A stretch of DNA of 64,000 bases from a virus. Taxonomy: Duplodnaviria; Heunggongvirae; Uroviricota; Caudoviricetes. A program made the position numbers and the translations under genes. Position 1 is the first letter of the stretch, and the number at the start of each line of letters is the position of its first letter. The notes beneath the pieces are model-generated. The model saw only the letters and a list, made by a program, of their open reading frames with translations, was not told the origin of the DNA and ran no database searches. Where the stretch lies: IMG/VR virus record IMGVR_UViG_3300027977_000006. One strand, given 5' to 3'. This document shows positions 1-64,000 of the stretch, in pieces.

Positions 1-193
1 AAAGGGTTTTATATAATTGTGTTAGAACATTTTTAGTTATATCAACAACTTTATCCTCTAACTCTTTTTCGTTTTTAATTCTATCTTTTACAATTTTTTC
101 AATCTTGGTTTTAAAATCTTTAGAATCCATGTAGATTTTAATCTCTTTGGATACATCGGACTTGGACATAGTTTCTTTGATTTGCTTTTTCAT
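1..193 (-). CDS. Hypothetical protein, 3' end runs off the window (MKKQIKETMSKSDVSKEIK...)
   Basis: Hand-translated open frame from ATG at 193 to the window edge; TATTTATA motif on the coding strand at 215-222. Confidence 0.7.
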   Translation of the reverse strand, partial: MKKQIKETMSKSDVSKEIKIYMDSKDFKTKIEKIVKDRIKNEKELEDKVVDITKNVLTQLYKTL

Positions 194-235
194 GATAGCT
201 TTAAATTGTTTCTATATAAATATGTTTATCAAAAG

Positions 236-259
236 AAAAAAGCCCCTTTTAGGGGCTTT
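236..259 (-). terminator. Rho-independent terminator
   Basis: AAAGCCCCT-ttt-AGGGGCTTT stem; the A-run on + gives a U tail on the minus strand, downstream of 297..770. Confidence 0.75.
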
Positions 260-296
260 ATTTAATATTATAAATTAATACGTTATAATTAAAGCA

Positions 297-770
297 TTAA
301 TTTACACCTAAAAGAACTACAAGTGTGATAACTGGTAGAACGACAGCACTGGTAAAACCTATGATTTTCAATATCTTTTGCTTTCTAATTTCTCTTTTTT
401 GTTTCTTGATGGTTTCATTAAGCAAATCAATTTCTTTATCTTTATTAGCTAGCATCTCGTTTAAGTTTGCAATTATCGTTTCACAGTTTACAACTTTTTC
501 CTTTAGAATATTGATTTGTTTTAATTGTACTTGAATTGTGCTTTTGCTTATGCTATCTTTAAACTCATATACCAATAACATGCTATCAGCAACTTGTTTA
601 TCAATTATGTCAGCCAATATAATTTTTGCGTCAGCCAGTGACATCTCAATAAGAGTGTCGCCAACACTATTAACGACTGTTTTTACTCTTTGTGGTTTTA
701 TCGAGATAGTTTGAGAGCTCACTTGCAACGCCACTAGCAGACAAACGATTAACGTAATTAGGTGTTTCAT
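297..770 (-). CDS. Exported coiled-coil protein with C-terminal TM helix (possible spanin-like lysis protein)
   Basis: N-terminal signal peptide, heptad region, hydrophobic C-terminus; overlaps the upstream gene by ~100 nt. Confidence 0.55.
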   Translation of the reverse strand: MKHLITLIVCLLVALQVSSQTISIKPQRVKTVVNSVGDTLIEMSLADAKIILADIIDKQVADSMLLVYEFKDSISKSTIQVQLKQINILKEKVVNCETIIANLNEMLANKDKEIDLLNETIKKQKREIRKQKILKIIGFTSAVVLPVITLVVLLGVN

Positions 771-1056
771 TTTTTTTCTTTTTTAAGGAATTTAAAGCCG
801 AATCTGTTTCAGCTAATTTTTTGTTATTTTCTTTTATCACCGAATCTAATTGGGCTAACTTTATATCCAAATTTTTATTTACCAAAACAATACTATCATT
901 CTTTTTAGATAATAACTCATTTGTCTCTCTTAATTTTTTTACTTCATCTTTTGAATAATCTATACTATTATGTATATTAAATAAAAAACTTAGTATTAAT
1001 GCCAATGTTAGTATTACTATAAAAACAATTTTTGGGTCAAAATTTTTCTTTTCCAT
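670..1056 (-). CDS. Membrane-anchored coiled-coil protein (i-spanin-like)
   Basis: N-terminal TM (IVFIVILTLALILSFLF) followed by coiled coil. Confidence 0.55.
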   Translation of the reverse strand: MEKKNFDPKIVFIVILTLALILSFLFNIHNSIDYSKDEVKKLRETNELLSKKNDSIVLVNKNLDIKLAQLDSVIKENNKKLAETDSALNSLKKKKNETPNYVNRLSASGVASELSNYLDKTTKSKNSR

Positions 1057-1517
1057 TAGTCATTTTTTGGTTTATATTCGTTAACTAATTTTAACGCCCA
1101 TTCATCAACCCAATTTTCATAATAACCTTTTAATTTGGTTAGCAATAAACTAACTTTATCGGTCACTTCAATGTTACTCATTGTTATGTTTATTTCTCCT
1201 GCGGCCAAAGACATTCTAAATTTTATCCCAGTATCTTCGTTCTCACCTTTTAAAAATATTCCTTCCATCAAAACATTACTATCTTGTGGATAAATTTTAA
1301 AATTGGCGATTTCAACTCTAGGGTCTACGATATCTTGTAGTTTTTTTAATTCAGCTTTATATACTGAATCTGTTTTTTTAACGTCTAAAGTATCTCTGTA
1401 TTCGTCTGGCTCTGGTGCCATTTCATCTGCCTCAGATATAAGCCTAGACTTGTAACCACCTCTAATGATATCCATCATTTTTTTGGTCATGTCGTGTTCA
1501 TTGATGCTATTTTTCAT
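1056..1517 (-). CDS. Hypothetical phage protein
   Basis: 153 aa ORF coupled to its neighbours. Confidence 0.7.
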   Translation of the reverse strand: MKNSINEHDMTKKMMDIIRGGYKSRLISEADEMAPEPDEYRDTLDVKKTDSVYKAELKKLQDIVDPRVEIANFKIYPQDSNVLMEGIFLKGENEDTGIKFRMSLAAGEINITMSNIEVTDKVSLLLTKLKGYYENWVDEWALKLVNEYKPKND

Positions 1518-2124
1518 TTGTTTCTATTTTTCTTTTAAATATTTCAAAATCCCAAATTGGGTTTAAATCAGTATAGTGTTTTTCGATATTACTCTTGTAA
1601 AACACACCTTTATATGTGCTAAAATTTTCCAATTTTGTGTTGTGTGCCACAACAGATAAAGGTATGTTGAACTGGACACATAATGATTTCACCAATTCAG
1701 TGGCCGAATATAACTGTTCTTTTGTGTATGGAGCCCAATAATTGTACCCCCTCCACCTTTTTTCAACAACCACATCTGGCTCTTTATAAATATCACCCAT
1801 CCATGTAATAAATTCATTTTTATCTGAATCTTTTATCAACCAACCTTCATTTTCCAATAAAATTACAATACATGACATGTTTAATTCATAAGCTTTCAAC
1901 ATCTTTGTAGAAAAACTTGGCTCATAATGCTTATAAATTTGACCAGATTTTGAAATCGTAAATGGTGCTGTATTCTTATATAATCCATTGTACCTATGTG
2001 TCCACCCTATAAAGTGTTTCATATCGTTGGTAAACGTATGAGCCAACACTATGCGTGTTTTTTGACATTCAATCGACACATAGTTTTTATTTGATAAGGC
2101 ATAAGACTTGTCATCAATAGTCAT
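1507..2124 (-). CDS. N-acetylmuramoyl-L-alanine amidase-like protein (Amidase_2 fold), possibly degenerate
   Basis: IVLAHT...PFTISKSGQIY...YTKEQLYSATELVKSLCVQFNIP...TDLNP pattern follows AmpD/T7-lysozyme-type amidases; Zn ligands look incomplete. Confidence 0.6.
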   Translation of the reverse strand: MTIDDKSYALSNKNYVSIECQKTRIVLAHTFTNDMKHFIGWTHRYNGLYKNTAPFTISKSGQIYKHYEPSFSTKMLKAYELNMSCIVILLENEGWLIKDSDKNEFITWMGDIYKEPDVVVEKRWRGYNYWAPYTKEQLYSATELVKSLCVQFNIPLSVVAHNTKLENFSTYKGVFYKSNIEKHYTDLNPIWDFEIFKRKIETNEK

Positions 2125-3236
2125 TAGGTTTTCTTGTAATAAACTTTGTTATTATCACCGTTTTTAACTACTTTATTTGCACCAATTCTTTCAACAACAT
2201 TATTTTTTTTAGGTGTTGGTACATCTACAGAGAACCCTCGGTTTTTTATTTCTATTATGTCTTCTAATTGAATCTTTCCAGTTGGTATTACTGGTTCTCT
2301 ATCTTTATGTTCAATAACTGGTTCTTCAAATTCATTAGATTCTTCAACTGTTTCTGGTTCTTTTTCTTGTTGTTTTGAAGTTATTATTTTTAATGTCGAA
2401 TCTGGTTCAGGCTCAACTTTTTTTTTAGGTTCTAAAGGGTTAACATTACCTTCTAATTCAAATATTCTGTTTGTCATTAGAATCATCGCTATAGCCAATG
2501 GGTCAAAAACACATATCAATAAAAGTATTAATACATTAACTACGTTACCCATAGGTGAGCCTGTAAGTTCAGATATGTACTTAAGAGGCCCAACTTCAGC
2601 GGAAACTTCACTATTAGCGTTTAGTTCTATTTTTCTTGTTGAAAAAACACTTATTGAATCATAAAACACTGAGTTTTTAGCGTTCAAACCGTCAATTTCA
2701 TTTGATAGCTTTTGAATCTCGTCATTAGCCAATTTTATATCATTTCTAGCCTTATCTCTAGCTCTATTGCTAGTTGAATTATCCAATCTAACTTCTTGTG
2801 TATTTCTTAGATTTGTAAGCTGGTCTATTCGTTTTGTTTTACTATCAATTATTTTTTGATTGTCTTGTACATTCTTTTCAAACAAAGCTTTTTTAGAATC
2901 CAATACACCAACTTGACTTTCTTGTATTTCTAATTTATTGGCAGTTTTTTGATAGGCGTTAGATAAAAAACCATAAATACCAGCAGATGTAATCAACATC
3001 AAGACACCAACACTTATTGTTAAATAAAATTTTAGACCACCACCAATTCTAGACCAATATCTGTGTAAAGCAGTAGTTGTAACGACTTTACCAATCTCCA
3101 ACGCACTGGCCATTATTATAACAGCAGTACTCGCACCAGCAAACAACTGGCTTAAACCCCATACTGAAAAATAACCAGCACAACCAGCAACTATTAGTGC
3201 TAATAATAACATTACGTACCCAAACTTTAGTTTCAT
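2124..3236 (-). CDS. Multi-TM membrane protein with long coiled coil
   Basis: Three N-terminal TM helices, ~120 aa coiled coil, further TM (VLILLLICVFDPLAIAMIL). Confidence 0.75.
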   Translation of the reverse strand: MKLKFGYVMLLLALIVAGCAGYFSVWGLSQLFAGASTAVIIMASALEIGKVVTTTALHRYWSRIGGGLKFYLTISVGVLMLITSAGIYGFLSNAYQKTANKLEIQESQVGVLDSKKALFEKNVQDNQKIIDSKTKRIDQLTNLRNTQEVRLDNSTSNRARDKARNDIKLANDEIQKLSNEIDGLNAKNSVFYDSISVFSTRKIELNANSEVSAEVGPLKYISELTGSPMGNVVNVLILLLICVFDPLAIAMILMTNRIFELEGNVNPLEPKKKVEPEPDSTLKIITSKQQEKEPETVEESNEFEEPVIEHKDREPVIPTGKIQLEDIIEIKNRGFSVDVPTPKKNNVVERIGANKVVKNGDNNKVYYKKT

Positions 3237-3266
3237 ATTACTTGTTTATTTATTATAAATACCTAC

Positions 3267-3302
3267 AACGAATAAAAGGGTATTAATACCCTTTTATTCG
3301 TT
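3267..3302. terminator. Perfect 36-bp palindrome over the sigma stop codon (probable terminator)
   Basis: AACGAATAAAAGGGTATT|AATACCCTTTTATTCGTT. Confidence 0.7.
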
Positions 3303-4121
3303 AATTAAATTATATAAGTCGTGTGCGTTATGTCTTAATTTTCTTATTGCTTTTTCTTTTATTTGTCTTATTCTTTCTTTGGTCAAATTGTATCTCTCAC
3401 CAATAGCCTCTAGCGTCATAGGTCTGCAATCTGTGTTTATACCAAAATAAGACTCAATGATTACTTTTTCTCTAGGGTCTAATATAGACAAGATTCTATT
3501 TATTTCTTTTTTTACCCTTTCATCATTTTCTAAAGAATCCTCTTCATCTTCAAAAGGAATCAAATCAATCATTTCATCACCATCCTCATTTATAACTTCG
3601 TTAAGCGAAGTACATCTGGGATATGTTAATAAGGTGGCTACTTCATTGTCTTTATCAAATATCTCACCAATTATTGGCTCTCTTTCATTCTCTATTTCAA
3701 ACTTGATGATTTCTTTATTTAGATGAGAAATTTTACTTATTACGTTTGCTGGTAATCTAACAGTTCTAGCATTTTCATTTAAGCTATGTAATATTGTTTG
3801 TTTCACCCACCAAACAGCATAAGATATAAACCTAAAACCTTTTTTGTGGTCAAATCTTGTTGCGGCTTTTATCAAACCATAATTACCTTCATTTATTAAG
3901 TCAGACAACATAAGACCTTGACCTTGATATTCTTTTGCTATTGATACGACAAACTTTAAGTTTGCATTGACCAATTCATCAATAGCTTTTTGGTCACCTT
4001 TTTTTATTCTTTCTGCTAAATTTATTTCTTGTTCTTGTGTTAGAATAACTGATTTTCTAACATCTTTAAAATACTTCGCTATACTATCATCGTTATCAAA
4101 ATTTAAAAAAGTTTTACTCAT
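3294..4121 (-). CDS. rpoD: RNA polymerase sigma70 factor, RpoD/SigA-like, short Bacteroidetes type lacking region 1.1
   Basis: Region 1.2 SIAKYFKDV; region 2 ANLKFVVSIAK..DLINEGNYGLIKAATRFD..GFRFISYAVWW; region 4 TLEAIGERYNLTKERIRQIKEKAIRKLR. Confidence 0.93.
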   Translation of the reverse strand: MSKTFLNFDNDDSIAKYFKDVRKSVILTQEQEINLAERIKKGDQKAIDELVNANLKFVVSIAKEYQGQGLMLSDLINEGNYGLIKAATRFDHKKGFRFISYAVWWVKQTILHSLNENARTVRLPANVISKISHLNKEIIKFEIENEREPIIGEIFDKDNEVATLLTYPRCTSLNEVINEDGDEMIDLIPFEDEEDSLENDERVKKEINRILSILDPREKVIIESYFGINTDCRPMTLEAIGERYNLTKERIRQIKEKAIRKLRHNAHDLYNLINE

Positions 4122-4164
4122 TAAATCATTTTATTTTTTTATTTTTCGTTATGTTTTACATTAA

Positions 4165-4195
4165 CAAATATACGATAAAAACCTTAAAAGTCAAG
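4165..4195 (-). promoter_or_regulatory. Bacteroidetes-type -33/-7 promoter of the sigma gene
   Basis: Minus strand CTTG-N19-TATATTTG matches the TTTG-N19..21-TAnnTTTG consensus. Confidence 0.75.
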
Positions 4196-4205
4196 TATTT
4201 TAAGC

Positions 4206-4721
4206 TTATTTGGCCAGTAAATACAACAGTGTTTTATCATGTTCTGACAACTTTTCAAGCCCATTATCTATTAACTGATTGAGAAGTACATCCTTTTCAT
4301 GGTTACTCATTTTTTCTATTTTTGCTTTGTCTAGCAAATTTTTGTTCTTGGACTCTTTTTGTGTTTTTTTATTTTCTGCTTTTGTAACTTTTGTTTCTGA
4401 AGATAATTGAATACTTCTCAAAAAATCTTCATTAAGTTGGTCAACATTTAGATTCTTCAAAAAACCAAAAAGACCTTCGTGGATTTCTTTTTTTGTGATA
4501 TTAAAACCAGATGAGGTTTCATTTAAATCAAATAGTAAAAAACTTCGATTTCTACTAATAAACCACTCTGTTAATTCGGATGGTTCAATAATACAAGAGA
4601 ATGTCGCTATAAGAACGCCTTTGGCATCCAATACGTTGGGTTTGATTTCACTCACTTTTATGATTTCTTCTTGTGAGCCAAGAGTGTCACCCATAACCAC
4701 GATACAATAGTTTCTAAACAT
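4206..4721 (-). CDS. Hypothetical protein
   Basis: 171 aa ORF with its own TACCTTTG promoter (4740-4770). Confidence 0.7.
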   Translation of the reverse strand: MFRNYCIVVMGDTLGSQEEIIKVSEIKPNVLDAKGVLIATFSCIIEPSELTEWFISRNRSFLLFDLNETSSGFNITKKEIHEGLFGFLKNLNVDQLNEDFLRSIQLSSETKVTKAENKKTQKESKNKNLLDKAKIEKMSNHEKDVLLNQLIDNGLEKLSEHDKTLLYLLAK

Positions 4722-4739
4722 TATGTTATTATTTTAAGG

Positions 4740-4771
4740 CAAAGGTACATATTTTTTTTTGCTTTAACAAC
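4740..4771 (-). promoter_or_regulatory. Bacteroidetes-type promoter
   Basis: GTTG-N20-TACCTTTG. Confidence 0.7.
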
Positions 4772-7122
4772 TATTTCATGCTAATATTTGAAATATTATT
4801 AATTTTGTTAACTGTCACTACGTTGCTAGACCAGTCTTTAACTAGGTCATTATGTGTTATTAAGAAGACTATTTCATACATATCTTTAATCTTGTCAAAC
4901 AATGCTTTCAGTTTCTCAATATTTTCAGGTGCCACTTTACCCAAAACTTCGTCAAAAGTTATAAAGTTAGGCATTGGTAGCGTTGACATCTTACCCAAGA
5001 CACCCCTTAAAGCCAAACTAGAGGCTGTTTTCTCAAAACCACTAGCTGATTTAAGCTGTTTTGAAACTTCATCCTTATTTATCAAGAACTGAACATCATT
5101 CTTATCATCTATAAATATCTCGACTTCAAAATCACAAACATCTTCCAATAATCTTTGAACTTCTGAATTTATTATTGGCAAAACAGACCTTAAGACCAAC
5201 TTGCTGATACCCTTCTTACCAACCAAATCAATATAAATTTTAAAGATTCTATCAATTTCCTCCTCTTTTTTAATTGTTTCAATTAGTTTTGTTTTGGTCA
5301 CAATGTTGTTTTTGTGGTTTTGAATATCGTTTGTAACCCTTTCTATCCTAGTAATTGCTTCGTCTTTTGTATGATTAAGTACAGATATATTTGTTTTAAT
5401 TTTACTTACTTCACCATCAATACGTTTGTTGTGTTCAATCGCTTCCAAGTTAAGGTTGTATTTCTTTAAATCATTCATCTTTTCGACAACTTTATTCCTT
5501 AAGGAACCAATTTCAACTTCCAACCTATCTCTATCTAACTCTAAACGATTCTTTTTATCTACTTTAACCTTGACTTCATTAAGTTCAGTTAAGTAGTCAC
5601 TAACTTCAGATAGTCTTTCTTCTATATGAGATACTTTCTCTTTATTATTTAATATTTCCTCATTATGTTTAGCTATATGTTCCGTATTGTCAACATCATC
5701 TAATTTACGATTACATGATTGACATATACCACCAGCTATCAAATCCTCAATTACTTTGGTCAGACGATTTATTTCAGCGCTATGAACAGCTTTTTGTGAG
5801 GTTAAATTATTAAATTCTTTGGTATACAAATGATGAAGGTCTTCATCGAAAACTATTTCACCATATGATGAAATTGTTTCATTCATTTCAGATATTTTTG
5901 TTTTTATTTCTTTACCTTTTTGAGTCAGTAAATCAACTTCACCTTGTAGTGCTGATGGGTTTAACGCAGAAATAGAAACATCAATTTTTTGTTTGCTGTT
6001 TAACAGTCTATCATTTTCATCGTTGTTCTTTTCAATATCTAATTTTGTATCAGTCAGTCTCTTTCTTAAGACTTCTTCAAGTTGTTCAGATTCTAAAATT
6101 TTATTGTTGTGTTCGTCAATTTCATTGGTAAGGGTGATGACATCAAAATCATTTGATTTTTTCTTTCTAGCAAAGTCATTGTACATCGTTCTGACAGCAG
6201 CTTCTTTAAGTTCAAGAATTTCCAAACCAATTAACCTAGTCAGAATTTTTCCAGACTCTGTTGTTGTTAAACCAATAAGGTCATCCAGATTTTTTTCTGT
6301 GGCTAACACCAACATTTCAAAATCTTTTTCACTACCAATAGTTTCTTTTAACTTTGCAGTTGTATTTTTAGCATCTTCTTCATTTAACTCCTCTTCTTCT
6401 CCATCTGGTAAAATTTTGTAGTAATTTACTTTGTTTACAACAGTCCAACCACCACCTTTTTTAGCGTTTCTTTTCATCTTACGCTCTATAATAGTCTCTT
6501 CACCTTCAATCTCAATCATTCCACGAACAACCAATTCGTTTTTGCCACTATAAGTGTTAAATATTTCTTCGTTTTTATCAGTTTTGGTTGTTGACCCATG
6601 TAATAAGAACTTTAATGAATCTATACACAATGACGTTTTACCACCAGTGTTGCTTGGGATTGAGTTTACCACCGTCAAACCTTTAAGTTTGCTAAACGGA
6701 ACATAATTATTTTCGCCAAATGAAAGAAAATTATCAACCATAATCCATTTAACAGACCATGACTTGTGTTGTGATTGTGTAAGGTCAATATTTAATTCAC
6801 CGTTAATTTTATCATCCAAAGCAATGATTCTATTAAAATCAACATTCTTGTTATCTCTAACAATCAATTCTTTCATCAAAGCACGTTGATAATTAACATC
6901 CATGATGTTTTCTATGCCAGCACCAATTATTTCAATACTATCACCATTTTCGCTAAATTTTACTGGTCTGTAAATAACATTGATATTGTTTTTGTTTACA
7001 CCATACTTGTTAGCAAAATAGTTTCTAACTTTGTTTTTACCTTCTTTAGAATAGTTTTCTGGTCTATCATCCCAATAAACTTTTATTCTAGAATAAGGCG
7101 ATATTAATAATTTGTCTTCCAT
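4771..7122 (-). CDS. sbcC: SbcC/Rad50/gp46-like SMC ATPase with ~115 aa N-terminal extension
   Basis: NFLSFG, Walker A-like SNTGGKT, coiled coils with CQSC zinc hook, signature ASGFE, Walker B ITFDEVLG, H-loop LITHN. Confidence 0.92.
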   Translation of the reverse strand: MEDKLLISPYSRIKVYWDDRPENYSKEGKNKVRNYFANKYGVNKNNINVIYRPVKFSENGDSIEIIGAGIENIMDVNYQRALMKELIVRDNKNVDFNRIIALDDKINGELNIDLTQSQHKSWSVKWIMVDNFLSFGENNYVPFSKLKGLTVVNSIPSNTGGKTSLCIDSLKFLLHGSTTKTDKNEEIFNTYSGKNELVVRGMIEIEGEETIIERKMKRNAKKGGGWTVVNKVNYYKILPDGEEEELNEEDAKNTTAKLKETIGSEKDFEMLVLATEKNLDDLIGLTTTESGKILTRLIGLEILELKEAAVRTMYNDFARKKKSNDFDVITLTNEIDEHNNKILESEQLEEVLRKRLTDTKLDIEKNNDENDRLLNSKQKIDVSISALNPSALQGEVDLLTQKGKEIKTKISEMNETISSYGEIVFDEDLHHLYTKEFNNLTSQKAVHSAEINRLTKVIEDLIAGGICQSCNRKLDDVDNTEHIAKHNEEILNNKEKVSHIEERLSEVSDYLTELNEVKVKVDKKNRLELDRDRLEVEIGSLRNKVVEKMNDLKKYNLNLEAIEHNKRIDGEVSKIKTNISVLNHTKDEAITRIERVTNDIQNHKNNIVTKTKLIETIKKEEEIDRIFKIYIDLVGKKGISKLVLRSVLPIINSEVQRLLEDVCDFEVEIFIDDKNDVQFLINKDEVSKQLKSASGFEKTASSLALRGVLGKMSTLPMPNFITFDEVLGKVAPENIEKLKALFDKIKDMYEIVFLITHNDLVKDWSSNVVTVNKINNISNISMK

Positions 7123-7568
7123 TATCCTTCTCCGTATAAGTCTTTTTTATGTTTATTTTTTTCTTCAGCTAATAATTTTTGAGTCATCTCTAATTCTTTA
7201 GATTTTGCATCTAGATTAATTTGAAGGTCTTTTATTCTTGATTTGGCTTCCGTTTGTTGCTCTAACAGCTTATCTTGTAGTTCGTTTATTTTATCAGCAA
7301 GTTCTTTAATTTGTGAATTGTCGGTCACAACAACTTCTTTCTCAACAATCTTTTCAACTGGAACTTCTACAATCTTTTCAACAGGTTTCTCAATAATTTT
7401 TTCAACAATTTTTTCAACTTCTATTGTTTTTTGTATTGGTGTTGCGCCAAACTTTTCTATTGTAAAACCTTGTTTGAGAAGCTTTAATGAGAATTCATCA
7501 ATATTTGTTATATTGTTATTACGACAATAATCCCAAATATCATTCTTCAGTTCCTTCGGAATTTCCAT
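7122..7568 (-). CDS. Coiled-coil protein with EKIVE(V/K)PV repeats
   Basis: VEKIVEKIIEKPVEKIVEVPVEKIVEKEV low-complexity repeat. Confidence 0.7.
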   Translation of the reverse strand: MEIPKELKNDIWDYCRNNNITNIDEFSLKLLKQGFTIEKFGATPIQKTIEVEKIVEKIIEKPVEKIVEVPVEKIVEKEVVVTDNSQIKELADKINELQDKLLEQQTEAKSRIKDLQINLDAKSKELEMTQKLLAEEKNKHKKDLYGEG

Positions 7569-7809
7569 GTTTTTCTATTTCTTTTAAAATTTCTTCTAAT
7601 TCACTTTCAGATTGATGTAGCATTAGAAACTCTTTTGTTGTTTCGTCAATTTCTAAATGAACTATTGGTTTATCTACTCTAGCGTAGTATTCATCAAAAC
7701 CAACAACCTCACCGTTTACCAAACCGTAATCATCAAATTCTTCTGGTAGTCTATTTAAGAAAGCTTTTAGCTCTTTTATTGTAATACCTTTTGTCGTTTC
7801 TTCACTCAT
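7540..7809 (-). CDS. Small acidic hypothetical protein
   Basis: 89 aa ORF overlapping both neighbours. Confidence 0.7.
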   Translation of the reverse strand: MSEETTKGITIKELKAFLNRLPEEFDDYGLVNGEVVGFDEYYARVDKPIVHLEIDETTKEFLMLHQSESELEEILKEIEKHGNSEGTEE

Positions 7810-8036
7810 GCGTTTGTTAATTTTTCATTTCCAGTCTCTAGGTCTTCTAGAGATTTTATTCTAAACTGATAATATGGATAATTGTTTTTTACATCGTGTT
7901 CTGTATATGTTTTCGTTTCAACATCCCACATTAAAAATCCATGTTTGCTTACATTCTCACCAAAATTCTGTTGTATTAGACTTCCAACATAACTTACTGG
8001 GATGATTTTTTTTATTTTAATTTTCTCTTTTTCCAT
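7806..8036 (-). CDS. sbcD: SbcD/Mre11 metallophosphoesterase, C-terminal fragment
   Basis: YVGSLIQQNFGE...HGFLMWD is the segment that normally follows GDIH in SbcD/gp47. Confidence 0.85.
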   Translation of the reverse strand: MEKEKIKIKKIIPVSYVGSLIQQNFGENVSKHGFLMWDVETKTYTEHDVKNNYPYYQFRIKSLEDLETGNEKLTNA

Positions 8037-8925
8037 ATTTTTTAATTTGTTTAAATAACTCGTATTTAAAATTTTTTTTATTTATTTCACACTCCCAAAA
8101 TCTAATTATATTATAATGATTATCTAAAGCTAATTTATTTTTAAATTCATCGTTTAATTTATTGTTTTTTTGTATTTCATTTAATAAATTTAAATCATTG
8201 TATTTTTTAGGGTTTCCATGCCAATAATCACCGTCAGCTTCAATTAAAAGATTTAAATCTTTTAAGTAAAAGTCGTAAGATTTAAATTTATTCTTTTCAT
8301 AAAAAATATCATATTGTGTTTCAAACTTAACCCCAGATTCAATTAATAATAAAGCTATTTTTTTCTCTATTTTAGTGTTTTTATTTTTTACTTTATTACC
8401 ATTTCTTAAAACACCAATAGATGTTAGACCATATTTTTTCAAACACGTTTCATCTCTTTTTATTGTTGTTTCTGGTAATCTACTAATGTTATCAACCCCA
8501 TATAATTCTAAATTTGTTTCTATTCTTTTTAAACAAGCTTCAGCATTTGTACCCACCCAAAAACCATTTTCTTCAAAAAAAATTTCTTGACCGATTTTTA
8601 CTTTTTCTTTATGTTCTTCGGTTTCCCATAATTTTTTCATTCTTTCAGAATTCCATTTTTTCCATTCATCAGTATGTTCAATATTATAAACTGGGTTACC
8701 TTCTTTAATATAAAGTTCTTTTTGATGAGAATCTTTACAAACTCTAGAACAGTATTTTTTACCATTATCTATTTTATTTTGTAACGTTTCAAACTCCTTG
8801 TTACATAGTAAACAATTAATTTTAACTCTATCAACTTTTAATTTTTTATAACCAATATGTTGACATTCTATCGAGCAATAAACTTTATTTTTTGTTTCTT
8901 TTTGACAATTTTTACAGTTATTCAT
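8017..8925 (-). mobile_element. Free-standing homing endonuclease, Vsr/DUF559-like (EDxHD) with N-terminal Cys-rich Zn modules
   Basis: CxxC..YCSxxC twice; TNLELYG/TCLKKYG repeats; YDFY..LLIEADGDYWHGNP..D..K..RFWE; lies between the two sbcD halves. Confidence 0.85.
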
Positions 8926-8933
8926 TTTCTCTA

Positions 8934-8979
8934 AATTTTTGTTGTATCATTATTTATTAATAAATATAACAACAAAATT
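8934..8979 (-). promoter_or_regulatory. Hairpin enclosing the TATTTAT motif upstream of the sbcD-associated endonuclease
   Basis: TTTTGTTGT(8937-45)/ACAACAAAA(8969-77) arms around the 16-bp palindrome TATTTATTAATAAATA (8951-66). Confidence 0.6.
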
Positions 8980-8989
8980 AAAAAGATAA

Positions 8990-9673
8990 TTATTCATCTA
9001 ACACCCACCCCATTTTTTCATATTCGTATAATTCTTCTTCATATATTTCTTTAGTTTCCTTAAAATTTAAAACACCCCTTTTATGGATATCACCACACAT
9101 AACCATATCACAACCTTCAAATATATCTAAATTATACCCATGTTCTATTTCATAACCTATATCAGTAGTTGAACCTATTAGCGGAGCATGAAATAAACCA
9201 ATATATGTTTTATCATCACCGAAAGCAAGTCTTGCAGACTCAATATCTGGTCTTAAATTACCTTCAAAAATAGAATAAACACACCATACTATATTATCAT
9301 CCAAATAACATTTGCTCTCTTTAAAAAAGTTTATATTGTTGTCTGGTAGAAATTGAACCATCGGTGTGATACTGTCCATACGGTCTTTATTATTCTCTAA
9401 AAGGTCATGATTGCCAGCTATTATAATAACTGGTGCTATCTTTTCAAGAGACCTTAAAAGCCATGTACCTAGAATAAGTTGTTCGTTAGAGATTACGATT
9501 TTTTGGTGAACTAAGTCACCAGCTATCACAATTCTTACTTCATCTCTTTGATAATCTTTTACTAGTTCAGATATATCGTATAAGAGCTTTTTAAACACGT
9601 CTTTATACTCATCGTGAAGTCTATATGTTCTGATATGAATATCAGCCATATGTATAATTTTTTTTACTGTCAT
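8990..9673 (-). CDS. sbcD: SbcD/Mre11 metallophosphoesterase, N-terminal fragment (start reassigned to MTVKK)
   Basis: Motifs ADIH, AGDLVH, AGNHD, LFH, GDIH; stops 30 aa after GDIH; promoter at 9688-9719. Confidence 0.9.
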   Translation of the reverse strand: MTVKKIIHMADIHIRTYRLHDEYKDVFKKLLYDISELVKDYQRDEVRIVIAGDLVHQKIVISNEQLILGTWLLRSLEKIAPVIIIAGNHDLLENNKDRMDSITPMVQFLPDNNINFFKESKCYLDDNIVWCVYSIFEGNLRPDIESARLAFGDDKTYIGLFHAPLIGSTTDIGYEIEHGYNLDIFEGCDMVMCGDIHKRGVLNFKETKEIYEEELYEYEKMGWVLDE

Positions 9674-9687
9674 TAGTATACTTTTTA

Positions 9688-9719
9688 CAAATATACTAAA
9701 AAACTCAGTAAAACACAAC
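9688..9719 (-). promoter_or_regulatory. Bacteroidetes-type promoter of sbcD
   Basis: GTTG-N20-TATATTTG. Confidence 0.72.
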
Positions 9720-9723
9720 TAAT

Positions 9724-9903
9724 TTAATAAATAAAATCGTCACGGTCAAAATGGTCGTCTTTTCCTTGATTTTTATCGTGGAATTTTTTACTAATTTCTT
9801 CACGTTTTTTCTTGTAGGCTTCTTTTAATGTTTTATCTTCCTTCCAAGGCTTTTGTTTAATAAACCTACCCAAAAATTCTCTTAAGTTTGTAACCTTTTT
9901 CAT
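9724..9903 (-). CDS. Small basic hypothetical protein, 59 aa, not in the ORF track (MKKVTNLREFLGRF...DDFIY)
   Basis: Hand translation; ATG 3 nt after the glycosyltransferase stop; fills the gap. Confidence 0.6.
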   Translation of the reverse strand: MKKVTNLREFLGRFIKQKPWKEDKTLKEAYKKKREEISKKFHDKNQGKDDHFDRDDFIY

Positions 9904-9905
9904 TG

Positions 9906-10919
9906 TTAATTATTTATTGTTGAGAGCCAAATTTTCTTGGCTTTTTTATTGTACCATTTAAGATATAATTTTTGAATAATTGACACTAATTTTGGATTAT
10001 TGTACGCAAAACGTAATTTACTAAAAATATCGTCATGCGATGTTGGTGTCGCTTTCAAAAAGTTTGGCATCCAGTCAATATCTTTTGAAACAACTATTGG
10101 TCTATCAACCGAAACAACATCAGCAGTTACTATGTTGAACGACTCCGTTAACGATACCTGCATACAAACATCCATCGTAGCTAAAACTTTTAAAAACTCA
10201 AAATGGTTGTACCAACCATGCTCAACCAATGTATGGGGTGAATGTTCAAATAGAGCTTGTAAATTTTTCAACACATTGTTTCCGTTTTGTTCTAATCTAC
10301 TTGAATTGATGTGGAACCTTAATTCTTTATTAATAGACTCGGAAAAATCAATAGCAACCAAAGCTTGTTGGTAAATATTTTTAAGCGGTCTAACAGCACC
10401 AAAACAACCAATATCTATGGTGTTATCGTCTTTATTTACATTTGATTTAACGATTTTCTTTGGAAAATAAACATTAGGTAGGTATGTGAATGTTCCGAAA
10501 GGAAACGCAATAGACAATTGCTGTGTTAATTCTATTGTATTAGGCGCTAATTCAACCACTCCGTTTTTAATTAATGTATACTCACCAATCCATTTAGTGG
10601 CTAGTCCTTCCATACTTAAAAATGGAGCTTTAGAATGAATTCTTACTATCCATCTTCTATCTTTGTGTCTTGAAATGTTAAATAATTCATGAAACTTATA
10701 TGGCGGCACCCAAAGAGCCTCAATCACCACAATTGTCGGATTGTATTCAGTAACAACCCTATCTATTGAATTTGAATCTGGGATGGAAATTAGCTTCGCC
10801 TCATATCCTTTTTTTTTTAAAAATGAAACAACAAAAGAAGCGGAATTAAACAAACCAGAAGTTATACCATAAGAGTCTTTCACTTTATCAGAACTAATGA
10901 AAAGAATTTTATTTGTCAT
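9906..10919 (-). CDS. GT-B fold glycosyltransferase (GT4-like)
   Basis: IGCFGAVRPLKN and SLTESFNIVTAD nucleotide-sugar binding motifs. Confidence 0.8.
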   Translation of the reverse strand: MTNKILFISSDKVKDSYGITSGLFNSASFVVSFLKKKGYEAKLISIPDSNSIDRVVTEYNPTIVVIEALWVPPYKFHELFNISRHKDRRWIVRIHSKAPFLSMEGLATKWIGEYTLIKNGVVELAPNTIELTQQLSIAFPFGTFTYLPNVYFPKKIVKSNVNKDDNTIDIGCFGAVRPLKNIYQQALVAIDFSESINKELRFHINSSRLEQNGNNVLKNLQALFEHSPHTLVEHGWYNHFEFLKVLATMDVCMQVSLTESFNIVTADVVSVDRPIVVSKDIDWMPNFLKATPTSHDDIFSKLRFAYNNPKLVSIIQKLYLKWYNKKAKKIWLSTINN

Positions 10920-10977
10920 AGTTTTTAAATATAATTATCTATTAAAAGAGTAAAGTAATAAAAAAAAGAAAATAATT

Positions 10978-12765
10978 TTATCCGTTTTTTATAATATTAT
11001 AGTGATGCATCTCAATAAGCTGCTTAGCCTCTTTTTTAAGATACATTATTTGTATTTTTTGAAATGATTGTTTTTCTTTGTCCCAATACAAAACATAAAT
11101 CTGTCGACACTTTCTTTTAGGGAACTCTAACTCGTACATATAAGCATATACACTTAACTGCAAAGTGTACACAGACCATTGACAAGCTTGAAGATGCTCA
11201 AAAGGTTTTAATAGCGTTTCATAACCATATGGGTTATAAAAATTAAAAACACGATTTGTATTATGTGTTACAATAAAACTATGACCGAATAAAAATGTAT
11301 GTTTTGGGCTCTTGACCTCAATACATATCGTTGGCTCTGATTCTACTTTATTAACTGATACAATATTTATATGATGACAAAAACTATTTCTAAATTCAAT
11401 ATTTATATCTTGATTTCTAACTAAAAATGGGTTTAAATAATGTGAGGTAAAACAAACATCGTAAGCAATAAATGTTTTACCACTTAATTTTCGGTTAGTT
11501 GTTATGATTGTTGCTTTAAGCCCCAAGCTAGACACTAACATATTTATTGCATTGGCTTGCCATTTTCTGGTAGTTGACATGACAAACCTATTTCTTTTTT
11601 TATTATAATACCCATCAGCATCCATAAGCCCTCTTAACACATCTAATCTTTGATTGAAAGATGAATTTAAAAAAACATCTGGTAATTGTTTATTTTTTAA
11701 TACTCCAAGCTTATTCAATTCATGTGTCAAACCAAAAATAGTTCTAGTACTAGCCAAACCAGAACCACCACCAGAGATATCCTCCCCAATTTTATAACCT
11801 CTTTTTTCTATTTCAGACCACACATTTTCATCCATGTTTGTTATTTTCCCATCAGCTGAATGTCCATCACCTAACCAAACACCAAAAACATATGGGTCTA
11901 TTGGTAAATTAGCTATATCGATTTCTAATGGTCTAGCGCAAACAATTTTAGGTATTTTCCAAGAATATCTTTTTTTACCTTTTGGTAAAGTTTTCATGTA
12001 ATCAAATAACTCTATTGTTGTCATAACAACATCTTTATATTTTTTTTCTCTTAAAAAAGAAACTAACCATCTATGTTCAAAATCAGAAACTATTTTTTCA
12101 CCAGTATCAAAAGTAATTTCGTAACAATCTTTATTTTTAATGTCTGATATTGCTTTAATTTCTGTTTGACACCCATCACTATCAAAAACTTTGTCTTCTA
12201 ATGTCAATGTTCCCATTGTTTTCCACCCATTAGACGTAAATATTGGAGTGTTTAATGGTAACCCTTTATAATCAGCAACATCAAAAAAGACATCATTTAT
12301 ATCAATAATCAAGTCTGAAGTACCAGCAAGTTCGTATTGTTCAGAAAACAATATTCTTTCTGGCCACATCGCATCGCCTTCTTCAATATTCAACGCATTG
12401 TAACCGTCAATAACTTTTTGTTCAAAGATACCCTCTTCATTGTCTTCTGGAAAATACCACTTATTCGCAAGTAAATAACGCTCAACAATATCATGAACCT
12501 TGCTACCGTATACGTTAGCTTCATCATTCAACAACTGCCAATAATCCAAAATTTGTTGTTGAGACAAACCAATATAGCGTTCTTGTTTAACGTTATCAGG
12601 TTGTCTTGTAATAGCCAACGAAACACCTTCAGCATCAAAATGTGGTTCAATTGATGACAAAGTAGTTGTAACTGATTTGTATATCTTACCAGTCTCTCTA
12701 TGATGATATTTATGTTGTATCGGTTCTAAGTAAATTATTGATTCCCACTTTTTAATTTTAGCCAT
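10978..12765 (-). CDS. PD-(D/E)XK exonuclease-like protein containing an intein (start reassigned to MAKIKKW)
   Basis: SVTT, GSKVH, PERILF, LAGTSD, DYK|T, YTLQLSVYAY motifs; promoter 5 nt upstream of the ATG. Confidence 0.85.
   Translation of the reverse strand: MAKIKKWESIIYLEPIQHKYHHRETGKIYKSVTTTLSSIEPHFDAEGVSLAITRQPDNVKQERYIGLSQQQILDYWQLLNDEANVYGSKVHDIVERYLLANKWYFPEDNEEGIFEQKVIDGYNALNIEEGDAMWPERILFSEQYELAGTSDLIIDINDVFFDVADYKGLPLNTPIFTSNGWKTMGTLTLEDKVFDSDGCQTEIKAISDIKNKDCYEITFDTGEKIVSDFEHRWLVSFLREKKYKDVVMTTIELFDYMKTLPKGKKRYSWKIPKIVCARPLEIDIANLPIDPYVFGVWLGDGHSADGKITNMDENVWSEIEKRGYKIGEDISGGGSGLASTRTIFGLTHELNKLGVLKNKQLPDVFLNSSFNQRLDVLRGLMDADGYYNKKRNRFVMSTTRKWQANAINMLVSSLGLKATIITTNRKLSGKTFIAYDVCFTSHYLNPFLVRNQDINIEFRNSFCHHINIVSVNKVESEPTICIEVKSPKHTFLFGHSFIVTHNTNRVFNFYNPYGYETLLKPFEHLQACQWSVYTLQLSVYAYMYELEFPKRKCRQIYVLYWDKEKQSFQKIQIMYLKKEAKQLIEMHHYNIIKNG
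11260..12264 (-). mobile_element. Class 3 intein (335 aa, Gly start) with LAGLIDADG endonuclease
   Basis: GLPLNTPI..EHRW..GVWLGDG..RGLMDADG..PTICIEV..VTHN|T; WCT triad. Confidence 0.88.
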
Positions 12766-12770
12766 ATTCG

Positions 12771-12810
12771 CAAATATACGATAGTTTGTTATGGTATGCA
12801 AGTATTTATA
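12771..12810. promoter_or_regulatory. Back-to-back divergent promoters
   Basis: Minus CTTG-N20-TATATTTG (12771-12802) abuts plus-strand TATTTATA (12803-12810). Confidence 0.7.
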
Positions 12811-12822
12811 ATAAAAGTTACC

Positions 12823-13320
12823 ATGAGTCAATTAGTTAAAAAATTATTACGTGAAGCTTTAACTGTACCATCGTTTAGGGTACCAAAAGATATAAAATTT
12901 AGCAATGATGAAAAACTAGCAATAAAAAATGTTAGTTGGGAAGACCTTAAAATAGAAGATTTAGGTGGTTCTGGAAATATTGCTCATTTAGGTGTCAACC
13001 TACCATTTGAATCAGCCGCATCGGATGCTATTGTTGTTGATATTCAAGTGATTAAAGATATGATATATCAAATACATATGCATTTGCCAGAAGATTTAAG
13101 AGGATTAGGGTTAGGGTATAAAATATACAAAGCGGTTATACATGATTTAGGACATTTGTACTCTGGTAAAGGTAGACGATTAAACCAAATGGTTGCAAAA
13201 ATATGGGATAAATTAAAAAACGACCCAGATTTTGAATGTGTTTCAAGTGAATTAGGCGATTTGTGCATGATTAAAAATCATCCTAACAAAGAAGAACTAA
13301 CTCAATTCGTTGTAGGTTAA
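12823..13320 (+). CDS. GNAT-like acetyltransferase; only credible plus-strand gene (start MSQLVKKLLREAL)
   Basis: Acetyl-CoA motif A LPEDLRGLGLGYKIY and AKIWDKL; TATTTATA 12 nt upstream. Confidence 0.65.
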   Translation: MSQLVKKLLREALTVPSFRVPKDIKFSNDEKLAIKNVSWEDLKIEDLGGSGNIAHLGVNLPFESAASDAIVVDIQVIKDMIYQIHMHLPEDLRGLGLGYKIYKAVIHDLGHLYSGKGRRLNQMVAKIWDKLKNDPDFECVSSELGDLCMIKNHPNKEELTQFVVG

Positions 13321-14253
13321 TTGTCTGGCACTCATTAACAGTTTGACAATACCTTTTGGACCTAACTTTTCGTATATTTTTGATGGGTCGTAACCTTCAG
13401 GGCATTTGGCTAATTTTATCCTACCATAAAGATTTCCAAAATTTAGCTGTCTGTATAAATTTACCGCATCTTCATAAGCATCGTCATCAAGGACTATGAC
13501 TATGTAGCTAGTGGCTCTTTCATAAATCAAATCTAGTAGTTTTGGTGATATAAATTTACCCAATAAAGGTATTGAATTCGGTGTGACAATATGGTCAGTC
13601 ACACCTTCTACCAAATAAATGGTCGCATCAAAGTTTATTTTACCTTCATTAAAAATTATTTCTTGTTTTTCCGCTTCTGGGTTTAGATACTTTAATTTTG
13701 TTTTTTCCTTGGCGAACCATCTTGCAATAAAATAGTTTAATTTTCCTTCAGAATCGTAAGACGGAATGATTATTCTATTAAAGTATGTTCCTCGTATTGT
13801 GTAACCAATTTGGAACTCTTTTATAATCTCATCGGTTATTCCACGTTCTCTCAAGTATCTCAAAGCCAAATCAGCTTTGTAATCCATGCTTGAACACAAT
13901 GATAATTTTTTATAACCTTCTGGTAGTGTTACTATAATCTCTTTGTGTTCCTTGTCGTGTGTTTCATTAGCATCTGGCTTTACCAGCAAATAATCACGAA
14001 TATTCCTTGGTGATGCATACCTTTTAAGTAGCTTCATTACTGGGCCATGCATGTTGTTGGTGTCTTGACAAGCCCAGCATTTAAACACATTCCTTTGATA
14101 ATTAATCTCTAGATTGCCTTTTCCATCACCTTCTGGCATTCCTTTGTCCTCTGAACACGCAGGGCAATCAAAAGATACTTGACCAGTATCTTCATTATGT
14201 TTTCTATGTTCGCCTAGAAACCCTTCTAAAATGTTAACCAATAAATGTGACAT
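13297..14253 (-). CDS. dnaG: DNA primase (Zn finger + TOPRIM)
   Basis: CPAC..CWAC; YLRERGI; RIIIP; KYLNP; LVEGVTD; VLDDDA. Confidence 0.9.
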   Translation of the reverse strand: MSHLLVNILEGFLGEHRKHNEDTGQVSFDCPACSEDKGMPEGDGKGNLEINYQRNVFKCWACQDTNNMHGPVMKLLKRYASPRNIRDYLLVKPDANETHDKEHKEIIVTLPEGYKKLSLCSSMDYKADLALRYLRERGITDEIIKEFQIGYTIRGTYFNRIIIPSYDSEGKLNYFIARWFAKEKTKLKYLNPEAEKQEIIFNEGKINFDATIYLVEGVTDHIVTPNSIPLLGKFISPKLLDLIYERATSYIVIVLDDDAYEDAVNLYRQLNFGNLYGRIKLAKCPEGYDPSKIYEKLGPKGIVKLLMSARQLTYNELS

Positions 14254-14257
14254 TCCA

Positions 14258-14289
14258 CAAAGGTATTAAATAAAATCGAGAAAACCAAA
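14258..14289 (-). promoter_or_regulatory. Bacteroidetes-type promoter 4 nt from the primase ATG
   Basis: TTTG-N20-TACCTTTG-TGGA-ATG. Confidence 0.75.
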
Positions 14290-14327
14290 TAATATGGTTA
14301 TATAAATAGAGTAATAAAAAGAGATAA

Positions 14328-14984
14328 TTAATTATCTCTTTTTTTATTTTGATTAAACCATGCTAAACCACATGTATAAGCATCACTCATGTCAAAATTT
14401 TCTTTTTTTAATTTATTGTGTTTATCTAAAATCCATTTTATTTGGGGTTCTAAATCACATACTTTTTCAAATATTACCATTTTTTTATCCACATCGAATG
14501 GGTAATCTCCAAATAAAACTGGTTCGTTTTTGGCTATTTGTTTTTCTGATAACGGGGTGCCATCTTTTTTAGCTTTTCTAACAGCCATTAATTCTGGAAA
14601 CGCATATTTACGAGCATCATATGATGAAATAAAATCTGGTACTATACCTATTGTGTCAAACACAGATTTTGATATCATACCGTTAAAACGTAAAAGAGTT
14701 GCAATTGTATATACGTTATTTGATTGAAGAAGCGGTTCTTCAATGATAACTTTTGTAATACCAAAATCAGCGTATTTGTTTAAAAATTCAGTCTGGAAGA
14801 TTTCAACTTTTTTAAAAAGTTCTTCCATTTTGTTTTCTGGTTTTGGGTTTACCTTTGGGCTAACGTGATGTAATAATTTAAGTTCGCCATTATCTCCTAA
14901 ATCCTCAAACAAAGCGATGCCTATTGTGGATGTTGACACATCCAGACTTAACAAAAACTCTGGGTTATTATTTTTTTTATCCAT
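14328..14984 (-). CDS. RuvC-like Holliday junction resolvase (start reassigned to MDKKNNN)
   Basis: LSLDVSTSTIG, VIIEEP, FDMSDAY acidic catalytic motifs of the RNase H/RuvC fold. Confidence 0.8.
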   Translation of the reverse strand: MDKKNNNPEFLLSLDVSTSTIGIALFEDLGDNGELKLLHHVSPKVNPKPENKMEELFKKVEIFQTEFLNKYADFGITKVIIEEPLLQSNNVYTIATLLRFNGMISKSVFDTIGIVPDFISSYDARKYAFPELMAVRKAKKDGTPLSEKQIAKNEPVLFGDYPFDVDKKMVIFEKVCDLEPQIKWILDKHNKLKKENFDMSDAYTCGLAWFNQNKKRDN

Positions 14985-14994
14985 TCTAACTTGT

Positions 14995-15735
14995 TTATTT
15001 TTTATGCTTCCAGATAAAACCACCAGAAGTTTTAATTTTATTATTAGTACACTGTCTTATTGATTTAGCTGATAAGTTTAAAACATTTGCAGCTGTAGTT
15101 GCACTACCAAATTCCCGTATGAACTCACCGTTTTTGGTATATTGTTCAACTGGTTTAGCGTTTGGGTGTTTATCACCAGTAAATTGCCCTTTATGTGCCA
15201 CACTTAGCTTTTTCTTTAGTTCGATTGCTTTTTTTTCACCATAAAAGTCACCATAAGTTTTACCATCTTTTTCAGATATACGACCTTTACATGATTCACT
15301 TAATTTTTTTTTGTGTTCTTCACTTCTTGGTTCACCTGTATTCATCCAAGAAAGTGGTTTACCTTTTCTTATTTCAGACATTTGTTTTATTTGTTCTGGT
15401 GTTTTTTTAACACCTAAAGAACTACCAGCAATTTTACATATATTATAACCTAAATCAACGTTATATGATTCGTACAAATCTAAATAATATTGTTCTCTAA
15501 GTAATAATGTTTCTTTTGTAAATTCTTCAATTATCTCTAATATTTCAAAAACAAATGAGTCTTCACCATATTTATTCCACGCTCTTTGTAAATGTCTAGA
15601 ATGGTGTTTATTTTGTCTTAAATCATTTAAATGATATGACCATCTTTTTTTAAAACCACATTTATTTCCAGTACTACCAATATAAACTTTATTGTTAGCC
15701 AGATTAACTATTTTATAAACACCATTATTTTTCAT
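14995..15735 (-). mobile_element. GIY-YIG homing endonuclease with NUMOD3/NUMOD1-like DNA-binding modules
   Basis: GVYKIVN..KVYIGS..RW..H..LQRAWNKYG..REQYYLD..GYN; SEEHKKKLS repeats; KPVEQY..GEFIREF..GGFIWK. Confidence 0.9.
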
Positions 15736-15874
15736 AAAAATATTTATTTAATAATCTTTCAATAAATTCCGATTTATTATTAGTTTCATAATTAATTTTT
15801 TCATATAATTCTCTAGATATAGTTACACCTAATCTAATTTTTTTATCTTCTTCTTTTAATTTTGGTCTTGCCAT
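15725..15874 (-). CDS. 49 aa ribbon-helix-helix-like DNA-binding protein, not in the ORF track (MARPKLKEEDKKIRLGVTISRELYEKINYETNNKSEFIERLLNKYFYEK)
   Basis: Hand translation; alternating beta strand RLGVTI, helix, NKSEFIE helix; TATTTATA upstream; stop overlaps the GIY-YIG start. Confidence 0.72.
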   Translation of the reverse strand: MARPKLKEEDKKIRLGVTISRELYEKINYETNNKSEFIERLLNKYFYEK

Positions 15875-15937
15875 AATATTTATCTTTATTATAAATATGT
15901 TGATAAAACCAAAAAGTTGTATTTAAATGAAATTTTT

Positions 15938-15985
15938 TCATGTTGACACATCCAAGGCCAATATAAAATTTGGTTCTTTTTGCAT
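15938..15985 (-). pseudogene. Orphan 5' stub of the resolvase gene (MQKEPNFILALDVST*)
   Basis: Paralogous to the resolvase N-terminus (NPEFLLSLDVST); 15-bp direct repeat ATGTTGACACATCCA at 14930-14944 and 15940-15954. Confidence 0.8.
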
Positions 15986-16029
15986 ATATTTTTAATACCA
16001 ATCTAAGAACCGTTGTTGAAAGGTAAAGA

Positions 16030-17232
16030 TTATAAATTTATTTTTACACTTAAAGCCAAAAATTCATTTATATTTTTTGTAACTTGTCTATCAGTTTTAG
16101 CAACAGCTAATAAATTACCCAAGTTATCATATAACCCAACTTCCGAAATTCTGACAACATCTGAACCTGAGAATGTTGGATTTGTGGATATTCCAAATTC
16201 ACCTCTAGCAGCAATACATGTTATATTTTGATATATTGATGTTGATATGCTGTCAAATGTTACAGTAGCAGCTGTTAAAGTAACTGAATCATAATCTGTA
16301 ATAATCTGAGGATTCGTGATGACCACAAAGCCTTTATCAAGATATGCAATACCAACAATGGTGTCAGCAGTGGTTGCGAGACTGCTATTCGTTTGTAAGT
16401 TGTAAAGTTGTTTACCATTAACACTAAAAGGTTTTGTAGTACCATAACCAGTTGCCCAGCTTAATGAACCAGAACCGCCATTTGGTGTTGTTATGTTATC
16501 AGAAAACAACATTGCAATGTTATCATCTAGATAATCAGTTACTACTGATGTGTCTCTTATGTTAGCGTCTTGAACTAATAAAGAACTTCCATCATTTTGG
16601 AATGTACTGTATATGGTATATGTACCAGCACTAGTGGGTAATTCTATTTTTACTGTTTTACCATCAATACACTCACCATAATTAGCATTGTTTATTCCTA
16701 AAACTAATATATTTGTTTGTGCTATTGCACTCAATGCTGTATCTGAATAACCACCACTAGCAAAAGTAATTCCAGTATATGTCTCGTCATCAGATGAATT
16801 CAAAGGTAAACCAAATGAATAAAATAGATTCACCAAAGCGTCTGTATTATAATCATTTCTGTCAATTAATACTTGCGTTAAATTACTACCGCTAACAGTT
16901 GTAAATCCGTTTGAAAGCAAATCCGTAGATATTGTGATTGATTGCTGTTCTACTGGTTTTCTTAATAAACCACTAGGATTTACAATTATTGGAGATTTTA
17001 TTCTGGCGTTTTGAGCTGTGCTATTACTAAAAGTTGCGTTTGCACCAATTTCACCAGCTTCAGCTGGAATTTCACCAGTTGATAAAGTCAATGGAACGTA
17101 ATAGTTTGCGTCTGAATCCCCCAAAGAAAATGTGGCGATAAGCGCATTGTTTGTAGATACCATTTTTTGCCTACCTAGTGGTGTTAACTTAGCTGTTAAC
17201 GTAATTGTATTTGCTGTTGATAAAAATCCCAT
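16030..17232 (-). CDS. Virion protein, tail-collar/fibre-base-like
   Basis: AKLTPLGRQKM..FSLGDSD at the N-terminus, RISEVGLYDNLGNLLAVAK at the C-terminus; Thr/Ser rich. Confidence 0.6.
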   Translation of the reverse strand: MGFLSTANTITLTAKLTPLGRQKMVSTNNALIATFSLGDSDANYYVPLTLSTGEIPAEAGEIGANATFSNSTAQNARIKSPIIVNPSGLLRKPVEQQSITISTDLLSNGFTTVSGSNLTQVLIDRNDYNTDALVNLFYSFGLPLNSSDDETYTGITFASGGYSDTALSAIAQTNILVLGINNANYGECIDGKTVKIELPTSAGTYTIYSTFQNDGSSLLVQDANIRDTSVVTDYLDDNIAMLFSDNITTPNGGSGSLSWATGYGTTKPFSVNGKQLYNLQTNSSLATTADTIVGIAYLDKGFVVITNPQIITDYDSVTLTAATVTFDSISTSIYQNITCIAARGEFGISTNPTFSGSDVVRISEVGLYDNLGNLLAVAKTDRQVTKNINEFLALSVKINL

Positions 17233-17245
17233 ATCTTAATTATCT

Positions 17246-19381
17246 TTAAAAATCCATACTTAACTCAAGCATTATTGTATTTCCTGGAAGCAACGTCACT
17301 GGTTTACTTAATTTACCAATACAAACAAGGTTTTGTAAATTATCATAAATACCAACTTCTGTAACTCTAATATTAGGTGGATTGGTAGCTGGGTCTGTGC
17401 TTCTAGTTGGATTTGATGTCAAGTTAAACAAGCTTGTATTAACTCTGATATCAAAAATTGTTTTATATATTGTGGCACCAATATATGTTTCTAAATTACC
17501 ATAGAAAAATCTTTCATCACCAAACTGTAAATAACTTGGTTGATTGGTTTGTGGTAAGTTTAACAAAGGTACTAAATTAAATGTGGTTGCTGATGCAGCT
17601 TTTAAAGAATCCAAAACAAATCCAGTTGTTGCTGGTGACTGGTTTTCTAATAATTTAGGGTCGATTGTCTTTCCAGTGTTTACTGTTATAGCATTGCTAG
17701 TAAAATCATATGCCTTCCATGCAGCTGGGTCTGGTCTTTGTGTAGAACCAGAAACAACTTGGTATAATAATTTGAAGTTTGTTGCATAAAAACCTAACCC
17801 ATCATAACCAACATTTTCAATCTTACGCATGTAAGGTAATAAATCAGTACCATTTATTCTAAATGCAACATCTTTGGCCGTTGATGTAACGTTATCAACT
17901 TTAACATAGTTTTGACAAGGCAAACTTGATGTTATTCCGCTAACACCAGATACTTCCAAAGAATATGTTAAATACATTGTTTGGTTTGAGTTCAAAACAC
18001 CTGTTGATGTTCCACCAGAAGGTGATTGTAATGTTGCCGCCAATTCTGGTAACGTCCAGTTTCTGTTGGATTTGTAAGACATAGCCGCAACAATTTCATC
18101 ATCGTCAATTACAATCATTTTCAATTGTGGAAATACTTTACCAACAACTAAAGGTGTCGTGTTTGCTGTTGATATAAAAGACGGGTCTTCAATCAAGTCA
18201 ATATATTCAATATCGCTGGTTCCAATTTTTTGAGTTGCCCCAGTGGCTATAAAATCCATTCCCATTGATGTACCACTAGCGGTTGAATAGCCATCTCTGT
18301 GATACATTAAATTAGGTATATGTAGTTTTATATATTTGTTGTTTGTTGCGTCAACATAGAAAAACTCACCATATAAGTTTGATATAGCGTTGTTAGTATA
18401 ATGTATAATTGATATAGATTTTGAAACATCATCAAAATAACTTACTCCTGGGTCGTTACACTTAATTTGTGTTTCGCTAGTTCCAGTAGATACGCAAAGA
18501 TATTCAAAATATGGGTTTTTGGTACCCAAGTATGGGTATGAACCAAAATATGTATAATCTTCATATGTGCCACCAGACATACCAGCTAAGTTTTCACACC
18601 ACACATTATTCATGTTCCAAACTGGAACATCATGACATGTCACATTTACTGATGAATTAAATGATAAAGTACCAGTATCCCAGTAAGCTGTTGTTGTACC
18701 TGTTGATATTGTGTTATAAATCTCACCACCTCTATAAATCAAAACTTGTGAAGATTGTGAATCACCAGAAAGGTTTGGTAGATTTCTATCCAATGTAGCT
18801 GTAGTTCCAGTCAAACCTTGAACCTTATACCATAGATTTGGCGTGGCTATTGTTGTTTCGTCAGCTGAAATAGGGCCGACAATTGAATTGGTCAATTTAA
18901 GTAATATTATATCACCAACACTAACAACTGGCGAACCACTCAATGTTAATGTACTAGTACCAGACAATGTAGCATTTGCTACTGGTTGATAATATGGTGT
19001 TAAAGTTGTTGACAAGTCAGTTGTAAAACCAGTAATATTATTTGTAAAAAACCCTCTTTCAGCTGCCTCATTGTTAACAATCGCCTTTACAACATTCATG
19101 TTTGAAGCGTTAATTGCTTGATAATTTGAGGTTGAGGTGCTGGTTGTAATAAAGCTTTTTATGTTTGGTTGTCTGTCAACTGGTCTTAAGACTTTACTAC
19201 TAGCTGATAGTGTTACATTTGTTGGATTAGCGTCTACTATCGCTTCTCTATCGTAATTTATTTCAGAATCGCCAATAGCCCAAAAACTAAAATTTAATTG
19301 GCCTAGAGAAAGTTGTTCTCTTCCTTTTTCAGTTAATTTAATGCTCACAAATGGATTCGTACTGGTTATAATGTAGCTCAT
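17246..19381 (-). CDS. Virion protein, paralog of 16030..17232
   Basis: IKLTEKGREQL..WAIGDSE and RVTEVGIYDNLQNLVCIGK match the neighbour's terminal motifs. Confidence 0.6.
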   Translation of the reverse strand: MSYIITSTNPFVSIKLTEKGREQLSLGQLNFSFWAIGDSEINYDREAIVDANPTNVTLSASSKVLRPVDRQPNIKSFITTSTSTSNYQAINASNMNVVKAIVNNEAAERGFFTNNITGFTTDLSTTLTPYYQPVANATLSGTSTLTLSGSPVVSVGDIILLKLTNSIVGPISADETTIATPNLWYKVQGLTGTTATLDRNLPNLSGDSQSSQVLIYRGGEIYNTISTGTTTAYWDTGTLSFNSSVNVTCHDVPVWNMNNVWCENLAGMSGGTYEDYTYFGSYPYLGTKNPYFEYLCVSTGTSETQIKCNDPGVSYFDDVSKSISIIHYTNNAISNLYGEFFYVDATNNKYIKLHIPNLMYHRDGYSTASGTSMGMDFIATGATQKIGTSDIEYIDLIEDPSFISTANTTPLVVGKVFPQLKMIVIDDDEIVAAMSYKSNRNWTLPELAATLQSPSGGTSTGVLNSNQTMYLTYSLEVSGVSGITSSLPCQNYVKVDNVTSTAKDVAFRINGTDLLPYMRKIENVGYDGLGFYATNFKLLYQVVSGSTQRPDPAAWKAYDFTSNAITVNTGKTIDPKLLENQSPATTGFVLDSLKAASATTFNLVPLLNLPQTNQPSYLQFGDERFFYGNLETYIGATIYKTIFDIRVNTSLFNLTSNPTRSTDPATNPPNIRVTEVGIYDNLQNLVCIGKLSKPVTLLPGNTIMLELSMDF

Positions 19382-19443
19382 ATGTTATAAATATCTTTGT
19401 TTTTACCTTTATTTTAGTTATAAATATTCAATAGTCAATAATA

Positions 19444-20880
19444 TTAGTATGAATTTATGGAATTAGTTTGAACGATTACTGGTATAGTTTCGCTATATGC
19501 TGTGTCTGTAATAATGTTACCGCAAAAAGTCTCATAATTCTTTTCATTTTTTACCCTGTAGTAAAAAGTCGTACCAACTGTTCCGCTAGCTATAAAGCTA
19601 TCAAAATACAACGCAATACCAGTTACATATGGTTGTGAACTGCTACTATAAAGTGTTGTAAATGAATTTCCAGTACTAACCTCCAATGTAAATGTACCAT
19701 TAGATTTTTGTGGTGCATTAGCTATTTGCCAAGATACACCTGGATTATTTGTAAATAATCCATTCACGGCTGATACCAACGGAAAATAAACAATAGTTAT
19801 TAAATCACCAACCAATAAATCACCTTCTAATATAATTCTTTTTGGGTTTGAAATTGATTGATAATAATCAATATTATTCGCCAATGTCGCCCCATTAATC
19901 ATAACTAATATTGAACCACCAGTGGCTGGTGATACGCTAGTGTATATTTCATATTTATTTGTTGTTATGTTATAGTAAGCGGTATTTGAACCTTCATTTC
20001 CAGATGTTCCACTAACTACTGCTGATGAAATATTAATATTATCACCAATAAGATTATTCCCACCGCTAGTTGTATAAATTATGGTAACAATATCACCTTT
20101 AACCAAGCTTGAATTCATGGTTACAACGTTTCCAGTATATGTGTAATCATAAGTTGGCGCCAAAACCAAACCATTAAGCGTTACTATAAAAAACCCTTCA
20201 TATAAGAAAGAAATAACAAATGTTGTTTGCCCTTCTTCTGGTAATATAACTTGTTGAAATAATTGGTTGGCTGGGGCTAAATTGCTGCTATTGTATAGCA
20301 ATGTTGGTACATCGGCTCCTTTAAATGCTATAAAATAATAATCTGTGTTAGAATCATATAAGCCATATTCATTGCCGTTTTTATATTGCGCTGTGTCTAT
20401 GTTTTTACCTAATTGACCTAGGTATTCTGTAGATGCACTAAAATTGTAGTATCCTTTTACAAGATAATCACCATCCAAAGACAATGAACTAACAGATATA
20501 TTTTGTGAGAGTATTTTATTTATACCACTTGAAACCAAATTAGAATAATCAAAGTTTTCTGACTTAAATACTGGTGGTTGTGTAAATATGTTCGCATTAT
20601 TGTTATATTTGTATATTTCGTATTTAAACGTAGCACTATTAGCAGTAAAAGAATTAGTATTAGCCGTAAATATAAATTCAAAAGGAATTTCAGTTTCTGT
20701 AGTTATAACATACGTATTCCCTGTGGTAACACCAGAACAATCAATTTTTGAAGCGCCACTTAATGTAAACAAAGGAGCTTCAAATATGCTAATATCAGAA
20801 CTCATGTTTACATTTACAAAGTCTTTGTTTCTGACAGCACTATGTTGATTTTGAATATATATTAGTTCTTGGTACCTCAT
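19444..20880 (-). CDS. Beta-rich virion structural protein
   Basis: Two repeats of V.(L/I)NG..LA...DY.....GD.(V/I)TI.Y; position in the tail block. Confidence 0.55.
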   Translation of the reverse strand: MRYQELIYIQNQHSAVRNKDFVNVNMSSDISIFEAPLFTLSGASKIDCSGVTTGNTYVITTETEIPFEFIFTANTNSFTANSATFKYEIYKYNNNANIFTQPPVFKSENFDYSNLVSSGINKILSQNISVSSLSLDGDYLVKGYYNFSASTEYLGQLGKNIDTAQYKNGNEYGLYDSNTDYYFIAFKGADVPTLLYNSSNLAPANQLFQQVILPEEGQTTFVISFLYEGFFIVTLNGLVLAPTYDYTYTGNVVTMNSSLVKGDIVTIIYTTSGGNNLIGDNINISSAVVSGTSGNEGSNTAYYNITTNKYEIYTSVSPATGGSILVMINGATLANNIDYYQSISNPKRIILEGDLLVGDLITIVYFPLVSAVNGLFTNNPGVSWQIANAPQKSNGTFTLEVSTGNSFTTLYSSSSQPYVTGIALYFDSFIASGTVGTTFYYRVKNEKNYETFCGNIITDTAYSETIPVIVQTNSINSY

Positions 20881-21122
20881 TAGTAATCTATATTTAATGT
20901 TCTTACTGGTAAGTTTCTGTTATTTTTTAAACCAAACAAAAGTGGTTTTGTTAAGGCAGATGTTTGCTCAGCTCTCGTTAGATTTTGCAAATATGCCACA
21001 AGACCATATACATTTATATAGTCTTCTTGCTGAAGCTCAGCTGAAATAGATTTTAGATACACAACATTTCCAGTTGTGTTATCATAAAAATTACCTTGTA
21101 TGTTTTTGATTAATTGTGGCAT
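20880..21122 (-). CDS. Small hypothetical protein
   Basis: 80 aa ORF coupled to the downstream gene. Confidence 0.6.
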   Translation of the reverse strand: MPQLIKNIQGNFYDNTTGNVVYLKSISAELQQEDYINVYGLVAYLQNLTRAEQTSALTKPLLFGLKNNRNLPVRTLNIDY

Positions 21123-21267
21123 ATTATTTAAATTATGATAAGTCTACCCAAATGGTTTAACTAACATTTTTTTGAAATTTATTAGTTGGTGTGTTATAAA
21201 CAATCATATCATTTGGTCGTCTTTTAGTTTCATACTCTTATTTTATGTATAAATATCATTTGTTAGG

Positions 21268-24200
21268 TTAAGTAATTACGACTTCTTTTCTTATGTTACA
21301 ACAATTTCCATCACTAACAGTTAAATAATATTTGCCAATTGATGGGAAGGTTGTTGTTTGACCAGTTGCGCCATTGCTCCAATCATAATATATTGGTGCG
21401 GTTCCGTTCACAACATTAGCCGTAGCTGTTAACCCTTGTGTTGTTATTGTAACACCTAATGAACAATCAACAATGACCGTACCTTGTACTGTACAGCTAG
21501 TAGGTGTTACGCTTATTGTACTAACACCGCCAATAAATTCTGAACCATGGTTCATTTGCGCCAAACAAAGACTACCACATGATGAAAGTTGTGGTTTCAC
21601 AACTCTTATCGGTGTTTGTCCAGATAGTGATATATTTTGTGTTATTACCTCAACTGTTTGACATTGGCCAGACGTTCCATTTATAGGACTTAATACTGTG
21701 TCGCCACTAAATACGTTTCCGCATAATAATGATGTATATGATTTATATTTAAACTTTTGTTGGTCAAATATTGTGTTTGTATAAACCTTTATACTACCCC
21801 ATATAGTTGTTGCTGGTATTACTTGTTCTATTATATCAACCCAATAATTACCAACCAAGTTAGCAAATTTGTCCATGGTATAATAATCAAATGCTGAACT
21901 TTGGGCTGCACAATATGTTGTACTTTCTATGTACCTATCATATAAAGCTCTTAATGTTGGGTAAGCAGAAATTGTTTGCCTATTCTTAGCATCAATTAAT
22001 TCAGATAATACATGATATTGGAAATCTTCTAATACTGTTACAGCTGATAATGGTTGTGTTAAAAGAGCATTAAAATCCAATAAATCACCACATGTTGTGC
22101 CTGTATAATAACAAGACGTAGCTGATGATGGTATTGTTGTTTGAATACTACAAGATGGTGACCCATCACATGTGTTAAATGCAAAACCATCTGGGCAAGT
22201 AAATGTTGTGTAGGTTGAACCAGTTTTACCGCTAGTTGTAAAAATAATATATGGTTCTAGTTGAGAAATTGTGGTAAGACCGCTTAATATTGATACTGGC
22301 ACATTATAAACTTCCGCACCAAAACCAGCTGGGTTTGGTGATGGATAAGCACCAGTGTTATCGTTAGCACCCTCTAATTCAATAATATTTGTACCACCGC
22401 TAAGAGTTATTGGAAAAACATTCCAAGTTCTATAGTTTAAATTTGGGTTATTGTTTGATGGACTAACGTCTATTATTGTTATTCCATTTAATTTAGCTTT
22501 TATATAGTTATCACCAGATATACCAATACAATATTCAGCGGTTGCTGGCGCATCAAAACAAAATGAAAACCCAATAAAGGTATCTGCCGATATTGTAGTT
22601 CCTGTGGTTGCCCAAATACCTATATTGTTTAGTCTACCTCTATTGTAAGGTAAAGTTGTACCACTACCCCATAAATTATTTAATACTGTTGCTTCAACTG
22701 TTAATGTTGAACCAGTACCATTATCTTCCGCAAATACTGGCAAAGCAAATGAAGCACCAGTTATTGAAATGGGGAATATTTTATTAGTTATGTTTTCATG
22801 AAAAATTGCACCATTTGAATTCCAATTTAGGTCTGGCCCAGCTGTTTCAGCAGTAAATGTTATACCAACCCCTGTTGCAGGTACGTTTGTAAATCCAATA
22901 CATTGTGTTCCATCTAGTGATAAAGTATACCCAGATGGGCATGATTTTGGTATAGTTTGACCTTCACAAATAAATTCACAAGTTGTTTGACCAGTCAATA
23001 AACACGGATTGTCAACAATGTAACACCAAACATCAGTTTCAATGGCTGCTGCAATGTTTATATCCAAATCAATTTCTTTGGTGTTTATAATTAAACGTTC
23101 GTTATCTATGTCGTAATTTGTTTGACGAATTGGGTATAGACCATTAGCGTTGAATACTCTAAAGTCTCTATTAACTGGTGTTGTATTTGCCAACCATGAT
23201 TTTTTATTGTCAATAATCTTTTCTAATTTAAATCCTAGACACTCTGTCACAAATATATTTGTGTTTGATGTTGTAGAACAGTTTTTGTTCAACTTTATAT
23301 TATCCATCAAAATGCAAATATCACCACACGTATGATTTAATTTTAGATTTATTTTGATTTTTTGATTTGTTATGGCTGATAAAACAACTGGGTCGGTAAT
23401 ATCTGTGTTAAACGAAAGCCAATCAGAGTTAAAAGAATCTGTTGGTAGGCTGTCTGTAAATATTGTTATATCATCAGATGTGTTTTGTAAACCAGATTGA
23501 TTAAAAAGTGCTTGCGTTAAGTTCTCAGCAACCGCATCACATGTTGTTGTATTTTCACCAATAAATTGACCAGTATTTAAATACATTGGTTGACAATCAG
23601 AACCGCCACAAACGTAAAAACCGCTTGGTGACCTTTCTGTTAAGTAATTGTATAAGTTACCAGCGCCTATTGCTGGGAAAAGCGTATTATCCTCATATAC
23701 TACAACATATGTTCCACCACTATAAACACTAAGAGTCATTGAAACATCTAACGTTTCAAACATATCAATAGGGTCACCGCATTTTACAACTTGTGTTTCT
23801 TGTGTGGCGGTTAAAGTAGCCAACTGAGAATAAAGTGTTTGTAAGACATTATTACAATCAATTTGTTGTTGTAAAGAATTTGCTAAATTAACCTCTAATT
23901 GTGTTCTCGTACCAAATGGTATTGTACAAGTTGATAGTAATGGTTGGCCACCAGTTGCGACAGCTGTTTGTGATTGTTCGTATAATTGACTTACCTCATC
24001 ACATCCATATGATGTTGGGTCACCGTTGATAAAATTTTCATAGTTAACCGCCCCCAATATTGTCGCCCAAGCAGATAATCCATCTGGTTCTGAAATACAA
24101 AAAGTTTGATTATTAACATGTCCAATATTTGGTGTTATTGGTTGTATAACTTGGGGACCTCTTGTTGGTTCACTTGTTGTATTACCAAAAGCCGTACTAC

Positions 24201-24789
24201 CCATAATTTGATTAGAAGAATTAGGTAAAGCAACATTTGATTGCGATATTGGTATAGAACAAAAAATAGAATACGGTGTTTGTTTTATTCCATCAGTCAA
24301 GAAATTTATTGTGTTCTGTATCGCACTACATTCTGTTTCTTGATTTTGAATTTCTCCTTGAAGGTTTATGATTTGTATTAAAACATCTGGGTCATACGTA
24401 GGTTCTGTCGAATTTTGTGATTCAAGTAAAAATTTATTAAGTGTTTCACACTTAATCTTAAATAAATAATCAAATTCAACATTAAGCTGACACGATTCGT
24501 TAGAACCAACATTGAATATCACACTAGAGTTACCAACAGGGTTTAATTCTATGTTAAATGAATTTTCAATACTACATTTTGATTTTGCAGACCATAAACA
24601 TTTTTGATTATTTGCATCAAAAGTATAACCTAAAACTTCGCAACAATAGCTTGTTAAAAAAACTGGTGCCAAAACATTCTGTGTGTTTCTTACAAATATA
24701 GACACAGAACCATCTTGGTTCTCAACTAACGAACCGTTAGTAGATAAGTATTGTTTTGTATAACAACTAGTTTGTTTTCCTGTTGGCAT
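21268..24789 (-). CDS. Large Cys-rich baseplate/tail protein with C-terminal SprB-like repeat
   Basis: IIEQVIPATT wedge-like motif; CPSGY..C modules; C-terminal NGTAPIYYDWSNG..YYLTVSDGNCC. Confidence 0.55.
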   Translation of the reverse strand: MPTGKQTSCYTKQYLSTNGSLVENQDGSVSIFVRNTQNVLAPVFLTSYCCEVLGYTFDANNQKCLWSAKSKCSIENSFNIELNPVGNSSVIFNVGSNESCQLNVEFDYLFKIKCETLNKFLLESQNSTEPTYDPDVLIQIINLQGEIQNQETECSAIQNTINFLTDGIKQTPYSIFCSIPISQSNVALPNSSNQIMGSTAFGNTTSEPTRGPQVIQPITPNIGHVNNQTFCISEPDGLSAWATILGAVNYENFINGDPTSYGCDEVSQLYEQSQTAVATGGQPLLSTCTIPFGTRTQLEVNLANSLQQQIDCNNVLQTLYSQLATLTATQETQVVKCGDPIDMFETLDVSMTLSVYSGGTYVVVYEDNTLFPAIGAGNLYNYLTERSPSGFYVCGGSDCQPMYLNTGQFIGENTTTCDAVAENLTQALFNQSGLQNTSDDITIFTDSLPTDSFNSDWLSFNTDITDPVVLSAITNQKIKINLKLNHTCGDICILMDNIKLNKNCSTTSNTNIFVTECLGFKLEKIIDNKKSWLANTTPVNRDFRVFNANGLYPIRQTNYDIDNERLIINTKEIDLDINIAAAIETDVWCYIVDNPCLLTGQTTCEFICEGQTIPKSCPSGYTLSLDGTQCIGFTNVPATGVGITFTAETAGPDLNWNSNGAIFHENITNKIFPISITGASFALPVFAEDNGTGSTLTVEATVLNNLWGSGTTLPYNRGRLNNIGIWATTGTTISADTFIGFSFCFDAPATAEYCIGISGDNYIKAKLNGITIIDVSPSNNNPNLNYRTWNVFPITLSGGTNIIELEGANDNTGAYPSPNPAGFGAEVYNVPVSILSGLTTISQLEPYIIFTTSGKTGSTYTTFTCPDGFAFNTCDGSPSCSIQTTIPSSATSCYYTGTTCGDLLDFNALLTQPLSAVTVLEDFQYHVLSELIDAKNRQTISAYPTLRALYDRYIESTTYCAAQSSAFDYYTMDKFANLVGNYWVDIIEQVIPATTIWGSIKVYTNTIFDQQKFKYKSYTSLLCGNVFSGDTVLSPINGTSGQCQTVEVITQNISLSGQTPIRVVKPQLSSCGSLCLAQMNHGSEFIGGVSTISVTPTSCTVQGTVIVDCSLGVTITTQGLTATANVVNGTAPIYYDWSNGATGQTTTFPSIGKYYLTVSDGNCCNIRKEVVIT

Positions 24790-24826
24790 TATTGTTTTTA
24801 TTTAGAGATAAATATTCATTTTATTA

Positions 24827-27541
24827 TTATGGGGTGTAAAAACAATCTATTTTTCTTGGATAAAAATTATTAGTAACCCCATTTGCTTTATTATTATAGA
24901 AAGCATATATTGTTCCATTTTGACCATTTGCTATGTCAACCATACCAAATTGTGTTAATTGACATGCTACACCAACTTGTCCAGTAAATGGGTCGGTTAT
25001 ATTTGGAACGGGAGTTGTAAGTGTTTGACCAGCCGCATTTTTTTTAATACAATTACATTTATCTGGCATAACAACATGATTACTTCCATCCAAATCTTTA
25101 AATAATAGATAATTAGATTGTTGAGCTTGTTGAGCTAATACTGGAAGGGTTACATAGTTTGTTTGAACCATCCATTTACAAGTAACAAAACAACCACATC
25201 TTTCAAATGACGAAGATGGTGTTTGGTTTGCTTTACAACAAATATAACCTTTATTTTCAACCACACCTTTGTTTATTTCACTGTAAGGAAATGGGTTACC
25301 ACCAACTTTTTTACAACAATCTATTGACGTAAATTTAGAATCCAAACCAACTCGTGAATTATTTACTTGGTAAACACTACCATTTGGTAGATATTGTTCA
25401 TACGAAAATGAAAGTAACCCAAGAGATGTTAAAGATGGTTCCTTTACAAATTTAGGACAATTTTGTTTTTTTGGTTCCGTTTCACTCACACAAAGGCTTA
25501 ATACATTATCTATTTGACCAGTATCACAACCACATTCATTCAATATTGGTGATGGATTAGGGTCTACGATAATAGATGGTTTGAAGACAATACAATTATC
25601 CAAAGTACTACCATCTACATTTGTCATGTTTACCGATGTGACGGTTGTTGCTGTCGTAACACCGCTATTAAAACTACCGAAATCGTAATTACTATACAGA
25701 TTTGTTGTGTCGGTTGTTGTTGTAACTGAACTAACCGTAACAGCGCTAAATCTAGGTATCAAACAAGTAAATTGGTCAAGATACCTAGACCCACCGTCAT
25801 ATGGCCCAACGTGTGGGTTGTTGCCGCCCAATATATCTATTGTTGCACCTGTTCCGCCAGTTTCTCTATACCATAAACCATAATTTTGAAAATACATGTC
25901 TGGTGTATCTGCTAATGGTCTTGGATAACCTTCAGAATCAATTGGATATATTGATAAATCATCATTATTTAACCCATTTAAAAGCAATACAGCATTAAAT
26001 AACTCAACATCAATTGGTCCATCTGCTTTGTAAATGTATTCGTTGAATTGAATCAAACCTTTTGGTGACCCAATAAATCTTAATAAAAATTCAATTGATT
26101 TTCTTGCACCTTTTGATTTCCATATCCACGGACTATTTAGAATTATTCTTCTCCAAAGTTCAACATCAGCTTCAACTGGTGTCAAGCCAACGCTTTGACC
26201 AGAATAGGTTGATTGTGGTGTAGACACATAACTAGTTAATAAGTCATTGTCAAATACTGCCGATACTAATTCCCACCCTAAAACATTTGCTAAATTTTTA
26301 AGGTAAATGTCTGGCGTGTTATCTTTTTTATCGTAACTTACCGTATTTGCAAAACTAATACCTATTATGTATCTATTTAACTCATCATATTCTCTACCAT
26401 ATATTTGTAACGTTTTGTTTATCTTTTGACCTGTATCATCTTCTTCGTCTGCTGATAAACGAACTGGTGCTGTGTCGAAAGATGTAATTGATTCAGAAAC
26501 CAAAAACCTATTCATTAGGTTGCTTGATGACAAATCATTTACATCACAAATCTCTAATAATTTTGTTGCATAATCAAAATAATCACTACTTTTAAAATCA
26601 ATATTGTAACCATCACTTACTGGCCATGTTGCAGAATTTGTAACATAAACAATAACACCAACGTCTGATTTTACAGGATAGGTAAAGCTAGCGGTATATA
26701 TTGGTGTTACATCACGACTTAACAAATAATACTCTAAATCAGGTAATTCATTGAAGAATTTATCTACTAAAACGTTTTTAGGTTTTATATGATATGTCGC
26801 AGCTAAATCTGGTGTTGCAGCTGAAAATGGGTCGCCTTTTACTTTAAAATAAGCATAATCATTAGAAGTATATGTTGACGCAGTATATTCTAATATTTCA
26901 TATTCTTGATTATTATATGCAATTGCATATGAGTTGTAGTTAACCGTAAAATTTCTTAAGTCATTTGCTTCATTAAAAGTATTAAGAATTGAACCATTTG
27001 TTGTATAAACAATTCCGAAATTATTATTTACAAATGATGTGTTTATTCTAAATGTTGATGTTTCATATAAATCATCATAAATATAATTTTGTACTGTATT
27101 ACCAGTTACTGGAACACCTAAAGCACCAGTTGTTAGTGGTGTCAAATACAAAGAAGCTGGCCACTTTAAAATTATATCCTCCAAAGAAACTCTCATAAGT
27201 TCTCTAAGGGAACCAAACAAAGCATAATAATCTAATTTTGATTTATCTAAATTTAAGATTGGTCTAGCATTGTCATCTAACAATACAGCGGCTTGTTCTA
27301 CCGTTACATTTAAACTTGATAGGGTGACAAAATTAGAAAAGTTTGATGTTGTAAAAAACTTTGTTAGTTTAGGGTCTAAGTTTGTTGTAACAGCAAAGTT
27401 ACCCATTGTGAACAATGGGGTGTTGCCATCACTAGCAAGCTGTACACCAACTAAGTCAGGTGTAAAGTTTCTATACTCGATACCATCAGTATAAACAACT
27501 TTTTGAGCATATCCAACTACTTTTATTCTGTCATTAGCCAT
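24827..27541 (-). CDS. Baseplate wedge-like protein (P2 gpI/T4 gp7-like core) with Cys-rich tail
   Basis: LANVLGW..WRRIILNSPWIWKSKGARKSIEFLLRFIG. Confidence 0.6.
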   Translation of the reverse strand: MANDRIKVVGYAQKVVYTDGIEYRNFTPDLVGVQLASDGNTPLFTMGNFAVTTNLDPKLTKFFTTSNFSNFVTLSSLNVTVEQAAVLLDDNARPILNLDKSKLDYYALFGSLRELMRVSLEDIILKWPASLYLTPLTTGALGVPVTGNTVQNYIYDDLYETSTFRINTSFVNNNFGIVYTTNGSILNTFNEANDLRNFTVNYNSYAIAYNNQEYEILEYTASTYTSNDYAYFKVKGDPFSAATPDLAATYHIKPKNVLVDKFFNELPDLEYYLLSRDVTPIYTASFTYPVKSDVGVIVYVTNSATWPVSDGYNIDFKSSDYFDYATKLLEICDVNDLSSSNLMNRFLVSESITSFDTAPVRLSADEEDDTGQKINKTLQIYGREYDELNRYIIGISFANTVSYDKKDNTPDIYLKNLANVLGWELVSAVFDNDLLTSYVSTPQSTYSGQSVGLTPVEADVELWRRIILNSPWIWKSKGARKSIEFLLRFIGSPKGLIQFNEYIYKADGPIDVELFNAVLLLNGLNNDDLSIYPIDSEGYPRPLADTPDMYFQNYGLWYRETGGTGATIDILGGNNPHVGPYDGGSRYLDQFTCLIPRFSAVTVSSVTTTTDTTNLYSNYDFGSFNSGVTTATTVTSVNMTNVDGSTLDNCIVFKPSIIVDPNPSPILNECGCDTGQIDNVLSLCVSETEPKKQNCPKFVKEPSLTSLGLLSFSYEQYLPNGSVYQVNNSRVGLDSKFTSIDCCKKVGGNPFPYSEINKGVVENKGYICCKANQTPSSSFERCGCFVTCKWMVQTNYVTLPVLAQQAQQSNYLLFKDLDGSNHVVMPDKCNCIKKNAAGQTLTTPVPNITDPFTGQVGVACQLTQFGMVDIANGQNGTIYAFYNNKANGVTNNFYPRKIDCFYTP

Positions 27542-27547
27542 TTTCTA

Positions 27548-28471
27548 TTATACTGTTGTTACTGTTGTAAAGTTTTTAGTAAAATCAATAGTTGTTCTTT
27601 GTTGTCTAACTTCAAACAATGGTTTACCAGTAAACCTATCTTTTATTTCATACAAATCATACTGTTTGTAAATCTGATTATTGAAGTTGTAGATAGTATA
27701 AATACCATCTTCGATAGATTTTGTTTGATTTCCGAACAAAGCAAAGGCCAATGTTTCAATATCTTGTTCAACCATTTCAATTTCAATCATCAAAGGATTG
27801 AAAAATGTATTTGTTATGATAACTTGTTGGTTTGGTTGACCAATATAAGGTAACGCATTTGGTTTTACATTAGATGCTGATGATGGTGAAACAGTGCAAA
27901 ATGTTAAAGTTGAATTGTCATTAAACCTATATCTAATAGCTTTTTGATTGCTATTGGTTAAGTTTTGATTTACTGGTTCAGCTCTGTTATTTGATGTAAT
28001 TACCCTAAAAAAGTTATTTATTTTAGCATCAGGACCACTAGTATTGGTACTCAAATACTCAACTCTGTACCCAACCAAACCATTATTTTCGAATCTAGTC
28101 AAAAATTGTTGTGGAATAGCCGCCAAATCAAACAATAAACCTTGTATGTCTGGAAATGCAGACAATACACCAATGTCAACTATTTTGGTTCTTATTTCTA
28201 TTGGTTTTATTATAATTGAATAAAACCCTTTTATACCAAATAAATTTGCTGGTAATTTTAATGTATACATTCCACCAAATATTTCAAAACCAGTCACATT
28301 CGACTGAGTTTTGTTTGGATTATCCAGCGGTATTAAAACATCAGCTGGGTTTAACTTTTGTAATGTAGTGTTACCAATTTGGTCTCTAGATGGTGAATAA
28401 TGATAGAAAATCTCAACGTCATCTGGTCTGATGTCTGCTGGTCTAACTATTCCATAAGTTCCTGTTGCCAT
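27548..28471 (-). CDS. Putative virion structural protein
   Basis: 307 aa ORF inside the tail block. Confidence 0.55.
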   Translation of the reverse strand: MATGTYGIVRPADIRPDDVEIFYHYSPSRDQIGNTTLQKLNPADVLIPLDNPNKTQSNVTGFEIFGGMYTLKLPANLFGIKGFYSIIIKPIEIRTKIVDIGVLSAFPDIQGLLFDLAAIPQQFLTRFENNGLVGYRVEYLSTNTSGPDAKINNFFRVITSNNRAEPVNQNLTNSNQKAIRYRFNDNSTLTFCTVSPSSASNVKPNALPYIGQPNQQVIITNTFFNPLMIEIEMVEQDIETLAFALFGNQTKSIEDGIYTIYNFNNQIYKQYDLYEIKDRFTGKPLFEVRQQRTTIDFTKNFTTVTTV

Positions 28472-28520
28472 TTTATTCTTTTTTTTTTATAATATAACTA
28501 TGATTTTTTCAAAGTGTATT

Positions 28521-29402
28521 TTATGTTCTTCTAATTGTGTAAAATCCGTTACCATATCTGGCTAATTCTCCCATATTTTTTATTTCAGAAAGTCTTAAGT
28601 GCATATCCATAACTGAAGTTATACCTCTATCTATAAATACATCACTTTGAACTTCTGGTGTAGAAATTATTCCAAACAAATATTCTTCTTTGGTAATGGC
28701 GGATAATGAGACTGTTGTTTGGTTTTTACCCTCACCCCTAAACCTAAATTGAGTTACTGGGATTACTTCAGTCACCCCATCTTCATATGTAACAGTTCTA
28801 GTTATACCAGAATAGTCTCTATATAATATACCACTGCTTTGGTTATTTGTACCCAATAATGCATTATTCGCTGTATCTACTACATAAACAACTGGCTCTC
28901 CATCAGATGAAACTCTACTAACACCGTTTATTGTATTTCCAATATAGTTTATGTATGTCTCAGCTTCAATATCCAAACCAACTTTTAATCTGTCTAACTG
29001 ACTATAAGAATACACGTCTTCTATTTTGCTATCTGTGAAACCAGTTATTGGTATATTAAAATATGCATAATATGATGATTCCGTATTCCCTGTAAAACGA
29101 AGTGTTTTAAGGTCTGTCTCAGTTATACCTGTAAATGCTGGTGGTAAAATACCAAACATAAAAGGTGAAGTATAACCACTCTGAATCATTTTATTAATTA
29201 AAATGGAATAATCTACTGGTGATTGAGCTACTGGAACATTTGAAAAATATTGTATATCAGTAAAAAGACCCATATCATCAATATCTTGAGACAAGAAAAT
29301 ATTAACGTAAAACGTACTAGCGGTCATGGCACCCCATGATGAGCTAAAATCACCCCTATTTGTGCTGTTTTCTAACGATATTTGACGTTTAACTAATTCC
29401 AT
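28521..29402 (-). CDS. Putative virion structural protein
   Basis: 293 aa ORF inside the tail block. Confidence 0.55.
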   Translation of the reverse strand: MELVKRQISLENSTNRGDFSSSWGAMTASTFYVNIFLSQDIDDMGLFTDIQYFSNVPVAQSPVDYSILINKMIQSGYTSPFMFGILPPAFTGITETDLKTLRFTGNTESSYYAYFNIPITGFTDSKIEDVYSYSQLDRLKVGLDIEAETYINYIGNTINGVSRVSSDGEPVVYVVDTANNALLGTNNQSSGILYRDYSGITRTVTYEDGVTEVIPVTQFRFRGEGKNQTTVSLSAITKEEYLFGIISTPEVQSDVFIDRGITSVMDMHLRLSEIKNMGELARYGNGFYTIRRT

Positions 29403-30241
29403 TATAGAGCATTTATTTGATATAAATTAACAAAAATCTTATTACCTAGGTAAGTTACATTATTTGATGGTGCTGGTATGTTTCCTTGATAGGAATCATC
29501 TATAGTATAGAAATACCCAGTTGTTGTCCTAGATAATATAAATCTAGTGTACAATTCGTGTATAAGCGTATCAATAGGTTGTGCTGCTTGTTTGACCATC
29601 ATGTTTGTAGTTCTGCCATCTTTTGCATTTTTAAAGCTGGCTCTCATGTACAAGTATTTAGGTGGTCCGCCTATTAGCAATTCATCTTTATAGTCATACA
29701 AAAAATATCCTTCAGAAAAACCTCTAGGATTTAAAAGAGGGCTTTCTAATGTGTATGTTATTGGTATTTGGTTTGCTGGTTTTGGTTGGCCGATAACACC
29801 AATTGGAGACCCCATGGGTACCAAATCAGATTGTGTTATTCTAGAATAAAGTGTAATATTTGTAACTAGATTTTGTGATAAAGGATTGTCAGAATCATAA
29901 AAATTCAAATTTAAAAAACTTTGTCTAAAATTTTCTTTTCTAAATTTTATATCATCATCTGTAAAACCTATTGCACCATATGTATTACCAGCTATTAATG
30001 TTACTCTATATATTATTCTATCTATTGGTAGTGATGTTTTATCAATTGGAACAAACCTTGTTTTTTCGTAGTCAATAATTGGGTTAATGTTTTTTTCAGT
30101 TTCAACGTCAACAAACACACGGTCAACCAACTCAGCATTGTCAACAACTTGATATTCCATATTTATCGGAATATTTATTGTCGTTGCTGTTGTACCGCTA
30201 GCTAGTGTTGCTAGGTTTATTTGAAATTTGTTAACAAACAT
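29402..30241 (-). CDS. Putative virion structural protein
   Basis: 279 aa ORF inside the tail block. Confidence 0.55.
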   Translation of the reverse strand: MFVNKFQINLATLASGTTATTINIPINMEYQVVDNAELVDRVFVDVETEKNINPIIDYEKTRFVPIDKTSLPIDRIIYRVTLIAGNTYGAIGFTDDDIKFRKENFRQSFLNLNFYDSDNPLSQNLVTNITLYSRITQSDLVPMGSPIGVIGQPKPANQIPITYTLESPLLNPRGFSEGYFLYDYKDELLIGGPPKYLYMRASFKNAKDGRTTNMMVKQAAQPIDTLIHELYTRFILSRTTTGYFYTIDDSYQGNIPAPSNNVTYLGNKIFVNLYQINAL

Positions 30242-32036
30242 CTTCAGCCGAGTTAATTGTAAATTTATCAGTAATGCTTTCCCCTACAGGGTCGCTTGGA
30301 TAGGTTGAGTAGTATAAATCCCAATTATCAAATGGGTCTTGTCTTCTTACATAAAAACAATAATTGTCGTATCTGTAGTGACAACCATTTAAAAATGGAT
30401 AATTTAAAGCCGTTCCATCAACTTGGTTAAATCCAATATCCAAAACATCCCTCCATAAATATGTGCCGTCACCCAAAGCTACAGCATAACTAGGTATACC
30501 AATTGTGTTAGCATCACTTTGTTCTATATAGGTTGAAAATTGTTTTATTCTAATCATATGATGGGCTTTATAGAAATAACCTTCTTGTCTAGGCCCTAAA
30601 TTTGTGGTAACAGTAGTTGCTGGTGTGTTTGGTGTCGTAAAAGGATTTGCTTCAATTGTTGTATACGTCATTGATGGGCTGGTCTCTCTATTACGAGTAT
30701 TAAATCTATGAGAAACGTGAGCTAAAATATATTCTCTTAATTCAGCTTCATTGTATTCTACCAAATCACCATAATAATCATTATTGTTTGTAATATTATT
30801 ATTGTTGTTTATTGTTACATTGAATTCTAATTCTTTATGGCTAGGAAAAGGCAATGAACCACCATTATGTATTTTATTTATAACAGGTATATCTAACAAA
30901 TATGGGTTGCTACTACTGCTAGTATTTAACTGTGCAATAAATGGCAACTCAATACCAGATTTAACTTGTGTAAACAAATTATTGCTGTCTGTTTTTATCA
31001 CTGTCAAATATAATTCTGTAAGTGGTCTACCTAAATTATCAACCAAATCAGATACGTCAATGTCTTCATTAAAAACAAATTGAGTTATATCATCTTGATA
31101 AGAATTTTCACTAAAAGCAACTCTGTATGTTTCATAGTCATCTGTCTCAATAACTGGAGTATTTCTTGTTTTTATTTTTCTAAATTTTCTAAAATAGTAA
31201 ACAGACTCTTTATCGTTTACCACTTTTTTCATTCTAGAGTCAAAGTCTATAGTATTGAAAGGTGATGTCGGTACGTCTATAACAAAATAATAGCCTTTTA
31301 AATCACCATTATCTAAACCTGTTCTTACTACCAAATGGTCTCCATCATAACCGTTTGAACCTGTGATTCTAACTAAATCACCCACAGCCAAATTGTGTAA
31401 ACAACCAGCTGATATTGCACTCATTTGTCTGGTTGAAACATCCGCTGGTTGAATATCTACCAACAACAGACCACCATTTACCATTGTGTGACCAGAATCT
31501 GAAGTCGCTGGATATGTTATTGTTAATTCCCAATTTTTTACTGGTTCTCCTGTTGGATTGTGGTATGGGTCTATGTCTTGAATAAATGAAAACCTTTCTC
31601 TTTTAGGTTCCATATCAAAATAATTACAAAAACCAGCTTTTGTTATGTCTGGGTCATAATAACCAAACCAACCATTATTTTCTTTTAAATATTTTTTAAT
31701 AACATTTGGATATACTGGGTCTGTAAAACGATAATCACCATTTTGATTTACGTAGTTAAATCCTTTCCAAGTGTATAAATCCAAATAAGCACCAGAATCA
31801 TCCAAATTAAACAGTGGATTTGATGCCAATATATTGATTGTTCCAAGTATTCTATAATATGTGCTTCTTTGTCTTTCAAAATCAAATCGTTCAGCAGCAT
31901 CAACAATTTTTGTAATAACTCCAGGTGGTAGTAACCTTTCACTATCATCAATGTTTATCTTAATATAACTGTCGGTATTCAAAGATTCCTTTGAATTCTC
32001 TACCGATAATCTAATTTGTTTTCTTTCTGTACTCAT
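30231..32036 (-). CDS. Putative virion structural protein (start reassigned to MSTERKQ)
   Basis: ~600 aa ORF; ATG just after the upstream stop. Confidence 0.55.
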   Translation of the reverse strand: MSTERKQIRLSVENSKESLNTDSYIKINIDDSERLLPPGVITKIVDAAERFDFERQRSTYYRILGTINILASNPLFNLDDSGAYLDLYTWKGFNYVNQNGDYRFTDPVYPNVIKKYLKENNGWFGYYDPDITKAGFCNYFDMEPKRERFSFIQDIDPYHNPTGEPVKNWELTITYPATSDSGHTMVNGGLLLVDIQPADVSTRQMSAISAGCLHNLAVGDLVRITGSNGYDGDHLVVRTGLDNGDLKGYYFVIDVPTSPFNTIDFDSRMKKVVNDKESVYYFRKFRKIKTRNTPVIETDDYETYRVAFSENSYQDDITQFVFNEDIDVSDLVDNLGRPLTELYLTVIKTDSNNLFTQVKSGIELPFIAQLNTSSSSNPYLLDIPVINKIHNGGSLPFPSHKELEFNVTINNNNNITNNNDYYGDLVEYNEAELREYILAHVSHRFNTRNRETSPSMTYTTIEANPFTTPNTPATTVTTNLGPRQEGYFYKAHHMIRIKQFSTYIEQSDANTIGIPSYAVALGDGTYLWRDVLDIGFNQVDGTALNYPFLNGCHYRYDNYCFYVRRQDPFDNWDLYYSTYPSDPVGESITDKFTINSAEDVC

Positions 32037-32040
32037 ACTA

Positions 32041-35000
32041 TTAAGCCGATACTTGACAACCAACACTATCAGTTATAGTCACTGTAGCACTTTGATTTAC
32101 TGTTATTTGGTTATTATTGTTAAGCGTTGCTGTTATACCATTTACCAATACGGTGTAAGGTCCTATACCACCAGTTACAGTAATTGTTTTGTTTGGTGCG
32201 CTTACATTTGAGCTCGAAGCTAATGGAGAGATTGGTAATGGCATTTGAGCAGCATAGTAAGTTAATATGTTACTATGACAATCGTGTGTAGAAGTGTCAC
32301 TAAATCTAAACGTAATGTTATTTACAAACGCTGTTTTAGGTACGTCAAATGACATTAGAGCACTAGTCCATGTTGGATTGGTGTTTAAATAATTCCATGT
32401 TGTTGAATTGTCTACTCTATACTCAATATAAGCTGTTGCACCAACAGATAACCCATTTGGTATTCTAAAATATATCCTATAATTATTTGGACTACATTGT
32501 TTAGCTATTTCAGCTGGTTGTGCAGCTGTTAATGTTAATTGAGCTCCATTAGACCCAACTGTAAATGTTTGTGTTGAAATCCCATTAGGGTCTTGAACCG
32601 TTACCAAATAATCACCTGCGGCTAAATTCGTTAGATTAAGAGAACCGCTAAAAAATCCAGCGTTATTAGTTGTTGTTCCAGATGTTGTTACAAAATATGG
32701 TAATTGTGCTCCAGTTACTGTTATCGCTAAAGCACCATCATTGCTACCAACATAACATGTTGTATTTGTTGGAACGGCTGTAATATTTATTGTTGTAGGT
32801 CCAGAAACAGTCAAACCAGTTGTTGTACAAACAGACCCAGCCGAATCAGTTACAGTAACTGTATAGCCTTGGTCTACCGCTGTGGCTAATCCAGTCATCT
32901 CAACTGCGCCATTAGTTGGTTCGTTAGTATAGTTAGGTACAGGTGCACCGTTTTCATCTAATAACGTATACACGTATGGTACTGAACCACCGCCTACATT
33001 TAAAGTTATTATACCATCTGATACTGAAGTTGACGTGTTATTTTTTGTCACACTTGCACTACAATAGAATGATGGTGGTCCACCTACAATCACTGTTTGT
33101 GTCACTGGGTTTCCACCAGCATCAAACACACTTATTGTGTATGTACCTTGTTCTAAACCAGTTGCTGTATCAGTTGCTGGTGTTACTGTTATTGTTCCGC
33201 TAGTTGTGTAATTATTCGGCCCAGTTATTGTGTATGTATAAGGGCCTTGACTGCCAACGATTGTAAATGTTATTTGTCCGTCAAACCCACCTGTAGTTGT
33301 TGTTGGTGTAACTGTTGCATCTATTACCATATCAGTATCAACTATTACAACACATGGTGTAAAATATCTTTGATTCATTTTATCCAAAGATGAACGCCCT
33401 GGTTGAGTTCCAAAATACATGAAAAATGAATGTTTTGGTTGAACAAAACTATTGTCGTTTGCATAACCCCTAAAGTTAGCATAATCTTGTCCGTTAATTG
33501 GAAAACCACTAGAAAAGTTATAAATTGCATCGTTAGCTAAATTAAAATCACTATTGATGATTGCTGGTTGTGAATAAATAACAGGGAATGTTGTTGCGCT
33601 GTTTATATAAAGATAAGCATCTCTAAATTGTTTACCAAACGTATCGTCAATATCATTGCTACCTAAATTACCATTCGCTGGTGTCATAATCGCACCAGTT
33701 TGTGGGTTAAATAATGCTTCGTCCAAGTCAACTTCTACTTCACACATATGTCTTAAATTTAAACATTGTCTTGCATCAACATGTAAACCAGCACAATTAA
33801 TATCAAAAAATAATCCTGGAGCACCGTTTCCAATTTTAACTTGACCAGTCGCTAATACTGTAACATTGTCATCATCAAGTTCTTCAATTTCTGGCGGTAG
33901 CTTATAACTTGAACCGACTAATGATGGTTGTAACTTTGGATAACCTTGCCAATCACATGAGAACACCGAACCCAAACAAACAATATCAGTAGCAAATAAC
34001 TTAAACGCTGCATTATGGGTTGTTGCAGCATAATAAAATTCGTCTTTGTATTTTTTAATTAAACCTTCTCTAATAAGTCCGTTATCACGATAGTCTTTCT
34101 GACAATTGTTACTATTACAACTGTAACAAGTGTCCAATTGTTTATTGTTTCTACAAGGGTTATCTGGTATACCATTGTTATTCCCATCGACACCAGAATA
34201 ATTAGGGTCTCCAGTAAAATCTTCACAATCAAATTCACAAAATCTTTCTTTGCCTCTTCTTCTCTTTTTATATTTTAACAAATAACCAAATAACGTTCCA
34301 GTTACCCAATCGTTATAAAAATCAAATTGGAAAAGATTTAACTCTTGAGCCATCTGAAAAGCCAAACAATCATCTAAACCAGCTAAATCAGTTGGTAAGT
34401 TGCTAGAATAATTAATTGGGGGTGTAGCTGCATCAAAACCTTTACTGTCTTTACGGCATCCTGGTGCAAACAATGAACCATCATCAGCTGGACAAAGAAT
34501 TGTTACACATGATACAAAATCTGGTTCGTTCAAATCGGCCCCAAGTTTATTAATAAATTTAACAATACCCCTTATAATGCTTACTATAACGTTTATGAGG
34601 GGTATTATTATAAAATTAATCAAACCAACAATAAAACCAATGATTTTAATAATTAAACATATTATAAAAAATATTGGATTTATAGTTGTATTAACTCTAT
34701 TATAAGGAAACGGATTTTTATCACCAGCACAAGCATCAACATCTTTCATTGCTGTTATATTTCTGTTTGAAGCACCTGTTAAACTTTTTTGATATCTACT
34801 AATAAAGTTTGATACTGTATATATTTTATTCCAATATATGTCTTTAAAACTTGTTGGCTTTGTATTTTCATCAAAATTATAATCAATCTGATTACTGTTT
34901 TGTGGGTTGTTTGGGACTAAATATTTCGCTCTAGTTCTAAGTCTACCTTCACCACCAGTCACGTCCATTCCTATTCTAAATCTTACATTAGCTCTAGTAG

Positions 35001-36045
35001 GAACCCCTTTATTAGGGTCTTCTGACAAAACTAGTGTCCCAGTCTCATCGGTAATCATGTAGTCCAAATTCATTGGAACTTGAAAAGCCCATGTTCCATC
35101 ATCATCAATAACTCTACCACCATCTACTGAAAATTCCTCAATTTCGTCATCGATATTCTTTCTAATCATTTCTACGCTACCTGCCCCTGCAACTTGTTCG
35201 CACAGTTCGCCTAACTTTTTTCTAGGTCTACACCTTTTGTTGACAGAATTTTTATCTTGGTCACCGTAAATGCTACCCATAAAAATAGCACAAGGTTGTA
35301 ACGTATAATTCAAATCAACATCTACTCTTGTAATACCAATTTCACAATTGTCCATATCACCCCAAAAAGGCTGCACGTTTACACCTACATTGGATGATTT
35401 TATCTGAATTAATCTGTCTAAATTAGTATCAGCTTTAAATTTTGTTGGGCTGTCAAAAAATTTAGGTGAATTGCCTTGTCTTATTAAATCATATGGTCTT
35501 TGTGATGCTATTCCAATATCAGAAACGTCTGCATCAACATGGAGTGTGTATGTTCCTATAGGAACACCAAAAATCATAAAGTCACCAGCATAATTTGTTG
35601 TGGTTGTAAATTTATAATATTTGCAATATACCTCTAAAATGTCTGAATTATCTAGAACCTCTCTTTTGCTAGGAAATGTACCAACTGGTGTAAAGCAATC
35701 ATTTTCAGTTACTGAATATCTAGGTAATAAATTGTATCTTATTCCGTCACTGTCTTTGTCTGTAACAGTATCATACGGATAAAGGCCAGATATTTTAACA
35801 TCTTGTTTATCTATTTCGTCAATAGGTATAAAGATGCTAACCTTTGCGTTAGGAACCCCAAATCCACTGTTTATAATTACTCTACCAGCAACAACACCAT
35901 AATCAGAACAAAAATTTTGATAAATTTCATCCTGAGTTATCTTTAATGAAAGGATTTCAACAAAATCTATGTCTTGGTCTATTTTAACTTTGACATATTT
36001 GTCACCTCCATTTGGCTTGGTTCTTATTCTTATTGATTCAGACAT
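32041..36045 (-). CDS. 1334 aa tail/baseplate protein with internal hydrophobic hairpin and C-terminal SprB-like repeats
   Basis: VVAGRV..GVPNAKVSIF beta-sandwich start; IFFIICLIIKIIGFIVGLINFIIIPLINVIV; repeats DG.I...V.G...PY.Y..GL..G.Y.V.V.D..G. Confidence 0.65.
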   Translation of the reverse strand: MSESIRIRTKPNGGDKYVKVKIDQDIDFVEILSLKITQDEIYQNFCSDYGVVAGRVIINSGFGVPNAKVSIFIPIDEIDKQDVKISGLYPYDTVTDKDSDGIRYNLLPRYSVTENDCFTPVGTFPSKREVLDNSDILEVYCKYYKFTTTTNYAGDFMIFGVPIGTYTLHVDADVSDIGIASQRPYDLIRQGNSPKFFDSPTKFKADTNLDRLIQIKSSNVGVNVQPFWGDMDNCEIGITRVDVDLNYTLQPCAIFMGSIYGDQDKNSVNKRCRPRKKLGELCEQVAGAGSVEMIRKNIDDEIEEFSVDGGRVIDDDGTWAFQVPMNLDYMITDETGTLVLSEDPNKGVPTRANVRFRIGMDVTGGEGRLRTRAKYLVPNNPQNSNQIDYNFDENTKPTSFKDIYWNKIYTVSNFISRYQKSLTGASNRNITAMKDVDACAGDKNPFPYNRVNTTINPIFFIICLIIKIIGFIVGLINFIIIPLINVIVSIIRGIVKFINKLGADLNEPDFVSCVTILCPADDGSLFAPGCRKDSKGFDAATPPINYSSNLPTDLAGLDDCLAFQMAQELNLFQFDFYNDWVTGTLFGYLLKYKKRRRGKERFCEFDCEDFTGDPNYSGVDGNNNGIPDNPCRNNKQLDTCYSCNSNNCQKDYRDNGLIREGLIKKYKDEFYYAATTHNAAFKLFATDIVCLGSVFSCDWQGYPKLQPSLVGSSYKLPPEIEELDDDNVTVLATGQVKIGNGAPGLFFDINCAGLHVDARQCLNLRHMCEVEVDLDEALFNPQTGAIMTPANGNLGSNDIDDTFGKQFRDAYLYINSATTFPVIYSQPAIINSDFNLANDAIYNFSSGFPINGQDYANFRGYANDNSFVQPKHSFFMYFGTQPGRSSLDKMNQRYFTPCVVIVDTDMVIDATVTPTTTTGGFDGQITFTIVGSQGPYTYTITGPNNYTTSGTITVTPATDTATGLEQGTYTISVFDAGGNPVTQTVIVGGPPSFYCSASVTKNNTSTSVSDGIITLNVGGGSVPYVYTLLDENGAPVPNYTNEPTNGAVEMTGLATAVDQGYTVTVTDSAGSVCTTTGLTVSGPTTINITAVPTNTTCYVGSNDGALAITVTGAQLPYFVTTSGTTTNNAGFFSGSLNLTNLAAGDYLVTVQDPNGISTQTFTVGSNGAQLTLTAAQPAEIAKQCSPNNYRIYFRIPNGLSVGATAYIEYRVDNSTTWNYLNTNPTWTSALMSFDVPKTAFVNNITFRFSDTSTHDCHSNILTYYAAQMPLPISPLASSSNVSAPNKTITVTGGIGPYTVLVNGITATLNNNNQITVNQSATVTITDSVGCQVSA

Positions 36046-36049
36046 TAAT

Positions 36050-36406
36050 TTAGATTTGTTTATCTGTTATATCTTCAGCATCCAATAAAACAACATCGTC
36101 TTCTGTTAGTTTTTCGAATTCTTCATCATCAATTAAATCATCATCGTCATCGTCTTTTGGTTTAAACTTGTTACCAATAGCCAACAATAATGGTTTAATA
36201 TCAATATTTTCATTTAATATAATAATATTAAATGATAGATAAATTATATATAGATTTATAAATGGTAATGCCATTAAAAACATTAAAAACATAAGTGTTT
36301 TTAAGCTATATTTTATAAACTTTTCAAAAAATGATTTTTGTTCGCTTTGAGTTGAATCACCCATAGCTTCCATAGATACTTTACCTTTACAATTACATCC
36401 AGCCAT
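36050..36406 (-). CDS. Small membrane protein with N-terminal CxC and acidic tail
   Basis: MAGCNCKG, long hydrophobic segment; TATATTTG at 36428-36435. Confidence 0.65.
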   Translation of the reverse strand: MAGCNCKGKVSMEAMGDSTQSEQKSFFEKFIKYSLKTLMFLMFLMALPFINLYIIYLSFNIIILNENIDIKPLLLAIGNKFKPKDDDDDDLIDDEEFEKLTEDDVVLLDAEDITDKQI

Positions 36407-36460
36407 ATTAATTAATTTTTATTTATTCAAATATACAAAACTTATTAAAATAAGGAAACC

Positions 36461-38278
36461 TTACGATTTGACTCTTACTTTAATATCTTGCGCTGGAAAT
36501 TTTATCTCAAACATTGTGATTGGGTCGCCAAATAATGTATAGTCACTTGCTATATCTATTTGTCTTGTTGTTTCATCTATGTAAGGTTGTGAAATCTCAT
36601 TGACACTATATCCGTTTCCAACTTTATTGTAAATTCTTAAATCAATCACGTTTAATACACCACCAACATTATTTATATTTTCAATCAAAGGTGACAAATA
36701 TATATTATCACCCATCTGATATTTGTTTATATCCATAAAGCTCTGAACACTTGAAATTACCTGTGAAATAATCTGTGACTGAGGTGATTTTTTATCAACA
36801 AATAAATCAATTTCAAAAGATAGGTTTATTATTTTACCGTTTGAAATTTGAACATAATCATTTAACATTCTGTAATCAGCTAAATAAGTTGCAATATTGC
36901 TTCTAAGCGTAGTTGTTGAAGTATTGGTTAATTTTCCATTGGCATCTAAACTTAAGATATACACTTTAACTTTGTTTTGTTCTTCAAACACACCACATCT
37001 AAATGGAACGCCAAATTCACCTGGCATTAAAGAAATCCTACTATGATAATCTTTTATTGTTACAGCTCTGTTTTGAGATGAAAAGTTATACTTAACCATG
37101 TTTCTTATTTCCTCAATGCTAGGAGCGTCTTTACCACCCAAAGCTGGAAGTGGGTTATTCACTCTAAGAGAAGCCTTAACAGAGTTATTTACTGTCTGAT
37201 TTGGACCATTGACTACCATGTTTACCAAACCAAGACTAGTTAATACGTTTGGTCCTAAATTTGTATCGCCACCACCACCAACTCTGTATTTTACAAACAT
37301 GGTTGTATTTGCTGTTGGCGTTTCACCCAATGCCATGTTATTTATAAAATCACCGATTTGATTAACCAAAGCTGGGTTTACATCAAAATCACAAAGGCTA
37401 CTAACATCTTGGCTACCACCACCAAAGGTTATTTTTGTGAACCCTAAGTCAGTGTATTCACGTATAAATTTTTTTGTTACTGTTATCCATTTTCCTGGTC
37501 TAATACCAGCATTATCACTAGTAACGGCATTATCTCCAATAAAGATTTCACTTTCAGCTAGCGCATCCATTTCAAACCATCTATTTTCAATGTTTAAAAA
37601 TTGGTCTAATGCTGGGTCTTGTATAAAGTTTGTTCCTTGAAGGGCTATAATAGAATCAATCGATAATACATTGTTTTCTGGTAATATAATTTGGAAAAAT
37701 GGTTTAACGTCATTTGCTGATATGGTTCTACTAAAAATTTTTGTAAAACCGTTTACAACCATTTCTCTCTTTGTCAATGTATAAGTAGTTAAAACACCAT
37801 TTGAATTGAAATTTGGAATAATCAATCTGTTTGGTACACCGCCTATTGTGAATGGGTTTGAAAAATCAATATCATACTGTGTTTCAAATACTTTACCAGC
37901 ACCATTAACTTGAGCTCCAGCTCTAATAACTGGTGCATATGACACATCAAATGTATCTGCAAATGGCGGTACTGTAACTGAAAAATCAACTATAGTTACG
38001 CTTGGGCGTTTTCCTGGAATCTTTAAACCAAATGTTCTAGCTAAAGAAAGGACTGATTGTCTTTGTTGTGCATAATCAATTTGTGTTTCTTGAAACATTC
38101 TGTCTGTATTGAAGGATAGCATGTCCCCAACAGCAGCGTTTAATTCCAATAACATCATACCAACAGATGCATCGTTAAAATCATTAAAAATGTCTGGATA
38201 GTATTGTCTAACCATGTTTACTAGGTCGGTTCTTATATCCGCAAAGTTACGAGAAGTATAGTTAATTCCTTGTGCCAT
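36461..38278 (-). CDS. Baseplate wedge subunit (T4 gp6/baseplate J-like)
   Basis: NYTSRNFADIR..LLELNAAVGDMLSF; YRVGGG; GGKDAPSIEEIR; QNRAVTIKDY. Confidence 0.88.
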   Translation of the reverse strand: MAQGINYTSRNFADIRTDLVNMVRQYYPDIFNDFNDASVGMMLLELNAAVGDMLSFNTDRMFQETQIDYAQQRQSVLSLARTFGLKIPGKRPSVTIVDFSVTVPPFADTFDVSYAPVIRAGAQVNGAGKVFETQYDIDFSNPFTIGGVPNRLIIPNFNSNGVLTTYTLTKREMVVNGFTKIFSRTISANDVKPFFQIILPENNVLSIDSIIALQGTNFIQDPALDQFLNIENRWFEMDALAESEIFIGDNAVTSDNAGIRPGKWITVTKKFIREYTDLGFTKITFGGGSQDVSSLCDFDVNPALVNQIGDFINNMALGETPTANTTMFVKYRVGGGGDTNLGPNVLTSLGLVNMVVNGPNQTVNNSVKASLRVNNPLPALGGKDAPSIEEIRNMVKYNFSSQNRAVTIKDYHSRISLMPGEFGVPFRCGVFEEQNKVKVYILSLDANGKLTNTSTTTLRSNIATYLADYRMLNDYVQISNGKIINLSFEIDLFVDKKSPQSQIISQVISSVQSFMDINKYQMGDNIYLSPLIENINNVGGVLNVIDLRIYNKVGNGYSVNEISQPYIDETTRQIDIASDYTLFGDPITMFEIKFPAQDIKVRVKS

Positions 38279-38279
38279 A

Positions 38280-38666
38280 TTATATATTAATTATTACAAA
38301 ATCAGAGGTTGTAAAAACGTCATCTGTTATAGTGTAGTCAAACCTAACCACAGCTGCATGGTCGTTTAACTCCGATGGTGTAACACTTATTTCATTTACT
38401 TTTAATTTTGGTAAATATCTGTTTACAGCTGTGTCAATTTCTTCTTTTATTTTAGATAATGTCAAGCCATCCTCTGGCTCAAAAATATATCTAAGTAAAT
38501 CTGTTCCAAAGTCTGGATTATATAATCTTTGACCTTTTCTGGTCAATATTAAATGCATCAAATCTGCTTTGATTGCTGCATTTTCATCAAGGTTTAAATC
38601 CAAGAAGAAACCCTTTGGGCTATTCTTAAATGGATAATTTATGTTGATGTATTTTAATTCAGCCAT
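38280..38666 (-). CDS. gp25/GPW-like baseplate protein (start reassigned to MAELKY)
   Basis: IKADLMHLILTRKGQRLYNPDFGTDL..IFEP. Confidence 0.9.
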   Translation of the reverse strand: MAELKYININYPFKNSPKGFFLDLNLDENAAIKADLMHLILTRKGQRLYNPDFGTDLLRYIFEPEDGLTLSKIKEEIDTAVNRYLPKLKVNEISVTPSELNDHAAVVRFDYTITDDVFTTSDFVIINI

Positions 38667-38725
38667 GTTTGTGCTTTTATACATAAATATGGTACTAAAA
38701 GATTTTTGTAAGTAAATATGTAAAT

Positions 38726-38753
38726 AAAAAAAAGGGCCTAAAAAGGCCCTTTT
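38726..38753 (-). terminator. Rho-independent terminator after nrdA-C
   Basis: A8-GGGCCT-AAAA-AGGCCC-T4. Confidence 0.8.
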
Positions 38754-38772
38754 ATAATTTTAATGTAATAAT

Positions 38773-39861
38773 TTAAGCTGAACAACCAAAACACTCAAAC
38801 TGACTATCTTTTGGTTTCTTGGCAACATTTACTTGTTGTGTGGCTAATTTTGTGTTTGTTTCCAACTTTGACTTTGTCCTAGTGTAGTAAACACCTGTTT
38901 TTAACCCACCTTTCCAAGCATACATCAAAGCACTTGCTATTTTCCCATATTTTGCATCAGCATGATATACGTTCAATGACTGTGATTGGTCAACATATTT
39001 GTTTCTAATGATGGCCAAGTCTAATAAAACTCTTTGTGGTATCTCCCAAACATCTTTGTATCTGAAACGAATATCTTCTGGTATATCAACAATATTTTGA
39101 ATACTACCTTTGTTTTTAATAACTTTGTCAATCATTTCTGAATCCCATAACTCATGTTCAATCAATTCGTTTACAAGATATTTGTTAACAATCAAAAACT
39201 CACCTTGACCAACACGTCTTGTAAACAAATTAGCAGTAACTGGCTCAAACGACTCAAATGAACCCAAAAGAATTGCTGATGAAGCTGTTGGCATAAGACC
39301 GAGAAGAAGACTGTTGTACATAGGTATTGGTTCTCCAGCTGGTTTTGGTGACCAACCTTCAATATAAGTTTCTCCAACAGAATATAAACTTCCTTCCCAA
39401 GCTGGATAGTTTTGTCCTTTTTCTTCAGCTATTTTCATCGACTCTTCAACAGCAGCTTTATACATTGTTTCAAAAATGTCGTTGTTCCATTTCTTAGCTT
39501 CTTCGCTTTCAAACGAAATCTTCTTTTTTGCAAAGAAATCAGCTAAACCAGCAACACCGATTGCTAAAGCTCTTTGGTCCAAACCAGCTGCTTCGCTCCA
39601 ATCATCACTCCATTTATTTTTATCAATAACTTTATTTAAACCTCTAACCAAAACCCTTGTTGTTTTGTCAATTGATTTAAGTCCATTGTGTTCAGCTAAG
39701 TTTACAGATGCCAAAGTACATTGAGGTGTGTATTTTGGTTTTGAAGCTTGAAAAATCTCACAATTATGAACTAATATATTATTAGCATAAAAATTGTTAG
39801 TATTCTCAACTTGAATGTCATACACATCCATAGTTTTTTCTAATTTATTAATTTTAATCAT
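38773..39861 (-). CDS. nrdA: Class Ia ribonucleotide reductase alpha, C-terminal part fused to split intein IntC
   Basis: IntC (33 aa, ..ILVHN) then CEIF, CTLASVNL, MPTASSA, VDQSQS, GLKTGVYY, C-terminal CFGC. Confidence 0.93.
   Translation of the reverse strand: MIKINKLEKTMDVYDIQVENTNNFYANNILVHNCEIFQASKPKYTPQCTLASVNLAEHNGLKSIDKTTRVLVRGLNKVIDKNKWSDDWSEAAGLDQRALAIGVAGLADFFAKKKISFESEEAKKWNNDIFETMYKAAVEESMKIAEEKGQNYPAWEGSLYSVGETYIEGWSPKPAGEPIPMYNSLLLGLMPTASSAILLGSFESFEPVTANLFTRRVGQGEFLIVNKYLVNELIEHELWDSEMIDKVIKNKGSIQNIVDIPEDIRFRYKDVWEIPQRVLLDLAIIRNKYVDQSQSLNVYHADAKYGKIASALMYAWKGGLKTGVYYTRTKSKLETNTKLATQQVNVAKKPKDSQFECFGCSA
39763..39861 (-). mobile_element. Split intein C-fragment
   Basis: MIKINKLEKTMDVYDIQVENTNNFYANNILVHN|C (blocks F and G). 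Confidence 0.92.
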
Positions 39862-39883
39862 ATTATTTATTTTTTATTAATTA

Positions 39884-41083
39884 TTAATTATTTATATATT
39901 CAAATTTAAAACCTTTATAAGTTTTATTTCTACCTTTACATACTGCTAATACAGATGTTATTTTACCATCTATATATTCAGCAGCTGATTTTAATGAATC
40001 AAACTCGATAATATCACCGTTATTATCAATCCTTCTCACTTTTCGTTGATTGTTACCTTTTTTAATATCAAATGTGTATTCTTCATTCTCCCATCTAAAA
40101 ATATCAATAAAAGTGTTGTTATTTTTACATTTTCTTCTGATTACAGTTGGGTTTAAACCGATTTGTTCACTAGCTTCAAATACATTATTGAAAACTAATT
40201 CTATATTACTATCAATATCTTTTTTGTAATAAACTAATTTAGAAATTCTAATAATACCATTTTTAGTTGTTTTAAACCCTCTGGATGAATCATCAGTAGG
40301 TTTTTTATAATCTGACCGTTTAGTTTTACTATAGACTAATTCACTATCATTGTATCTAAAATAATAGCCTTTATATGTACCACCATATTTAATACATCGG
40401 TATATTAATGATTTAGTTTTAAATTCATATTTATTAAGTATATCATTAATATTTAAAATATCTATTTCTTCTAATGTTTTAGAATCAATCATAACTATTA
40501 AACGTTTAACTCTAGATTTAAAATTTTCTTTCATATTATCTATACGCTCTTTAGTAAATTTCTTACCTTTATTCCAATGAACTCCATTAATTTTAGCTAA
40601 ATAAGATGGATTAATTTCTATTGGTCTACCATACATAGGGTTTTTACTACCTTTAGTATTTTCACTATGTTTTTCCCTTATTTCTTCTTTTTTAGGATTA
40701 TTATTAAAAGTATCACCACCAGTTCCACCTATAACAATATTAGTTAATAAACCACCTTCAGTAAATCGACCATAATAACCAATTAATTCTTTCTCAACTT
40801 TAAAAGCTTCATCTTCATTATCTGTTTCAAATATAACCTTAAAGTTAGGTTTGAAACCTAATCCAATTAATTTTTTAATCGTATTAGTTTTATGTGGGTT
40901 TATTTTACTACTGCGATTATCTTTTAATACATCAATATAATGTGTTAAATGTCGTTTTCTATTATTTTTAGCGTTATAATCACCTTTACCTATATAAAAA
41001 GGTTTGTAATTTATTTCAGAATAATTATTACTATAATCACCCATTACTCTATCATCTAATAAAATGTAAATATAATATCTCAT
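39884..41083 (-). mobile_element. Free-standing GIY-YIG (LEM-3-like) homing endonuclease with NUMOD modules between the nrdA halves
   Basis: YYIYIL..PFYIGKG..R...H..EAFKVEKELI..G.LTN; NPMYG; repeated F.S...A....C.G....YKG..F modules; likely start MRYY at 41083. Confidence 0.85.
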
Positions 41084-41090
41084 ATTAATA

Positions 41091-41133
41091 AATATACAGT
41101 ACATAGTGTACTTTATACTATGTACTGTATATT
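41091..41133 (-). promoter_or_regulatory. 20-bp inverted repeat overlapping the TATTTAT motif of the nrdA endonuclease
   Basis: AATATACAGTACATAGTgTA-ctt-TAtACTATGTACTGTATATT, one mismatch. Confidence 0.75.
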
Positions 41134-41142
41134 TTTTTTTTA

Positions 41143-42624
41143 TTAATTAAAATTTGTATCTAACTCATCATCCTCTAGTAAATCACAAGCCATTACATAA
41201 CCTCTATTTTTAGTGAATATCCTATGGTCTGGTGTACAAATAATCCTAACATTTTTTTCTTCATCAATAATTTCAAGTACTTCAGCATTATCTTTAGTTT
41301 TTATAGCACCTAATATTGGTTGAAAAGTATTATCTTGACTTAAAACTAAAATATTTTTATGTTTTTCATAAAGTTTAACTACTTCTTCCATAGTTATTTT
41401 TTCAATACCACCGTTTTCATTAATGATTGTTATAATTGATTCACCATTTAAACAACACAAGTTGGATTGACAAATAGGGCCTATATTGGATTGCATATTT
41501 CTTTTGTTCGCATTGTCTTTAAACATAACATACGGTCTGCCACTTTCAACTTGTGCTTTAATTATGGCGTCAAATATTTCTTTTGGATTCACCTTTTTAC
41601 CAATTCCCAAATCAACCGCTTTTTGATACTCTGTTTCAAATTCTTCACCCCAAAGAAGATGCAGTGGTGTTAAACCAGCTTTATTAATATCATTTGGACA
41701 GAACAAATACCAATCTTCACTTTTTTCAAGCTTTTGCATAAACAAGTCGTTTATAACAACAGCAGTAAATAAATCACGTGTTCTTAATTGTTCATCACCA
41801 ATTGGTAAAGTAAGGTCTAAGAAATCAAAAATGTCTCTATGCCAAACTGATAAATAAAGAGCGCAACTTCCAGAACGTGAGCCTTGTTTGTAGAAACGCA
41901 TTTTTGATTGAACCATATCTGCAAGTCTTACAACACCTCCAGCGTTGCCTTGGAATGAATGAACCAAGCTGTCTTTGCTTCTAAGTGGGTCTATAAGTAA
42001 ACCAATACCAGAACCCTCTTTTGATGCAGACGCTATCTTTGTTAAAGTAGCTTCAATACCTTCAAAAGAATCTTCTTCCAAATGTGTTAGATTACAACTA
42101 ACCATACCATTTCTTTTGTCCACACCAGCGTTTGTATATGTTGGTGTTGCAAAGTTGGCTCTTTTGCTTTTTAATTCTTTTAAAAGTTCTTTTCTAGCTT
42201 CTTCATCATCATCGTGCAAATGATAAGCAACACGCTCATACATGCATGAAGGAAGTTCAATTGGTGCCTTGTTGTTATCTCTTTTTGAATACTTCGAAAG
42301 AAATGTTGTCGCAGCAAAAAAGTCATAAGTCAAATCAATTGGTTGTAGTTCTTTACCTACCAATTTTGATTGTCTACTTAATAGTATTCTACCACCTAAT
42401 AAGGAGTAGTCTGGATGCTGAATGATTTTATCAGCAGCTTTAAAAGCGATGATTTCATCTATTTCTGTTGTTGTAATGTTATCGCTTATAAGCGGCATAA
42501 CTTCCAAAAATAAAGAATCGGCATCAACATTTAGTCCAGTTGATTGTGTTTTAATCCTAGTTAGGATTTTGTTTGGCATAAACGCTTGTGTCGTTTTGTC
42601 TCGTTTAACTATTCTCATTCCCAT
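41143..42624 (-). CDS. nrdA: Class Ia ribonucleotide reductase alpha, N-terminal part fused to split intein IntN
   Basis: ATP-cone start IVKRD, ATPTYTNAG, SCNL, GSGIG, RSGSCALYL..WH, ESGRPY..FKD, QSNLC|CLNGES. Confidence 0.93.
   Translation of the reverse strand: MGMRIVKRDKTTQAFMPNKILTRIKTQSTGLNVDADSLFLEVMPLISDNITTTEIDEIIAFKAADKIIQHPDYSLLGGRILLSRQSKLVGKELQPIDLTYDFFAATTFLSKYSKRDNNKAPIELPSCMYERVAYHLHDDDEEARKELLKELKSKRANFATPTYTNAGVDKRNGMVSCNLTHLEEDSFEGIEATLTKIASASKEGSGIGLLIDPLRSKDSLVHSFQGNAGGVVRLADMVQSKMRFYKQGSRSGSCALYLSVWHRDIFDFLDLTLPIGDEQLRTRDLFTAVVINDLFMQKLEKSEDWYLFCPNDINKAGLTPLHLLWGEEFETEYQKAVDLGIGKKVNPKEIFDAIIKAQVESGRPYVMFKDNANKRNMQSNIGPICQSNLCCLNGESIITIINENGGIEKITMEEVVKLYEKHKNILVLSQDNTFQPILGAIKTKDNAEVLEIIDEEKNVRIICTPDHRIFTKNRGYVMACDLLEDDELDTNFN
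41146..41454 (-). mobile_element. Split intein N-fragment (103 aa)
   Basis: CLNGES..CTPDHRIFTKNRGYVMACDLLEDDEL (blocks A and B). Confidence 0.92.
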
Positions 42625-42629
42625 TTTGT

Positions 42630-43583
42630 TTAAAATTCCTCATCAAAAATACCATCAATAGTTGTTGGAATGTCTACTCTGGTATATTCACCTTCTCTCT
42701 TTTCAAAGAAGTTATTTTTAGAAGACAATCCAATTCTAGACATATATTCTAACGGATTGCTAACCATAAATTCTCTTTGGCAACCAAAATCGTTTAGCAC
42801 AATATCCGTAACATATTGGACATATTTTACCATGTCTTGTTTTGTAATACCTTGTAAACCATCTGGCATACTTTCTTCAACAAAAGCTTTTTCAATTTCA
42901 TAACAACCCAATATAACTTTTCTTAACTCGTCAGTTGACAACTTATAGTCATCTTTCAAATAGTTGTTATATAAATTAATAGCAAATTCATAATGGAATG
43001 TTTCATCCCTTAAAATTAATTCGTTCATTGCAGCTAAACCTGGCATTTTGTTTCTGCTTCTAAACCAGAAAACCCCAGAAAATACGCTAGAGAATGCGAT
43101 ACCTTCAATACAAGCAAACGCTACCAATCTATGAGCAAATGATGGATGGTTTATCCAGTTTTCAGCCCATGAAGCTTTTTTAGCCACTGCTTGATTGTTT
43201 TCCATTGAATTAAACAGCTCTTCTTTTTCGTGAAGATTTTTTATAAACGTTTCAATCAATAGAGAATATCCATTTGCGTGGACTTGTTCAATAAACGTTT
43301 GATGACCATAAAAATATTGAGCTTCCAATATTTCAACTTCATTAAGAAAGTTTGTGGCCAAATTATCAATAACCAACCCATCTGATATGGCAAAGAAAGC
43401 CAAAATGTTTTTAAGGTAAGTTTTTTCATTATCTTTTAGCTCATCAAATTTATCCTTACTCAAATCTGTTTCTTCAGCAACCCAAGTTTGTGATTCAGCT
43501 TTCTTATACATTTGCCACAAGTCATTGTGAATGATTGGGAAAATGGAATACCTTTTTTTAAGTGTTTTATCTTTTAGATACAT
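42630..43583 (-). CDS. nrdB: Ribonucleotide reductase beta subunit
   Basis: LAFFAISD, EQVHANGYS, EGIAFSSVF, NELILRDETFH, NFFEKREGEY. Confidence 0.95.
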   Translation of the reverse strand: MYLKDKTLKKRYSIFPIIHNDLWQMYKKAESQTWVAEETDLSKDKFDELKDNEKTYLKNILAFFAISDGLVIDNLATNFLNEVEILEAQYFYGHQTFIEQVHANGYSLLIETFIKNLHEKEELFNSMENNQAVAKKASWAENWINHPSFAHRLVAFACIEGIAFSSVFSGVFWFRSRNKMPGLAAMNELILRDETFHYEFAINLYNNYLKDDYKLSTDELRKVILGCYEIEKAFVEESMPDGLQGITKQDMVKYVQYVTDIVLNDFGCQREFMVSNPLEYMSRIGLSSKNNFFEKREGEYTRVDIPTTIDGIFDEEF

Positions 43584-43606
43584 TTTTAATAATTTAAATT
43601 TGTTTT

Positions 43607-46108
43607 TTATTCTTCGTTTATAACCGCTTTTCTTTTTGTACTGGCTAAAACTTCATTTACCCTTGCTTGGTCGTTAGTTTCGACATCTTTTTTGTATTCA
43701 GTTTGGGTTCTTGCTCCTTTACTTTGGCCCATATCTATCTGAATCCTAGCATTGTCAAAGGTTATATCTTCAAAGATAATACCATCCTTACCAAAACGTG
43801 ATTTAAGTATGGCCATTGTTGCAGTTCCATTTTCTTTTTGGTCTAGAGTTTTTGCGATTGACACAATAAAGTGACCTATCTGACCTTTTTTAATCGAACC
43901 ACCCATTTGGTCTGCTTCTACTACGTTTGCCTTTATTGAACTTCTGTTTCCTTGTACCGCTGTCCAACCAGCAATATCTAATTCACCTAACATAGCTTCA
44001 AATTGTCTCATAACACTACCTTCACCAACATTCGCATCATCATATTTTCTTGATGGTTGAACACAGTCGATATAATCCAATAGAACGATGTCTGGTCTAA
44101 AACCTTCAGCAATTTTTTTCCTGATATACTGTCTTATAATAGGTATGGTTGTCCCATCACTAGAAAATTTTTTAAGTTTTAAGTTACCTTTTCCACCTTT
44201 TGACTCTTTTTGCTTGTGTTCACATAAAGACGTGATTTCGTCTTTATGTAAAGATAAGCTATTCAAGTCAATACCAGTCCAACAAGAAATATGTTTTCTT
44301 TGAATTACCTTTGGGTTATCTTCAAAGAAGATTTGTAAAACTCTGTAACCATCGTTCATTGCTGTGTTAGCAATTTTGGTCATCATGGTCGTGTTGTGGG
44401 TGACGATGTAATCATCAGTAACATATAAATGTTCTGGGTTTTCCACCATAATACATTTAGCTTCTTCTTCACCGTAATACTCGATTGATTTAATAAATTT
44501 ATTATTAGAATACTTAGTTCTATTTTTAAATTTATTTAGTTTTCTACTTAACCTACTTGGTATAATTCCGTTATCTGGGAAACTAAAGGAAATACGATAA
44601 TAATTATTACAAATATTATCACCATATTTTCCAATCTTTTCAGAAATTGAAACTCTACCACCTAAAGATAAAACTAATTCTCTAATATCTTTAGATAACT
44701 GTTCAGATGTTGTTGAAATCTCTATTCTATGCTCATCAATATACCCATCTGTATCAACTAAACCTTGTAATAGGCTAACTCTATCAGATATAGAAGAATA
44801 AAGGTAGTTTTGTGGGATAAACTTAGTTTTAGAATTAGTTCCGTATAAGTCTAATTCGATTAAAGAATCTTTAATCCCTAATAATGAAACCTTTTTTAAA
44901 TAGCGTTTAACTAAAACTAATTCACCATTAATTTCTTTTTCAATATCTCTAATTTGTTCTTTAATTGATAAGTTGTTATAAATTTTAGCAACCTCAGTAA
45001 TTATTTCTTCATCTTTGGTAACAAAATTCGGCTGATTAGATGATGTAATACACCCATCACCTAATATAACACCTAATAAATAAGGGTCAATAATCAAATC
45101 TTTTTTTATGAATTCGATTGGTGATACATTGGGTATTTTATAATTCAATCGTCTTCCATTCCAAACTTTAACACTATTAATCATATCAATAGTTTTTACA
45201 ACTTTAAATGAATTATCAGATTGTAAATAAATTTGTTTACCATCTTTTTTTGTTTTTCTATTTCTTTGATTAATTGTGTTTACAGACCATAAATGCTCAG
45301 CATCACATAATGTTTTAGTACCATCGTTAAATTTAACTTCGTATATAGGTCTTTTTCCTTGTGGGAATGTACCAATAACTTTGGTTGGTTTTCCGTCCCT
45401 GCCAATAACATAGTCACCTAAATTAATATCACCCATAGTTACCCAACCATTAGGTGTTAATATATTAGAAAATAATGGCTGTGCTTTACCGACACCAAAC
45501 GGTGCCAATATTACAGCCAATTCACCTTTAGATAAGCCACCATCCATTACTTCATCCAAGCCTTTTATGCCAGTTCTTATTGGTTTTCTAAAGTCATCAA
45601 CCAAAACATCTTTGATATTATCGAAAACATCCATGCCGTCATCCTTATTGTCGCCATGCTCCAATGCTTTTCTAAGTATTGTTTCACATTGTTCGTAGTT
45701 TTCAATGTCACCAATATCAATTATTTTTTGAATCTGTTTGATGGATTTCTTCAACTCTTGTTGTTTACAAAACTTCATAGCGATGTCTTGTATTTTAAGA
45801 GCATCATAAGAACTAGCCTCTTGAACCTTGCTAAGCTGTGTTAGGATATACTTTCTTTGTAAATCCTCTGTCACATCGGCTAACAGTCTAATTTTAACAC
45901 TTCCTAAATCAGGAACAATATCATCTTTTTCTTTGGCTTCTTTTATGGCAGCAGCTATTACTCTAAGATATGGGTCACTAAAGTAATTAGCATCTACAAT
46001 ATCAACAATTGAATTGGCAAATCTATTATCCGTAAGTAATTGAGCCATTAGTCTAAACTCATAGTCTAAACCCAAATAACCCAAACTATCTCTATCTATT
46101 TTCGCCAT
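43607..46108 (-). CDS. dnaB: Replicative DnaB/gp41-like helicase with intein (start reassigned to MAKIDRD)
   Basis: TGIKGLD..GGLSKGEL..APFGVGK|TT; LLDYID; AVQGNR; KSRFG. Confidence 0.92.
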   Translation of the reverse strand: MAKIDRDSLGYLGLDYEFRLMAQLLTDNRFANSIVDIVDANYFSDPYLRVIAAAIKEAKEKDDIVPDLGSVKIRLLADVTEDLQRKYILTQLSKVQEASSYDALKIQDIAMKFCKQQELKKSIKQIQKIIDIGDIENYEQCETILRKALEHGDNKDDGMDVFDNIKDVLVDDFRKPIRTGIKGLDEVMDGGLSKGELAVILAPFGVGKAQPLFSNILTPNGWVTMGDINLGDYVIGRDGKPTKVIGTFPQGKRPIYEVKFNDGTKTLCDAEHLWSVNTINQRNRKTKKDGKQIYLQSDNSFKVVKTIDMINSVKVWNGRRLNYKIPNVSPIEFIKKDLIIDPYLLGVILGDGCITSSNQPNFVTKDEEIITEVAKIYNNLSIKEQIRDIEKEINGELVLVKRYLKKVSLLGIKDSLIELDLYGTNSKTKFIPQNYLYSSISDRVSLLQGLVDTDGYIDEHRIEISTTSEQLSKDIRELVLSLGGRVSISEKIGKYGDNICNNYYRISFSFPDNGIIPSRLSRKLNKFKNRTKYSNNKFIKSIEYYGEEEAKCIMVENPEHLYVTDDYIVTHNTTMMTKIANTAMNDGYRVLQIFFEDNPKVIQRKHISCWTGIDLNSLSLHKDEITSLCEHKQKESKGGKGNLKLKKFSSDGTTIPIIRQYIRKKIAEGFRPDIVLLDYIDCVQPSRKYDDANVGEGSVMRQFEAMLGELDIAGWTAVQGNRSSIKANVVEADQMGGSIKKGQIGHFIVSIAKTLDQKENGTATMAILKSRFGKDGIIFEDITFDNARIQIDMGQSKGARTQTEYKKDVETNDQARVNEVLASTKRKAVINEE
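44393..45484 (-). mobile_element. Class 3 intein (364 aa, Ala start) with LAGLIDADG endonuclease in the DnaB P-loop
   Basis: AQPL..CDAEHLW..LGVILGDG..QGLVDTDG..AKCIMV..VTHN|T. Confidence 0.92.
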
Positions 46109-46164
46109 TTTTTTTTTTTTATCTTTAAAAACGTTGTTATGGATAAATATCACAAAGTAGTCGC

Positions 46165-46665
46165 TTAGGCAACCACTTTGTTATATTTTTTTTTGCTTAA
46201 TGAATCTCTAATCTCAAACATTATAACTGGTATAATTTCTTTTATAACCACAGCATAACGTACTTTTGGGGGAAAATAATTACCAGAAAACACTGATTTT
46301 GCAACACTTTTCTTATCTATCTTAATCTCAAACTGAAAGTCATCAATTTTTTCGAAAATGTTTCTAGGTTCTTGGTCTGGTTGAACAAAATAAGGGTTGT
46401 AGTTATTCCAAAGATAATCCTTCGATTTATTTTTCAAATAGTTAGGTATGATACCCATGCTACCATGATAACCATTGTTCATTCCGCAAATAGCATCCAT
46501 CAATTCTTTCATCTCCCACGAGCCAATACTATTTTCGTTAAAATCACGAATGTTAAAATACCTTTGGCAGATAATATGATTGTTTATGTAAAGAACGAAT
46601 TCAAAACGTTGTTCTTCAACTTTCTTTTGGTCAAATGTTCCTGTGTTTACTTTTGTGTTTGTCAT
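46165..46665 (-). CDS. Hypothetical protein in the replication cluster
   Basis: 166 aa ORF between the exonuclease and helicase genes. Confidence 0.7.
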   Translation of the reverse strand: MTNTKVNTGTFDQKKVEEQRFEFVLYINNHIICQRYFNIRDFNENSIGSWEMKELMDAICGMNNGYHGSMGIIPNYLKNKSKDYLWNNYNPYFVQPDQEPRNIFEKIDDFQFEIKIDKKSVAKSVFSGNYFPPKVRYAVVIKEIIPVIMFEIRDSLSKKKYNKVVA

Positions 46666-46681
46666 AATTTAAATTTAAATG

Positions 46682-47731
46682 TTAAAAATTGTTTTCTCTG
46701 TCTATTAGTTTTTTAAATGGTTCTAAAAAGGTAGCGTACCTAGTCTCACCTAATGCTTTGTCTAACCCATCTCTTTTCATCATGATAAAAACATTTTTGA
46801 GGTCTCTACCCGATGAGTCAAGGGTTCCGTCTATCAAATGTTTTAATTCTATTACACCGTTTTCAGTTAACATTGGTCTTGACAAGTTTACCAGCCTATC
46901 ATTAATCTCATAAATCTTGTCTTTTTGAACACCATCTGTAACCTTGTTTATGATATTATCTAGGATTGTAAGAGGTTTCTGTTTGTTGGTTACTCTATCA
47001 CTTTGTAACCTTTTTGCTTCTTGGATTACGTCATCTACACTTAGTTTACGTTGTTTTAAATCTGGAAATAAAGAAAGTAATTTTGTCTCGCCTAAACCTT
47101 TGATGCCTTTTATGCTATCACTAACATCTCCAATCATGGTTTTTATAAGAACAGAATTATCTTTGTGATGGCAAAAGTACGAAGAATAATTGGTTAAACC
47201 AACGTATTCTTTTAAATCTATAAAATAAATTCTTATTTCTTCAGATATTAACTGCAAAAAGTCTCTATCTGTCGACACAATTGTAATTTGTTCGTTTTCC
47301 TTTTTATTTAAACAATAGTACGCTATGAAGTCATCACTTTCAATAACTTCATGTTTTAACTGTCTAACATACATTTCGTTTAAATAGTCCCAAACCATCT
47401 TTCTCTGTTTTAGTTCAGATAGTTCTATTGGTTGGGTGCCGTTTATATAATCTTTACCACGGCCACTTTTGTATGGTTCGTATATTTCGTATCTTAGCTT
47501 TCCGCTATAGTTTCCATCCCAGAAAACATAAACCTTATGGTAAAGGTCATCTGTTAAGATTTTTCGTAAAATAGTGAGGAATGAATACAAACCACCAATG
47601 TGTTCACCACTACTGTTGTATTCTCCTTTGGCACCGAAATACCCTACTTTAAATAGGGCATTTCCGTCTACCAAAAGTGTATTTTGTTTCTTTATTATTT
47701 TTTCACCATTACGTGGTGGTCTTTTATTCAC
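46682..47731 (-). CDS. 5'-3' exonuclease / T4 RNase H-like (FEN fold)
   Basis: LLVDGN, FWDG, YKSGR, ESDD, STDRDFLQL, GDVSDSIKGIKGLGE. Confidence 0.92.
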   Translation of the reverse strand: MNKRPPRNGEKIIKKQNTLLVDGNALFKVGYFGAKGEYNSSGEHIGGLYSFLTILRKILTDDLYHKVYVFWDGNYSGKLRYEIYEPYKSGRGKDYINGTQPIELSELKQRKMVWDYLNEMYVRQLKHEVIESDDFIAYYCLNKKENEQITIVSTDRDFLQLISEEIRIYFIDLKEYVGLTNYSSYFCHHKDNSVLIKTMIGDVSDSIKGIKGLGETKLLSLFPDLKQRKLSVDDVIQEAKRLQSDRVTNKQKPLTILDNIINKVTDGVQKDKIYEINDRLVNLSRPMLTENGVIELKHLIDGTLDSSGRDLKNVFIMMKRDGLDKALGETRYATFLEPFKKLIDRENNF

Positions 47732-47761
47732 AAACTCATTATTAATAGGTTAAACAATAAA

Positions 47762-48859
47762 TTAAGCCATCATGTCTTCTTTGCTTAATCCGATTTCTTC
47801 TTTTTCAATCACAAAATCATCATACTCTGTGTTCAAATGAGCTTTTATGAACTCTTTGTGTTCTTCTTTGTAGTCATTGATTTTATCTGGGTTCCAATAA
47901 CCATGTGGTGTTGATGCAATCTTACCTTTTTGTTCAATACCGTTAACTTGATTCTTTTCACATCTGATTCTTGTTTCAACACCGAACTGAAACTCTTCAC
48001 CAGCAAATATAGCTTTTAATTTTTCAGTACTATGTGTAAGAATACCACCAAAATGGAAGATAAGTCTTGGGGAATAAAAGAACGCTTCACCACCCTTATG
48101 TTTGATAACTTTGTTTTCATTATCTAACCATATTTGCTGAACTACAGCAAATGTAGCAGTATAAGGCGCATCTTCTCTTCTAGAAGCTGGAATTCTATAA
48201 TTAATTAGTGATTTAAAGCATGTGGCCAAAGCACCAGCAGTCCATTGATTGTTGGTAGTTTTTGATGTTGCTCCTTTGAAACAGTTTATTGAACCAACTG
48301 AATCCCAGAAGAAAGCAACATCTCTTGGTAATCTTCCTTCTTGTTGTGCATCCAATATTGTATGCATGTGGTATGATATGTCCTCAACAACTGGTTCATA
48401 TCTTAAAGGTTTTGTACCCATTTTGCTATGTTGATGGTCATAACAAACGTACATTTTTAAAAGGTCTGGACCTTGTAAGAAAATGAAATCACCACGATAA
48501 TTTAATTCTCCAGTTTCTTCATCAACATATTCTTCAAATTGAACTCCAATATTTTTTGCATGTGCCCAATTCCAGTTTCCTTCAGTTTCATAAATAATCG
48601 GTAGGATTCCCAATTTTTGACATCCAGCCACACCTTCATAAATCGCAGTTGATTTACCAGTGTTTGAGTATCCTCTAAAACTAGTAAAATATCCAACTGG
48701 AATCCCTGGAACTTTAACCGCATCATGGAACGCTTCTGAAAGCGGTATCCATGCTAATTCTTTTTCTTTTACTGTAAAATTGAGCCCTTGTGTTTTCTTA
48801 AAATCTTCTAAGTTAAAATCTTTTTTCTCAATAGGTTTTTTAGTAGGTTTCTTCGCCAT
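47762..48859 (-). CDS. RecA/UvsX-like recombinase
   Basis: RGYSNTGKST, YETE, FFWDSVGS, KGGEA, CEKN. Confidence 0.85.
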   Translation of the reverse strand: MAKKPTKKPIEKKDFNLEDFKKTQGLNFTVKEKELAWIPLSEAFHDAVKVPGIPVGYFTSFRGYSNTGKSTAIYEGVAGCQKLGILPIIYETEGNWNWAHAKNIGVQFEEYVDEETGELNYRGDFIFLQGPDLLKMYVCYDHQHSKMGTKPLRYEPVVEDISYHMHTILDAQQEGRLPRDVAFFWDSVGSINCFKGATSKTTNNQWTAGALATCFKSLINYRIPASRREDAPYTATFAVVQQIWLDNENKVIKHKGGEAFFYSPRLIFHFGGILTHSTEKLKAIFAGEEFQFGVETRIRCEKNQVNGIEQKGKIASTPHGYWNPDKINDYKEEHKEFIKAHLNTEYDDFVIEKEEIGLSKEDMMA

Positions 48860-48894
48860 TTTAATGTTATTAATTTAAATTGTTATTCTAGAAC

Positions 48895-48918
48895 AAAAAA
48901 AGGCGATTCCTCACCTTT
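48895..48918 (-). terminator. Terminator after ssb (GNRA loop)
   Basis: Minus strand AGGTGA-GGAA-TCGCCT followed by a T-run. Confidence 0.6.
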
Positions 48919-48948
48919 CTTTGTGTGTAAAACATTAAAATTACCATT

Positions 48949-49854
48949 CTAAAATGGGAGGTCATCACCTTCCTCTTCTGCGGAAACCTCAACTGGAGCA
49001 GTCGGAGCAGTCGGAGCTGATACGATACCAGCTTTAACATTTTCAACACCCAATGTCAATTCAGATTCCAAAGAGTCGGTTTCGCTAGATGTTGCTGTCA
49101 AAGAAGCTTTGTCAATAAATTTCTTATCTTCAGAACTCCATACTGGAATACCACCTTTTACAATGATTTCCAAGTACTCGTAACTTCTAACAGAATAAAC
49201 ATCTTCCCAAGTTCTTGAATCTGACAACCAAGCTTTTGCTTCTTCAGCATTTTCTGAAAGCGGACTAGGGTCTAGGGATGCAACAGCGGATACAACTGGC
49301 ACATTGGTTTGGTTTCTATTGATGGTTAACACAAGGTCACGACCAGTTTCTGGGTGTGTAACATCCTTTTTAAGAGCGTTAAGAACACCGATGATTTTGT
49401 CATAGATACCCTCTTTACGATAGTCGTGGTTAAATCTCCAGAATTTAACACCTTCTTCTGGGCGTTCTCTGTCAATAACTTTAACAACGTACATCATCTT
49501 TGCACTGTATTTTTTAGCAAGTTCTTTATCAGACTCTCTGCCAGTAGATAACAATGCTTCACGTGCTTCGCAGAAAGGACATGCTTCATCTTTTTCGTGT
49601 TTCAAGCAAGGGAATGTTTTCCACTCACCATCAACTTGAATTTTATGGCCATGCATCTCAACGAATGGTGTACCACCGTTTGTACTAGGTAAAATTCTGA
49701 TTTGTTTTGTAGCTGACTTCACACCATCTTTAATGTAGGTGTTAAAGTAGTTTTTTAAGTCGTAAACCTTTTCTGATTTTTTCTCATACTTTGGTTTGTT
49801 GTTTGCTTCGTACTGTTCTAAAATAGCTTGCAAACTGGTTTTTTCATTACTCAT
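48949..49854 (-). CDS. gp32-like single-stranded DNA-binding protein
   Basis: IRILP, PF..H, C..CPFCE Zn site, GVKFWRF, GRDL, acidic tail ending DDLPF. Confidence 0.85.
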   Translation of the reverse strand: MSNEKTSLQAILEQYEANNKPKYEKKSEKVYDLKNYFNTYIKDGVKSATKQIRILPSTNGGTPFVEMHGHKIQVDGEWKTFPCLKHEKDEACPFCEAREALLSTGRESDKELAKKYSAKMMYVVKVIDRERPEEGVKFWRFNHDYRKEGIYDKIIGVLNALKKDVTHPETGRDLVLTINRNQTNVPVVSAVASLDPSPLSENAEEAKAWLSDSRTWEDVYSVRSYEYLEIIVKGGIPVWSSEDKKFIDKASLTATSSETDSLESELTLGVENVKAGIVSAPTAPTAPVEVSAEEEGDDLPF

Positions 49855-49908
49855 TTTTCTCTGTTTTTAAATTTATGTAGATGTTATTTTTACTTAGTTT
49901 ATGTGTTA

Positions 49909-50013
49909 CAAATATACTAAAAATATGACAAAAGTCAAGCAGAATATTGATTTATTTTAAGCCTATTTTAACTATAGAATGCAAATATACTACACATTTT
50001 TCAATGTTGCAAG
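49909..50013 (-). promoter_or_regulatory. Tandem Bacteroidetes-type promoters for the ssb-recA-exonuclease cluster
   Basis: CTTG-N19-TATATTTG (49909-49939) and CTTG-N20-TATATTTG (49982-50013). Confidence 0.78.
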
Positions 50014-50031
50014 TACGGAACAATTCTAAAT

Positions 50032-50059
50032 AAAAAAAGCCCCAAAAAGGGGCTTTTTT
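50032..50059 (-). terminator. Rho-independent terminator
   Basis: A7-GCCCC-AAAAA-GGGGC-T6. Confidence 0.8.
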
Positions 50060-50061
50060 AT

Positions 50062-50838
50062 CTAGATATCTTCTTCTTCATATTCTGGAATATCACCCTC
50101 GTCATAAGGGTTTTCTGGTGTTGAAAATGATTGTTTAATAGATGAATCACTGTAAGTTGAATCAACGTCATCTTTTGTTAAAATGTATTCTTTTGGTTTA
50201 CCACCTGTACCCATAACATCATACATTCCCTCTTTATCAGCCCAATAATCACTTAATTTTTGATTGAAAGGATATGAGTGAAGTGACCTCATCTCCAATT
50301 TTTCAACTGGTGTTGGGTTTCTCTTTATGAGTTCTTGCTCTAATCCTTCTATTTTATTTGTGATGTCTGTCATGTTAGCAACACGTGATTCCAAATCAGC
50401 CAATTTTTGTAGCAACACTTCTGTGTTTTTTGTAGCGGCATCAGCAGCTTTTTTAGCTTCTTCAGAACCTTTTACAATAGAGGTGACATCAACTTCAACC
50501 TCGTCACCAGATGGTTCATCCGCAGGCGCTTCTTCGTCATCCGCAGGTAATTCTTCGTCATCGGCTGGTTCTTCATCTGGTAAATCAGTAACTTCTTCTT
50601 CACCAGCTGGAGCCTCAACGCCTAAATCAGCTGCAACACTATCAGCAGCCGCTCCAATGTTATCTTCTGACTCCAAATCGTCTGGGGCTTCTTCAGCCTC
50701 ATCCATGGTGTCACCTAAAATAAGGTTTTTAAACTCAGGAATTTCTTTTTTCTCTTGGTAGAAATCATATTCTAACAAAAGTTTAAATCTATTTTGTTCT
50801 TCCTTAAGCAAGCTAGGATTGAATTTAGTCTTTTTCAT
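50062..50838 (-). CDS. Highly acidic protein with coiled coil (scaffold/core-like)
   Basis: PADDEE repeats, heptads, N-terminal LLKE..LLEY. Confidence 0.6.
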   Translation of the reverse strand: MKKTKFNPSLLKEEQNRFKLLLEYDFYQEKKEIPEFKNLILGDTMDEAEEAPDDLESEDNIGAAADSVAADLGVEAPAGEEEVTDLPDEEPADDEELPADDEEAPADEPSGDEVEVDVTSIVKGSEEAKKAADAATKNTEVLLQKLADLESRVANMTDITNKIEGLEQELIKRNPTPVEKLEMRSLHSYPFNQKLSDYWADKEGMYDVMGTGGKPKEYILTKDDVDSTYSDSSIKQSFSTPENPYDEGDIPEYEEEDI

Positions 50839-51035
50839 TAGAATAATAATTGTCTTCCGTCTTCTGTTATTATCTTCTTGTTGATTCTTTCAACAATGCT
50901 TTTGTCGCCTTTTATTACGCAAACACCAGAACTACAATCCATATTTGGATTTTCACTGTTTTCCAACATTGAATTCAATGCTTTCATAAGGTCTTCAGTT
51001 TTTTTGTTTGTTTCTTTTTTATTCGTATTTTCCAT
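50838..51035 (-). CDS. Small hypothetical protein
   Basis: 65 aa ORF with TATTTATA at 51067-51074. Confidence 0.65.
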   Translation of the reverse strand: MENTNKKETNKKTEDLMKALNSMLENSENPNMDCSSGVCVIKGDKSIVERINKKIITEDGRQLLF

Positions 51036-51085
51036 AACTTTAGTTTATTAAAGTTGTTATCTTTTATATAAATATCTCAAACACA

Positions 51086-51487
51086 TTAAAAAATCCTCTG
51101 AATCTTGAAAATGCCTAGCTCTTGGCCGTTTAATAAAATAATCCTATCTTGATATTCTGACCAATCAATCTTATATGATTTATAGTCAATGTTTCCTATA
51201 TCGCTACCAACTTTTAAATCAATTAGTTTATTTAAAGCGTTTATAGTATACAAAGCATTTCCTTTCTTGTGAATAGGTACGGCATTTGGGAATAAGTCTT
51301 TTAAGTTTATTTTTTTATCTTTTTCAAATTTAAACTTAAATGTCATGATGACTTTTGATTCATCATCCAAGTTTTTATAACAAAAAACTTTGTCTTTGGT
51401 TATTGAAAATTTAGCTTCTAGATAACTAATAAACCAATCAACTCTCTCTGGGAATATGAATGATGCTAGAAGAATCGTTTTGTCCAT
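51086..51487 (-). CDS. Hypothetical protein
   Basis: 133 aa ORF. Confidence 0.7.
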   Translation of the reverse strand: MDKTILLASFIFPERVDWFISYLEAKFSITKDKVFCYKNLDDESKVIMTFKFKFEKDKKINLKDLFPNAVPIHKKGNALYTINALNKLIDLKVGSDIGNIDYKSYKIDWSEYQDRIILLNGQELGIFKIQRIF

Positions 51488-52073
51488 TTTTTATAGAATA
51501 TAAGTACGGTGCAAATCTAATGTTTCCGTTTAGATAATTGATGCATTTTTTATATTCTATAAGTATCTCGTTTTCTCTCAAAAATACACTACTGCTGGCT
51601 TTTACCTTATCTTTTATTTTGTCTGAATCAAAACCGATATATTTTAATAATTTTAAATCTACCCCAAAGATAAAATTATCAGAATACATATACAGCATTT
51701 CACCATGTTCATAGGTTATAATGTTATCCAATGACTTTATTTTTCTAATTATTTTCATCATTGTTTTGCCCCTATATTGAATAGGGTCAACGAATACATA
51801 CACAACTTTGTCTGTAAATTGTTTATAAACCTTATTTATAAACCAAACCAAATCTTCATCGTGTTTATCTCTTTTCTCGGTTCTTTTAAAAGTCCAATAA
51901 AGATTATCAGATAATTGAACATCTGTTATGTCAAAATCTGGATAGTGCTTTGATACATAGTCATAACCAATTATAAGGGTTGGTAACCCATCTATAATAG
52001 AGTTAATTGACTTTACAACGTTAAAGTCTTCTGGAGCATTTACCTTTGTTGTTGTGACTATATTGGCTACCAT
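51438..52073 (-). CDS. Hypothetical protein (start reassigned to MVANIV)
   Basis: ORF with CTTG-N20-TACCTTTG promoter at 52080-52111. Confidence 0.7.
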   Translation of the reverse strand: MVANIVTTTKVNAPEDFNVVKSINSIIDGLPTLIIGYDYVSKHYPDFDITDVQLSDNLYWTFKRTEKRDKHDEDLVWFINKVYKQFTDKVVYVFVDPIQYRGKTMMKIIRKIKSLDNIITYEHGEMLYMYSDNFIFGVDLKLLKYIGFDSDKIKDKVKASSSVFLRENEILIEYKKCINYLNGNIRFAPYLYSIKNGQNDSSSIIHIPRES

Positions 52074-52079
52074 ATCACG

Positions 52080-52111
52080 CAAAGGTACTAAAATTTATTC
52101 AATTTTGCAAG
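52080..52111 (-). promoter_or_regulatory. Bacteroidetes-type promoter
   Basis: CTTG-N20-TACCTTTG, 6 nt before the ATG. Confidence 0.75.
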
Positions 52112-55100
52112 TTAACTGCATGTTTTTACTTGAACGGATGATTGGCTTATTGCTGGTGGGTTTACAGTGCTACCAGCTAGTACATTATTAACGCCAGCTC
52201 TAGTACCCCATGTAAATAAACTTTTACTTAATGATAATTTATATGCGCCAATGTTATTTTTTAAACCATCAACAATATCTTTGTAATAACCGTTTGTTAA
52301 AGTATCTACAGTTGCTTTTAAACCAGCATCTTTTGATGCGTAGTTTTTTACAAATGCTTTTCCTTTAGAACAAGAAAAGGCTGTTGATGATGGGCTACCT
52401 TGTGTTGTGTTGAAAGGGTTCCAAGCCGCTTTAGCGCCTTCAGCTTGTCTCCAAGCATACAAAAATTTCAAGTTTTCTGGTGTTGCTTGGGCACCCAAAC
52501 TAGTTAATATTTGGGTGTAAAATTGAATATCAGCCGATGATGGTTGAACGACTGAAATGTTTTTATTTTCCAACTTATAAGTTTCTTCGGTTCCATCTAA
52601 GTTTTTATCCACTTTTTTATAATCGCATGTTGTATAAACCGCTTCTGTATTATTTTTATCGTTAGGGTTTCTAACAAAATCTTTATACGGTTTATTGGTG
52701 CTGACTGTAATCGTTTTAACTTTAGGTCTCTGAGATAATATACACGCAGCACTTTTACCGTGATATTCAAAATGCCAAAATTCTTCAAGGCCAGTATCAT
52801 CTCTTAAAGCTTCTGGTATTATCCAACCATATGTGTATCCATTTTCTAATAACCAAACTATAGATTCATTTATGTTAAAATTATATCCTTGCCCAACATT
52901 TGGTTTGCTATCAACATAATTTTTTATGATAGCACCACTTTTTGTTAAGAACTGAAAATCAACCGCAATACCCCATCCATGATTTGAAGTGCCTGGTCTA
53001 GCAACACATCTTCTACCTTCACATGTTGCTTCATCATAAAGTCTTTGTTGTTCCTCTATAGTTCTAAAACCGCTATTTATGTATGCGTAAACGCCACTGT
53101 TACCAGCAAAACCTTGACTTTTCATCCATACAACCCAATCTGTTAACATTTGATTAAGGGCTGTTACAGCTTCTGGGATTAATTGATTTTTAGCTTTATC
53201 CCCAGCTATTGTGTTTGAAATTCCAGCTGGTGTTTGAATAGGTAATAAACCTAAAGAATCTCGATTACCATTATTTCCACCTCTATCTATTAATGTTAAT
53301 ACTATTGGTGGGAACGCTTTTGAACCTAGTGGTCTAGATGGTTCTGAAGGGTTTACATTGGCGGCATTAATGGTATCAATCAAAGACATGTATAAATCAC
53401 CAGCTTCAAATATTGGTGTTACTGATTTTCTTATTCTACTTCCAGTAAAATTAGTTGTCATATGATTTGGTTTTATGCTATGTTTTACTCTAGTAATAAC
53501 ATAAGCACCATGAAACATAGGTATGTTATCCAATTGGAAATACATCATCGGTTGAATCATAGCGTTGCCCATCATTTCAACCTCAACTTTATAACTTCTA
53601 ACAGAATAAACATTATAGATGTTTTGACCAGCTAAAGTTCTGTATGTTTCAGCACCTTTTTTAGATATATCCTCCATTATTTGTAATGATTCAGCTGTTT
53701 CGGCAAACTCACTTTGGTCTAAAACTATATCTTTGAATATGTTTTGGTTTTGCTGGCCAAATCTAACTTTGAAAAATACTGTTGGGTCTTCATAGTCATT
53801 GCTTGTTCTGGTTAAATCTGGTGGTATATCACCATCCCTAACGTCAAAGCCATCATTTGGGTAATTTGAACCCTTAAAGTCTAAATGTTTAGAACTTTGT
53901 CCAACGTACATACAAATAAATGATGGTCCAGAAACGCTTTCTGAATCTGAATATGTTGGGAATGGTTTAAAAACACTTTGTACTGTTTCTGGATTTCTAT
54001 AGTTTATAAAAGATGGGAGGGCAATAAAGTCAAAATTATTTGATGATAAGATAGACGTAACCATATCATATAAACTAGTATTTGGTTGCGTCTTCATAAT
54101 ATCATGTATTGGGAATGGGTTAACAGCAAATCTATCTCCAATATCTTCAAAAGACCTGCTTATAAACCTAAAGCTATCTATTAACCTAAGTTTTGGTTCG
54201 TTAGAACCTGTTCTTTTTTTAGCCAACGATAAATCAGAGTCATTCCTACCACCACATTGAAAAAATATGCTGTCACCATCTTCAGATTCTGTTATCCATT
54301 TATCATACATGTTTTTACATGTTCTGTATAACATAAATTTTATAAGGTTATCATCTGAAGTTCCAAATATGCTATTCTTAATTTCTTTTTTTTGTTGCTC
54401 TTCTGTTATTGGTTCCATACCTTTAAAATTTTCTAAAAAGGTATTAATATATAATTCAGTATTTTCTTTTGAAATTGTGATATAACTTGCAGTACTAGTA
54501 TTTACTGGTAATTTTTGTTTGTCCCATATTCTATATGACATATTAGAAATGACAACTTCTTTCTGTAAAACACTAATCAATGTATTGGTAACGGGTGTGT
54601 CATCTTTTATCTCCAAGAAATAATTGTTTTCATATTCACTATCTATGTATGGATTAAAAATAATATAATTATCAAAATTTTTACCATAACGGTTTTTTAC
54701 GCTTAATGTTTCCAAAGAATCATTAGTTATTGAACCTTTTGTTGTTTGATAAGCTGTGGACCAACTACCTTGTGGTGTTAATTCTAATTCAGACTTAATT
54801 GCATTCCAATCATCACTTTTTGCGAAATCCAAAAATGAATTTTTAAATTCTTCTTTTGCTTGTTTTGGTAGTTTTAATAAGACTTCATCAAGTTTTCTAT
54901 ATTTATAACCAAAACCACTAACATAATTATCATTAATAAATGACATCGGAACTATAGGAAAACTCCTTAAAGTATCCAAATTTGTTGTAAAATTTACAAA
55001 TTCATTTACAGTTAAATATTCATCTTTCTTTGGATATACATCTGGGTGTGATGTTGGTGAATTTGTTCCAAATGTTGGTAATAAAGAATTTGTACCATCA

Positions 55101-58100
55101 AAAAAAACTATCGGGTCTGATGTTTCTTCATATCTCCAAAGTAATCCACCGATAAACGCAACCCACAATTTTGGAGCGTATACAAATCCAGCCCTGTACT
55201 TAAATAAATTTAAAATCTCTGTATCTACATCATTACCTTGACTAAAAGAAGTAAAAATTGTGTTTGTTTTTACCGCATCAAAAGTAAAAGTGTTATAATT
55301 TTTTTGTATTAATCCATTCCAAGGTAGTGTATGCAAGAATAAAAAAGCTTTAGACTCTTCTTTAGTTTGACCATAATAAAGATTACTACCAAATAAACTA
55401 ATCGGTACAGATACATCGCCAATCCCAATAAATCCTTCATCAAATATGTTAAAATGTACATAAGGATATGATATATTTTGTTCGCCTTTTTTAACATTAG
55501 ACATTAAATCTATCGTTTTACCATAATCCATGTGCAACATCTTATCGGATTCTTTAAACATTTCAACTATGTTATTCAAGCTACTTGAAACTTTGTATTT
55601 GTCTGGTTTCACATCAAACTGAGACGATGTTGGTTGGCTTTGGTTAGCTTGATTGGATGCTGACCTAAACTTACCTAAACCATTGGCAAAAACAGATTTA
55701 TCAACAGCGTTTGAATAAAATAGCGTACTAAGTGGTAATCCATCCAGTGCTTCATCACCCCAATTTAATTGGCTAAATTCTTGTATACCGTATAAACCAC
55801 CAAAGCAATTAAAACCGACACTATTGATGTTATCTTCAATATCTTTTAATTTTTCTAAATCTATTATTGATTCTGTATTTATACCAGTAGGTAGTGAATA
55901 ATTGGCCGCACCATTAACGTATGAATCTTTGTCAACGATTCTAAGATATATTGCACCATCATCATCTGGGTTTGTTGGATTTGTTGGGTCTTCATAAAAA
56001 TAACGATTTCCCAAAAATAAGCTACCACTCTCTTGTTTTTCTTTTAATTGTGTAAATCTAGTTGGCCATACAACTTCATTAAAACTATCATTTATTGGAA
56101 AATATTTATTTATGTTTTTTTCAGGTAATATATATCTATAATCATAAACCCCATTTTCTTCTACAAGTACAAATGAATCATTACCATTAATTTTTCCTTT
56201 TGTTGCTTTTATAACACCAGTAGCACCTGATAACTGAGACAATGACTGAACGACTGTTGCTTTATTTGGTGAATCGTTCATAACAGCTTGAGCTTCAAAA
56301 TTTGCCATCGCTATTATTTCATCTGATGTTAATGTAGTTTCCTTGTTTGTAATCCCCAAAAATGTTGCAGCTCTTATTAACACCAAAACTAAAAGCTCGT
56401 CTTTTGTTTTAGGATTAATTCTGCTATATGGTGCCAATTCGTTTTCGAAAACTCTTGTATCTAAAGGATTTGACGGAACCCAATTTGATTTTAAGGATTC
56501 AGCCAACCTGTCCATGTCATTTTGTGTTTGAGCTTGTTCGATAAAAGCTTTTAATAAATCTTTTATAAAAAAAAGTTCTGGTACGTTATCTGGATTGTCT
56601 AAAACGCCTGGTTCTCCTAAATAAGCATCTTCTAATGTTTTATCGGTTTCTTTTCTATAATCTGGCCATGGATAATACTTTGGTATAAGATTATTTTGAC
56701 CATTATTAGTTGTCGCATCAGTATCTATATCACTATTTCCTTTATTTTTAAAAACTTTTTCTAATTCATTTCGTCTAACGTCATCTGTGTCAGATGATGC
56801 ATTTCTTGAAACCTCATAAATACAATACATGAAAACTTCAGCAGCTGTTGTAAGTATTTTTACAATATTTCTTATTGATGGGTCAAAGTCTAATTCTGAT
56901 TTAACTTGCAAACTTAACCCTTCAGCCAAATTCTTTTTAGTTGCGTCAATGTCTGAATTTATTTTGGTTAACTTGTCTTCTAGTTGTTTAAAAAGATTTG
57001 TATTATCAACAACATTAAATTCATAATCATCTTGCAAAACATAATTATTGTTGGTTATGTAAGTTAATAAATCTTTTCTAGTTTGTTCCGCATTTGTTGA
57101 GCTGACCAATTTTTTCTTAGCTTCAGCATAATCATTTGTTGGGTCTTTTAAAATTTTTAATGTTAATTTATCGTATTTTTTTATATTGATAAATTCATTT
57201 TTATCTAAAGTTATATTATTAATTTCATTAAAAGAATCGATTAGTTTTCCAACTGATTCTCTGTAAGTTGTTGCAGCTTTTTCATAATCTTTGTTTGTTG
57301 AATTTACAATCGCAAAAGAATATGTGGCTGATTGTTTGTTTATATCAATTATTTCACTAAAATTTTGTATTGTTCCTCTTATATCAGTGATAGTGCCTAT
57401 CTTACCTTCCGCTAATTTAAGTTGGCTGTATTCTTCACTGTTAGAAAGAATTCTCCCAACTTCTTCATTTATTTTTGAAATTTTATCATATAGTTCATCT
57501 AATGTTAATAAATTAGGGTCTTCTTCTTTTAACTTACGGTACTTACTCTCACCAATTATTGTGTATGGTATAGCTTTTAAATAACCAATTAACATATCTG
57601 ACAACATTGCATAAGTATAACCAACAAAACTAGCTGTTATTTCAAAATTACCAGTTTGTGAATTAAATCTAGATGTAAATTTTGTCATGTGCAGACAATA
57701 TTCAACTGGCTGACCATAATAACCTTTTATTTTTAACTTATATAGTGGGTATGGGAGTTGAAAAAAGACTGAATAATCATTTTCATTGTTAGCTGTTTTT
57801 TCTTCATTTTGAAAAATAGCACTGCCTCTAATATCAATAAATTGAATTGTTATCATTGGCGCAAATGAAGAATTAAAATCTATATCTATTGATGTTATGC
57901 CTAAATTTTCTTTAGAATTTTCATCACCAAAACTAGTTGTTAGCTCAGTAAACTTGGTCGTCAAAAAACGTTTATCACCAAAAGACTCGCCTTCTATAAA
58001 ATTTATTTTAACCCTTTTATCATTTAGTGCAACATTACCAGATGATTTTGTACTAAGAAGCGTTCTGCCTTTTTTTTGTGTTGATAGTTCAACTGATATT

Positions 58101-58189
58101 GTTAAATCCTCATATGGTACAAAAAAATTAGAACTAGAATCTTGTCCATCAACACTGTTTGGGTCAATTATGTTTAATCTATTGGCCAT
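52112..58189 (-). CDS. 2025 aa baseplate hub / tail-associated lysin with M15 peptidase and lysozyme-like domains
   Basis: Hub-like ends (GITSIDI..F.DIRG; V.MMGNAMIQP..GAY.I..V.H.I); SGFRT..Q..PGTSNHGWGIAVD..EFWHFEY; AWRQAEG..NPFNTT. Confidence 0.78.
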   Translation of the reverse strand: MANRLNIIDPNSVDGQDSSSNFFVPYEDLTISVELSTQKKGRTLLSTKSSGNVALNDKRVKINFIEGESFGDKRFLTTKFTELTTSFGDENSKENLGITSIDIDFNSSFAPMITIQFIDIRGSAIFQNEEKTANNENDYSVFFQLPYPLYKLKIKGYYGQPVEYCLHMTKFTSRFNSQTGNFEITASFVGYTYAMLSDMLIGYLKAIPYTIIGESKYRKLKEEDPNLLTLDELYDKISKINEEVGRILSNSEEYSQLKLAEGKIGTITDIRGTIQNFSEIIDINKQSATYSFAIVNSTNKDYEKAATTYRESVGKLIDSFNEINNITLDKNEFINIKKYDKLTLKILKDPTNDYAEAKKKLVSSTNAEQTRKDLLTYITNNNYVLQDDYEFNVVDNTNLFKQLEDKLTKINSDIDATKKNLAEGLSLQVKSELDFDPSIRNIVKILTTAAEVFMYCIYEVSRNASSDTDDVRRNELEKVFKNKGNSDIDTDATTNNGQNNLIPKYYPWPDYRKETDKTLEDAYLGEPGVLDNPDNVPELFFIKDLLKAFIEQAQTQNDMDRLAESLKSNWVPSNPLDTRVFENELAPYSRINPKTKDELLVLVLIRAATFLGITNKETTLTSDEIIAMANFEAQAVMNDSPNKATVVQSLSQLSGATGVIKATKGKINGNDSFVLVEENGVYDYRYILPEKNINKYFPINDSFNEVVWPTRFTQLKEKQESGSLFLGNRYFYEDPTNPTNPDDDGAIYLRIVDKDSYVNGAANYSLPTGINTESIIDLEKLKDIEDNINSVGFNCFGGLYGIQEFSQLNWGDEALDGLPLSTLFYSNAVDKSVFANGLGKFRSASNQANQSQPTSSQFDVKPDKYKVSSSLNNIVEMFKESDKMLHMDYGKTIDLMSNVKKGEQNISYPYVHFNIFDEGFIGIGDVSVPISLFGSNLYYGQTKEESKAFLFLHTLPWNGLIQKNYNTFTFDAVKTNTIFTSFSQGNDVDTEILNLFKYRAGFVYAPKLWVAFIGGLLWRYEETSDPIVFFDGTNSLLPTFGTNSPTSHPDVYPKKDEYLTVNEFVNFTTNLDTLRSFPIVPMSFINDNYVSGFGYKYRKLDEVLLKLPKQAKEEFKNSFLDFAKSDDWNAIKSELELTPQGSWSTAYQTTKGSITNDSLETLSVKNRYGKNFDNYIIFNPYIDSEYENNYFLEIKDDTPVTNTLISVLQKEVVISNMSYRIWDKQKLPVNTSTASYITISKENTELYINTFLENFKGMEPITEEQQKKEIKNSIFGTSDDNLIKFMLYRTCKNMYDKWITESEDGDSIFFQCGGRNDSDLSLAKKRTGSNEPKLRLIDSFRFISRSFEDIGDRFAVNPFPIHDIMKTQPNTSLYDMVTSILSSNNFDFIALPSFINYRNPETVQSVFKPFPTYSDSESVSGPSFICMYVGQSSKHLDFKGSNYPNDGFDVRDGDIPPDLTRTSNDYEDPTVFFKVRFGQQNQNIFKDIVLDQSEFAETAESLQIMEDISKKGAETYRTLAGQNIYNVYSVRSYKVEVEMMGNAMIQPMMYFQLDNIPMFHGAYVITRVKHSIKPNHMTTNFTGSRIRKSVTPIFEAGDLYMSLIDTINAANVNPSEPSRPLGSKAFPPIVLTLIDRGGNNGNRDSLGLLPIQTPAGISNTIAGDKAKNQLIPEAVTALNQMLTDWVVWMKSQGFAGNSGVYAYINSGFRTIEEQQRLYDEATCEGRRCVARPGTSNHGWGIAVDFQFLTKSGAIIKNYVDSKPNVGQGYNFNINESIVWLLENGYTYGWIIPEALRDDTGLEEFWHFEYHGKSAACILSQRPKVKTITVSTNKPYKDFVRNPNDKNNTEAVYTTCDYKKVDKNLDGTEETYKLENKNISVVQPSSADIQFYTQILTSLGAQATPENLKFLYAWRQAEGAKAAWNPFNTTQGSPSSTAFSCSKGKAFVKNYASKDAGLKATVDTLTNGYYKDIVDGLKNNIGAYKLSLSKSLFTWGTRAGVNNVLAGSTVNPPAISQSSVQVKTCS

Positions 58190-58499
58190 AAAGTAGGTTG
58201 TATGTTTTAACTTCGTTTATATATCTTTGAACAGCGTTGTCGTAAGGAAAAGGAACCCTTATTGGTGACATGTCTGGAATGTTAAACTCTAAACCACCAA
58301 ATTGAGGGTTAGCCAATAATATCAACCAGCCGCTGTATGGATTATTATAATAAGTGTTACTCATTTTGTCAAGTCTACTAACACCTTTTTTATAAACAGC
58401 TAGTTTATCACTTTCAGCTCTTGGAATAGAGATTCCTGGAAGTGGTCTAATCTGACCGTTCTCTCTAAAATTACTGTATCTATCGAAATATTGTGCCAT
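58179..58499 (-). CDS. LysM-like small baseplate protein (gp53/tail X-like)
   Basis: RLDKMSNTYYNNPYSGWLILLANP..IRVP. Confidence 0.72.
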   Translation of the reverse strand: MAQYFDRYSNFRENGQIRPLPGISIPRAESDKLAVYKKGVSRLDKMSNTYYNNPYSGWLILLANPQFGGLEFNIPDMSPIRVPFPYDNAVQRYINEVKTYNLLYGQ

Positions 58500-58529
58500 G
58501 CTATTTTAATTTTTGTTTGTTTTAATTTA

Positions 58530-61500
58530 TTAATACCATTCTTGGAATTTATCACCAACATCTGGAACTTTAACAGCAGCTGGCGCAACTAATTGACCGT
58601 TGTAGAACACTTTTAACATATAATTACCTCTAATTAAGGTACCAGAAGTAATTGTTCCATTGTCTACTTTATCACCCATAAAATATTGTGAACTGAATAA
58701 TGCAAATGCATTCTTACCATCACCTCTATCATAATTGGCCGATGTTATAATATCTTCAACTCTACTAGTAGTTGTTGGGTTTGGAACAACATCTAATGTT
58801 ATTCTAATACCCTTATCTAAAAATGCTTTAAATTCATCTTCGCTTATCAATAATGTTTGTGTATTTCCAGAATTTTGGAAAATACCTTCTTGTTTTAACC
58901 CTACTTGTATAGTAAATTGTTGAAGGTCTCCAAATTGTTCAATTTTTACATAAGATATACCTGTAATTTTTGGTTCTGTTGTCCCTGTGCTAGGTGGTGC
59001 CTGTGGTGCTGTTTTAGCAGCTGCGTTAAGTTCTTCATCACAAGCTTCAGTTTGATTTATTTCTGGTTCAATTTGTTTTTCAGATATAACAGTGGTTGTT
59101 CTGAACTTATTTATGTTCAAAGTACCATTAACTATCTCGTATGCTCTATTTGTACTTACTTGAACTGTATCTAACGTATTAGTACTAGCATCACCAGTAT
59201 TTTCTAATCTTGCAACTGTTGTAGGTGCAGGTTCAGATTTTTTAATATAATCAGCTCTTGGGTCGTAAACATGTGTATTCGCATAGTAATTAAACGACAA
59301 CGCATTCTGCAATTTATTTATTGGGCCTAATAGCGATGAACCACCAACAATTTTAAGAGATAATGTTACATTTGCAATCATTGGTTGAACACCTATACCT
59401 TCTGGATTTAAATCCCAAACAAGTGGTTCATAATCAATTGATAAATTATCTATTATTACTTTTGTATGGAAGAAGTCACCAATTCTAAGAATACAAATTG
59501 GTGCTCTACCAAAAGCTAAATTATCTGTGTCAAAGTTTTCAGTTGTTGGGCCTTGTCTAGTACATTGTTGTAAGAATGTTAACCTAGAATTTAACCCTTC
59601 TGGTGTCATAGAGTGAAAGGCTGGGTGAAAATATCTAATTCTTTCTCTAAATGAATCAAAGACAAAGTTATCAGTTTGTTTTAATTTTTCAAAATACATA
59701 GCTTCATTATAGAACCTATTAGTTATTTTTGAATTTACATCAAAGTTTTGTTTTTTAACAACTGGTGTTGGTTTTACTGTTTCTTCAGTGGCCAATGTAC
59801 TATCAAATTCAATTAATACTTCAGCTCTTCTGTCTTCTTTACATTGTTTTTGGTCTGGTTTTCCATCTTTAACACAACCAGTATTTGCACCTAATGGTTT
59901 GCTAGTTATTGTGGCAACCAATCTATTATCTTGATTGGTTATACCCATAGCTTTCAAATAGTCATATATTGATTTTCCTCTACCTTGTGCTAATTTTTCG
60001 TTAGAAACTTTATCACCTTGAACACTGGCAAATGCAGATATCTTTATTTTACAGTATTTGCACTTGCTATCCATATAGGCTTTTAAAGCAGGTAAGAAAT
60101 TAGGGTCTGATAAACCACTGTAAGATGGGCCATCAATTTTTATTGGAGTTTTATTTAACCCATAATTATAACCATCATAATATATTGTAAATGGAGCATT
60201 AGGTATTGGATTTCCATTGTTGTCTTTTGGTGGTGTAACTTGTCCTTGAACATTACCTATACCAAATCCTTCTCCTGGTTCTTGTACTGGTGTGGTACCA
60301 ACACTACTATTACCGTTATTGAAATCATTATTCAATCCATTTTCGTAACCAAGAAGAATTATGTCATCCAAAGTTATTACATCATTAGGAAAGTAAACAT
60401 CAAATTTAATATCTGGTGGTCGTGGTGTTGCCAAAACTTGTTGTTGTGGTTCTTGTATTTCTTTTTCGACAATTGAACTTATTTCAGAAACAGTAAGTCT
60501 TTCAGCAAATCTATTATTAGGTTCAACACAACCAGCAACAAATGAAGCAACATAATTATCTTGTGGTCCTAATGCACCTCTAAATGAATTCATATAACTT
60601 GAATGGTCGACAATTATACTAAAAGACAAACTAGCTGACCTTTCTGTGTTGTTATATGTATAAACTGGTTCACCTCTACCTATAAAATTTGTTGATTCCC
60701 AATTAACAGAAGAGGATTCATTAAATTGAATATTATAAGGTGGAAACCACATTATTCTGCCTTTGCTTCCAGTAATTAAATCACCTCTTCCAGCTTCCAC
60801 AGGTGGTAAGTTAGGTAGAAAACCTTGCCAAGCTAAATTTTCAATAGATAGCATATAGTTTTTTGGGTCAGATACACTAGTTAAGTTTCCTTCACTATCA
60901 TAATCAGTATATTTGTCATCAACATATGGTGCGACTTTAACAAACCCATTATCATCCAATGTTGAATTTAGTGTTTGAAACCTGAAATAATTTTCACCAA
61001 ATAATTTTGATGTGTCATTAAGACCAGAATTTCTAACCATTTTTGATACTTGGTCGTATCTATCTAAAGTAGTCCAACTTCTACAATATGTGTCTTTGGC
61101 TTCCGCTCCTTTGTCAACGTATCCAATATCATTGTATAGACTACCAGCTAAAACAGCACTACCTTTAGATATACCATCAGCATTTGCTGTTGTTATTTGT
61201 GATGATGTATAACCCATTTCACCTTTAACAGTGACTATATTTTTCATACCTTTACTGTTAAAAAGTTTTTGTGTTTTAACGAGCAAAGATTTTCTATCAC
61301 CAATAAGTGGTTCATAATCAGGACTTTTATTAACAGCTAAACCATCTCCTCCAAATGAACCCCAAGAAAAATTAACATCATTTATTCTTCTATCTGTATA
61401 TCTACCTATATTTGTATGACCTACAGAAGCTTGTTCTTCTGGCGCTTTGAACCCATACTCGCTAATCATTTCGCTTCTGTTATAACTTATTTCAGGTATA

Positions 61501-62783
61501 ACATTGTTTGGGTCTGGTATTGCAAAAGGATATATTGTCCCTTTATCAGCATCATAAAAAGCATATAAATTTGGGTTTATTGCTTTTCTACCTCTATTGT
61601 CCTCATATCCTGGAACATAACCACTTCTAAATGGTGTTGTTGATGGGTTATCATTTTCAGTTGTGCCAATTAAATTAGCATTTACGTTAGCTATCAAAGC
61701 TTTAACTTGTCCTTTACCAGTATTTAATATCATTGAGTTTGCTCGCTCAATATTACCAGAATTGCTTTCTGATAAAAATATTGAACCAGCCTCATTCAAA
61801 TAACTAACAGGAACTTGAAACCCTAATACTCTTGATGTATAATCAGCTATACGACCACCTAAACTTCTTGGAACCGTAATCGTATAATTTGGCCTAAACC
61901 CAGATAAATTACCAGTCTTAACTAAACTTAATATATTTTCTTCAACATTCAAAGCGCCAAGCAAATCTTCTTGTAAATTAAATGCAGCATTATTTGCCAA
62001 AGCTAATGCTAATTGTTGACCTCCAATCAATCCTAATTTTGTGTCATTGATTAGACCAGTGGCACCAAGCACTCTACCAACCAATGAAGACCTTACATCG
62101 TAGTTGGTTACTATACCGCCTTTAGCTAACCCTAAGCCATTACCATCCAATATACTACCTATTATATTGGCAGCTTGTACCCCAGCATTTCCGCCACCAT
62201 TTAACCCACCAAATACATCCAAATAGCTATCTAATTGTTGTGAGAATCCAGCTGGCTGTAATGAAATAAAATCAGCCATGTCAATTTGTTTGGCTGTATC
62301 AACATATAAATTAAATAAAGTTGCGTCTTTTCTAAATTCAGCATAAGCTGTTTTACCAAATAAACCATATTGTGCAACTTCTTGATTTGCTGATGTTGGG
62401 TATGATTGAATACCTTGCGGAAATTCAATATTACCAAACACACCTTGAGTCTTTTGTATGTATTCAATATCAAACAAAGAAGGTGATGTTGGGTCATCAT
62501 CTTTAAATTGATTTGGAAGAATTGCTATTCCATATCTTAATAAACCTTCTGTTTCAAGTGGAAGACCAAATGGTATTACGTTTGAGTTTCCATTTATACT
62601 TGTTTCTAATACAGGTTCACCAATTCTAGGACCACCATTTATTGATGTTGATAGAAACGGATATTGTGGTAATAAATTTTTGTTTAATAAAAAGTCTCTA
62701 TACCCAAGACCAGTTGCAGTATTGGTAATACTGTTTTTAGTACTTGGTGATGGTGATGACGTGTTATAAAAAGGAAATGGCAT
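58530..62783 (-). CDS. 1417 aa tail tube-initiator/baseplate-like protein with OmpA-like insert
   Basis: FPPY..F.E....W....IGRGEP.Y.Y..ER and PICILRIGDF..LSIDY..W..PMIANV motifs flank VYFPND..ISAFAS..NEKLAQGR..RRAEV. Confidence 0.62.
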   Translation of the reverse strand: MPFPFYNTSSPSPSTKNSITNTATGLGYRDFLLNKNLLPQYPFLSTSINGGPRIGEPVLETSINGNSNVIPFGLPLETEGLLRYGIAILPNQFKDDDPTSPSLFDIEYIQKTQGVFGNIEFPQGIQSYPTSANQEVAQYGLFGKTAYAEFRKDATLFNLYVDTAKQIDMADFISLQPAGFSQQLDSYLDVFGGLNGGGNAGVQAANIIGSILDGNGLGLAKGGIVTNYDVRSSLVGRVLGATGLINDTKLGLIGGQQLALALANNAAFNLQEDLLGALNVEENILSLVKTGNLSGFRPNYTITVPRSLGGRIADYTSRVLGFQVPVSYLNEAGSIFLSESNSGNIERANSMILNTGKGQVKALIANVNANLIGTTENDNPSTTPFRSGYVPGYEDNRGRKAINPNLYAFYDADKGTIYPFAIPDPNNVIPEISYNRSEMISEYGFKAPEEQASVGHTNIGRYTDRRINDVNFSWGSFGGDGLAVNKSPDYEPLIGDRKSLLVKTQKLFNSKGMKNIVTVKGEMGYTSSQITTANADGISKGSAVLAGSLYNDIGYVDKGAEAKDTYCRSWTTLDRYDQVSKMVRNSGLNDTSKLFGENYFRFQTLNSTLDDNGFVKVAPYVDDKYTDYDSEGNLTSVSDPKNYMLSIENLAWQGFLPNLPPVEAGRGDLITGSKGRIMWFPPYNIQFNESSSVNWESTNFIGRGEPVYTYNNTERSASLSFSIIVDHSSYMNSFRGALGPQDNYVASFVAGCVEPNNRFAERLTVSEISSIVEKEIQEPQQQVLATPRPPDIKFDVYFPNDVITLDDIILLGYENGLNNDFNNGNSSVGTTPVQEPGEGFGIGNVQGQVTPPKDNNGNPIPNAPFTIYYDGYNYGLNKTPIKIDGPSYSGLSDPNFLPALKAYMDSKCKYCKIKISAFASVQGDKVSNEKLAQGRGKSIYDYLKAMGITNQDNRLVATITSKPLGANTGCVKDGKPDQKQCKEDRRAEVLIEFDSTLATEETVKPTPVVKKQNFDVNSKITNRFYNEAMYFEKLKQTDNFVFDSFRERIRYFHPAFHSMTPEGLNSRLTFLQQCTRQGPTTENFDTDNLAFGRAPICILRIGDFFHTKVIIDNLSIDYEPLVWDLNPEGIGVQPMIANVTLSLKIVGGSSLLGPINKLQNALSFNYYANTHVYDPRADYIKKSEPAPTTVARLENTGDASTNTLDTVQVSTNRAYEIVNGTLNINKFRTTTVISEKQIEPEINQTEACDEELNAAAKTAPQAPPSTGTTEPKITGISYVKIEQFGDLQQFTIQVGLKQEGIFQNSGNTQTLLISEDEFKAFLDKGIRITLDVVPNPTTTSRVEDIITSANYDRGDGKNAFALFSSQYFMGDKVDNGTITSGTLIRGNYMLKVFYNGQLVAPAAVKVPDVGDKFQEWY

Positions 62784-62859
62784 AGTATTTTATGTTTCTA
62801 TATAAATACTATTGTACCGTAATTTTTAATAAAATAAATGATTAACTTGTATATAAAAT

Positions 62860-62889
62860 AAAAAAAGGCACAACTAGTGCCTTTTTTTT
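62860..62889 (-). terminator. Rho-independent terminator
   Basis: A7-GGCAC-AACTA-GTGCC-T8. Confidence 0.78.
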
Positions 62890-63050
62890 ATTATATTTAT
62901 TATCATATTTATTATAATACACAATATATTATTATATTAATATACATTACGTAATAATGCAAATAAACCGTTTTTTTTTGACAAAGTCAAGTCTATTTTA
63001 GAAAAAAATTATTACAGTATTGATACAACATTGATAATCAAGCAAATTAA

Positions 63051-63998
63051 TTAACCCTTTTGAACTTGATTTTTCATTTTAGCAGCCTCAACGTGTATCA
63101 TCCTAGTTATTTCCCTAACAAATTCTGGGTTTTTGGCCAAATTCATATTGATTTTTTCGTTTCCAGGTGTCATTAATACAATTTCACCACTTATATTTAA
63201 GTCGCCAAATTCATGTTTAACAGTATTTACACCAGCATTTTGTGACATTACTTTATCAACTATACCACCTGGTTTCATTGCAAGAATATCATCTTTATTA
63301 TCAATTGGTGTGACATTTTTACCTTCTAATATAGCTCTTCTAGATTTACGTACAGATTTTTTAGTTCTGCTAAAAATCCCATCTTCAACACCATATGTGT
63401 CTAAATCAAATAACTTTCCACCACCAAAAGCACCTATTCCACCACCAATAAGAGCACCTAAAGGTACGGTAACTGGAGCCATTATACCACCAAAGGCACC
63501 GAGAGCAGCACCAGCTGAAGCACCAGCCAAAGCACCACCAAAAGCACCAACACCTTTTAATCCAGCTCTACCTAATGCCGCACCAGTTGACTTTCCCTTT
63601 TCTTTTTGTTCACCAAACTCATCATATGCTGCAAAACCGCCAGCTGCAACACCACCTAATCTTGTAGCCATAGACCCAGAAGCGCCTTTAAAATTAGCAC
63701 CAAATTTTTGCATATTTGTCATACCAGCTCTATTCATAGCGTTCATATTTCTGGTGCCCATTATACCACCAGTTCCACCTCCTTTACCAGCAACAGTATT
63801 AAAACCAGCGCCAAAAGATAAACCCATAGTATACCATTTAGCAGCTTCAAGCAAACCTAACCCACCAATAGCACCAAGAATAGCTGTTATTGGGTTTTCA
63901 GCGATAAATTTTCCTAAAGGTCCAATTAACCCTGCAAATGTCTTTGCAGCATCTTGAATTCCTTTGATTACATTTTCATCACTTAAAACGAGTGCTAA
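63051..63998 (-). CDS. Tape-measure-like protein, C-terminal part (5' end beyond the window)
   Basis: Frame open to the window edge; Gly/Ala-rich hydrophobic GAxxGAxxG zipper; precedes the hub genes. Confidence 0.7.
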   Translation of the reverse strand, partial: LALVLSDENVIKGIQDAAKTFAGLIGPLGKFIAENPITAILGAIGGLGLLEAAKWYTMGLSFGAGFNTVAGKGGGTGGIMGTRNMNAMNRAGMTNMQKFGANFKGASGSMATRLGGVAAGGFAAYDEFGEQKEKGKSTGAALGRAGLKGVGAFGGALAGASAGAALGAFGGIMAPVTVPLGALIGGGIGAFGGGKLFDLDTYGVEDGIFSRTKKSVRKSRRAILEGKNVTPIDNKDDILAMKPGGIVDKVMSQNAGVNTVKHEFGDLNISGEIVLMTPGNEKINMNLAKNPEFVREITRMIHVEAAKMKNQVQKG

Positions 63999-64000
63999 TT

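Follow-up and report, generated by a model that had tools for sequence, protein, structure and literature searches.

An SbcD-like nuclease gene of a lake-water phage in two pieces around a putative Vsr-like homing endonuclease, and the counterparts of its flanking residues in uninterrupted homologs

The 64,000 nucleotides analyzed here (the window; Caudoviricetes record IMGVR_UViG_3300027977_000006 of IMG/VR) carry an SbcD/Mre11-like nuclease gene in pieces, a condition that was probably brought about by a mobile homing-endonuclease cassette, the product probably being reassembled as two polypeptides. The peptide tails at the break, acidic on one piece and basic at the head of the other, correspond to the two sides of a module of ~33 aa (a helix plus a beta-ribbon), and uninterrupted homologs (alleles L006, L007 and P0032) hold these tail and head residues as one continuous segment. 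Since the layout was published in 2009 and assembly tails in 2011, the locus is a clear further example of an arrangement and an assembly-tail idea that were already known, rather than a new mechanism. Its value therefore lies in the comparative series to which it belongs, which spans canonical, cassette-bearing (with two nuclease types), decayed, endonuclease-free split and in-frame fused alleles.

Organization of the locus

The N-terminal half of the SbcD/Mre11-like nuclease is encoded on the minus strand at positions 8993..9673 (227 aa, ATG at 9673; ORF list), with its stop codon at 8990-8992. The protein ends in ...KETKEIYEEELYEYEKMGWVLDE, and the chain terminates 30 aa beyond the GDIH motif (residues 194-197). 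Its last 21 residues (207-227, TKEIYEEELYEYEKMGWVLDE; 8993..9055, minus strand) are extra residues, referred to here as the N-tail, with a net charge of about -6 as read from the sequence. A non-coding spacer of 64 nt (8926-8989, minus strand; ORF list) extends from the N-half stop to the endonuclease start, and contains a hairpin (8937..8977, minus strand) with the stem UUUUGUUGU/ACAACAAAA, an A/T-rich loop and a TATTTAT/TAAATA-like motif. The free-standing endonuclease ORF (302 aa; 8020..8925, minus strand) is followed by the C-terminal half of SbcD (76 aa; 7809..8036, minus strand; first residues MEKEKIKIKKIIPVSYVGSLIQQNFGE), whose ATG is located 20 nt inside the 3' end of the endonuclease ORF and which overlaps the next ORF by ATGA. 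The first ten residues of the C-half (MEKEKIKIKK; 8007..8036, minus strand) are also extra, and this C-head has a net charge of about +3, again as read from the sequence. Tail codons, stop, hairpin spacer, endonuclease and head codons make up a mobile cassette of 1101 nt (7977..9077). Downstream in the same operon lies an uninterrupted SbcC/Rad50-like partner ATPase of 783 aa (4774..7122, minus strand), which matched phrog_77 at E 1e-46; a Pfam search with this ORF gave no match.

A preliminary description of the locus had been made from the letters alone, and its sequence statements all hold against the ORF list. These comprised the order of SbcD N-half, Vsr-like endonuclease and C-half, the end of the N-half in an acidic tail 30 aa past GDIH, the start of the C-half with a basic stretch within the last codons of the endonuclease (the 20-nt overlap), the opposite charges of the two termini, and a non-coding flank of ~65 nt, measured here as 64 nt.

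Identity and integrity of the nuclease gene

The N-half matched Pfam Metallophos (PF00149) with 44.1 bits against a cut-off of 21.5, and its translation contains the full set of phosphoesterase motifs (ADIHI, AGDLVH, AGNHD, LFHAP and GDIH, corresponding to D-x-H, G-D, G-N-H-D, H and G-D-x-H). The two halves matched consecutive stretches of the SbcD-like profile phrog_100 (positions 27-220 for the N-half, 225-276 for the C-half); the C-half supplies the SLIQQNFGE motif and a short capping part as well as the last core strand. The start Met of the N-half is the start Met of the homologs, and the end of the C-half resembles the ends of all of them (...KLTNA/KITNL). Canonical uninterrupted homologs are 269-272 aa long and have neither N-tail nor C-head, and many distant homologs are SbcD-SbcC fusions. 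The nuclease plus capping fold was tested on the uninterrupted relative L006, not on the two pieces of the window, and Foldseek retrieved SbcD 7dog, Mre11 5dny/3av0 and E. coli SbcD with the AlphaFold2 model of this relative (probability 1.0, TM 0.5-0.6).

A blastn search of positions 7000-10000 against cultured phages gave no match, and tblastn gave only four, all distant (Microcystis phage, uncultured huge phages). The same split with the same tails was present in at least ten divergent alleles (N-halves 51-83% identical) with the halves open throughout, a recurrence indicating that the arrangement is not due to chance.

Endonuclease and upstream hairpin

Judging by its sequence, the ORF at 8020-8925 is a Vsr-like (EDxHD) homing endonuclease, with profile matches that are weak (E 8e-5 to 4e-3). 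Its N-terminal part holds CxxC zinc-ribbon-like repeats and its C-terminal part a Vsr-like (EDxHD) nuclease domain. The single sequence matched Pfam Vsr at E 6.7e-5 (23.1 bits, below the 27-bit threshold). Searches of the PDB with the single sequence and with a 5-sequence profile returned nothing useful, and a 34-sequence profile recovered Vsr 1cw0 (8e-5) and 1vsr (1e-3), as well as I-Bth0305I 3r3p (4e-3). Among the 34 homologs, H236 and D259 were invariant and E229 and D231 were conserved at 90% or more (motif LIEADGDYWH...ND); endonuclease homologs carry the JGI name very-short-patch-repair endonuclease. The AlphaFold2 model built from five sequences was poor (pLDDT 55).

The spacer hairpin had a folding z-score of -2.6, and its sequence was conserved in five type-A cassettes, among which one compensatory pair was seen. 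A role in controlling endonuclease expression is probable; hairpins upstream of such endonuclease genes were described by Dassa 2009 (PMC2677866).

Cassette mobility and decayed forms

Near-identical genomes differ in the presence or absence of the cassette, tails included, with a co-conversion tract of ~150 nt. In blastn comparisons of the window with its nearest relative (L002), the 1101-nt cassette was found in place of 49 nt of hairpin-coding sequence, and in two sister pairs with 93-94% identical DNA (L003/L043 and L012/L045) 1066-1077 nt were found in place of 23-44 nt. Insert-bearing alleles were scattered on the tree of the SbcC gene (9 changes vs. a shuffled mean of 11), each of them nested among canonical ones, and the window grouped with the canonical L002 and L004 with 100% support; the trees are unrooted, and cassette 'gain' rests on parsimony and on SbcC as a proxy for the genome. 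Sliding-window identities placed a probable co-conversion tract upstream of the cassette (9078..9230, minus strand), where the window was 70-75% identical in nucleotides to L002 and 87-93% to the cassette carrier L001; identity dropped to 63-78% over the ~150 nt that directly precede the junction on its upstream side. The earlier interpretation of the locus as an endonuclease insertion agrees with the SbcC tree and the sister pairs, in which the tails of close relatives arrive together with the endonuclease.

Two different nuclease types, A and B, occupy this same SbcD site. Three further alleles retain little or nothing of the endonuclease and keep both SbcD halves open: a remnant of the type-A 3' end is left in L061 and a remnant of type B in L084 (score 56 vs. 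a shuffle maximum of 49), and L009 has no endonuclease and is still split, with only 4 nt separating its SbcD halves.

The residues flanking the break

Sized against uninterrupted SbcD, as had been suggested at the outset, the added residues number 21 + 10 relative to canonical proteins, and are present in the uninterrupted L006 and P0032 as well. Within the insert module, the N-tail takes in the end of a long strand, a helix and the short strand GW-x-(I/L/V/M)-D. AlphaFold2 modelled the uninterrupted allele L006 (304 aa) with a mean pLDDT of 97; block means were lowest, at 90-95, over residues 211-240. The region of the module runs in this model from a strand (200-211) through a helix (212-220), a short strand (224-227) and a loop (228-232) to another strand (233-244). 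Relative to this model, the N-half of the window ends at residue 227, the C-half is in register from residue ~229, and the C-head maps to K233-K238 onward, at the start of the long second strand (233-244). The chain break is thereby predicted to sit in the exposed loop of the module, as modelled on a naturally fused allele and not on two pieces. Given this succession of strand, helix, strand, loop and strand, the earlier description of the extra residues as a helix plus strand pairing is a fair one, and the L006 model supports a structured module; the view that the termini are simply new does not stand, the residues being continuous in L006/L007 and P0032.

Comparisons of the tails were anchored on motifs in scripts; the MAFFT alignment A1 had misplaced the tails of half-proteins. 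For tail plus head, pN was 0.19 and pS 0.58, and for the 64 codons ending at GDIH the values were 0.21 and 0.64, respectively. Pairwise identity was 0.53 for the tail and 0.63 for the head, with 0.64 and 0.60 for the cores. On these values, purifying selection acts on the tails with the same strength as on the catalytic core, which would be indirect support for their being required for activity. GW and (I/M)K(I/M)KK were kept in 10/10 split alleles, comprising both endonuclease types and those devoid of endonuclease, and the uninterrupted L006 has INIKK at the head position. Neither split alleles without tails nor canonical alleles with tails were found.

An insert that agrees in position, in length and in its motif (..EL..Y...G-W/F-x-I ... 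K-x-K-K-x-P) was found in 12 fused SbcD-SbcC representatives (~1080-1100 aa; 29-36% identity). When the window insert was compared with the inserts of fused SbcD-SbcC proteins, 2/13 comparisons scored above all 1300 shuffles and 5/13 above the 95th percentile. Because this similarity is weak, a common origin of the insert with those of the distant fused proteins is only probable, and not proven.

The pair of tail and head motifs was not found at other broken genes elsewhere in the window. Among viral contigs it gave 21 matches, 16 of them in SbcD loci and the remaining 5 being internal chance matches in unrelated genes. The pair, suggested at the outset as a possible minimal docking tag, is thus not a general tag, as the motifs were found only at SbcD genes.

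Proposed sequence of events

In the explanation that we favour, a cassette of ~1.1 kb (the Vsr-like endonuclease, its upstream hairpin and coding flanks) would enter the beta-hairpin that follows GDIH, swapping out the ~23-49 nt that encode this hairpin in ordinary alleles, a replacement that presumably destroys the endonuclease's own target. SbcD would then be made as polypeptides of 227 and 76 aa, with neither RNA nor protein splicing, and the pieces would most likely come together again without a covalent link, through strand complementation in which the C-piece provides the nuclease core with its last strand. With the ~31 extra residues, the broken hairpin would be drawn out into a long ribbon of two strands, with the acidic helix and the short GW strand as a cap, and among close relatives the module would travel with the endonuclease as co-converted flanking sequence. 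It would not have been invented at the break, since a continuous insert exists in uninterrupted SbcD genes. What we infer, in this explanation, is the non-covalent assembly, the need for the tails, the target of the endonuclease and the origin of the module.

Alternative explanations

A dead or dispensable pseudogene is a highly improbable reading of the locus: apart from the interruption itself it has no further support, and against it stand the open halves in at least ten divergent alleles, pN well below pS, and the location of the gene in a conserved SbcD-SbcC operon. The same data bear out the original statement that both halves are intact, and decay of the halves in relatives, named at that time as an outcome that would speak against the reading, was looked for, the halves staying open in at least ten alleles. 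Covalent joining of the halves by a group I intron, a split intein or ribosomal bypassing is hardly conceivable, even though split inteins occur in the SbcC of relatives. No family was matched in an Rfam scan of positions 7000-13500 (E<=1), non-coding DNA is limited to 64 nt upstream of the endonuclease ORF and none downstream, where that ORF overlaps the C-half, and the gap in L009 is of 4 nt; a group I intron core flanking the ORF was not found on any of these grounds. Neither HINT blocks nor a Pfam intein match were detected at the flanks, the N flank opens with Thr-Lys-Glu, and no HN precedes IIPVSY. The flanks have only 21 and 10 aa, without Cys/Ser/Thr or His-Asn junction residues, and their residues are retained in uninterrupted proteins (L006/L007, P0032), of which L006 is modelled to fold well with them. 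With regard to bypassing, the 1-kb gap far exceeds known distances. The first reading of the locus as free of intein and intron is therefore in line with the empty Rfam and Pfam searches and with tails lacking nucleophile or HN residues.

Other alternatives concern the tails. If the extra residues were neutral baggage, the pieces would assemble without them, the break falling between two neighbouring core strands; canonical proteins (most of about 2700 homologs) do function without the module, and the tails of Aeh1 NrdA are dispensable for the pairing of its two pieces (PMC3045599). This is nonetheless quite unlikely in view of purifying selection on the tails equal to that on the catalytic core, and of the constancy of GW and (I/M)K(I/M)KK in ten split alleles, with none lacking tails. 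It is possible, if doubtful, that the tails originated de novo, the ends of the inserted DNA being their source, and that selection then favoured them as oppositely charged docking peptides, in the manner proposed for Aeh1 NrdA-a/b. In that case L006/L007, P0032 and, it may be, the SbcD-SbcC fusion proteins would be secondary re-fusions after endonuclease loss. Among close relatives, the tails never occur apart from an endonuclease, present or past, and the alleles form a graded series from the full cassette of the window through the remnants in L061/L084 and the 4-nt gap of L009 to the fusion in L006. In addition, the SbcC tree has L006/L007 nested among canonical alleles, and the linkers differ (DDKNSA in L006, ENTSED in P0032), fitting independent fusions. 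However, matching inserts exist in the 12 fused SbcD-SbcC representatives, with some above-chance similarity, and the well-packed helix and ribbon (pLDDT 90-95) exceed what would be expected of random read-through DNA. As a speculative extension, the module might be a portable, non-splicing 'staple' that is carried by homing endonucleases of two or more kinds, that allows them to interrupt an essential nuclease gene without harm, and that is welded in as a permanent insertion once the endonuclease has decayed. If so, the series from the window to L061/L084, L009 and L006 would record a whole life cycle, and homing endonucleases would be a source of lineage-specific insertions in proteins, possibly including those of the fused SbcD-SbcC enzymes.

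Relation to known systems

An SbcD-like gene split by a Vsr-like endonuclease, without intein, was reported from the Lake Gatun GOS metagenome (Dassa, London, Stoddard and Pietrokovski 2009, NAR 37:2560; PMC2677866), with 25 extra C-terminal and 9 extra N-terminal residues between consecutive SbcD motifs. By its published description, that locus is like the window in host gene type, Vsr-like ORF and extra residues, in that the 3' end of the endonuclease overlaps the downstream half, and in its upstream hairpins, and the two share a freshwater source, the window belonging to a lake-water giant phage. The paper treats one locus, without uninterrupted insert-bearing alleles, split alleles lacking the endonuclease, a second nuclease type or evidence of movement (PMC2677866). 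Against this background, the window offers a well-preserved example of a selfish endonuclease tolerated inside an essential gene without RNA or protein splicing, and the allele series is a ready set of constructs for questions on the need for the tails, the cut site and permanent insertion.

Genes fractured by split inteins (Dassa 2009; SbcC in relatives) have the same half-endonuclease-half layout, endonuclease family and phage group, but they ligate protein, whereas the ~31 aa of flanks in the window cannot form a HINT fold. The window enzyme resembles I-Bth0305I, of the EDxHD homing endonuclease family (Taylor et al. 2011; PMC3239194; PDB 3r3p), in its Vsr-related C-terminal nuclease domain, E-D-x-H-D residues and separate N-terminal DNA-binding region, with weak similarity to 3r3p (E 4e-3). 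In contrast, I-Bth0305I is intron-encoded, and the window enzyme is free-standing, with CxxC zinc-ribbon-like repeats instead of clear NUMODs.

In Aeromonas phage Aeh1, NrdA-a/NrdA-b is split by mobE (Friedrich 2007; Crona et al. 2011, NAR 39:1381; PMC3045599), and the charge-complementary tails of the fractured NrdA were found to be essential, with the proposal that such tails serve generally to neutralise fragmentation (Crona 2011; PMC3045599). The suggestion that the window held an undescribed way to tolerate an endonuclease is thus preceded by Dassa 2009 (PMC2677866) and Crona 2011 (PMC3045599). Aeh1 NrdA and the SbcD of the window are alike in being essential genes of DNA metabolism, in the free-standing homing endonuclease that splits them, the short oppositely charged tails and the lack of splicing. 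The Aeh1 tails, however, have no database matches and are thought to be foreign DNA, whereas those of the window match a continuous insert in uninterrupted homologs. Moreover, the Aeh1 tails are needed for dimerisation of the heterodimer and not for pairing of the two pieces (PMC3045599), whereas those of the window are predicted to pair as a ribbon. The charge polarity is also reversed relative to Aeh1, the N-piece being the acidic one in the window.

Organization of the split SbcD locus

In the window, the gene for an SbcD/Mre11-type nuclease was found on the minus strand as two ORFs. The first, of 227 aa (the N-half, from the ATG at 9673 to 8993), was identified as a calcineurin-like phosphoesterase (PF00149, 44.1 bits), and the second had 76 aa (the C-half, 8036-7809); they matched positions 27-220 and 225-276, respectively, of the SbcD-like PHROG profile phrog_100. 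Between them, on the same strand, lie a non-coding spacer of 64 nt (8926-8989) and a 302-aa endonuclease ORF (8925-8020), with the start of the C-half located 20 nt within the 3' end of the latter. The GDIH motif occupies residues 194-197 of the N-half, 30 residues from its end. The observation is real: the ORF layout, the GDIH position and distance, and the exact sequences quoted for the acidic tail of the N-half (21 aa) and the basic head of the C-half (10 aa) show that the preliminary description of the locus was correct.

The absence of an intron or intein, also part of that description, was borne out: searches against Rfam (7000-13500, E ≤ 1) gave no match, and the 64-nt spacer was the sole non-coding DNA at the split. 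An intein at the break was rejected: a HINT fold would need much longer flanks, and intein junction residues are missing from them. Two genes upstream of SbcD, the ORF at 10978-12831 (minus strand) carries a LAGLIDADG-type intein (...LRGLMDADGY... and ...VTHN/T), which makes this region still richer in selfish elements.

An SbcC-like ORF of 783 aa (7122-4774, minus strand; phrog_77, E 1e-46) follows. Two small ORFs without family match separate it from SbcD (7122-7568 and 7540-7809, minus strand). The 148-aa ORF, found in nearly all relatives, has about 45 strongly conserved initial residues, after which come variable repeats of the VEKIVEK type and a coiled-coil part; the 89-aa ORF has an ATGA overlap with the C-half, is poorly conserved and is absent from several relatives.

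The SbcD locus reported by Dassa et al. 2009 (PMC2677866) has the same arrangement as found in the window: a split intein is lacking, 25 additional C-terminal residues and 9 N-terminal ones lie between consecutive SbcD motifs, and the endonuclease end overlaps the downstream half. In NrdA of phage Aeh1, split by mobE, oppositely charged tails are essential, and charge-driven assembly was proposed and its generality suggested (Crona et al. 2011, PMC3045599). The initial interpretation of the extra residues as a split adaptor was sensible in outline, but earlier publications cover the locus type as well as the idea of assembly tails; what is new and useful is the comparative allele series.

Allele states and constraint on the tails

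The scan of viral contigs with the N-half yielded 66 loci, and the tail-motif pattern 21 further matches. Contigs of relatives reached up to 380 kb, indicating that these are giant phages. In the majority, SbcD was one uninterrupted gene (269-272 aa) in which GDIH is followed by a short hairpin (GDIHKRQVFNHKG-ILVAYPSSLIQQNFGE), and a database search returned about 2700 family members, mostly of 270-271 aa. SbcD of this phage group is short (~270 aa) and devoid of the usual C-terminal Rad50-binding part; more distant homologs (P0150-P0270) are mostly SbcD-SbcC fusions, single proteins of ~1040-1100 aa.

Split alleles contained the same Vsr-like endonuclease (type A: window, L001, L012/13, L054, L071/78/79), a different endonuclease of 294-301 aa (type B: L003/5, L073, L075), only an endonuclease remnant (the type-A 3' end in L061 and the type-B 3' end in L084, the latter with an alignment score of 56 vs. 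a shuffle maximum of 49), or nothing between the halves (L009/10; in L009 the gap is only 4 nt and the frames differ). The extra residues were also present in one uninterrupted chain in L006/L007 (304 aa, two independent metagenomes) and in the database protein P0032 (303 aa). Tails were present in every split allele and in no canonical allele (uninterrupted, without extra residues). At L062 (5001-8531), SbcD and SbcC are broken across several reading frames, probably through sequencing errors or because the copy is decaying.

Tail and head in ten split alleles showed pN 0.19 and pS 0.58, with 0.21 and 0.64 for the 64 codons up to GDIH. Compared pairwise, the alleles had a mean identity of 0.53 in the tail and 0.63 in the head, as against 0.64 and 0.60 in the two cores. 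All ten retained GW and the (I/M)K(I/M)KK run (INIKK in uninterrupted L006). Constraint therefore acts on the tails at the protein level. The tail/head pair was not found elsewhere in the window and in viral contigs occurred at SbcD genes only, so it is no general docking tag.

Mobility of the cassette

On a tree of the neighboring gene SbcC (59 rows), insert-bearing alleles were scattered (9 changes, of which well-supported branches required 8; shuffled mean 11), each nested among canonical ones, the window grouping with canonical L002/L004 with 100% support. In sister pairs (L003 vs. L043, 93% identity; L012 vs. L045, 94%; window vs. L002, 78-82%), 23-49 nt of hairpin-coding DNA were replaced by 1066-1101 nt. 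Sister identity of 93-100% gave way to 63-78% over the ~150 nt that directly precede the junction on its upstream side, while downstream it was high directly from the junction; in the same upstream tract, the window shared 87-93% identity with the cassette carrier L001 vs. only 70-75% with L002. This pattern is characteristic of homing-type transfer in which sequence upstream of the insertion is co-converted, and the cassette (tail codons, hairpin spacer, endonuclease and head codons) moves with the tails included.

Origin and role of the extra residues

The continuous sequence of L006 (...HKQTMEVDKENLERYIKIGWVVDDDKNSAKINIKKVIPICYSGSL...) indicates that the acidic tail and basic head of the window are the two sides of an insert of ~33 aa, and hence not simply the new termini they had been taken for. 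The AlphaFold2 model of L006 (97-row alignment; pLDDT averaging 97.3 overall and, by block, 90-95 at residues 211-240, the lowest of the model) matched solved nuclease-plus-capping structures of SbcD and Mre11, and showed a predicted strand (200-211), helix (212-220), strand (224-227), loop (228-232) and strand (233-244). The window N-half ends exactly at residue 227 of L006 and the C-half starts at about residue 229; from this register, the chain break is predicted to fall within an extended hairpin, in its exposed loop, with the last core strand supplied by the C-piece.

Of 150 representatives taken at 50% identity, the short hairpin was present in about 107, 4-5 were N-halves ending in the tail, and 13 uninterrupted proteins had a spacing of 43-60 residues at the insert point, 12 of them SbcD-SbcC fusions of ~1080-1100 aa. 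The pattern ..EL..Y...G(W/F)x(I)...loop...KxxKKxP was common to many of these long-spacing inserts. With an HMM of the near-clade insert, two of the 13 beat all 1300 composition-matched shuffles and five scored above the 95th percentile, which is suggestive, short of proof, of a common origin of the near-clade and fused SbcD-SbcC inserts.

We consider it probable that a homing-endonuclease cassette split SbcD, which would be made as two polypeptides reassembling through strand complementation, and that the cassette carries the halves of a small helix-ribbon module, derived from an insert native to some SbcD lineages, which would extend and stabilize the interface. The main alternative, that the tails were born at the break and the uninterrupted insert-bearing forms are re-fusions, fits the gradation of states that runs from the window via L061/L084 and L009 to L006, although we regard it as rather unlikely. 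The selection data and the anatomy of the locus disfavor three further readings: that the extra residues are neutral baggage, which seems improbable; that the split gene is a pseudogene, which is very improbable; and that the halves are joined covalently, for which we see hardly any chance.

Endonuclease, spacer and SbcC inteins

As a single sequence, the window endonuclease gave a below-threshold match to Pfam Vsr (E 6.7e-5) and no match in PDB searches. Stronger evidence came from its homologs, which carry the JGI annotation very-short-patch-repair endonuclease, with Vsr, DUF559 or NUMOD3 domains; a 34-sequence profile matched Vsr (1cw0, E 8e-5; 1vsr) and I-Bth0305I (3r3p, E 4e-3). H236 and D259 were invariant and E229 and D231 nearly so (at least 90%), composing the EDxHD motif of the family characterized by Taylor et al. 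2011 (PMC3239194). The type-B endonuclease occupies exactly the type-A site, again with these SbcD tails on either side (L003:5723-6628; L075:1585-2469; L073:193-1077, minus strand). Both types have the N-terminal ~110 residues in common (CxxC repeats, 28% identity, E 2e-5), while the type-B C-terminal domain differs, with a sub-threshold TnsA-like match; this suggests a common putative DNA-binding module with swapped nuclease domains.

The spacer (8926-8989) folds as a hairpin (z-score -2.6, one compensatory pair) with a TATTTAT/TAAATA-like loop motif, and is conserved among type-A cassettes much above the endonuclease protein. From conservation and hairpin together, the spacer probably controls transcription or translation in the cassette, and it resembles control hairpins published upstream of such endonuclease genes (PMC2677866).

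The SbcC/Rad50-like gene of relatives bears a mini-intein of ~143 aa in the P-loop (GGK/C...SHN/T), as one continuous frame in L012:7502-10285 and L009:6476-9259. In L043:6445-10652, L001:8287-10677 and L048:6943-9221, a free-standing endonuclease gene of 338-348 aa divides this intein, leaving a very short N-intein fragment (~30 aa); SbcC of the window carries no intein.

What the first reader, a model, noticed from the sequence alone, without database searches (positions are those of the whole stretch)
14930..15985. RHH + GIY-YIG cassette inserted at the resolvase catalytic motif, with a replacement N-terminus
Seen, in transcription order: an orphan stub MQKEPNFILALDVST* (15985-15938); TATTTATA (15890-97); an unannotated 49 aa ribbon-helix-helix ORF; an overlapping GIY-YIG endonuclease; then a full resolvase starting MDKKNNNPEFLLSLDVST. 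A 15-bp direct repeat coding DVST brackets the insert, while the codons before it have diverged. Inference: the element targets the conserved first catalytic Asp region, rebuilds the gene with its own recoded 5' end (which also removes the cut site), puts the resolvase under its promoter and carries a dedicated small repressor. This would be a splicing-free, self-regulating homing cassette, and is the best candidate here for an undescribed system.
Basis: partly seen in the sequence, partly recalled or inferred. Interest (0 to 1): 0.82.

Follow-up and report, generated by a model that had tools for sequence, protein, structure and literature searches.

The report
Homing endonuclease cassette with spare gene head
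A selfish nuclease gene and a small DNA-binding partner gene sit inside the start of a phage DNA-repair gene and keep it working by bringing a replacement start, which leaves the original 15-codon start as a dead stub; related cassettes do the same to the neighbouring primase gene in related phages.

Summary
The nearest relative found (L096) has an empty site, and its resolvase begins with exactly the window's 15-codon stub joined directly to STIG.

Relative to L096 the window carries a 1,010-bp insert bounded by the 15-nt repeat. The insert holds a conserved promoter-like block, a 49-aa ribbon-helix-helix (RHH) gene, an I-TevI-like GIY-YIG/NUMOD endonuclease, and a foreign replacement for resolvase codons 1-13.

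- **Distribution:** 62 of 77 related viral loci are empty. Three other lineages carry the same cassette at the same codon, each with its own stub, one of them decaying.
- **Second target:** a related RHH+GIY-YIG cassette, in the opposite orientation, does the same to the primase gene. L046 against L001 shows a recent insertion.
- **Ancestral form:** stub-less intergenic versions also exist (L032).

Not shown: the cut site, immunity of the occupied allele, repression by the RHH protein, and promoter capture, which cannot be general.

The closest precedent is the mitochondrial mobile endonuclease ORFs that replace gene 3' ends. This scan earlier found a LAGLIDADG case on another phage (e1-5678144). 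I rate it a new variant of a known kind, of moderate to high interest.

The parts
16030..17232 (-). Upstream 400-aa gene of unknown function. It forms the left homology flank. In empty-site relatives it is followed directly by the resolvase.
   Evidence: ORF, with no Pfam or PHROG family. A homologue sits 11-61 nt upstream of the resolvase in 62 of 77 related loci.
15938..15985 (-). Stub: the native first 15 codons of the resolvase plus a stop, left behind by the insertion.
   Evidence: Identical in protein to the resolvase head of the empty-site relative L096, and 14/15 identical to L001. Equivalent stubs occur in L002, L069, L055 and, decayed, in L014.
15940..15954 (.). Stub-side copy of the 15-nt box that encodes (L)DVST.
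   Evidence: family D2.
15875..15939 (-). Left end of the cassette, carrying the conserved promoter-like block (TATTTATA at 15890-15897).
   Evidence: The block ACTTTTT, about 12 nt, GATATTTATAATAAA, about 6 nt, ATTATGG is shared by 13 cassettes at three sites, including one without the RHH gene. The left junction is shared with L002, L014 and L069.
15725..15874 (-). 49-aa ribbon-helix-helix protein gene, the first gene of the cassette.
   Evidence: Pfam RHH_1 scores only E=0.017, below the cutoff. The AF2 model has an extended segment followed by two helices. The structure search returns almost only RHH proteins, up to Z 5.1. It is 86-94% identical in same-site cassettes and 45-55% in primase-site ones. 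It has 180 homologue clusters and is always followed by an endonuclease-like ORF.
14995..15735 (-). 246-aa GIY-YIG homing endonuclease with NUMOD3 and NUMOD1 DNA-binding modules.
   Evidence: Pfam GIY-YIG 8e-10 and NUMOD1 5.5e-8. phrog_314 1.2e-39. I-TevI catalytic domain 1mk0, E=8e-13. Columns Y7, Y18, G20, R31, H35, H44 and E81 are invariant across nine relatives.
14945..14984 (-). Replacement (foreign) resolvase head: codons 1-13 and part of 14, imported with the cassette.
   Evidence: About half the nucleotides differ from the stub and from L096, while the sequence from the box onwards matches L096. It resembles the heads of other occupied alleles.
14930..14944 (.). Gene-side copy of the 15-nt box.
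14328..14984 (-). RuvC-like Holliday junction resolvase, the target gene, intact.
   Evidence: phrog_159 2.7e-8. AF2 pLDDT 91. The top Foldseek hits are RuvC, with E 2.4e-6 and target-normalised TM-score up to 0.77. D15, E82 and E83 are invariant.
13297..14253 (-). DnaG-type primase. In this window it is the empty allele of the second target of the cassette family (junction equivalent near codon 25).
   Evidence: phrog_47 3.2e-36. L046, L015 and L050 carry RHH+GIY-YIG cassettes inside this gene's head, each with a stub.

Best explanation
This is a free-standing homing-endonuclease cassette that sits inside a coding sequence without any splicing.

**What is there.** The mobile unit, about 1 kb, holds four things in order: a phage-type promoter block, a small RHH protein gene, an I-TevI-like GIY-YIG/NUMOD endonuclease gene, and a foreign copy of the first 13 or so codons of the RuvC-like resolvase. 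It lies just after the codons for the conserved LDVST strand, which carries the first catalytic Asp. The native head is left upstream as a dead 15-codon stub. The imported head, with its own ATG, keeps the resolvase whole.

**How it most likely spreads (inferred).**
1. The endonuclease cuts cassette-free resolvase alleles near this site during mixed infection.
2. The break is repaired from the occupied genome. The stub and upstream gene serve as left homology, and the box and gene body serve as right homology, so the cassette and the spare head are copied in.
3. The diverged spare head stops the broken end from pairing on the wrong side of the cassette. It may also protect the resident allele from cutting.

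**Likely origin (inferred).** The arrangement probably arose from an ordinary intergenic free-standing endonuclease gene, when a break end was joined illegitimately next to the cassette.

**The RHH protein (inferred).** It is most likely the cassette's own transcription regulator, an autorepressor at the conserved promoter block. I put this at about 50%.
For: **Parts**
- The endonuclease is a bona fide GIY-YIG/NUMOD protein with an intact catalytic set, close to I-TevI.
- The target is a RuvC-fold protein. Its invariant Asp lies at the end of strand 1, next to the junction.

**Presence and absence at a fixed site**
- 62 of 77 related loci are empty.
- L002, L014, L069 and the window are occupied at the same codon and share a common left junction.
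- L055-57 carry an endonuclease without the RHH gene at the same place, with a stub.
- L004/5 keep only a remnant of the endonuclease.

**Near-isogenic pairs**
- Window against L096: primase 97% identical. The flanks align up to the box on both sides, with a 1,010-bp insert between. The stub equals L096's gene head.
- L046 against L001, at the primase: the flanks are identical apart from one mismatch. The stub matches the native head. The imported head is visibly diverged (about two-thirds identical by eye), and identity returns to 100% about 18 nt past the junction.

**Lateral spread**
- The RHH gene and promoter are about 95% identical in nucleotides between phages whose flanking proteins are only 62-85% identical.

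**Stubs are not conserved as genes**
- In L014 the stub has the Asp changed to Tyr, and L004 and L032 have no stub.

**Ancestral form**
- L032 has stub-less intergenic endonuclease genes at both sites.

**RHH**
- The fold, the conservation and the strict adjacency to endonuclease-like ORFs are supported.

**No splicing element**
- No intron model and no intein domain was found.
Against: - No cleavage, homing or DNA-binding experiment exists. The cut site is unknown.
- The occupied gene keeps the 15-nt box and all native downstream sequence, so immunity must rest on the roughly 21 recoded bases upstream or on something else. A CNNNG cleavage-motif test was inconsistent across occupied alleles (my reading).
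- The RHH assignment by sequence is below the Pfam threshold, and CopG scores only E=0.39. Structural Z values are low in absolute terms.
- No operator is defined. A TATC-N1-2-GATA inverted repeat next to the promoter is perfect in only 6 of 12 cassettes.
- The cassette endonucleases are only 67-69% identical, so some spread may be old vertical descent.
- The promoter 11-mer is not enriched in the window as a whole.
Confidence: 0.85

Rival explanations
1. The stub architecture is a neutral scar. An ordinary intergenic endonuclease gene was copied into a broken genome, one end was joined illegitimately, and the duplicated head gives the element no advantage and no immunity.
For: - Stub-less intergenic versions exist at both sites (L032).
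- Stubs decay or are lost.
- Primase-site junctions differ by a few nucleotides between lineages (my reading).
Against: - The same architecture recurs at two genes and in at least six lineages, with three cassette types (RHH+GIY-YIG in both orientations, and GIY-YIG alone).
- It was also seen with an unrelated LAGLIDADG element elsewhere in this scan.
- The L046/L001 pair shows the stub form itself moving into a new genome.
Confidence: 0.25
2. The RHH protein is not a repressor of the cassette. Instead it is a partner of the endonuclease at the DNA target. It could help target recognition, or it could mask the nearly intact resident site and act as an immunity factor.
For: - The two ORFs overlap or abut, by 11 nt in the window and 4 nt in L081 and L084, which suggests coupled synthesis.
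- The resident gene keeps the box and the whole downstream half of the presumed site.
- Some relatives add a 30-aa tail to the RHH domain.
Against: - L055-57 hold the same site, with a stub and the same promoter block, but without any RHH gene.
- The 49-aa protein is a bare RHH domain with no partner-binding tail.
- The RHH sequence is much the same (45-55% identical, same invariant residues) at the resolvase and primase sites, whose target sequences differ.
Confidence: 0.2
3. The head duplication arose in place, as a tandem duplication that later diverged, and the endonuclease cassette landed between the copies. On this reading the head now in use was not imported.
For: Both copies encode the same strand, and the 15-nt box is identical in the two copies.
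Against: - In the window/L096 pair, and still more in the L046/L001 pair, the flanks are nearly or fully identical while the head in use is strongly diverged. That is incompatible with divergence in place over the same time.
- The head in use resembles the heads of other occupied lineages.
Confidence: 0.04
4. The RHH and GIY-YIG genes form a toxin-antitoxin-like or defence module, or a regulator of the resolvase, and are not a mobile homing element.
For: An RHH gene that precedes and overlaps a nuclease gene is the layout of many type II toxin-antitoxin operons. Many structural neighbours of the model are RHH antitoxins.
Against: - The nuclease has the complete I-TevI-type homing-endonuclease architecture.
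- The unit is present or absent at precise sites inside conserved genes of otherwise collinear phages.
- The RHH protein lacks a toxin-binding tail.
Confidence: 0.04

Closest known systems
Mitochondrial mobile endonuclease ORFs (mORFs) that create 'gene hybrids': Allomyces macrogynus atp6; Glomus atp6, atp9, cox2, nad3 (PMC3630166)
   Same: - An endonuclease ORF sits inside a protein-coding gene with no intron or intein.
- It brings a foreign copy of the displaced gene end, which is now the expressed one.
- The native end stays as a remnant that matches close relatives far better than the imported copy does.
   Different: - Here the 5' end of the gene is replaced, not the 3' end.
- The endonuclease is a separate gene and is not fused in frame to the host gene.
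- The host is a phage.
- The cassette has its own promoter block and a second gene (RHH).
- It can lie in either orientation.
Free-standing phage homing endonucleases and intronless homing (T4 SegA-G, MobA-E; review PMC2988022)
   Same: - A GIY-YIG/NUMOD enzyme related to I-TevI and the Seg proteins.
- The targets are conserved replication and repair genes next to the endonuclease gene.
- Flanking markers are co-converted.
- Stub-less intergenic relatives (L032) look exactly like this class.
   Different: - T4-type elements lie between genes, or split a gene into two working halves (mobE in nrdA, mobA in gene 39/60). The review does not use the word 'duplication' at all.
- Here the insertion lies inside the reading frame and the gene is kept whole by a duplicated, foreign head.
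I-TevI autorepression (PMC2988022)
   Same: - The endonuclease gene is driven by a phage-type promoter close to its start.
- A DNA-binding function is presumed to limit its expression.
   Different: - I-TevI represses itself through its own DNA-binding domain.
- Here a separate 49-aa RHH gene is the candidate regulator. Its function is untested.
Earlier finding of this scan, e1-5678144: a LAGLIDADG cassette with a spare gene head in another phage
   Same: - The native gene start is stranded as a stub.
- A foreign start imported with the endonuclease now heads the gene.
   Different: - The endonuclease family differs (LAGLIDADG, not GIY-YIG).
- The target gene and the cargo (a methyltransferase) differ.
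- There is no RHH partner.
- I did not re-examine that locus.

Membership tests
GIY-YIG homing endonucleases (I-TevI / Seg type) | GIY-YIG catalytic domain with the conserved Tyr, Tyr, Arg, His, Glu and Asn set | tested here: met
   Pfam PF01541 8e-10. I-TevI catalytic domain 1mk0 at E=8e-13 over residues 4-100. Y7, Y18, G20, R31, H35, H44 and E81 are invariant in nine relatives.
GIY-YIG homing endonucleases (I-TevI / Seg type) | Modular C-terminal DNA-binding region (NUMOD modules or a helix-turn-helix) | tested here: met
   NUMOD1 5.5e-8, I-HmuI_NUMOD-like 3e-6 and NUMOD3 2e-4.
GIY-YIG homing endonucleases (I-TevI / Seg type) | Presence/absence polymorphism at a fixed site among otherwise collinear genomes | tested here: met
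   for the resolvase site. for the primase site.
GIY-YIG homing endonucleases (I-TevI / Seg type) | Site-specific cleavage of the cassette-free allele, and biased inheritance in mixed infection | not testable with these tools
   This needs the purified enzyme and a homing assay.
Ribbon-helix-helix (CopG/Arc/MetJ) DNA-binding proteins | Strand-helix-helix fold of about 45 residues | tested here: met
   The AF2 model (pLDDT 71) has an extended segment at 11-20 and helices at 21-30 and 34-47. Nearly all of the top 50 matches in the Foldseek-independent structural search are RHH proteins, for example the PutA RHH domain at Z 5.1 and rmsd 1.1 A over 38 residues. Foldseek found nothing.
Ribbon-helix-helix (CopG/Arc/MetJ) DNA-binding proteins | Significant sequence match to an RHH family model | tested here: inconclusive
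   Pfam RHH_1 gives E=0.017 and 15.5 bits, against a cutoff of 20.5. The profile against CopG 1b01 gives E=0.39 over the full length. JGI names some homologues as CopG/Arc/MetJ regulators.
Ribbon-helix-helix (CopG/Arc/MetJ) DNA-binding proteins | Dimer binding to a repeated operator, with repression | not testable with these tools
   There is only a candidate: a TATC-N1-2-GATA inverted repeat abutting the promoter block, perfect in 6 of 12 cassettes.
Mitochondrial-type 'gene-end replacing' mobile endonuclease ORFs | Endonuclease ORF inside a coding gene, with an imported duplicate of the displaced gene end that is the functional one | tested here: met
   Here it is the 5' end of the gene.
Mitochondrial-type 'gene-end replacing' mobile endonuclease ORFs | The native remnant matches close relatives much better than the imported copy does | tested here: met
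   The stub is identical to the L096 head, while about half the bases of the imported head differ. In L046 the stub is identical to L001 and the imported head is visibly diverged (about two-thirds identical by eye).
Mitochondrial-type 'gene-end replacing' mobile endonuclease ORFs | 3'-end (C-terminal) replacement, often with the endonuclease ORF fused in frame to the host gene | tested here: not met
   The 5' end is replaced, and the endonuclease is a separate ORF, antisense to its target at the primase site.
Group I/II intron or intein as carrier of the endonuclease | A ribozyme fold or a Hint splicing domain around the endonuclease | tested here: not met
   No Rfam family at E<=1 in 13200-17300. 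No Hint or intein Pfam domain in the ORFs. The stub ends in a stop codon and the gene has its own ATG.
RuvC-like Holliday junction resolvase (the target gene) | RNase H-like RuvC fold, with an acidic residue at the end of strand 1 and a second after strand 4 | tested here: met
   pLDDT 91. Strand 1 spans residues 9-16 and ends at D15, and strand 4 spans 76-83 with E82/E83. The RuvC hits have E 2.4e-6 to 1.5e-5. D15, E82 and E83 are invariant. Calling D15 the first catalytic Asp rests on established RuvC knowledge, not on a test here.

The most novel reading that the evidence does not exclude
RHH+GIY-YIG cassettes would be a widespread and distinct class of 'gene-head-replacing' homing elements in uncultured large phages.

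- By carrying a diverged spare head, a distance-cutting free-standing endonuclease makes its insertion site coincide with its cut site. That gives it intron-like drive without any splicing.
- The dedicated RHH protein would set the level or timing of expression, and perhaps shield the nearly intact resident site.
- The same trick would let the family jump between target genes (resolvase and primase).
Probability: 0.35. Interest if true: 0.75.

Novelty: new variant of a known kind. Interest (0 to 1): 0.62.

Why it matters
Homing endonuclease genes are thought to enter coding sequences only when they sit inside an intron or intein, or when they split the gene into two working halves. This locus, its relatives at a second gene and an earlier LAGLIDADG case point to a third route in phages, in which the element brings a spare copy of the gene's head.

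- **Annotation and alignments.** The route accounts for short orphan ORFs and odd, variable N-termini next to endonuclease genes. Both mislead annotation and alignments.
- **Gene mosaics.** It creates mosaic essential genes through imported heads and co-conversion.
- **A testable question.** It offers near-isogenic empty and occupied pairs. With these one can ask whether putting the insertion site on top of the cut site raises homing efficiency.
- **A possible new control mode.** If the RHH protein regulates the cassette, it would be a separate-gene way to control a homing endonuclease, unlike the self-repression of I-TevI.

Tried and rejected
- **RNA hairpin over the promoter and start codon, as in T4 endonuclease control.** The window folds into one (z = -2.0; inverted repeat I3). 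RNAalifold on 12 cassettes does not recover it. Pair counting shows no compensatory change, and paired cells equal the shuffled mean. It is not supported as a conserved feature.
- **Promoter motif enrichment.** The 11-mer with one mismatch occurs 19 times against 14.2 expected, so it is not significant window-wide. The block is nevertheless conserved across cassettes.
- **Sigma-70 promoters and intrinsic terminators in 14200-16200.** Nothing above chance.
- **I-TevI-style CNNNG cleavage motif lost in occupied alleles.** This holds for the window and L002, but L014 and L069 keep such a motif (my reading). I dropped it.
- **Co-conversion tract downstream of the box in the window.** The mismatch cluster seen against L001 disappears against the closer L096.
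- **Translational bypass between the two boxes, or site-specific recombination at them.** I rejected both. There are two intact intervening genes, the resolvase has its own start, and the cassette has no recombinase.
- **Cultured relatives.** tblastn against cultured phages found no match for the resolvase or the RHH protein.
- **Own genome.** No whole genome is held for this window.
- **Literature.** Searches for phage cases of target-gene head duplication found none in the library.
- **Python box.** It was lost. Planned counts over all 80 loci, dN/dS and trees were not done.
Full report
**1. Observation**

On the minus strand the window reads as follows:
- a 400-aa gene (17232-16030);
- a 44-nt spacer;
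- a 15-codon ORF ending in a stop (15985-15938);
- a 63-nt spacer that contains TATTTATA (15897-15890);
- a 49-aa ORF (15874-15725);
- a 246-aa ORF that overlaps it by 11 nt (15735-14995);
- after 10 nt, a 218-aa ORF from the ATG at 14984 to 14328;
- a primase (14253-13297).

The repeat finder reports the direct repeat 14930-14963 / 15940-15973. The spacing is 1,010 nt, the first 15 nt are identical and the whole 34 nt is 74% identical.

**2. Identity of the parts**

- **Endonuclease.** The 246-aa protein is a GIY-YIG endonuclease with NUMOD3 and NUMOD1 modules (Pfam 8e-10; phrog_314 1.2e-39). Its N-domain matches the I-TevI catalytic domain at E=8e-13. The catalytic columns are invariant among nine relatives.
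- **Resolvase.** The 218-aa protein matches phrog_159, a RuvC-like resolvase. It folds with pLDDT 91, and its best structural matches are RuvC proteins. D15 closes strand 1 and is invariant, as are E82 and E83. The insertion therefore lies right after the codons for the strand that carries the first acidic active-site residue. That assignment rests on RuvC knowledge.
- **RHH protein.** By sequence the 49-aa protein is only a sub-threshold RHH_1 match (E=0.017; CopG E=0.39). Its model has an extended segment followed by two helices. A structure search that does not depend on Foldseek returns almost only RHH proteins, including PutA, AmrZ, Arc, omega, NikR and many antitoxins, at Z up to 5.1.
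- **No splicing element.** No Rfam family was found, so no intron, and there is no intein domain.

**3. Empty sites**

The resolvase protein recovered 80 related viral loci.
- In 62 of the 77 loci where both genes were found, the 400-aa gene is followed by the resolvase after 11-61 nt.
- L001/L046 (92% identical resolvase) begin with the stub sequence, with one substitution, joined directly to STIG.
- A pattern scan of metagenome contigs found L096. Its primase is 97% identical to the window's. Its resolvase is near-identical over residues 19-168.
- The L096 resolvase starts with exactly the 15 stub residues fused to STIG.

At the nucleotide level the window's stub side matches L096 from the upstream gene to the end of the box. 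The gene side matches L096 from the box onwards. In the 21 nt before the gene-side box, 10 bases differ. So the window equals an L096-like genome plus a 1,010-bp insert that includes a foreign gene head.

**4. The same cassette in other lineages**

- L002, L014 and L069 carry RHH+GIY-YIG at the same place. Their RHH proteins are 86-94% identical to the window's and their endonucleases 67-69%.
- They share the left junction and the sequence after it. The window has a deletion of about 12 nt there.
- Each has a different stub. The L014 stub has lost the Asp and ends early.
- L055-57 have a more distant GIY-YIG gene without RHH at the same place, with a stub and the same promoter block.
- L004/5 keep only the endonuclease C-terminus and an imported-type head. 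L032-36 have a different GIY-YIG gene directly after the upstream gene's stop, with no stub.
- The RHH gene and promoter are about 95% identical in nucleotides across phages whose flanking proteins are 62-85% identical. This argues for lateral spread.
- The endonuclease is conserved in its catalytic domain and diverged in its DNA-binding end.

Together these states look like the usual invasion, decay and loss cycle of homing endonuclease genes.

**5. A second target**

In L046 a related cassette (RHH about 55% identical, endonuclease about 42%) lies antisense between the resolvase and the primase. It is preceded by a 25-codon stub identical to the native primase head. It is followed by a full primase with a diverged head.

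Against L001, which is empty there, the flanks are identical apart from one mismatch. Only the imported head is diverged, and identity returns to 100% about 18 nt past the junction. This is a recent transfer of the cassette and spare head as one unit.

L015 and L050 show the same layout with their own stubs. L032 has the cassette but no stub. Lookups of distant RHH homologues found the same primase-site pair in contigs of about 384 kb.

Because the cassette is antisense at this site, reading of the target gene from the cassette promoter cannot be a general feature.

**6. The RHH partner**

- The profile found 180 homologue clusters of 48-85 aa.
- In all 13 places examined, the RHH gene is followed, with a 4-nt overlap or a 1-nt gap, by an ORF of 200-254 aa. 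It is GIY-YIG/NUMOD in two families and Pfam-less in a third. At a second locus on one of those contigs (L090) a NUMOD-only ORF follows a similar small ORF.
- All cassettes share the block ACTTTTT, about 12 nt, GATATTTATAATAAA, about 6 nt, ATTATGG. It carries the TATTTATA motif that first-stage notes list upstream of many genes of this phage. I could not show window-wide enrichment.
- A TATC-N1-2-GATA inverted repeat abuts the block in 6 of 12 cassettes. It is a candidate operator only.

A regulatory role for the RHH protein is an inference from its fold, its position and the I-TevI precedent of autorepression (PMC2988022).

**7. Mechanism**

*Shown:*
- the anatomy;
- site-specific presence and absence;
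- the foreign origin of the head now in use;
- the native origin of the stub;
- recurrence at two genes;
- decay states.

*Inferred:*
- The enzyme cuts empty alleles near the junction.
- Repair uses the stub side and the gene side as homology arms, so the cassette is always copied.
- The diverged head prevents pairing on the wrong side and may give immunity.
- The form arose from a stub-less intergenic ancestor, as in L032, by illegitimate joining of a break end beside the cassette.
- Recombination across the 15-nt box could excise the element precisely and restore a native allele.

Both boxes in the window share a GTG codon. L096 has GTA at this position, and none of the other sequences aligned has GTG. 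This hints that both boxes were copied from one template. That would fit a cut upstream of the box, but it is only a hint.

**8. Comparison and novelty**

The closest published precedent is the mitochondrial mobile endonuclease ORFs. They insert into atp6, atp9, cox2 and nad3 with a foreign C-terminal copy and leave the native C-terminus as a remnant (PMC3630166). The present case mirrors this at the 5' end. It occurs in phages, as a separate two-gene cassette with its own promoter, and in either orientation.

Phage literature in the library describes intergenic or gene-splitting endonuclease genes, but not head duplication. The scan had already recorded the same architecture with a LAGLIDADG endonuclease in another phage (e1-5678144), so this is not the first sighting within the scan.

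I class it as a new variant of a known kind. The RHH partnership and the two-target family are the new elements.

**9. Limits**

- The script machine was lost. Counts over loci come and from reading alignments. No trees or dN/dS were computed.
- The phage is uncultured. The best cultured primase match is a Flavobacterium phage at 31% identity.

Noticed in passing
window 14328-14480 versus L096:2930-3072: The last 50 or so residues of the resolvase are mosaic. L096 matches the window almost perfectly up to about residue 168. It then switches to the C-terminal type seen in L014, L015 and L069. This marks a recombination breakpoint inside the gene.
   Followed up: partly
L050:4720-5505: A further GIY-YIG/NUMOD1 endonuclease gene lies between the resolvase and the primase stub, so this locus carries two endonuclease genes in tandem. 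L081-L083 likewise have two adjacent GIY-YIG genes.
   Followed up: partly
L015:5374-5613 and L032:4646-4885: In these primase-site cassettes the RHH protein is 79 aa long. It has a 30-residue C-terminal tail that overlaps the endonuclease start. The function of the tail is unknown.
   Followed up: no
L089:935-1084 and 2501-3395; L090:174-1038: RHH homologues also sit at other loci, next to an Acb1-like 2',5'-RNA-ligase-fold gene. Their partners there are a 247-aa ORF without any Pfam family, or a 241-aa ORF with NUMOD modules only. One small 49-aa ORF (identity not checked) in L089 has no partner, at the place where L090 has a full pair.
   Followed up: partly
window 39884-41104 and 8017-8925: Two more endonuclease-like genes lie in the window. 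One (phrog_314) sits next to a ribonucleotide reductase large-subunit fragment at 41143-42624. The other is HNH/endonuclease-like and lies near the SbcC-like gene. First-stage notes describe these as gene-splitting insertions. If so, one genome shows several ways of tolerating endonuclease genes inside other genes.
   Followed up: partly
window 10978-12831 and 43607-46153: Two large ORFs give strong matches to PHROG families labelled 'terminase large subunit', alongside exonuclease or DnaB-helicase matches. A first-stage note places an intein in the first of them. The terminase-labelled matches may therefore reflect intein or endonuclease inserts rather than terminases.
   Followed up: no
window 16030-17232 and 17246-19381: The 400-aa and 711-aa proteins upstream have no Pfam family, and no PHROG family at the thresholds used. 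They share a similar N-terminal segment, so they are probably paralogous structural proteins.
   Followed up: no
window 12796-13320 (+): This is the only plus-strand gene in the neighbourhood. It is convergent with the primase and overlaps its 3' end by 24 nt. It is conserved in L096 and has no family match.
   Followed up: no
window 15860-15914: A 24-nt imperfect inverted repeat (79% complementary) encloses the cassette promoter motif and the RHH start codon. It is not conserved in related cassettes.
   Followed up: yes
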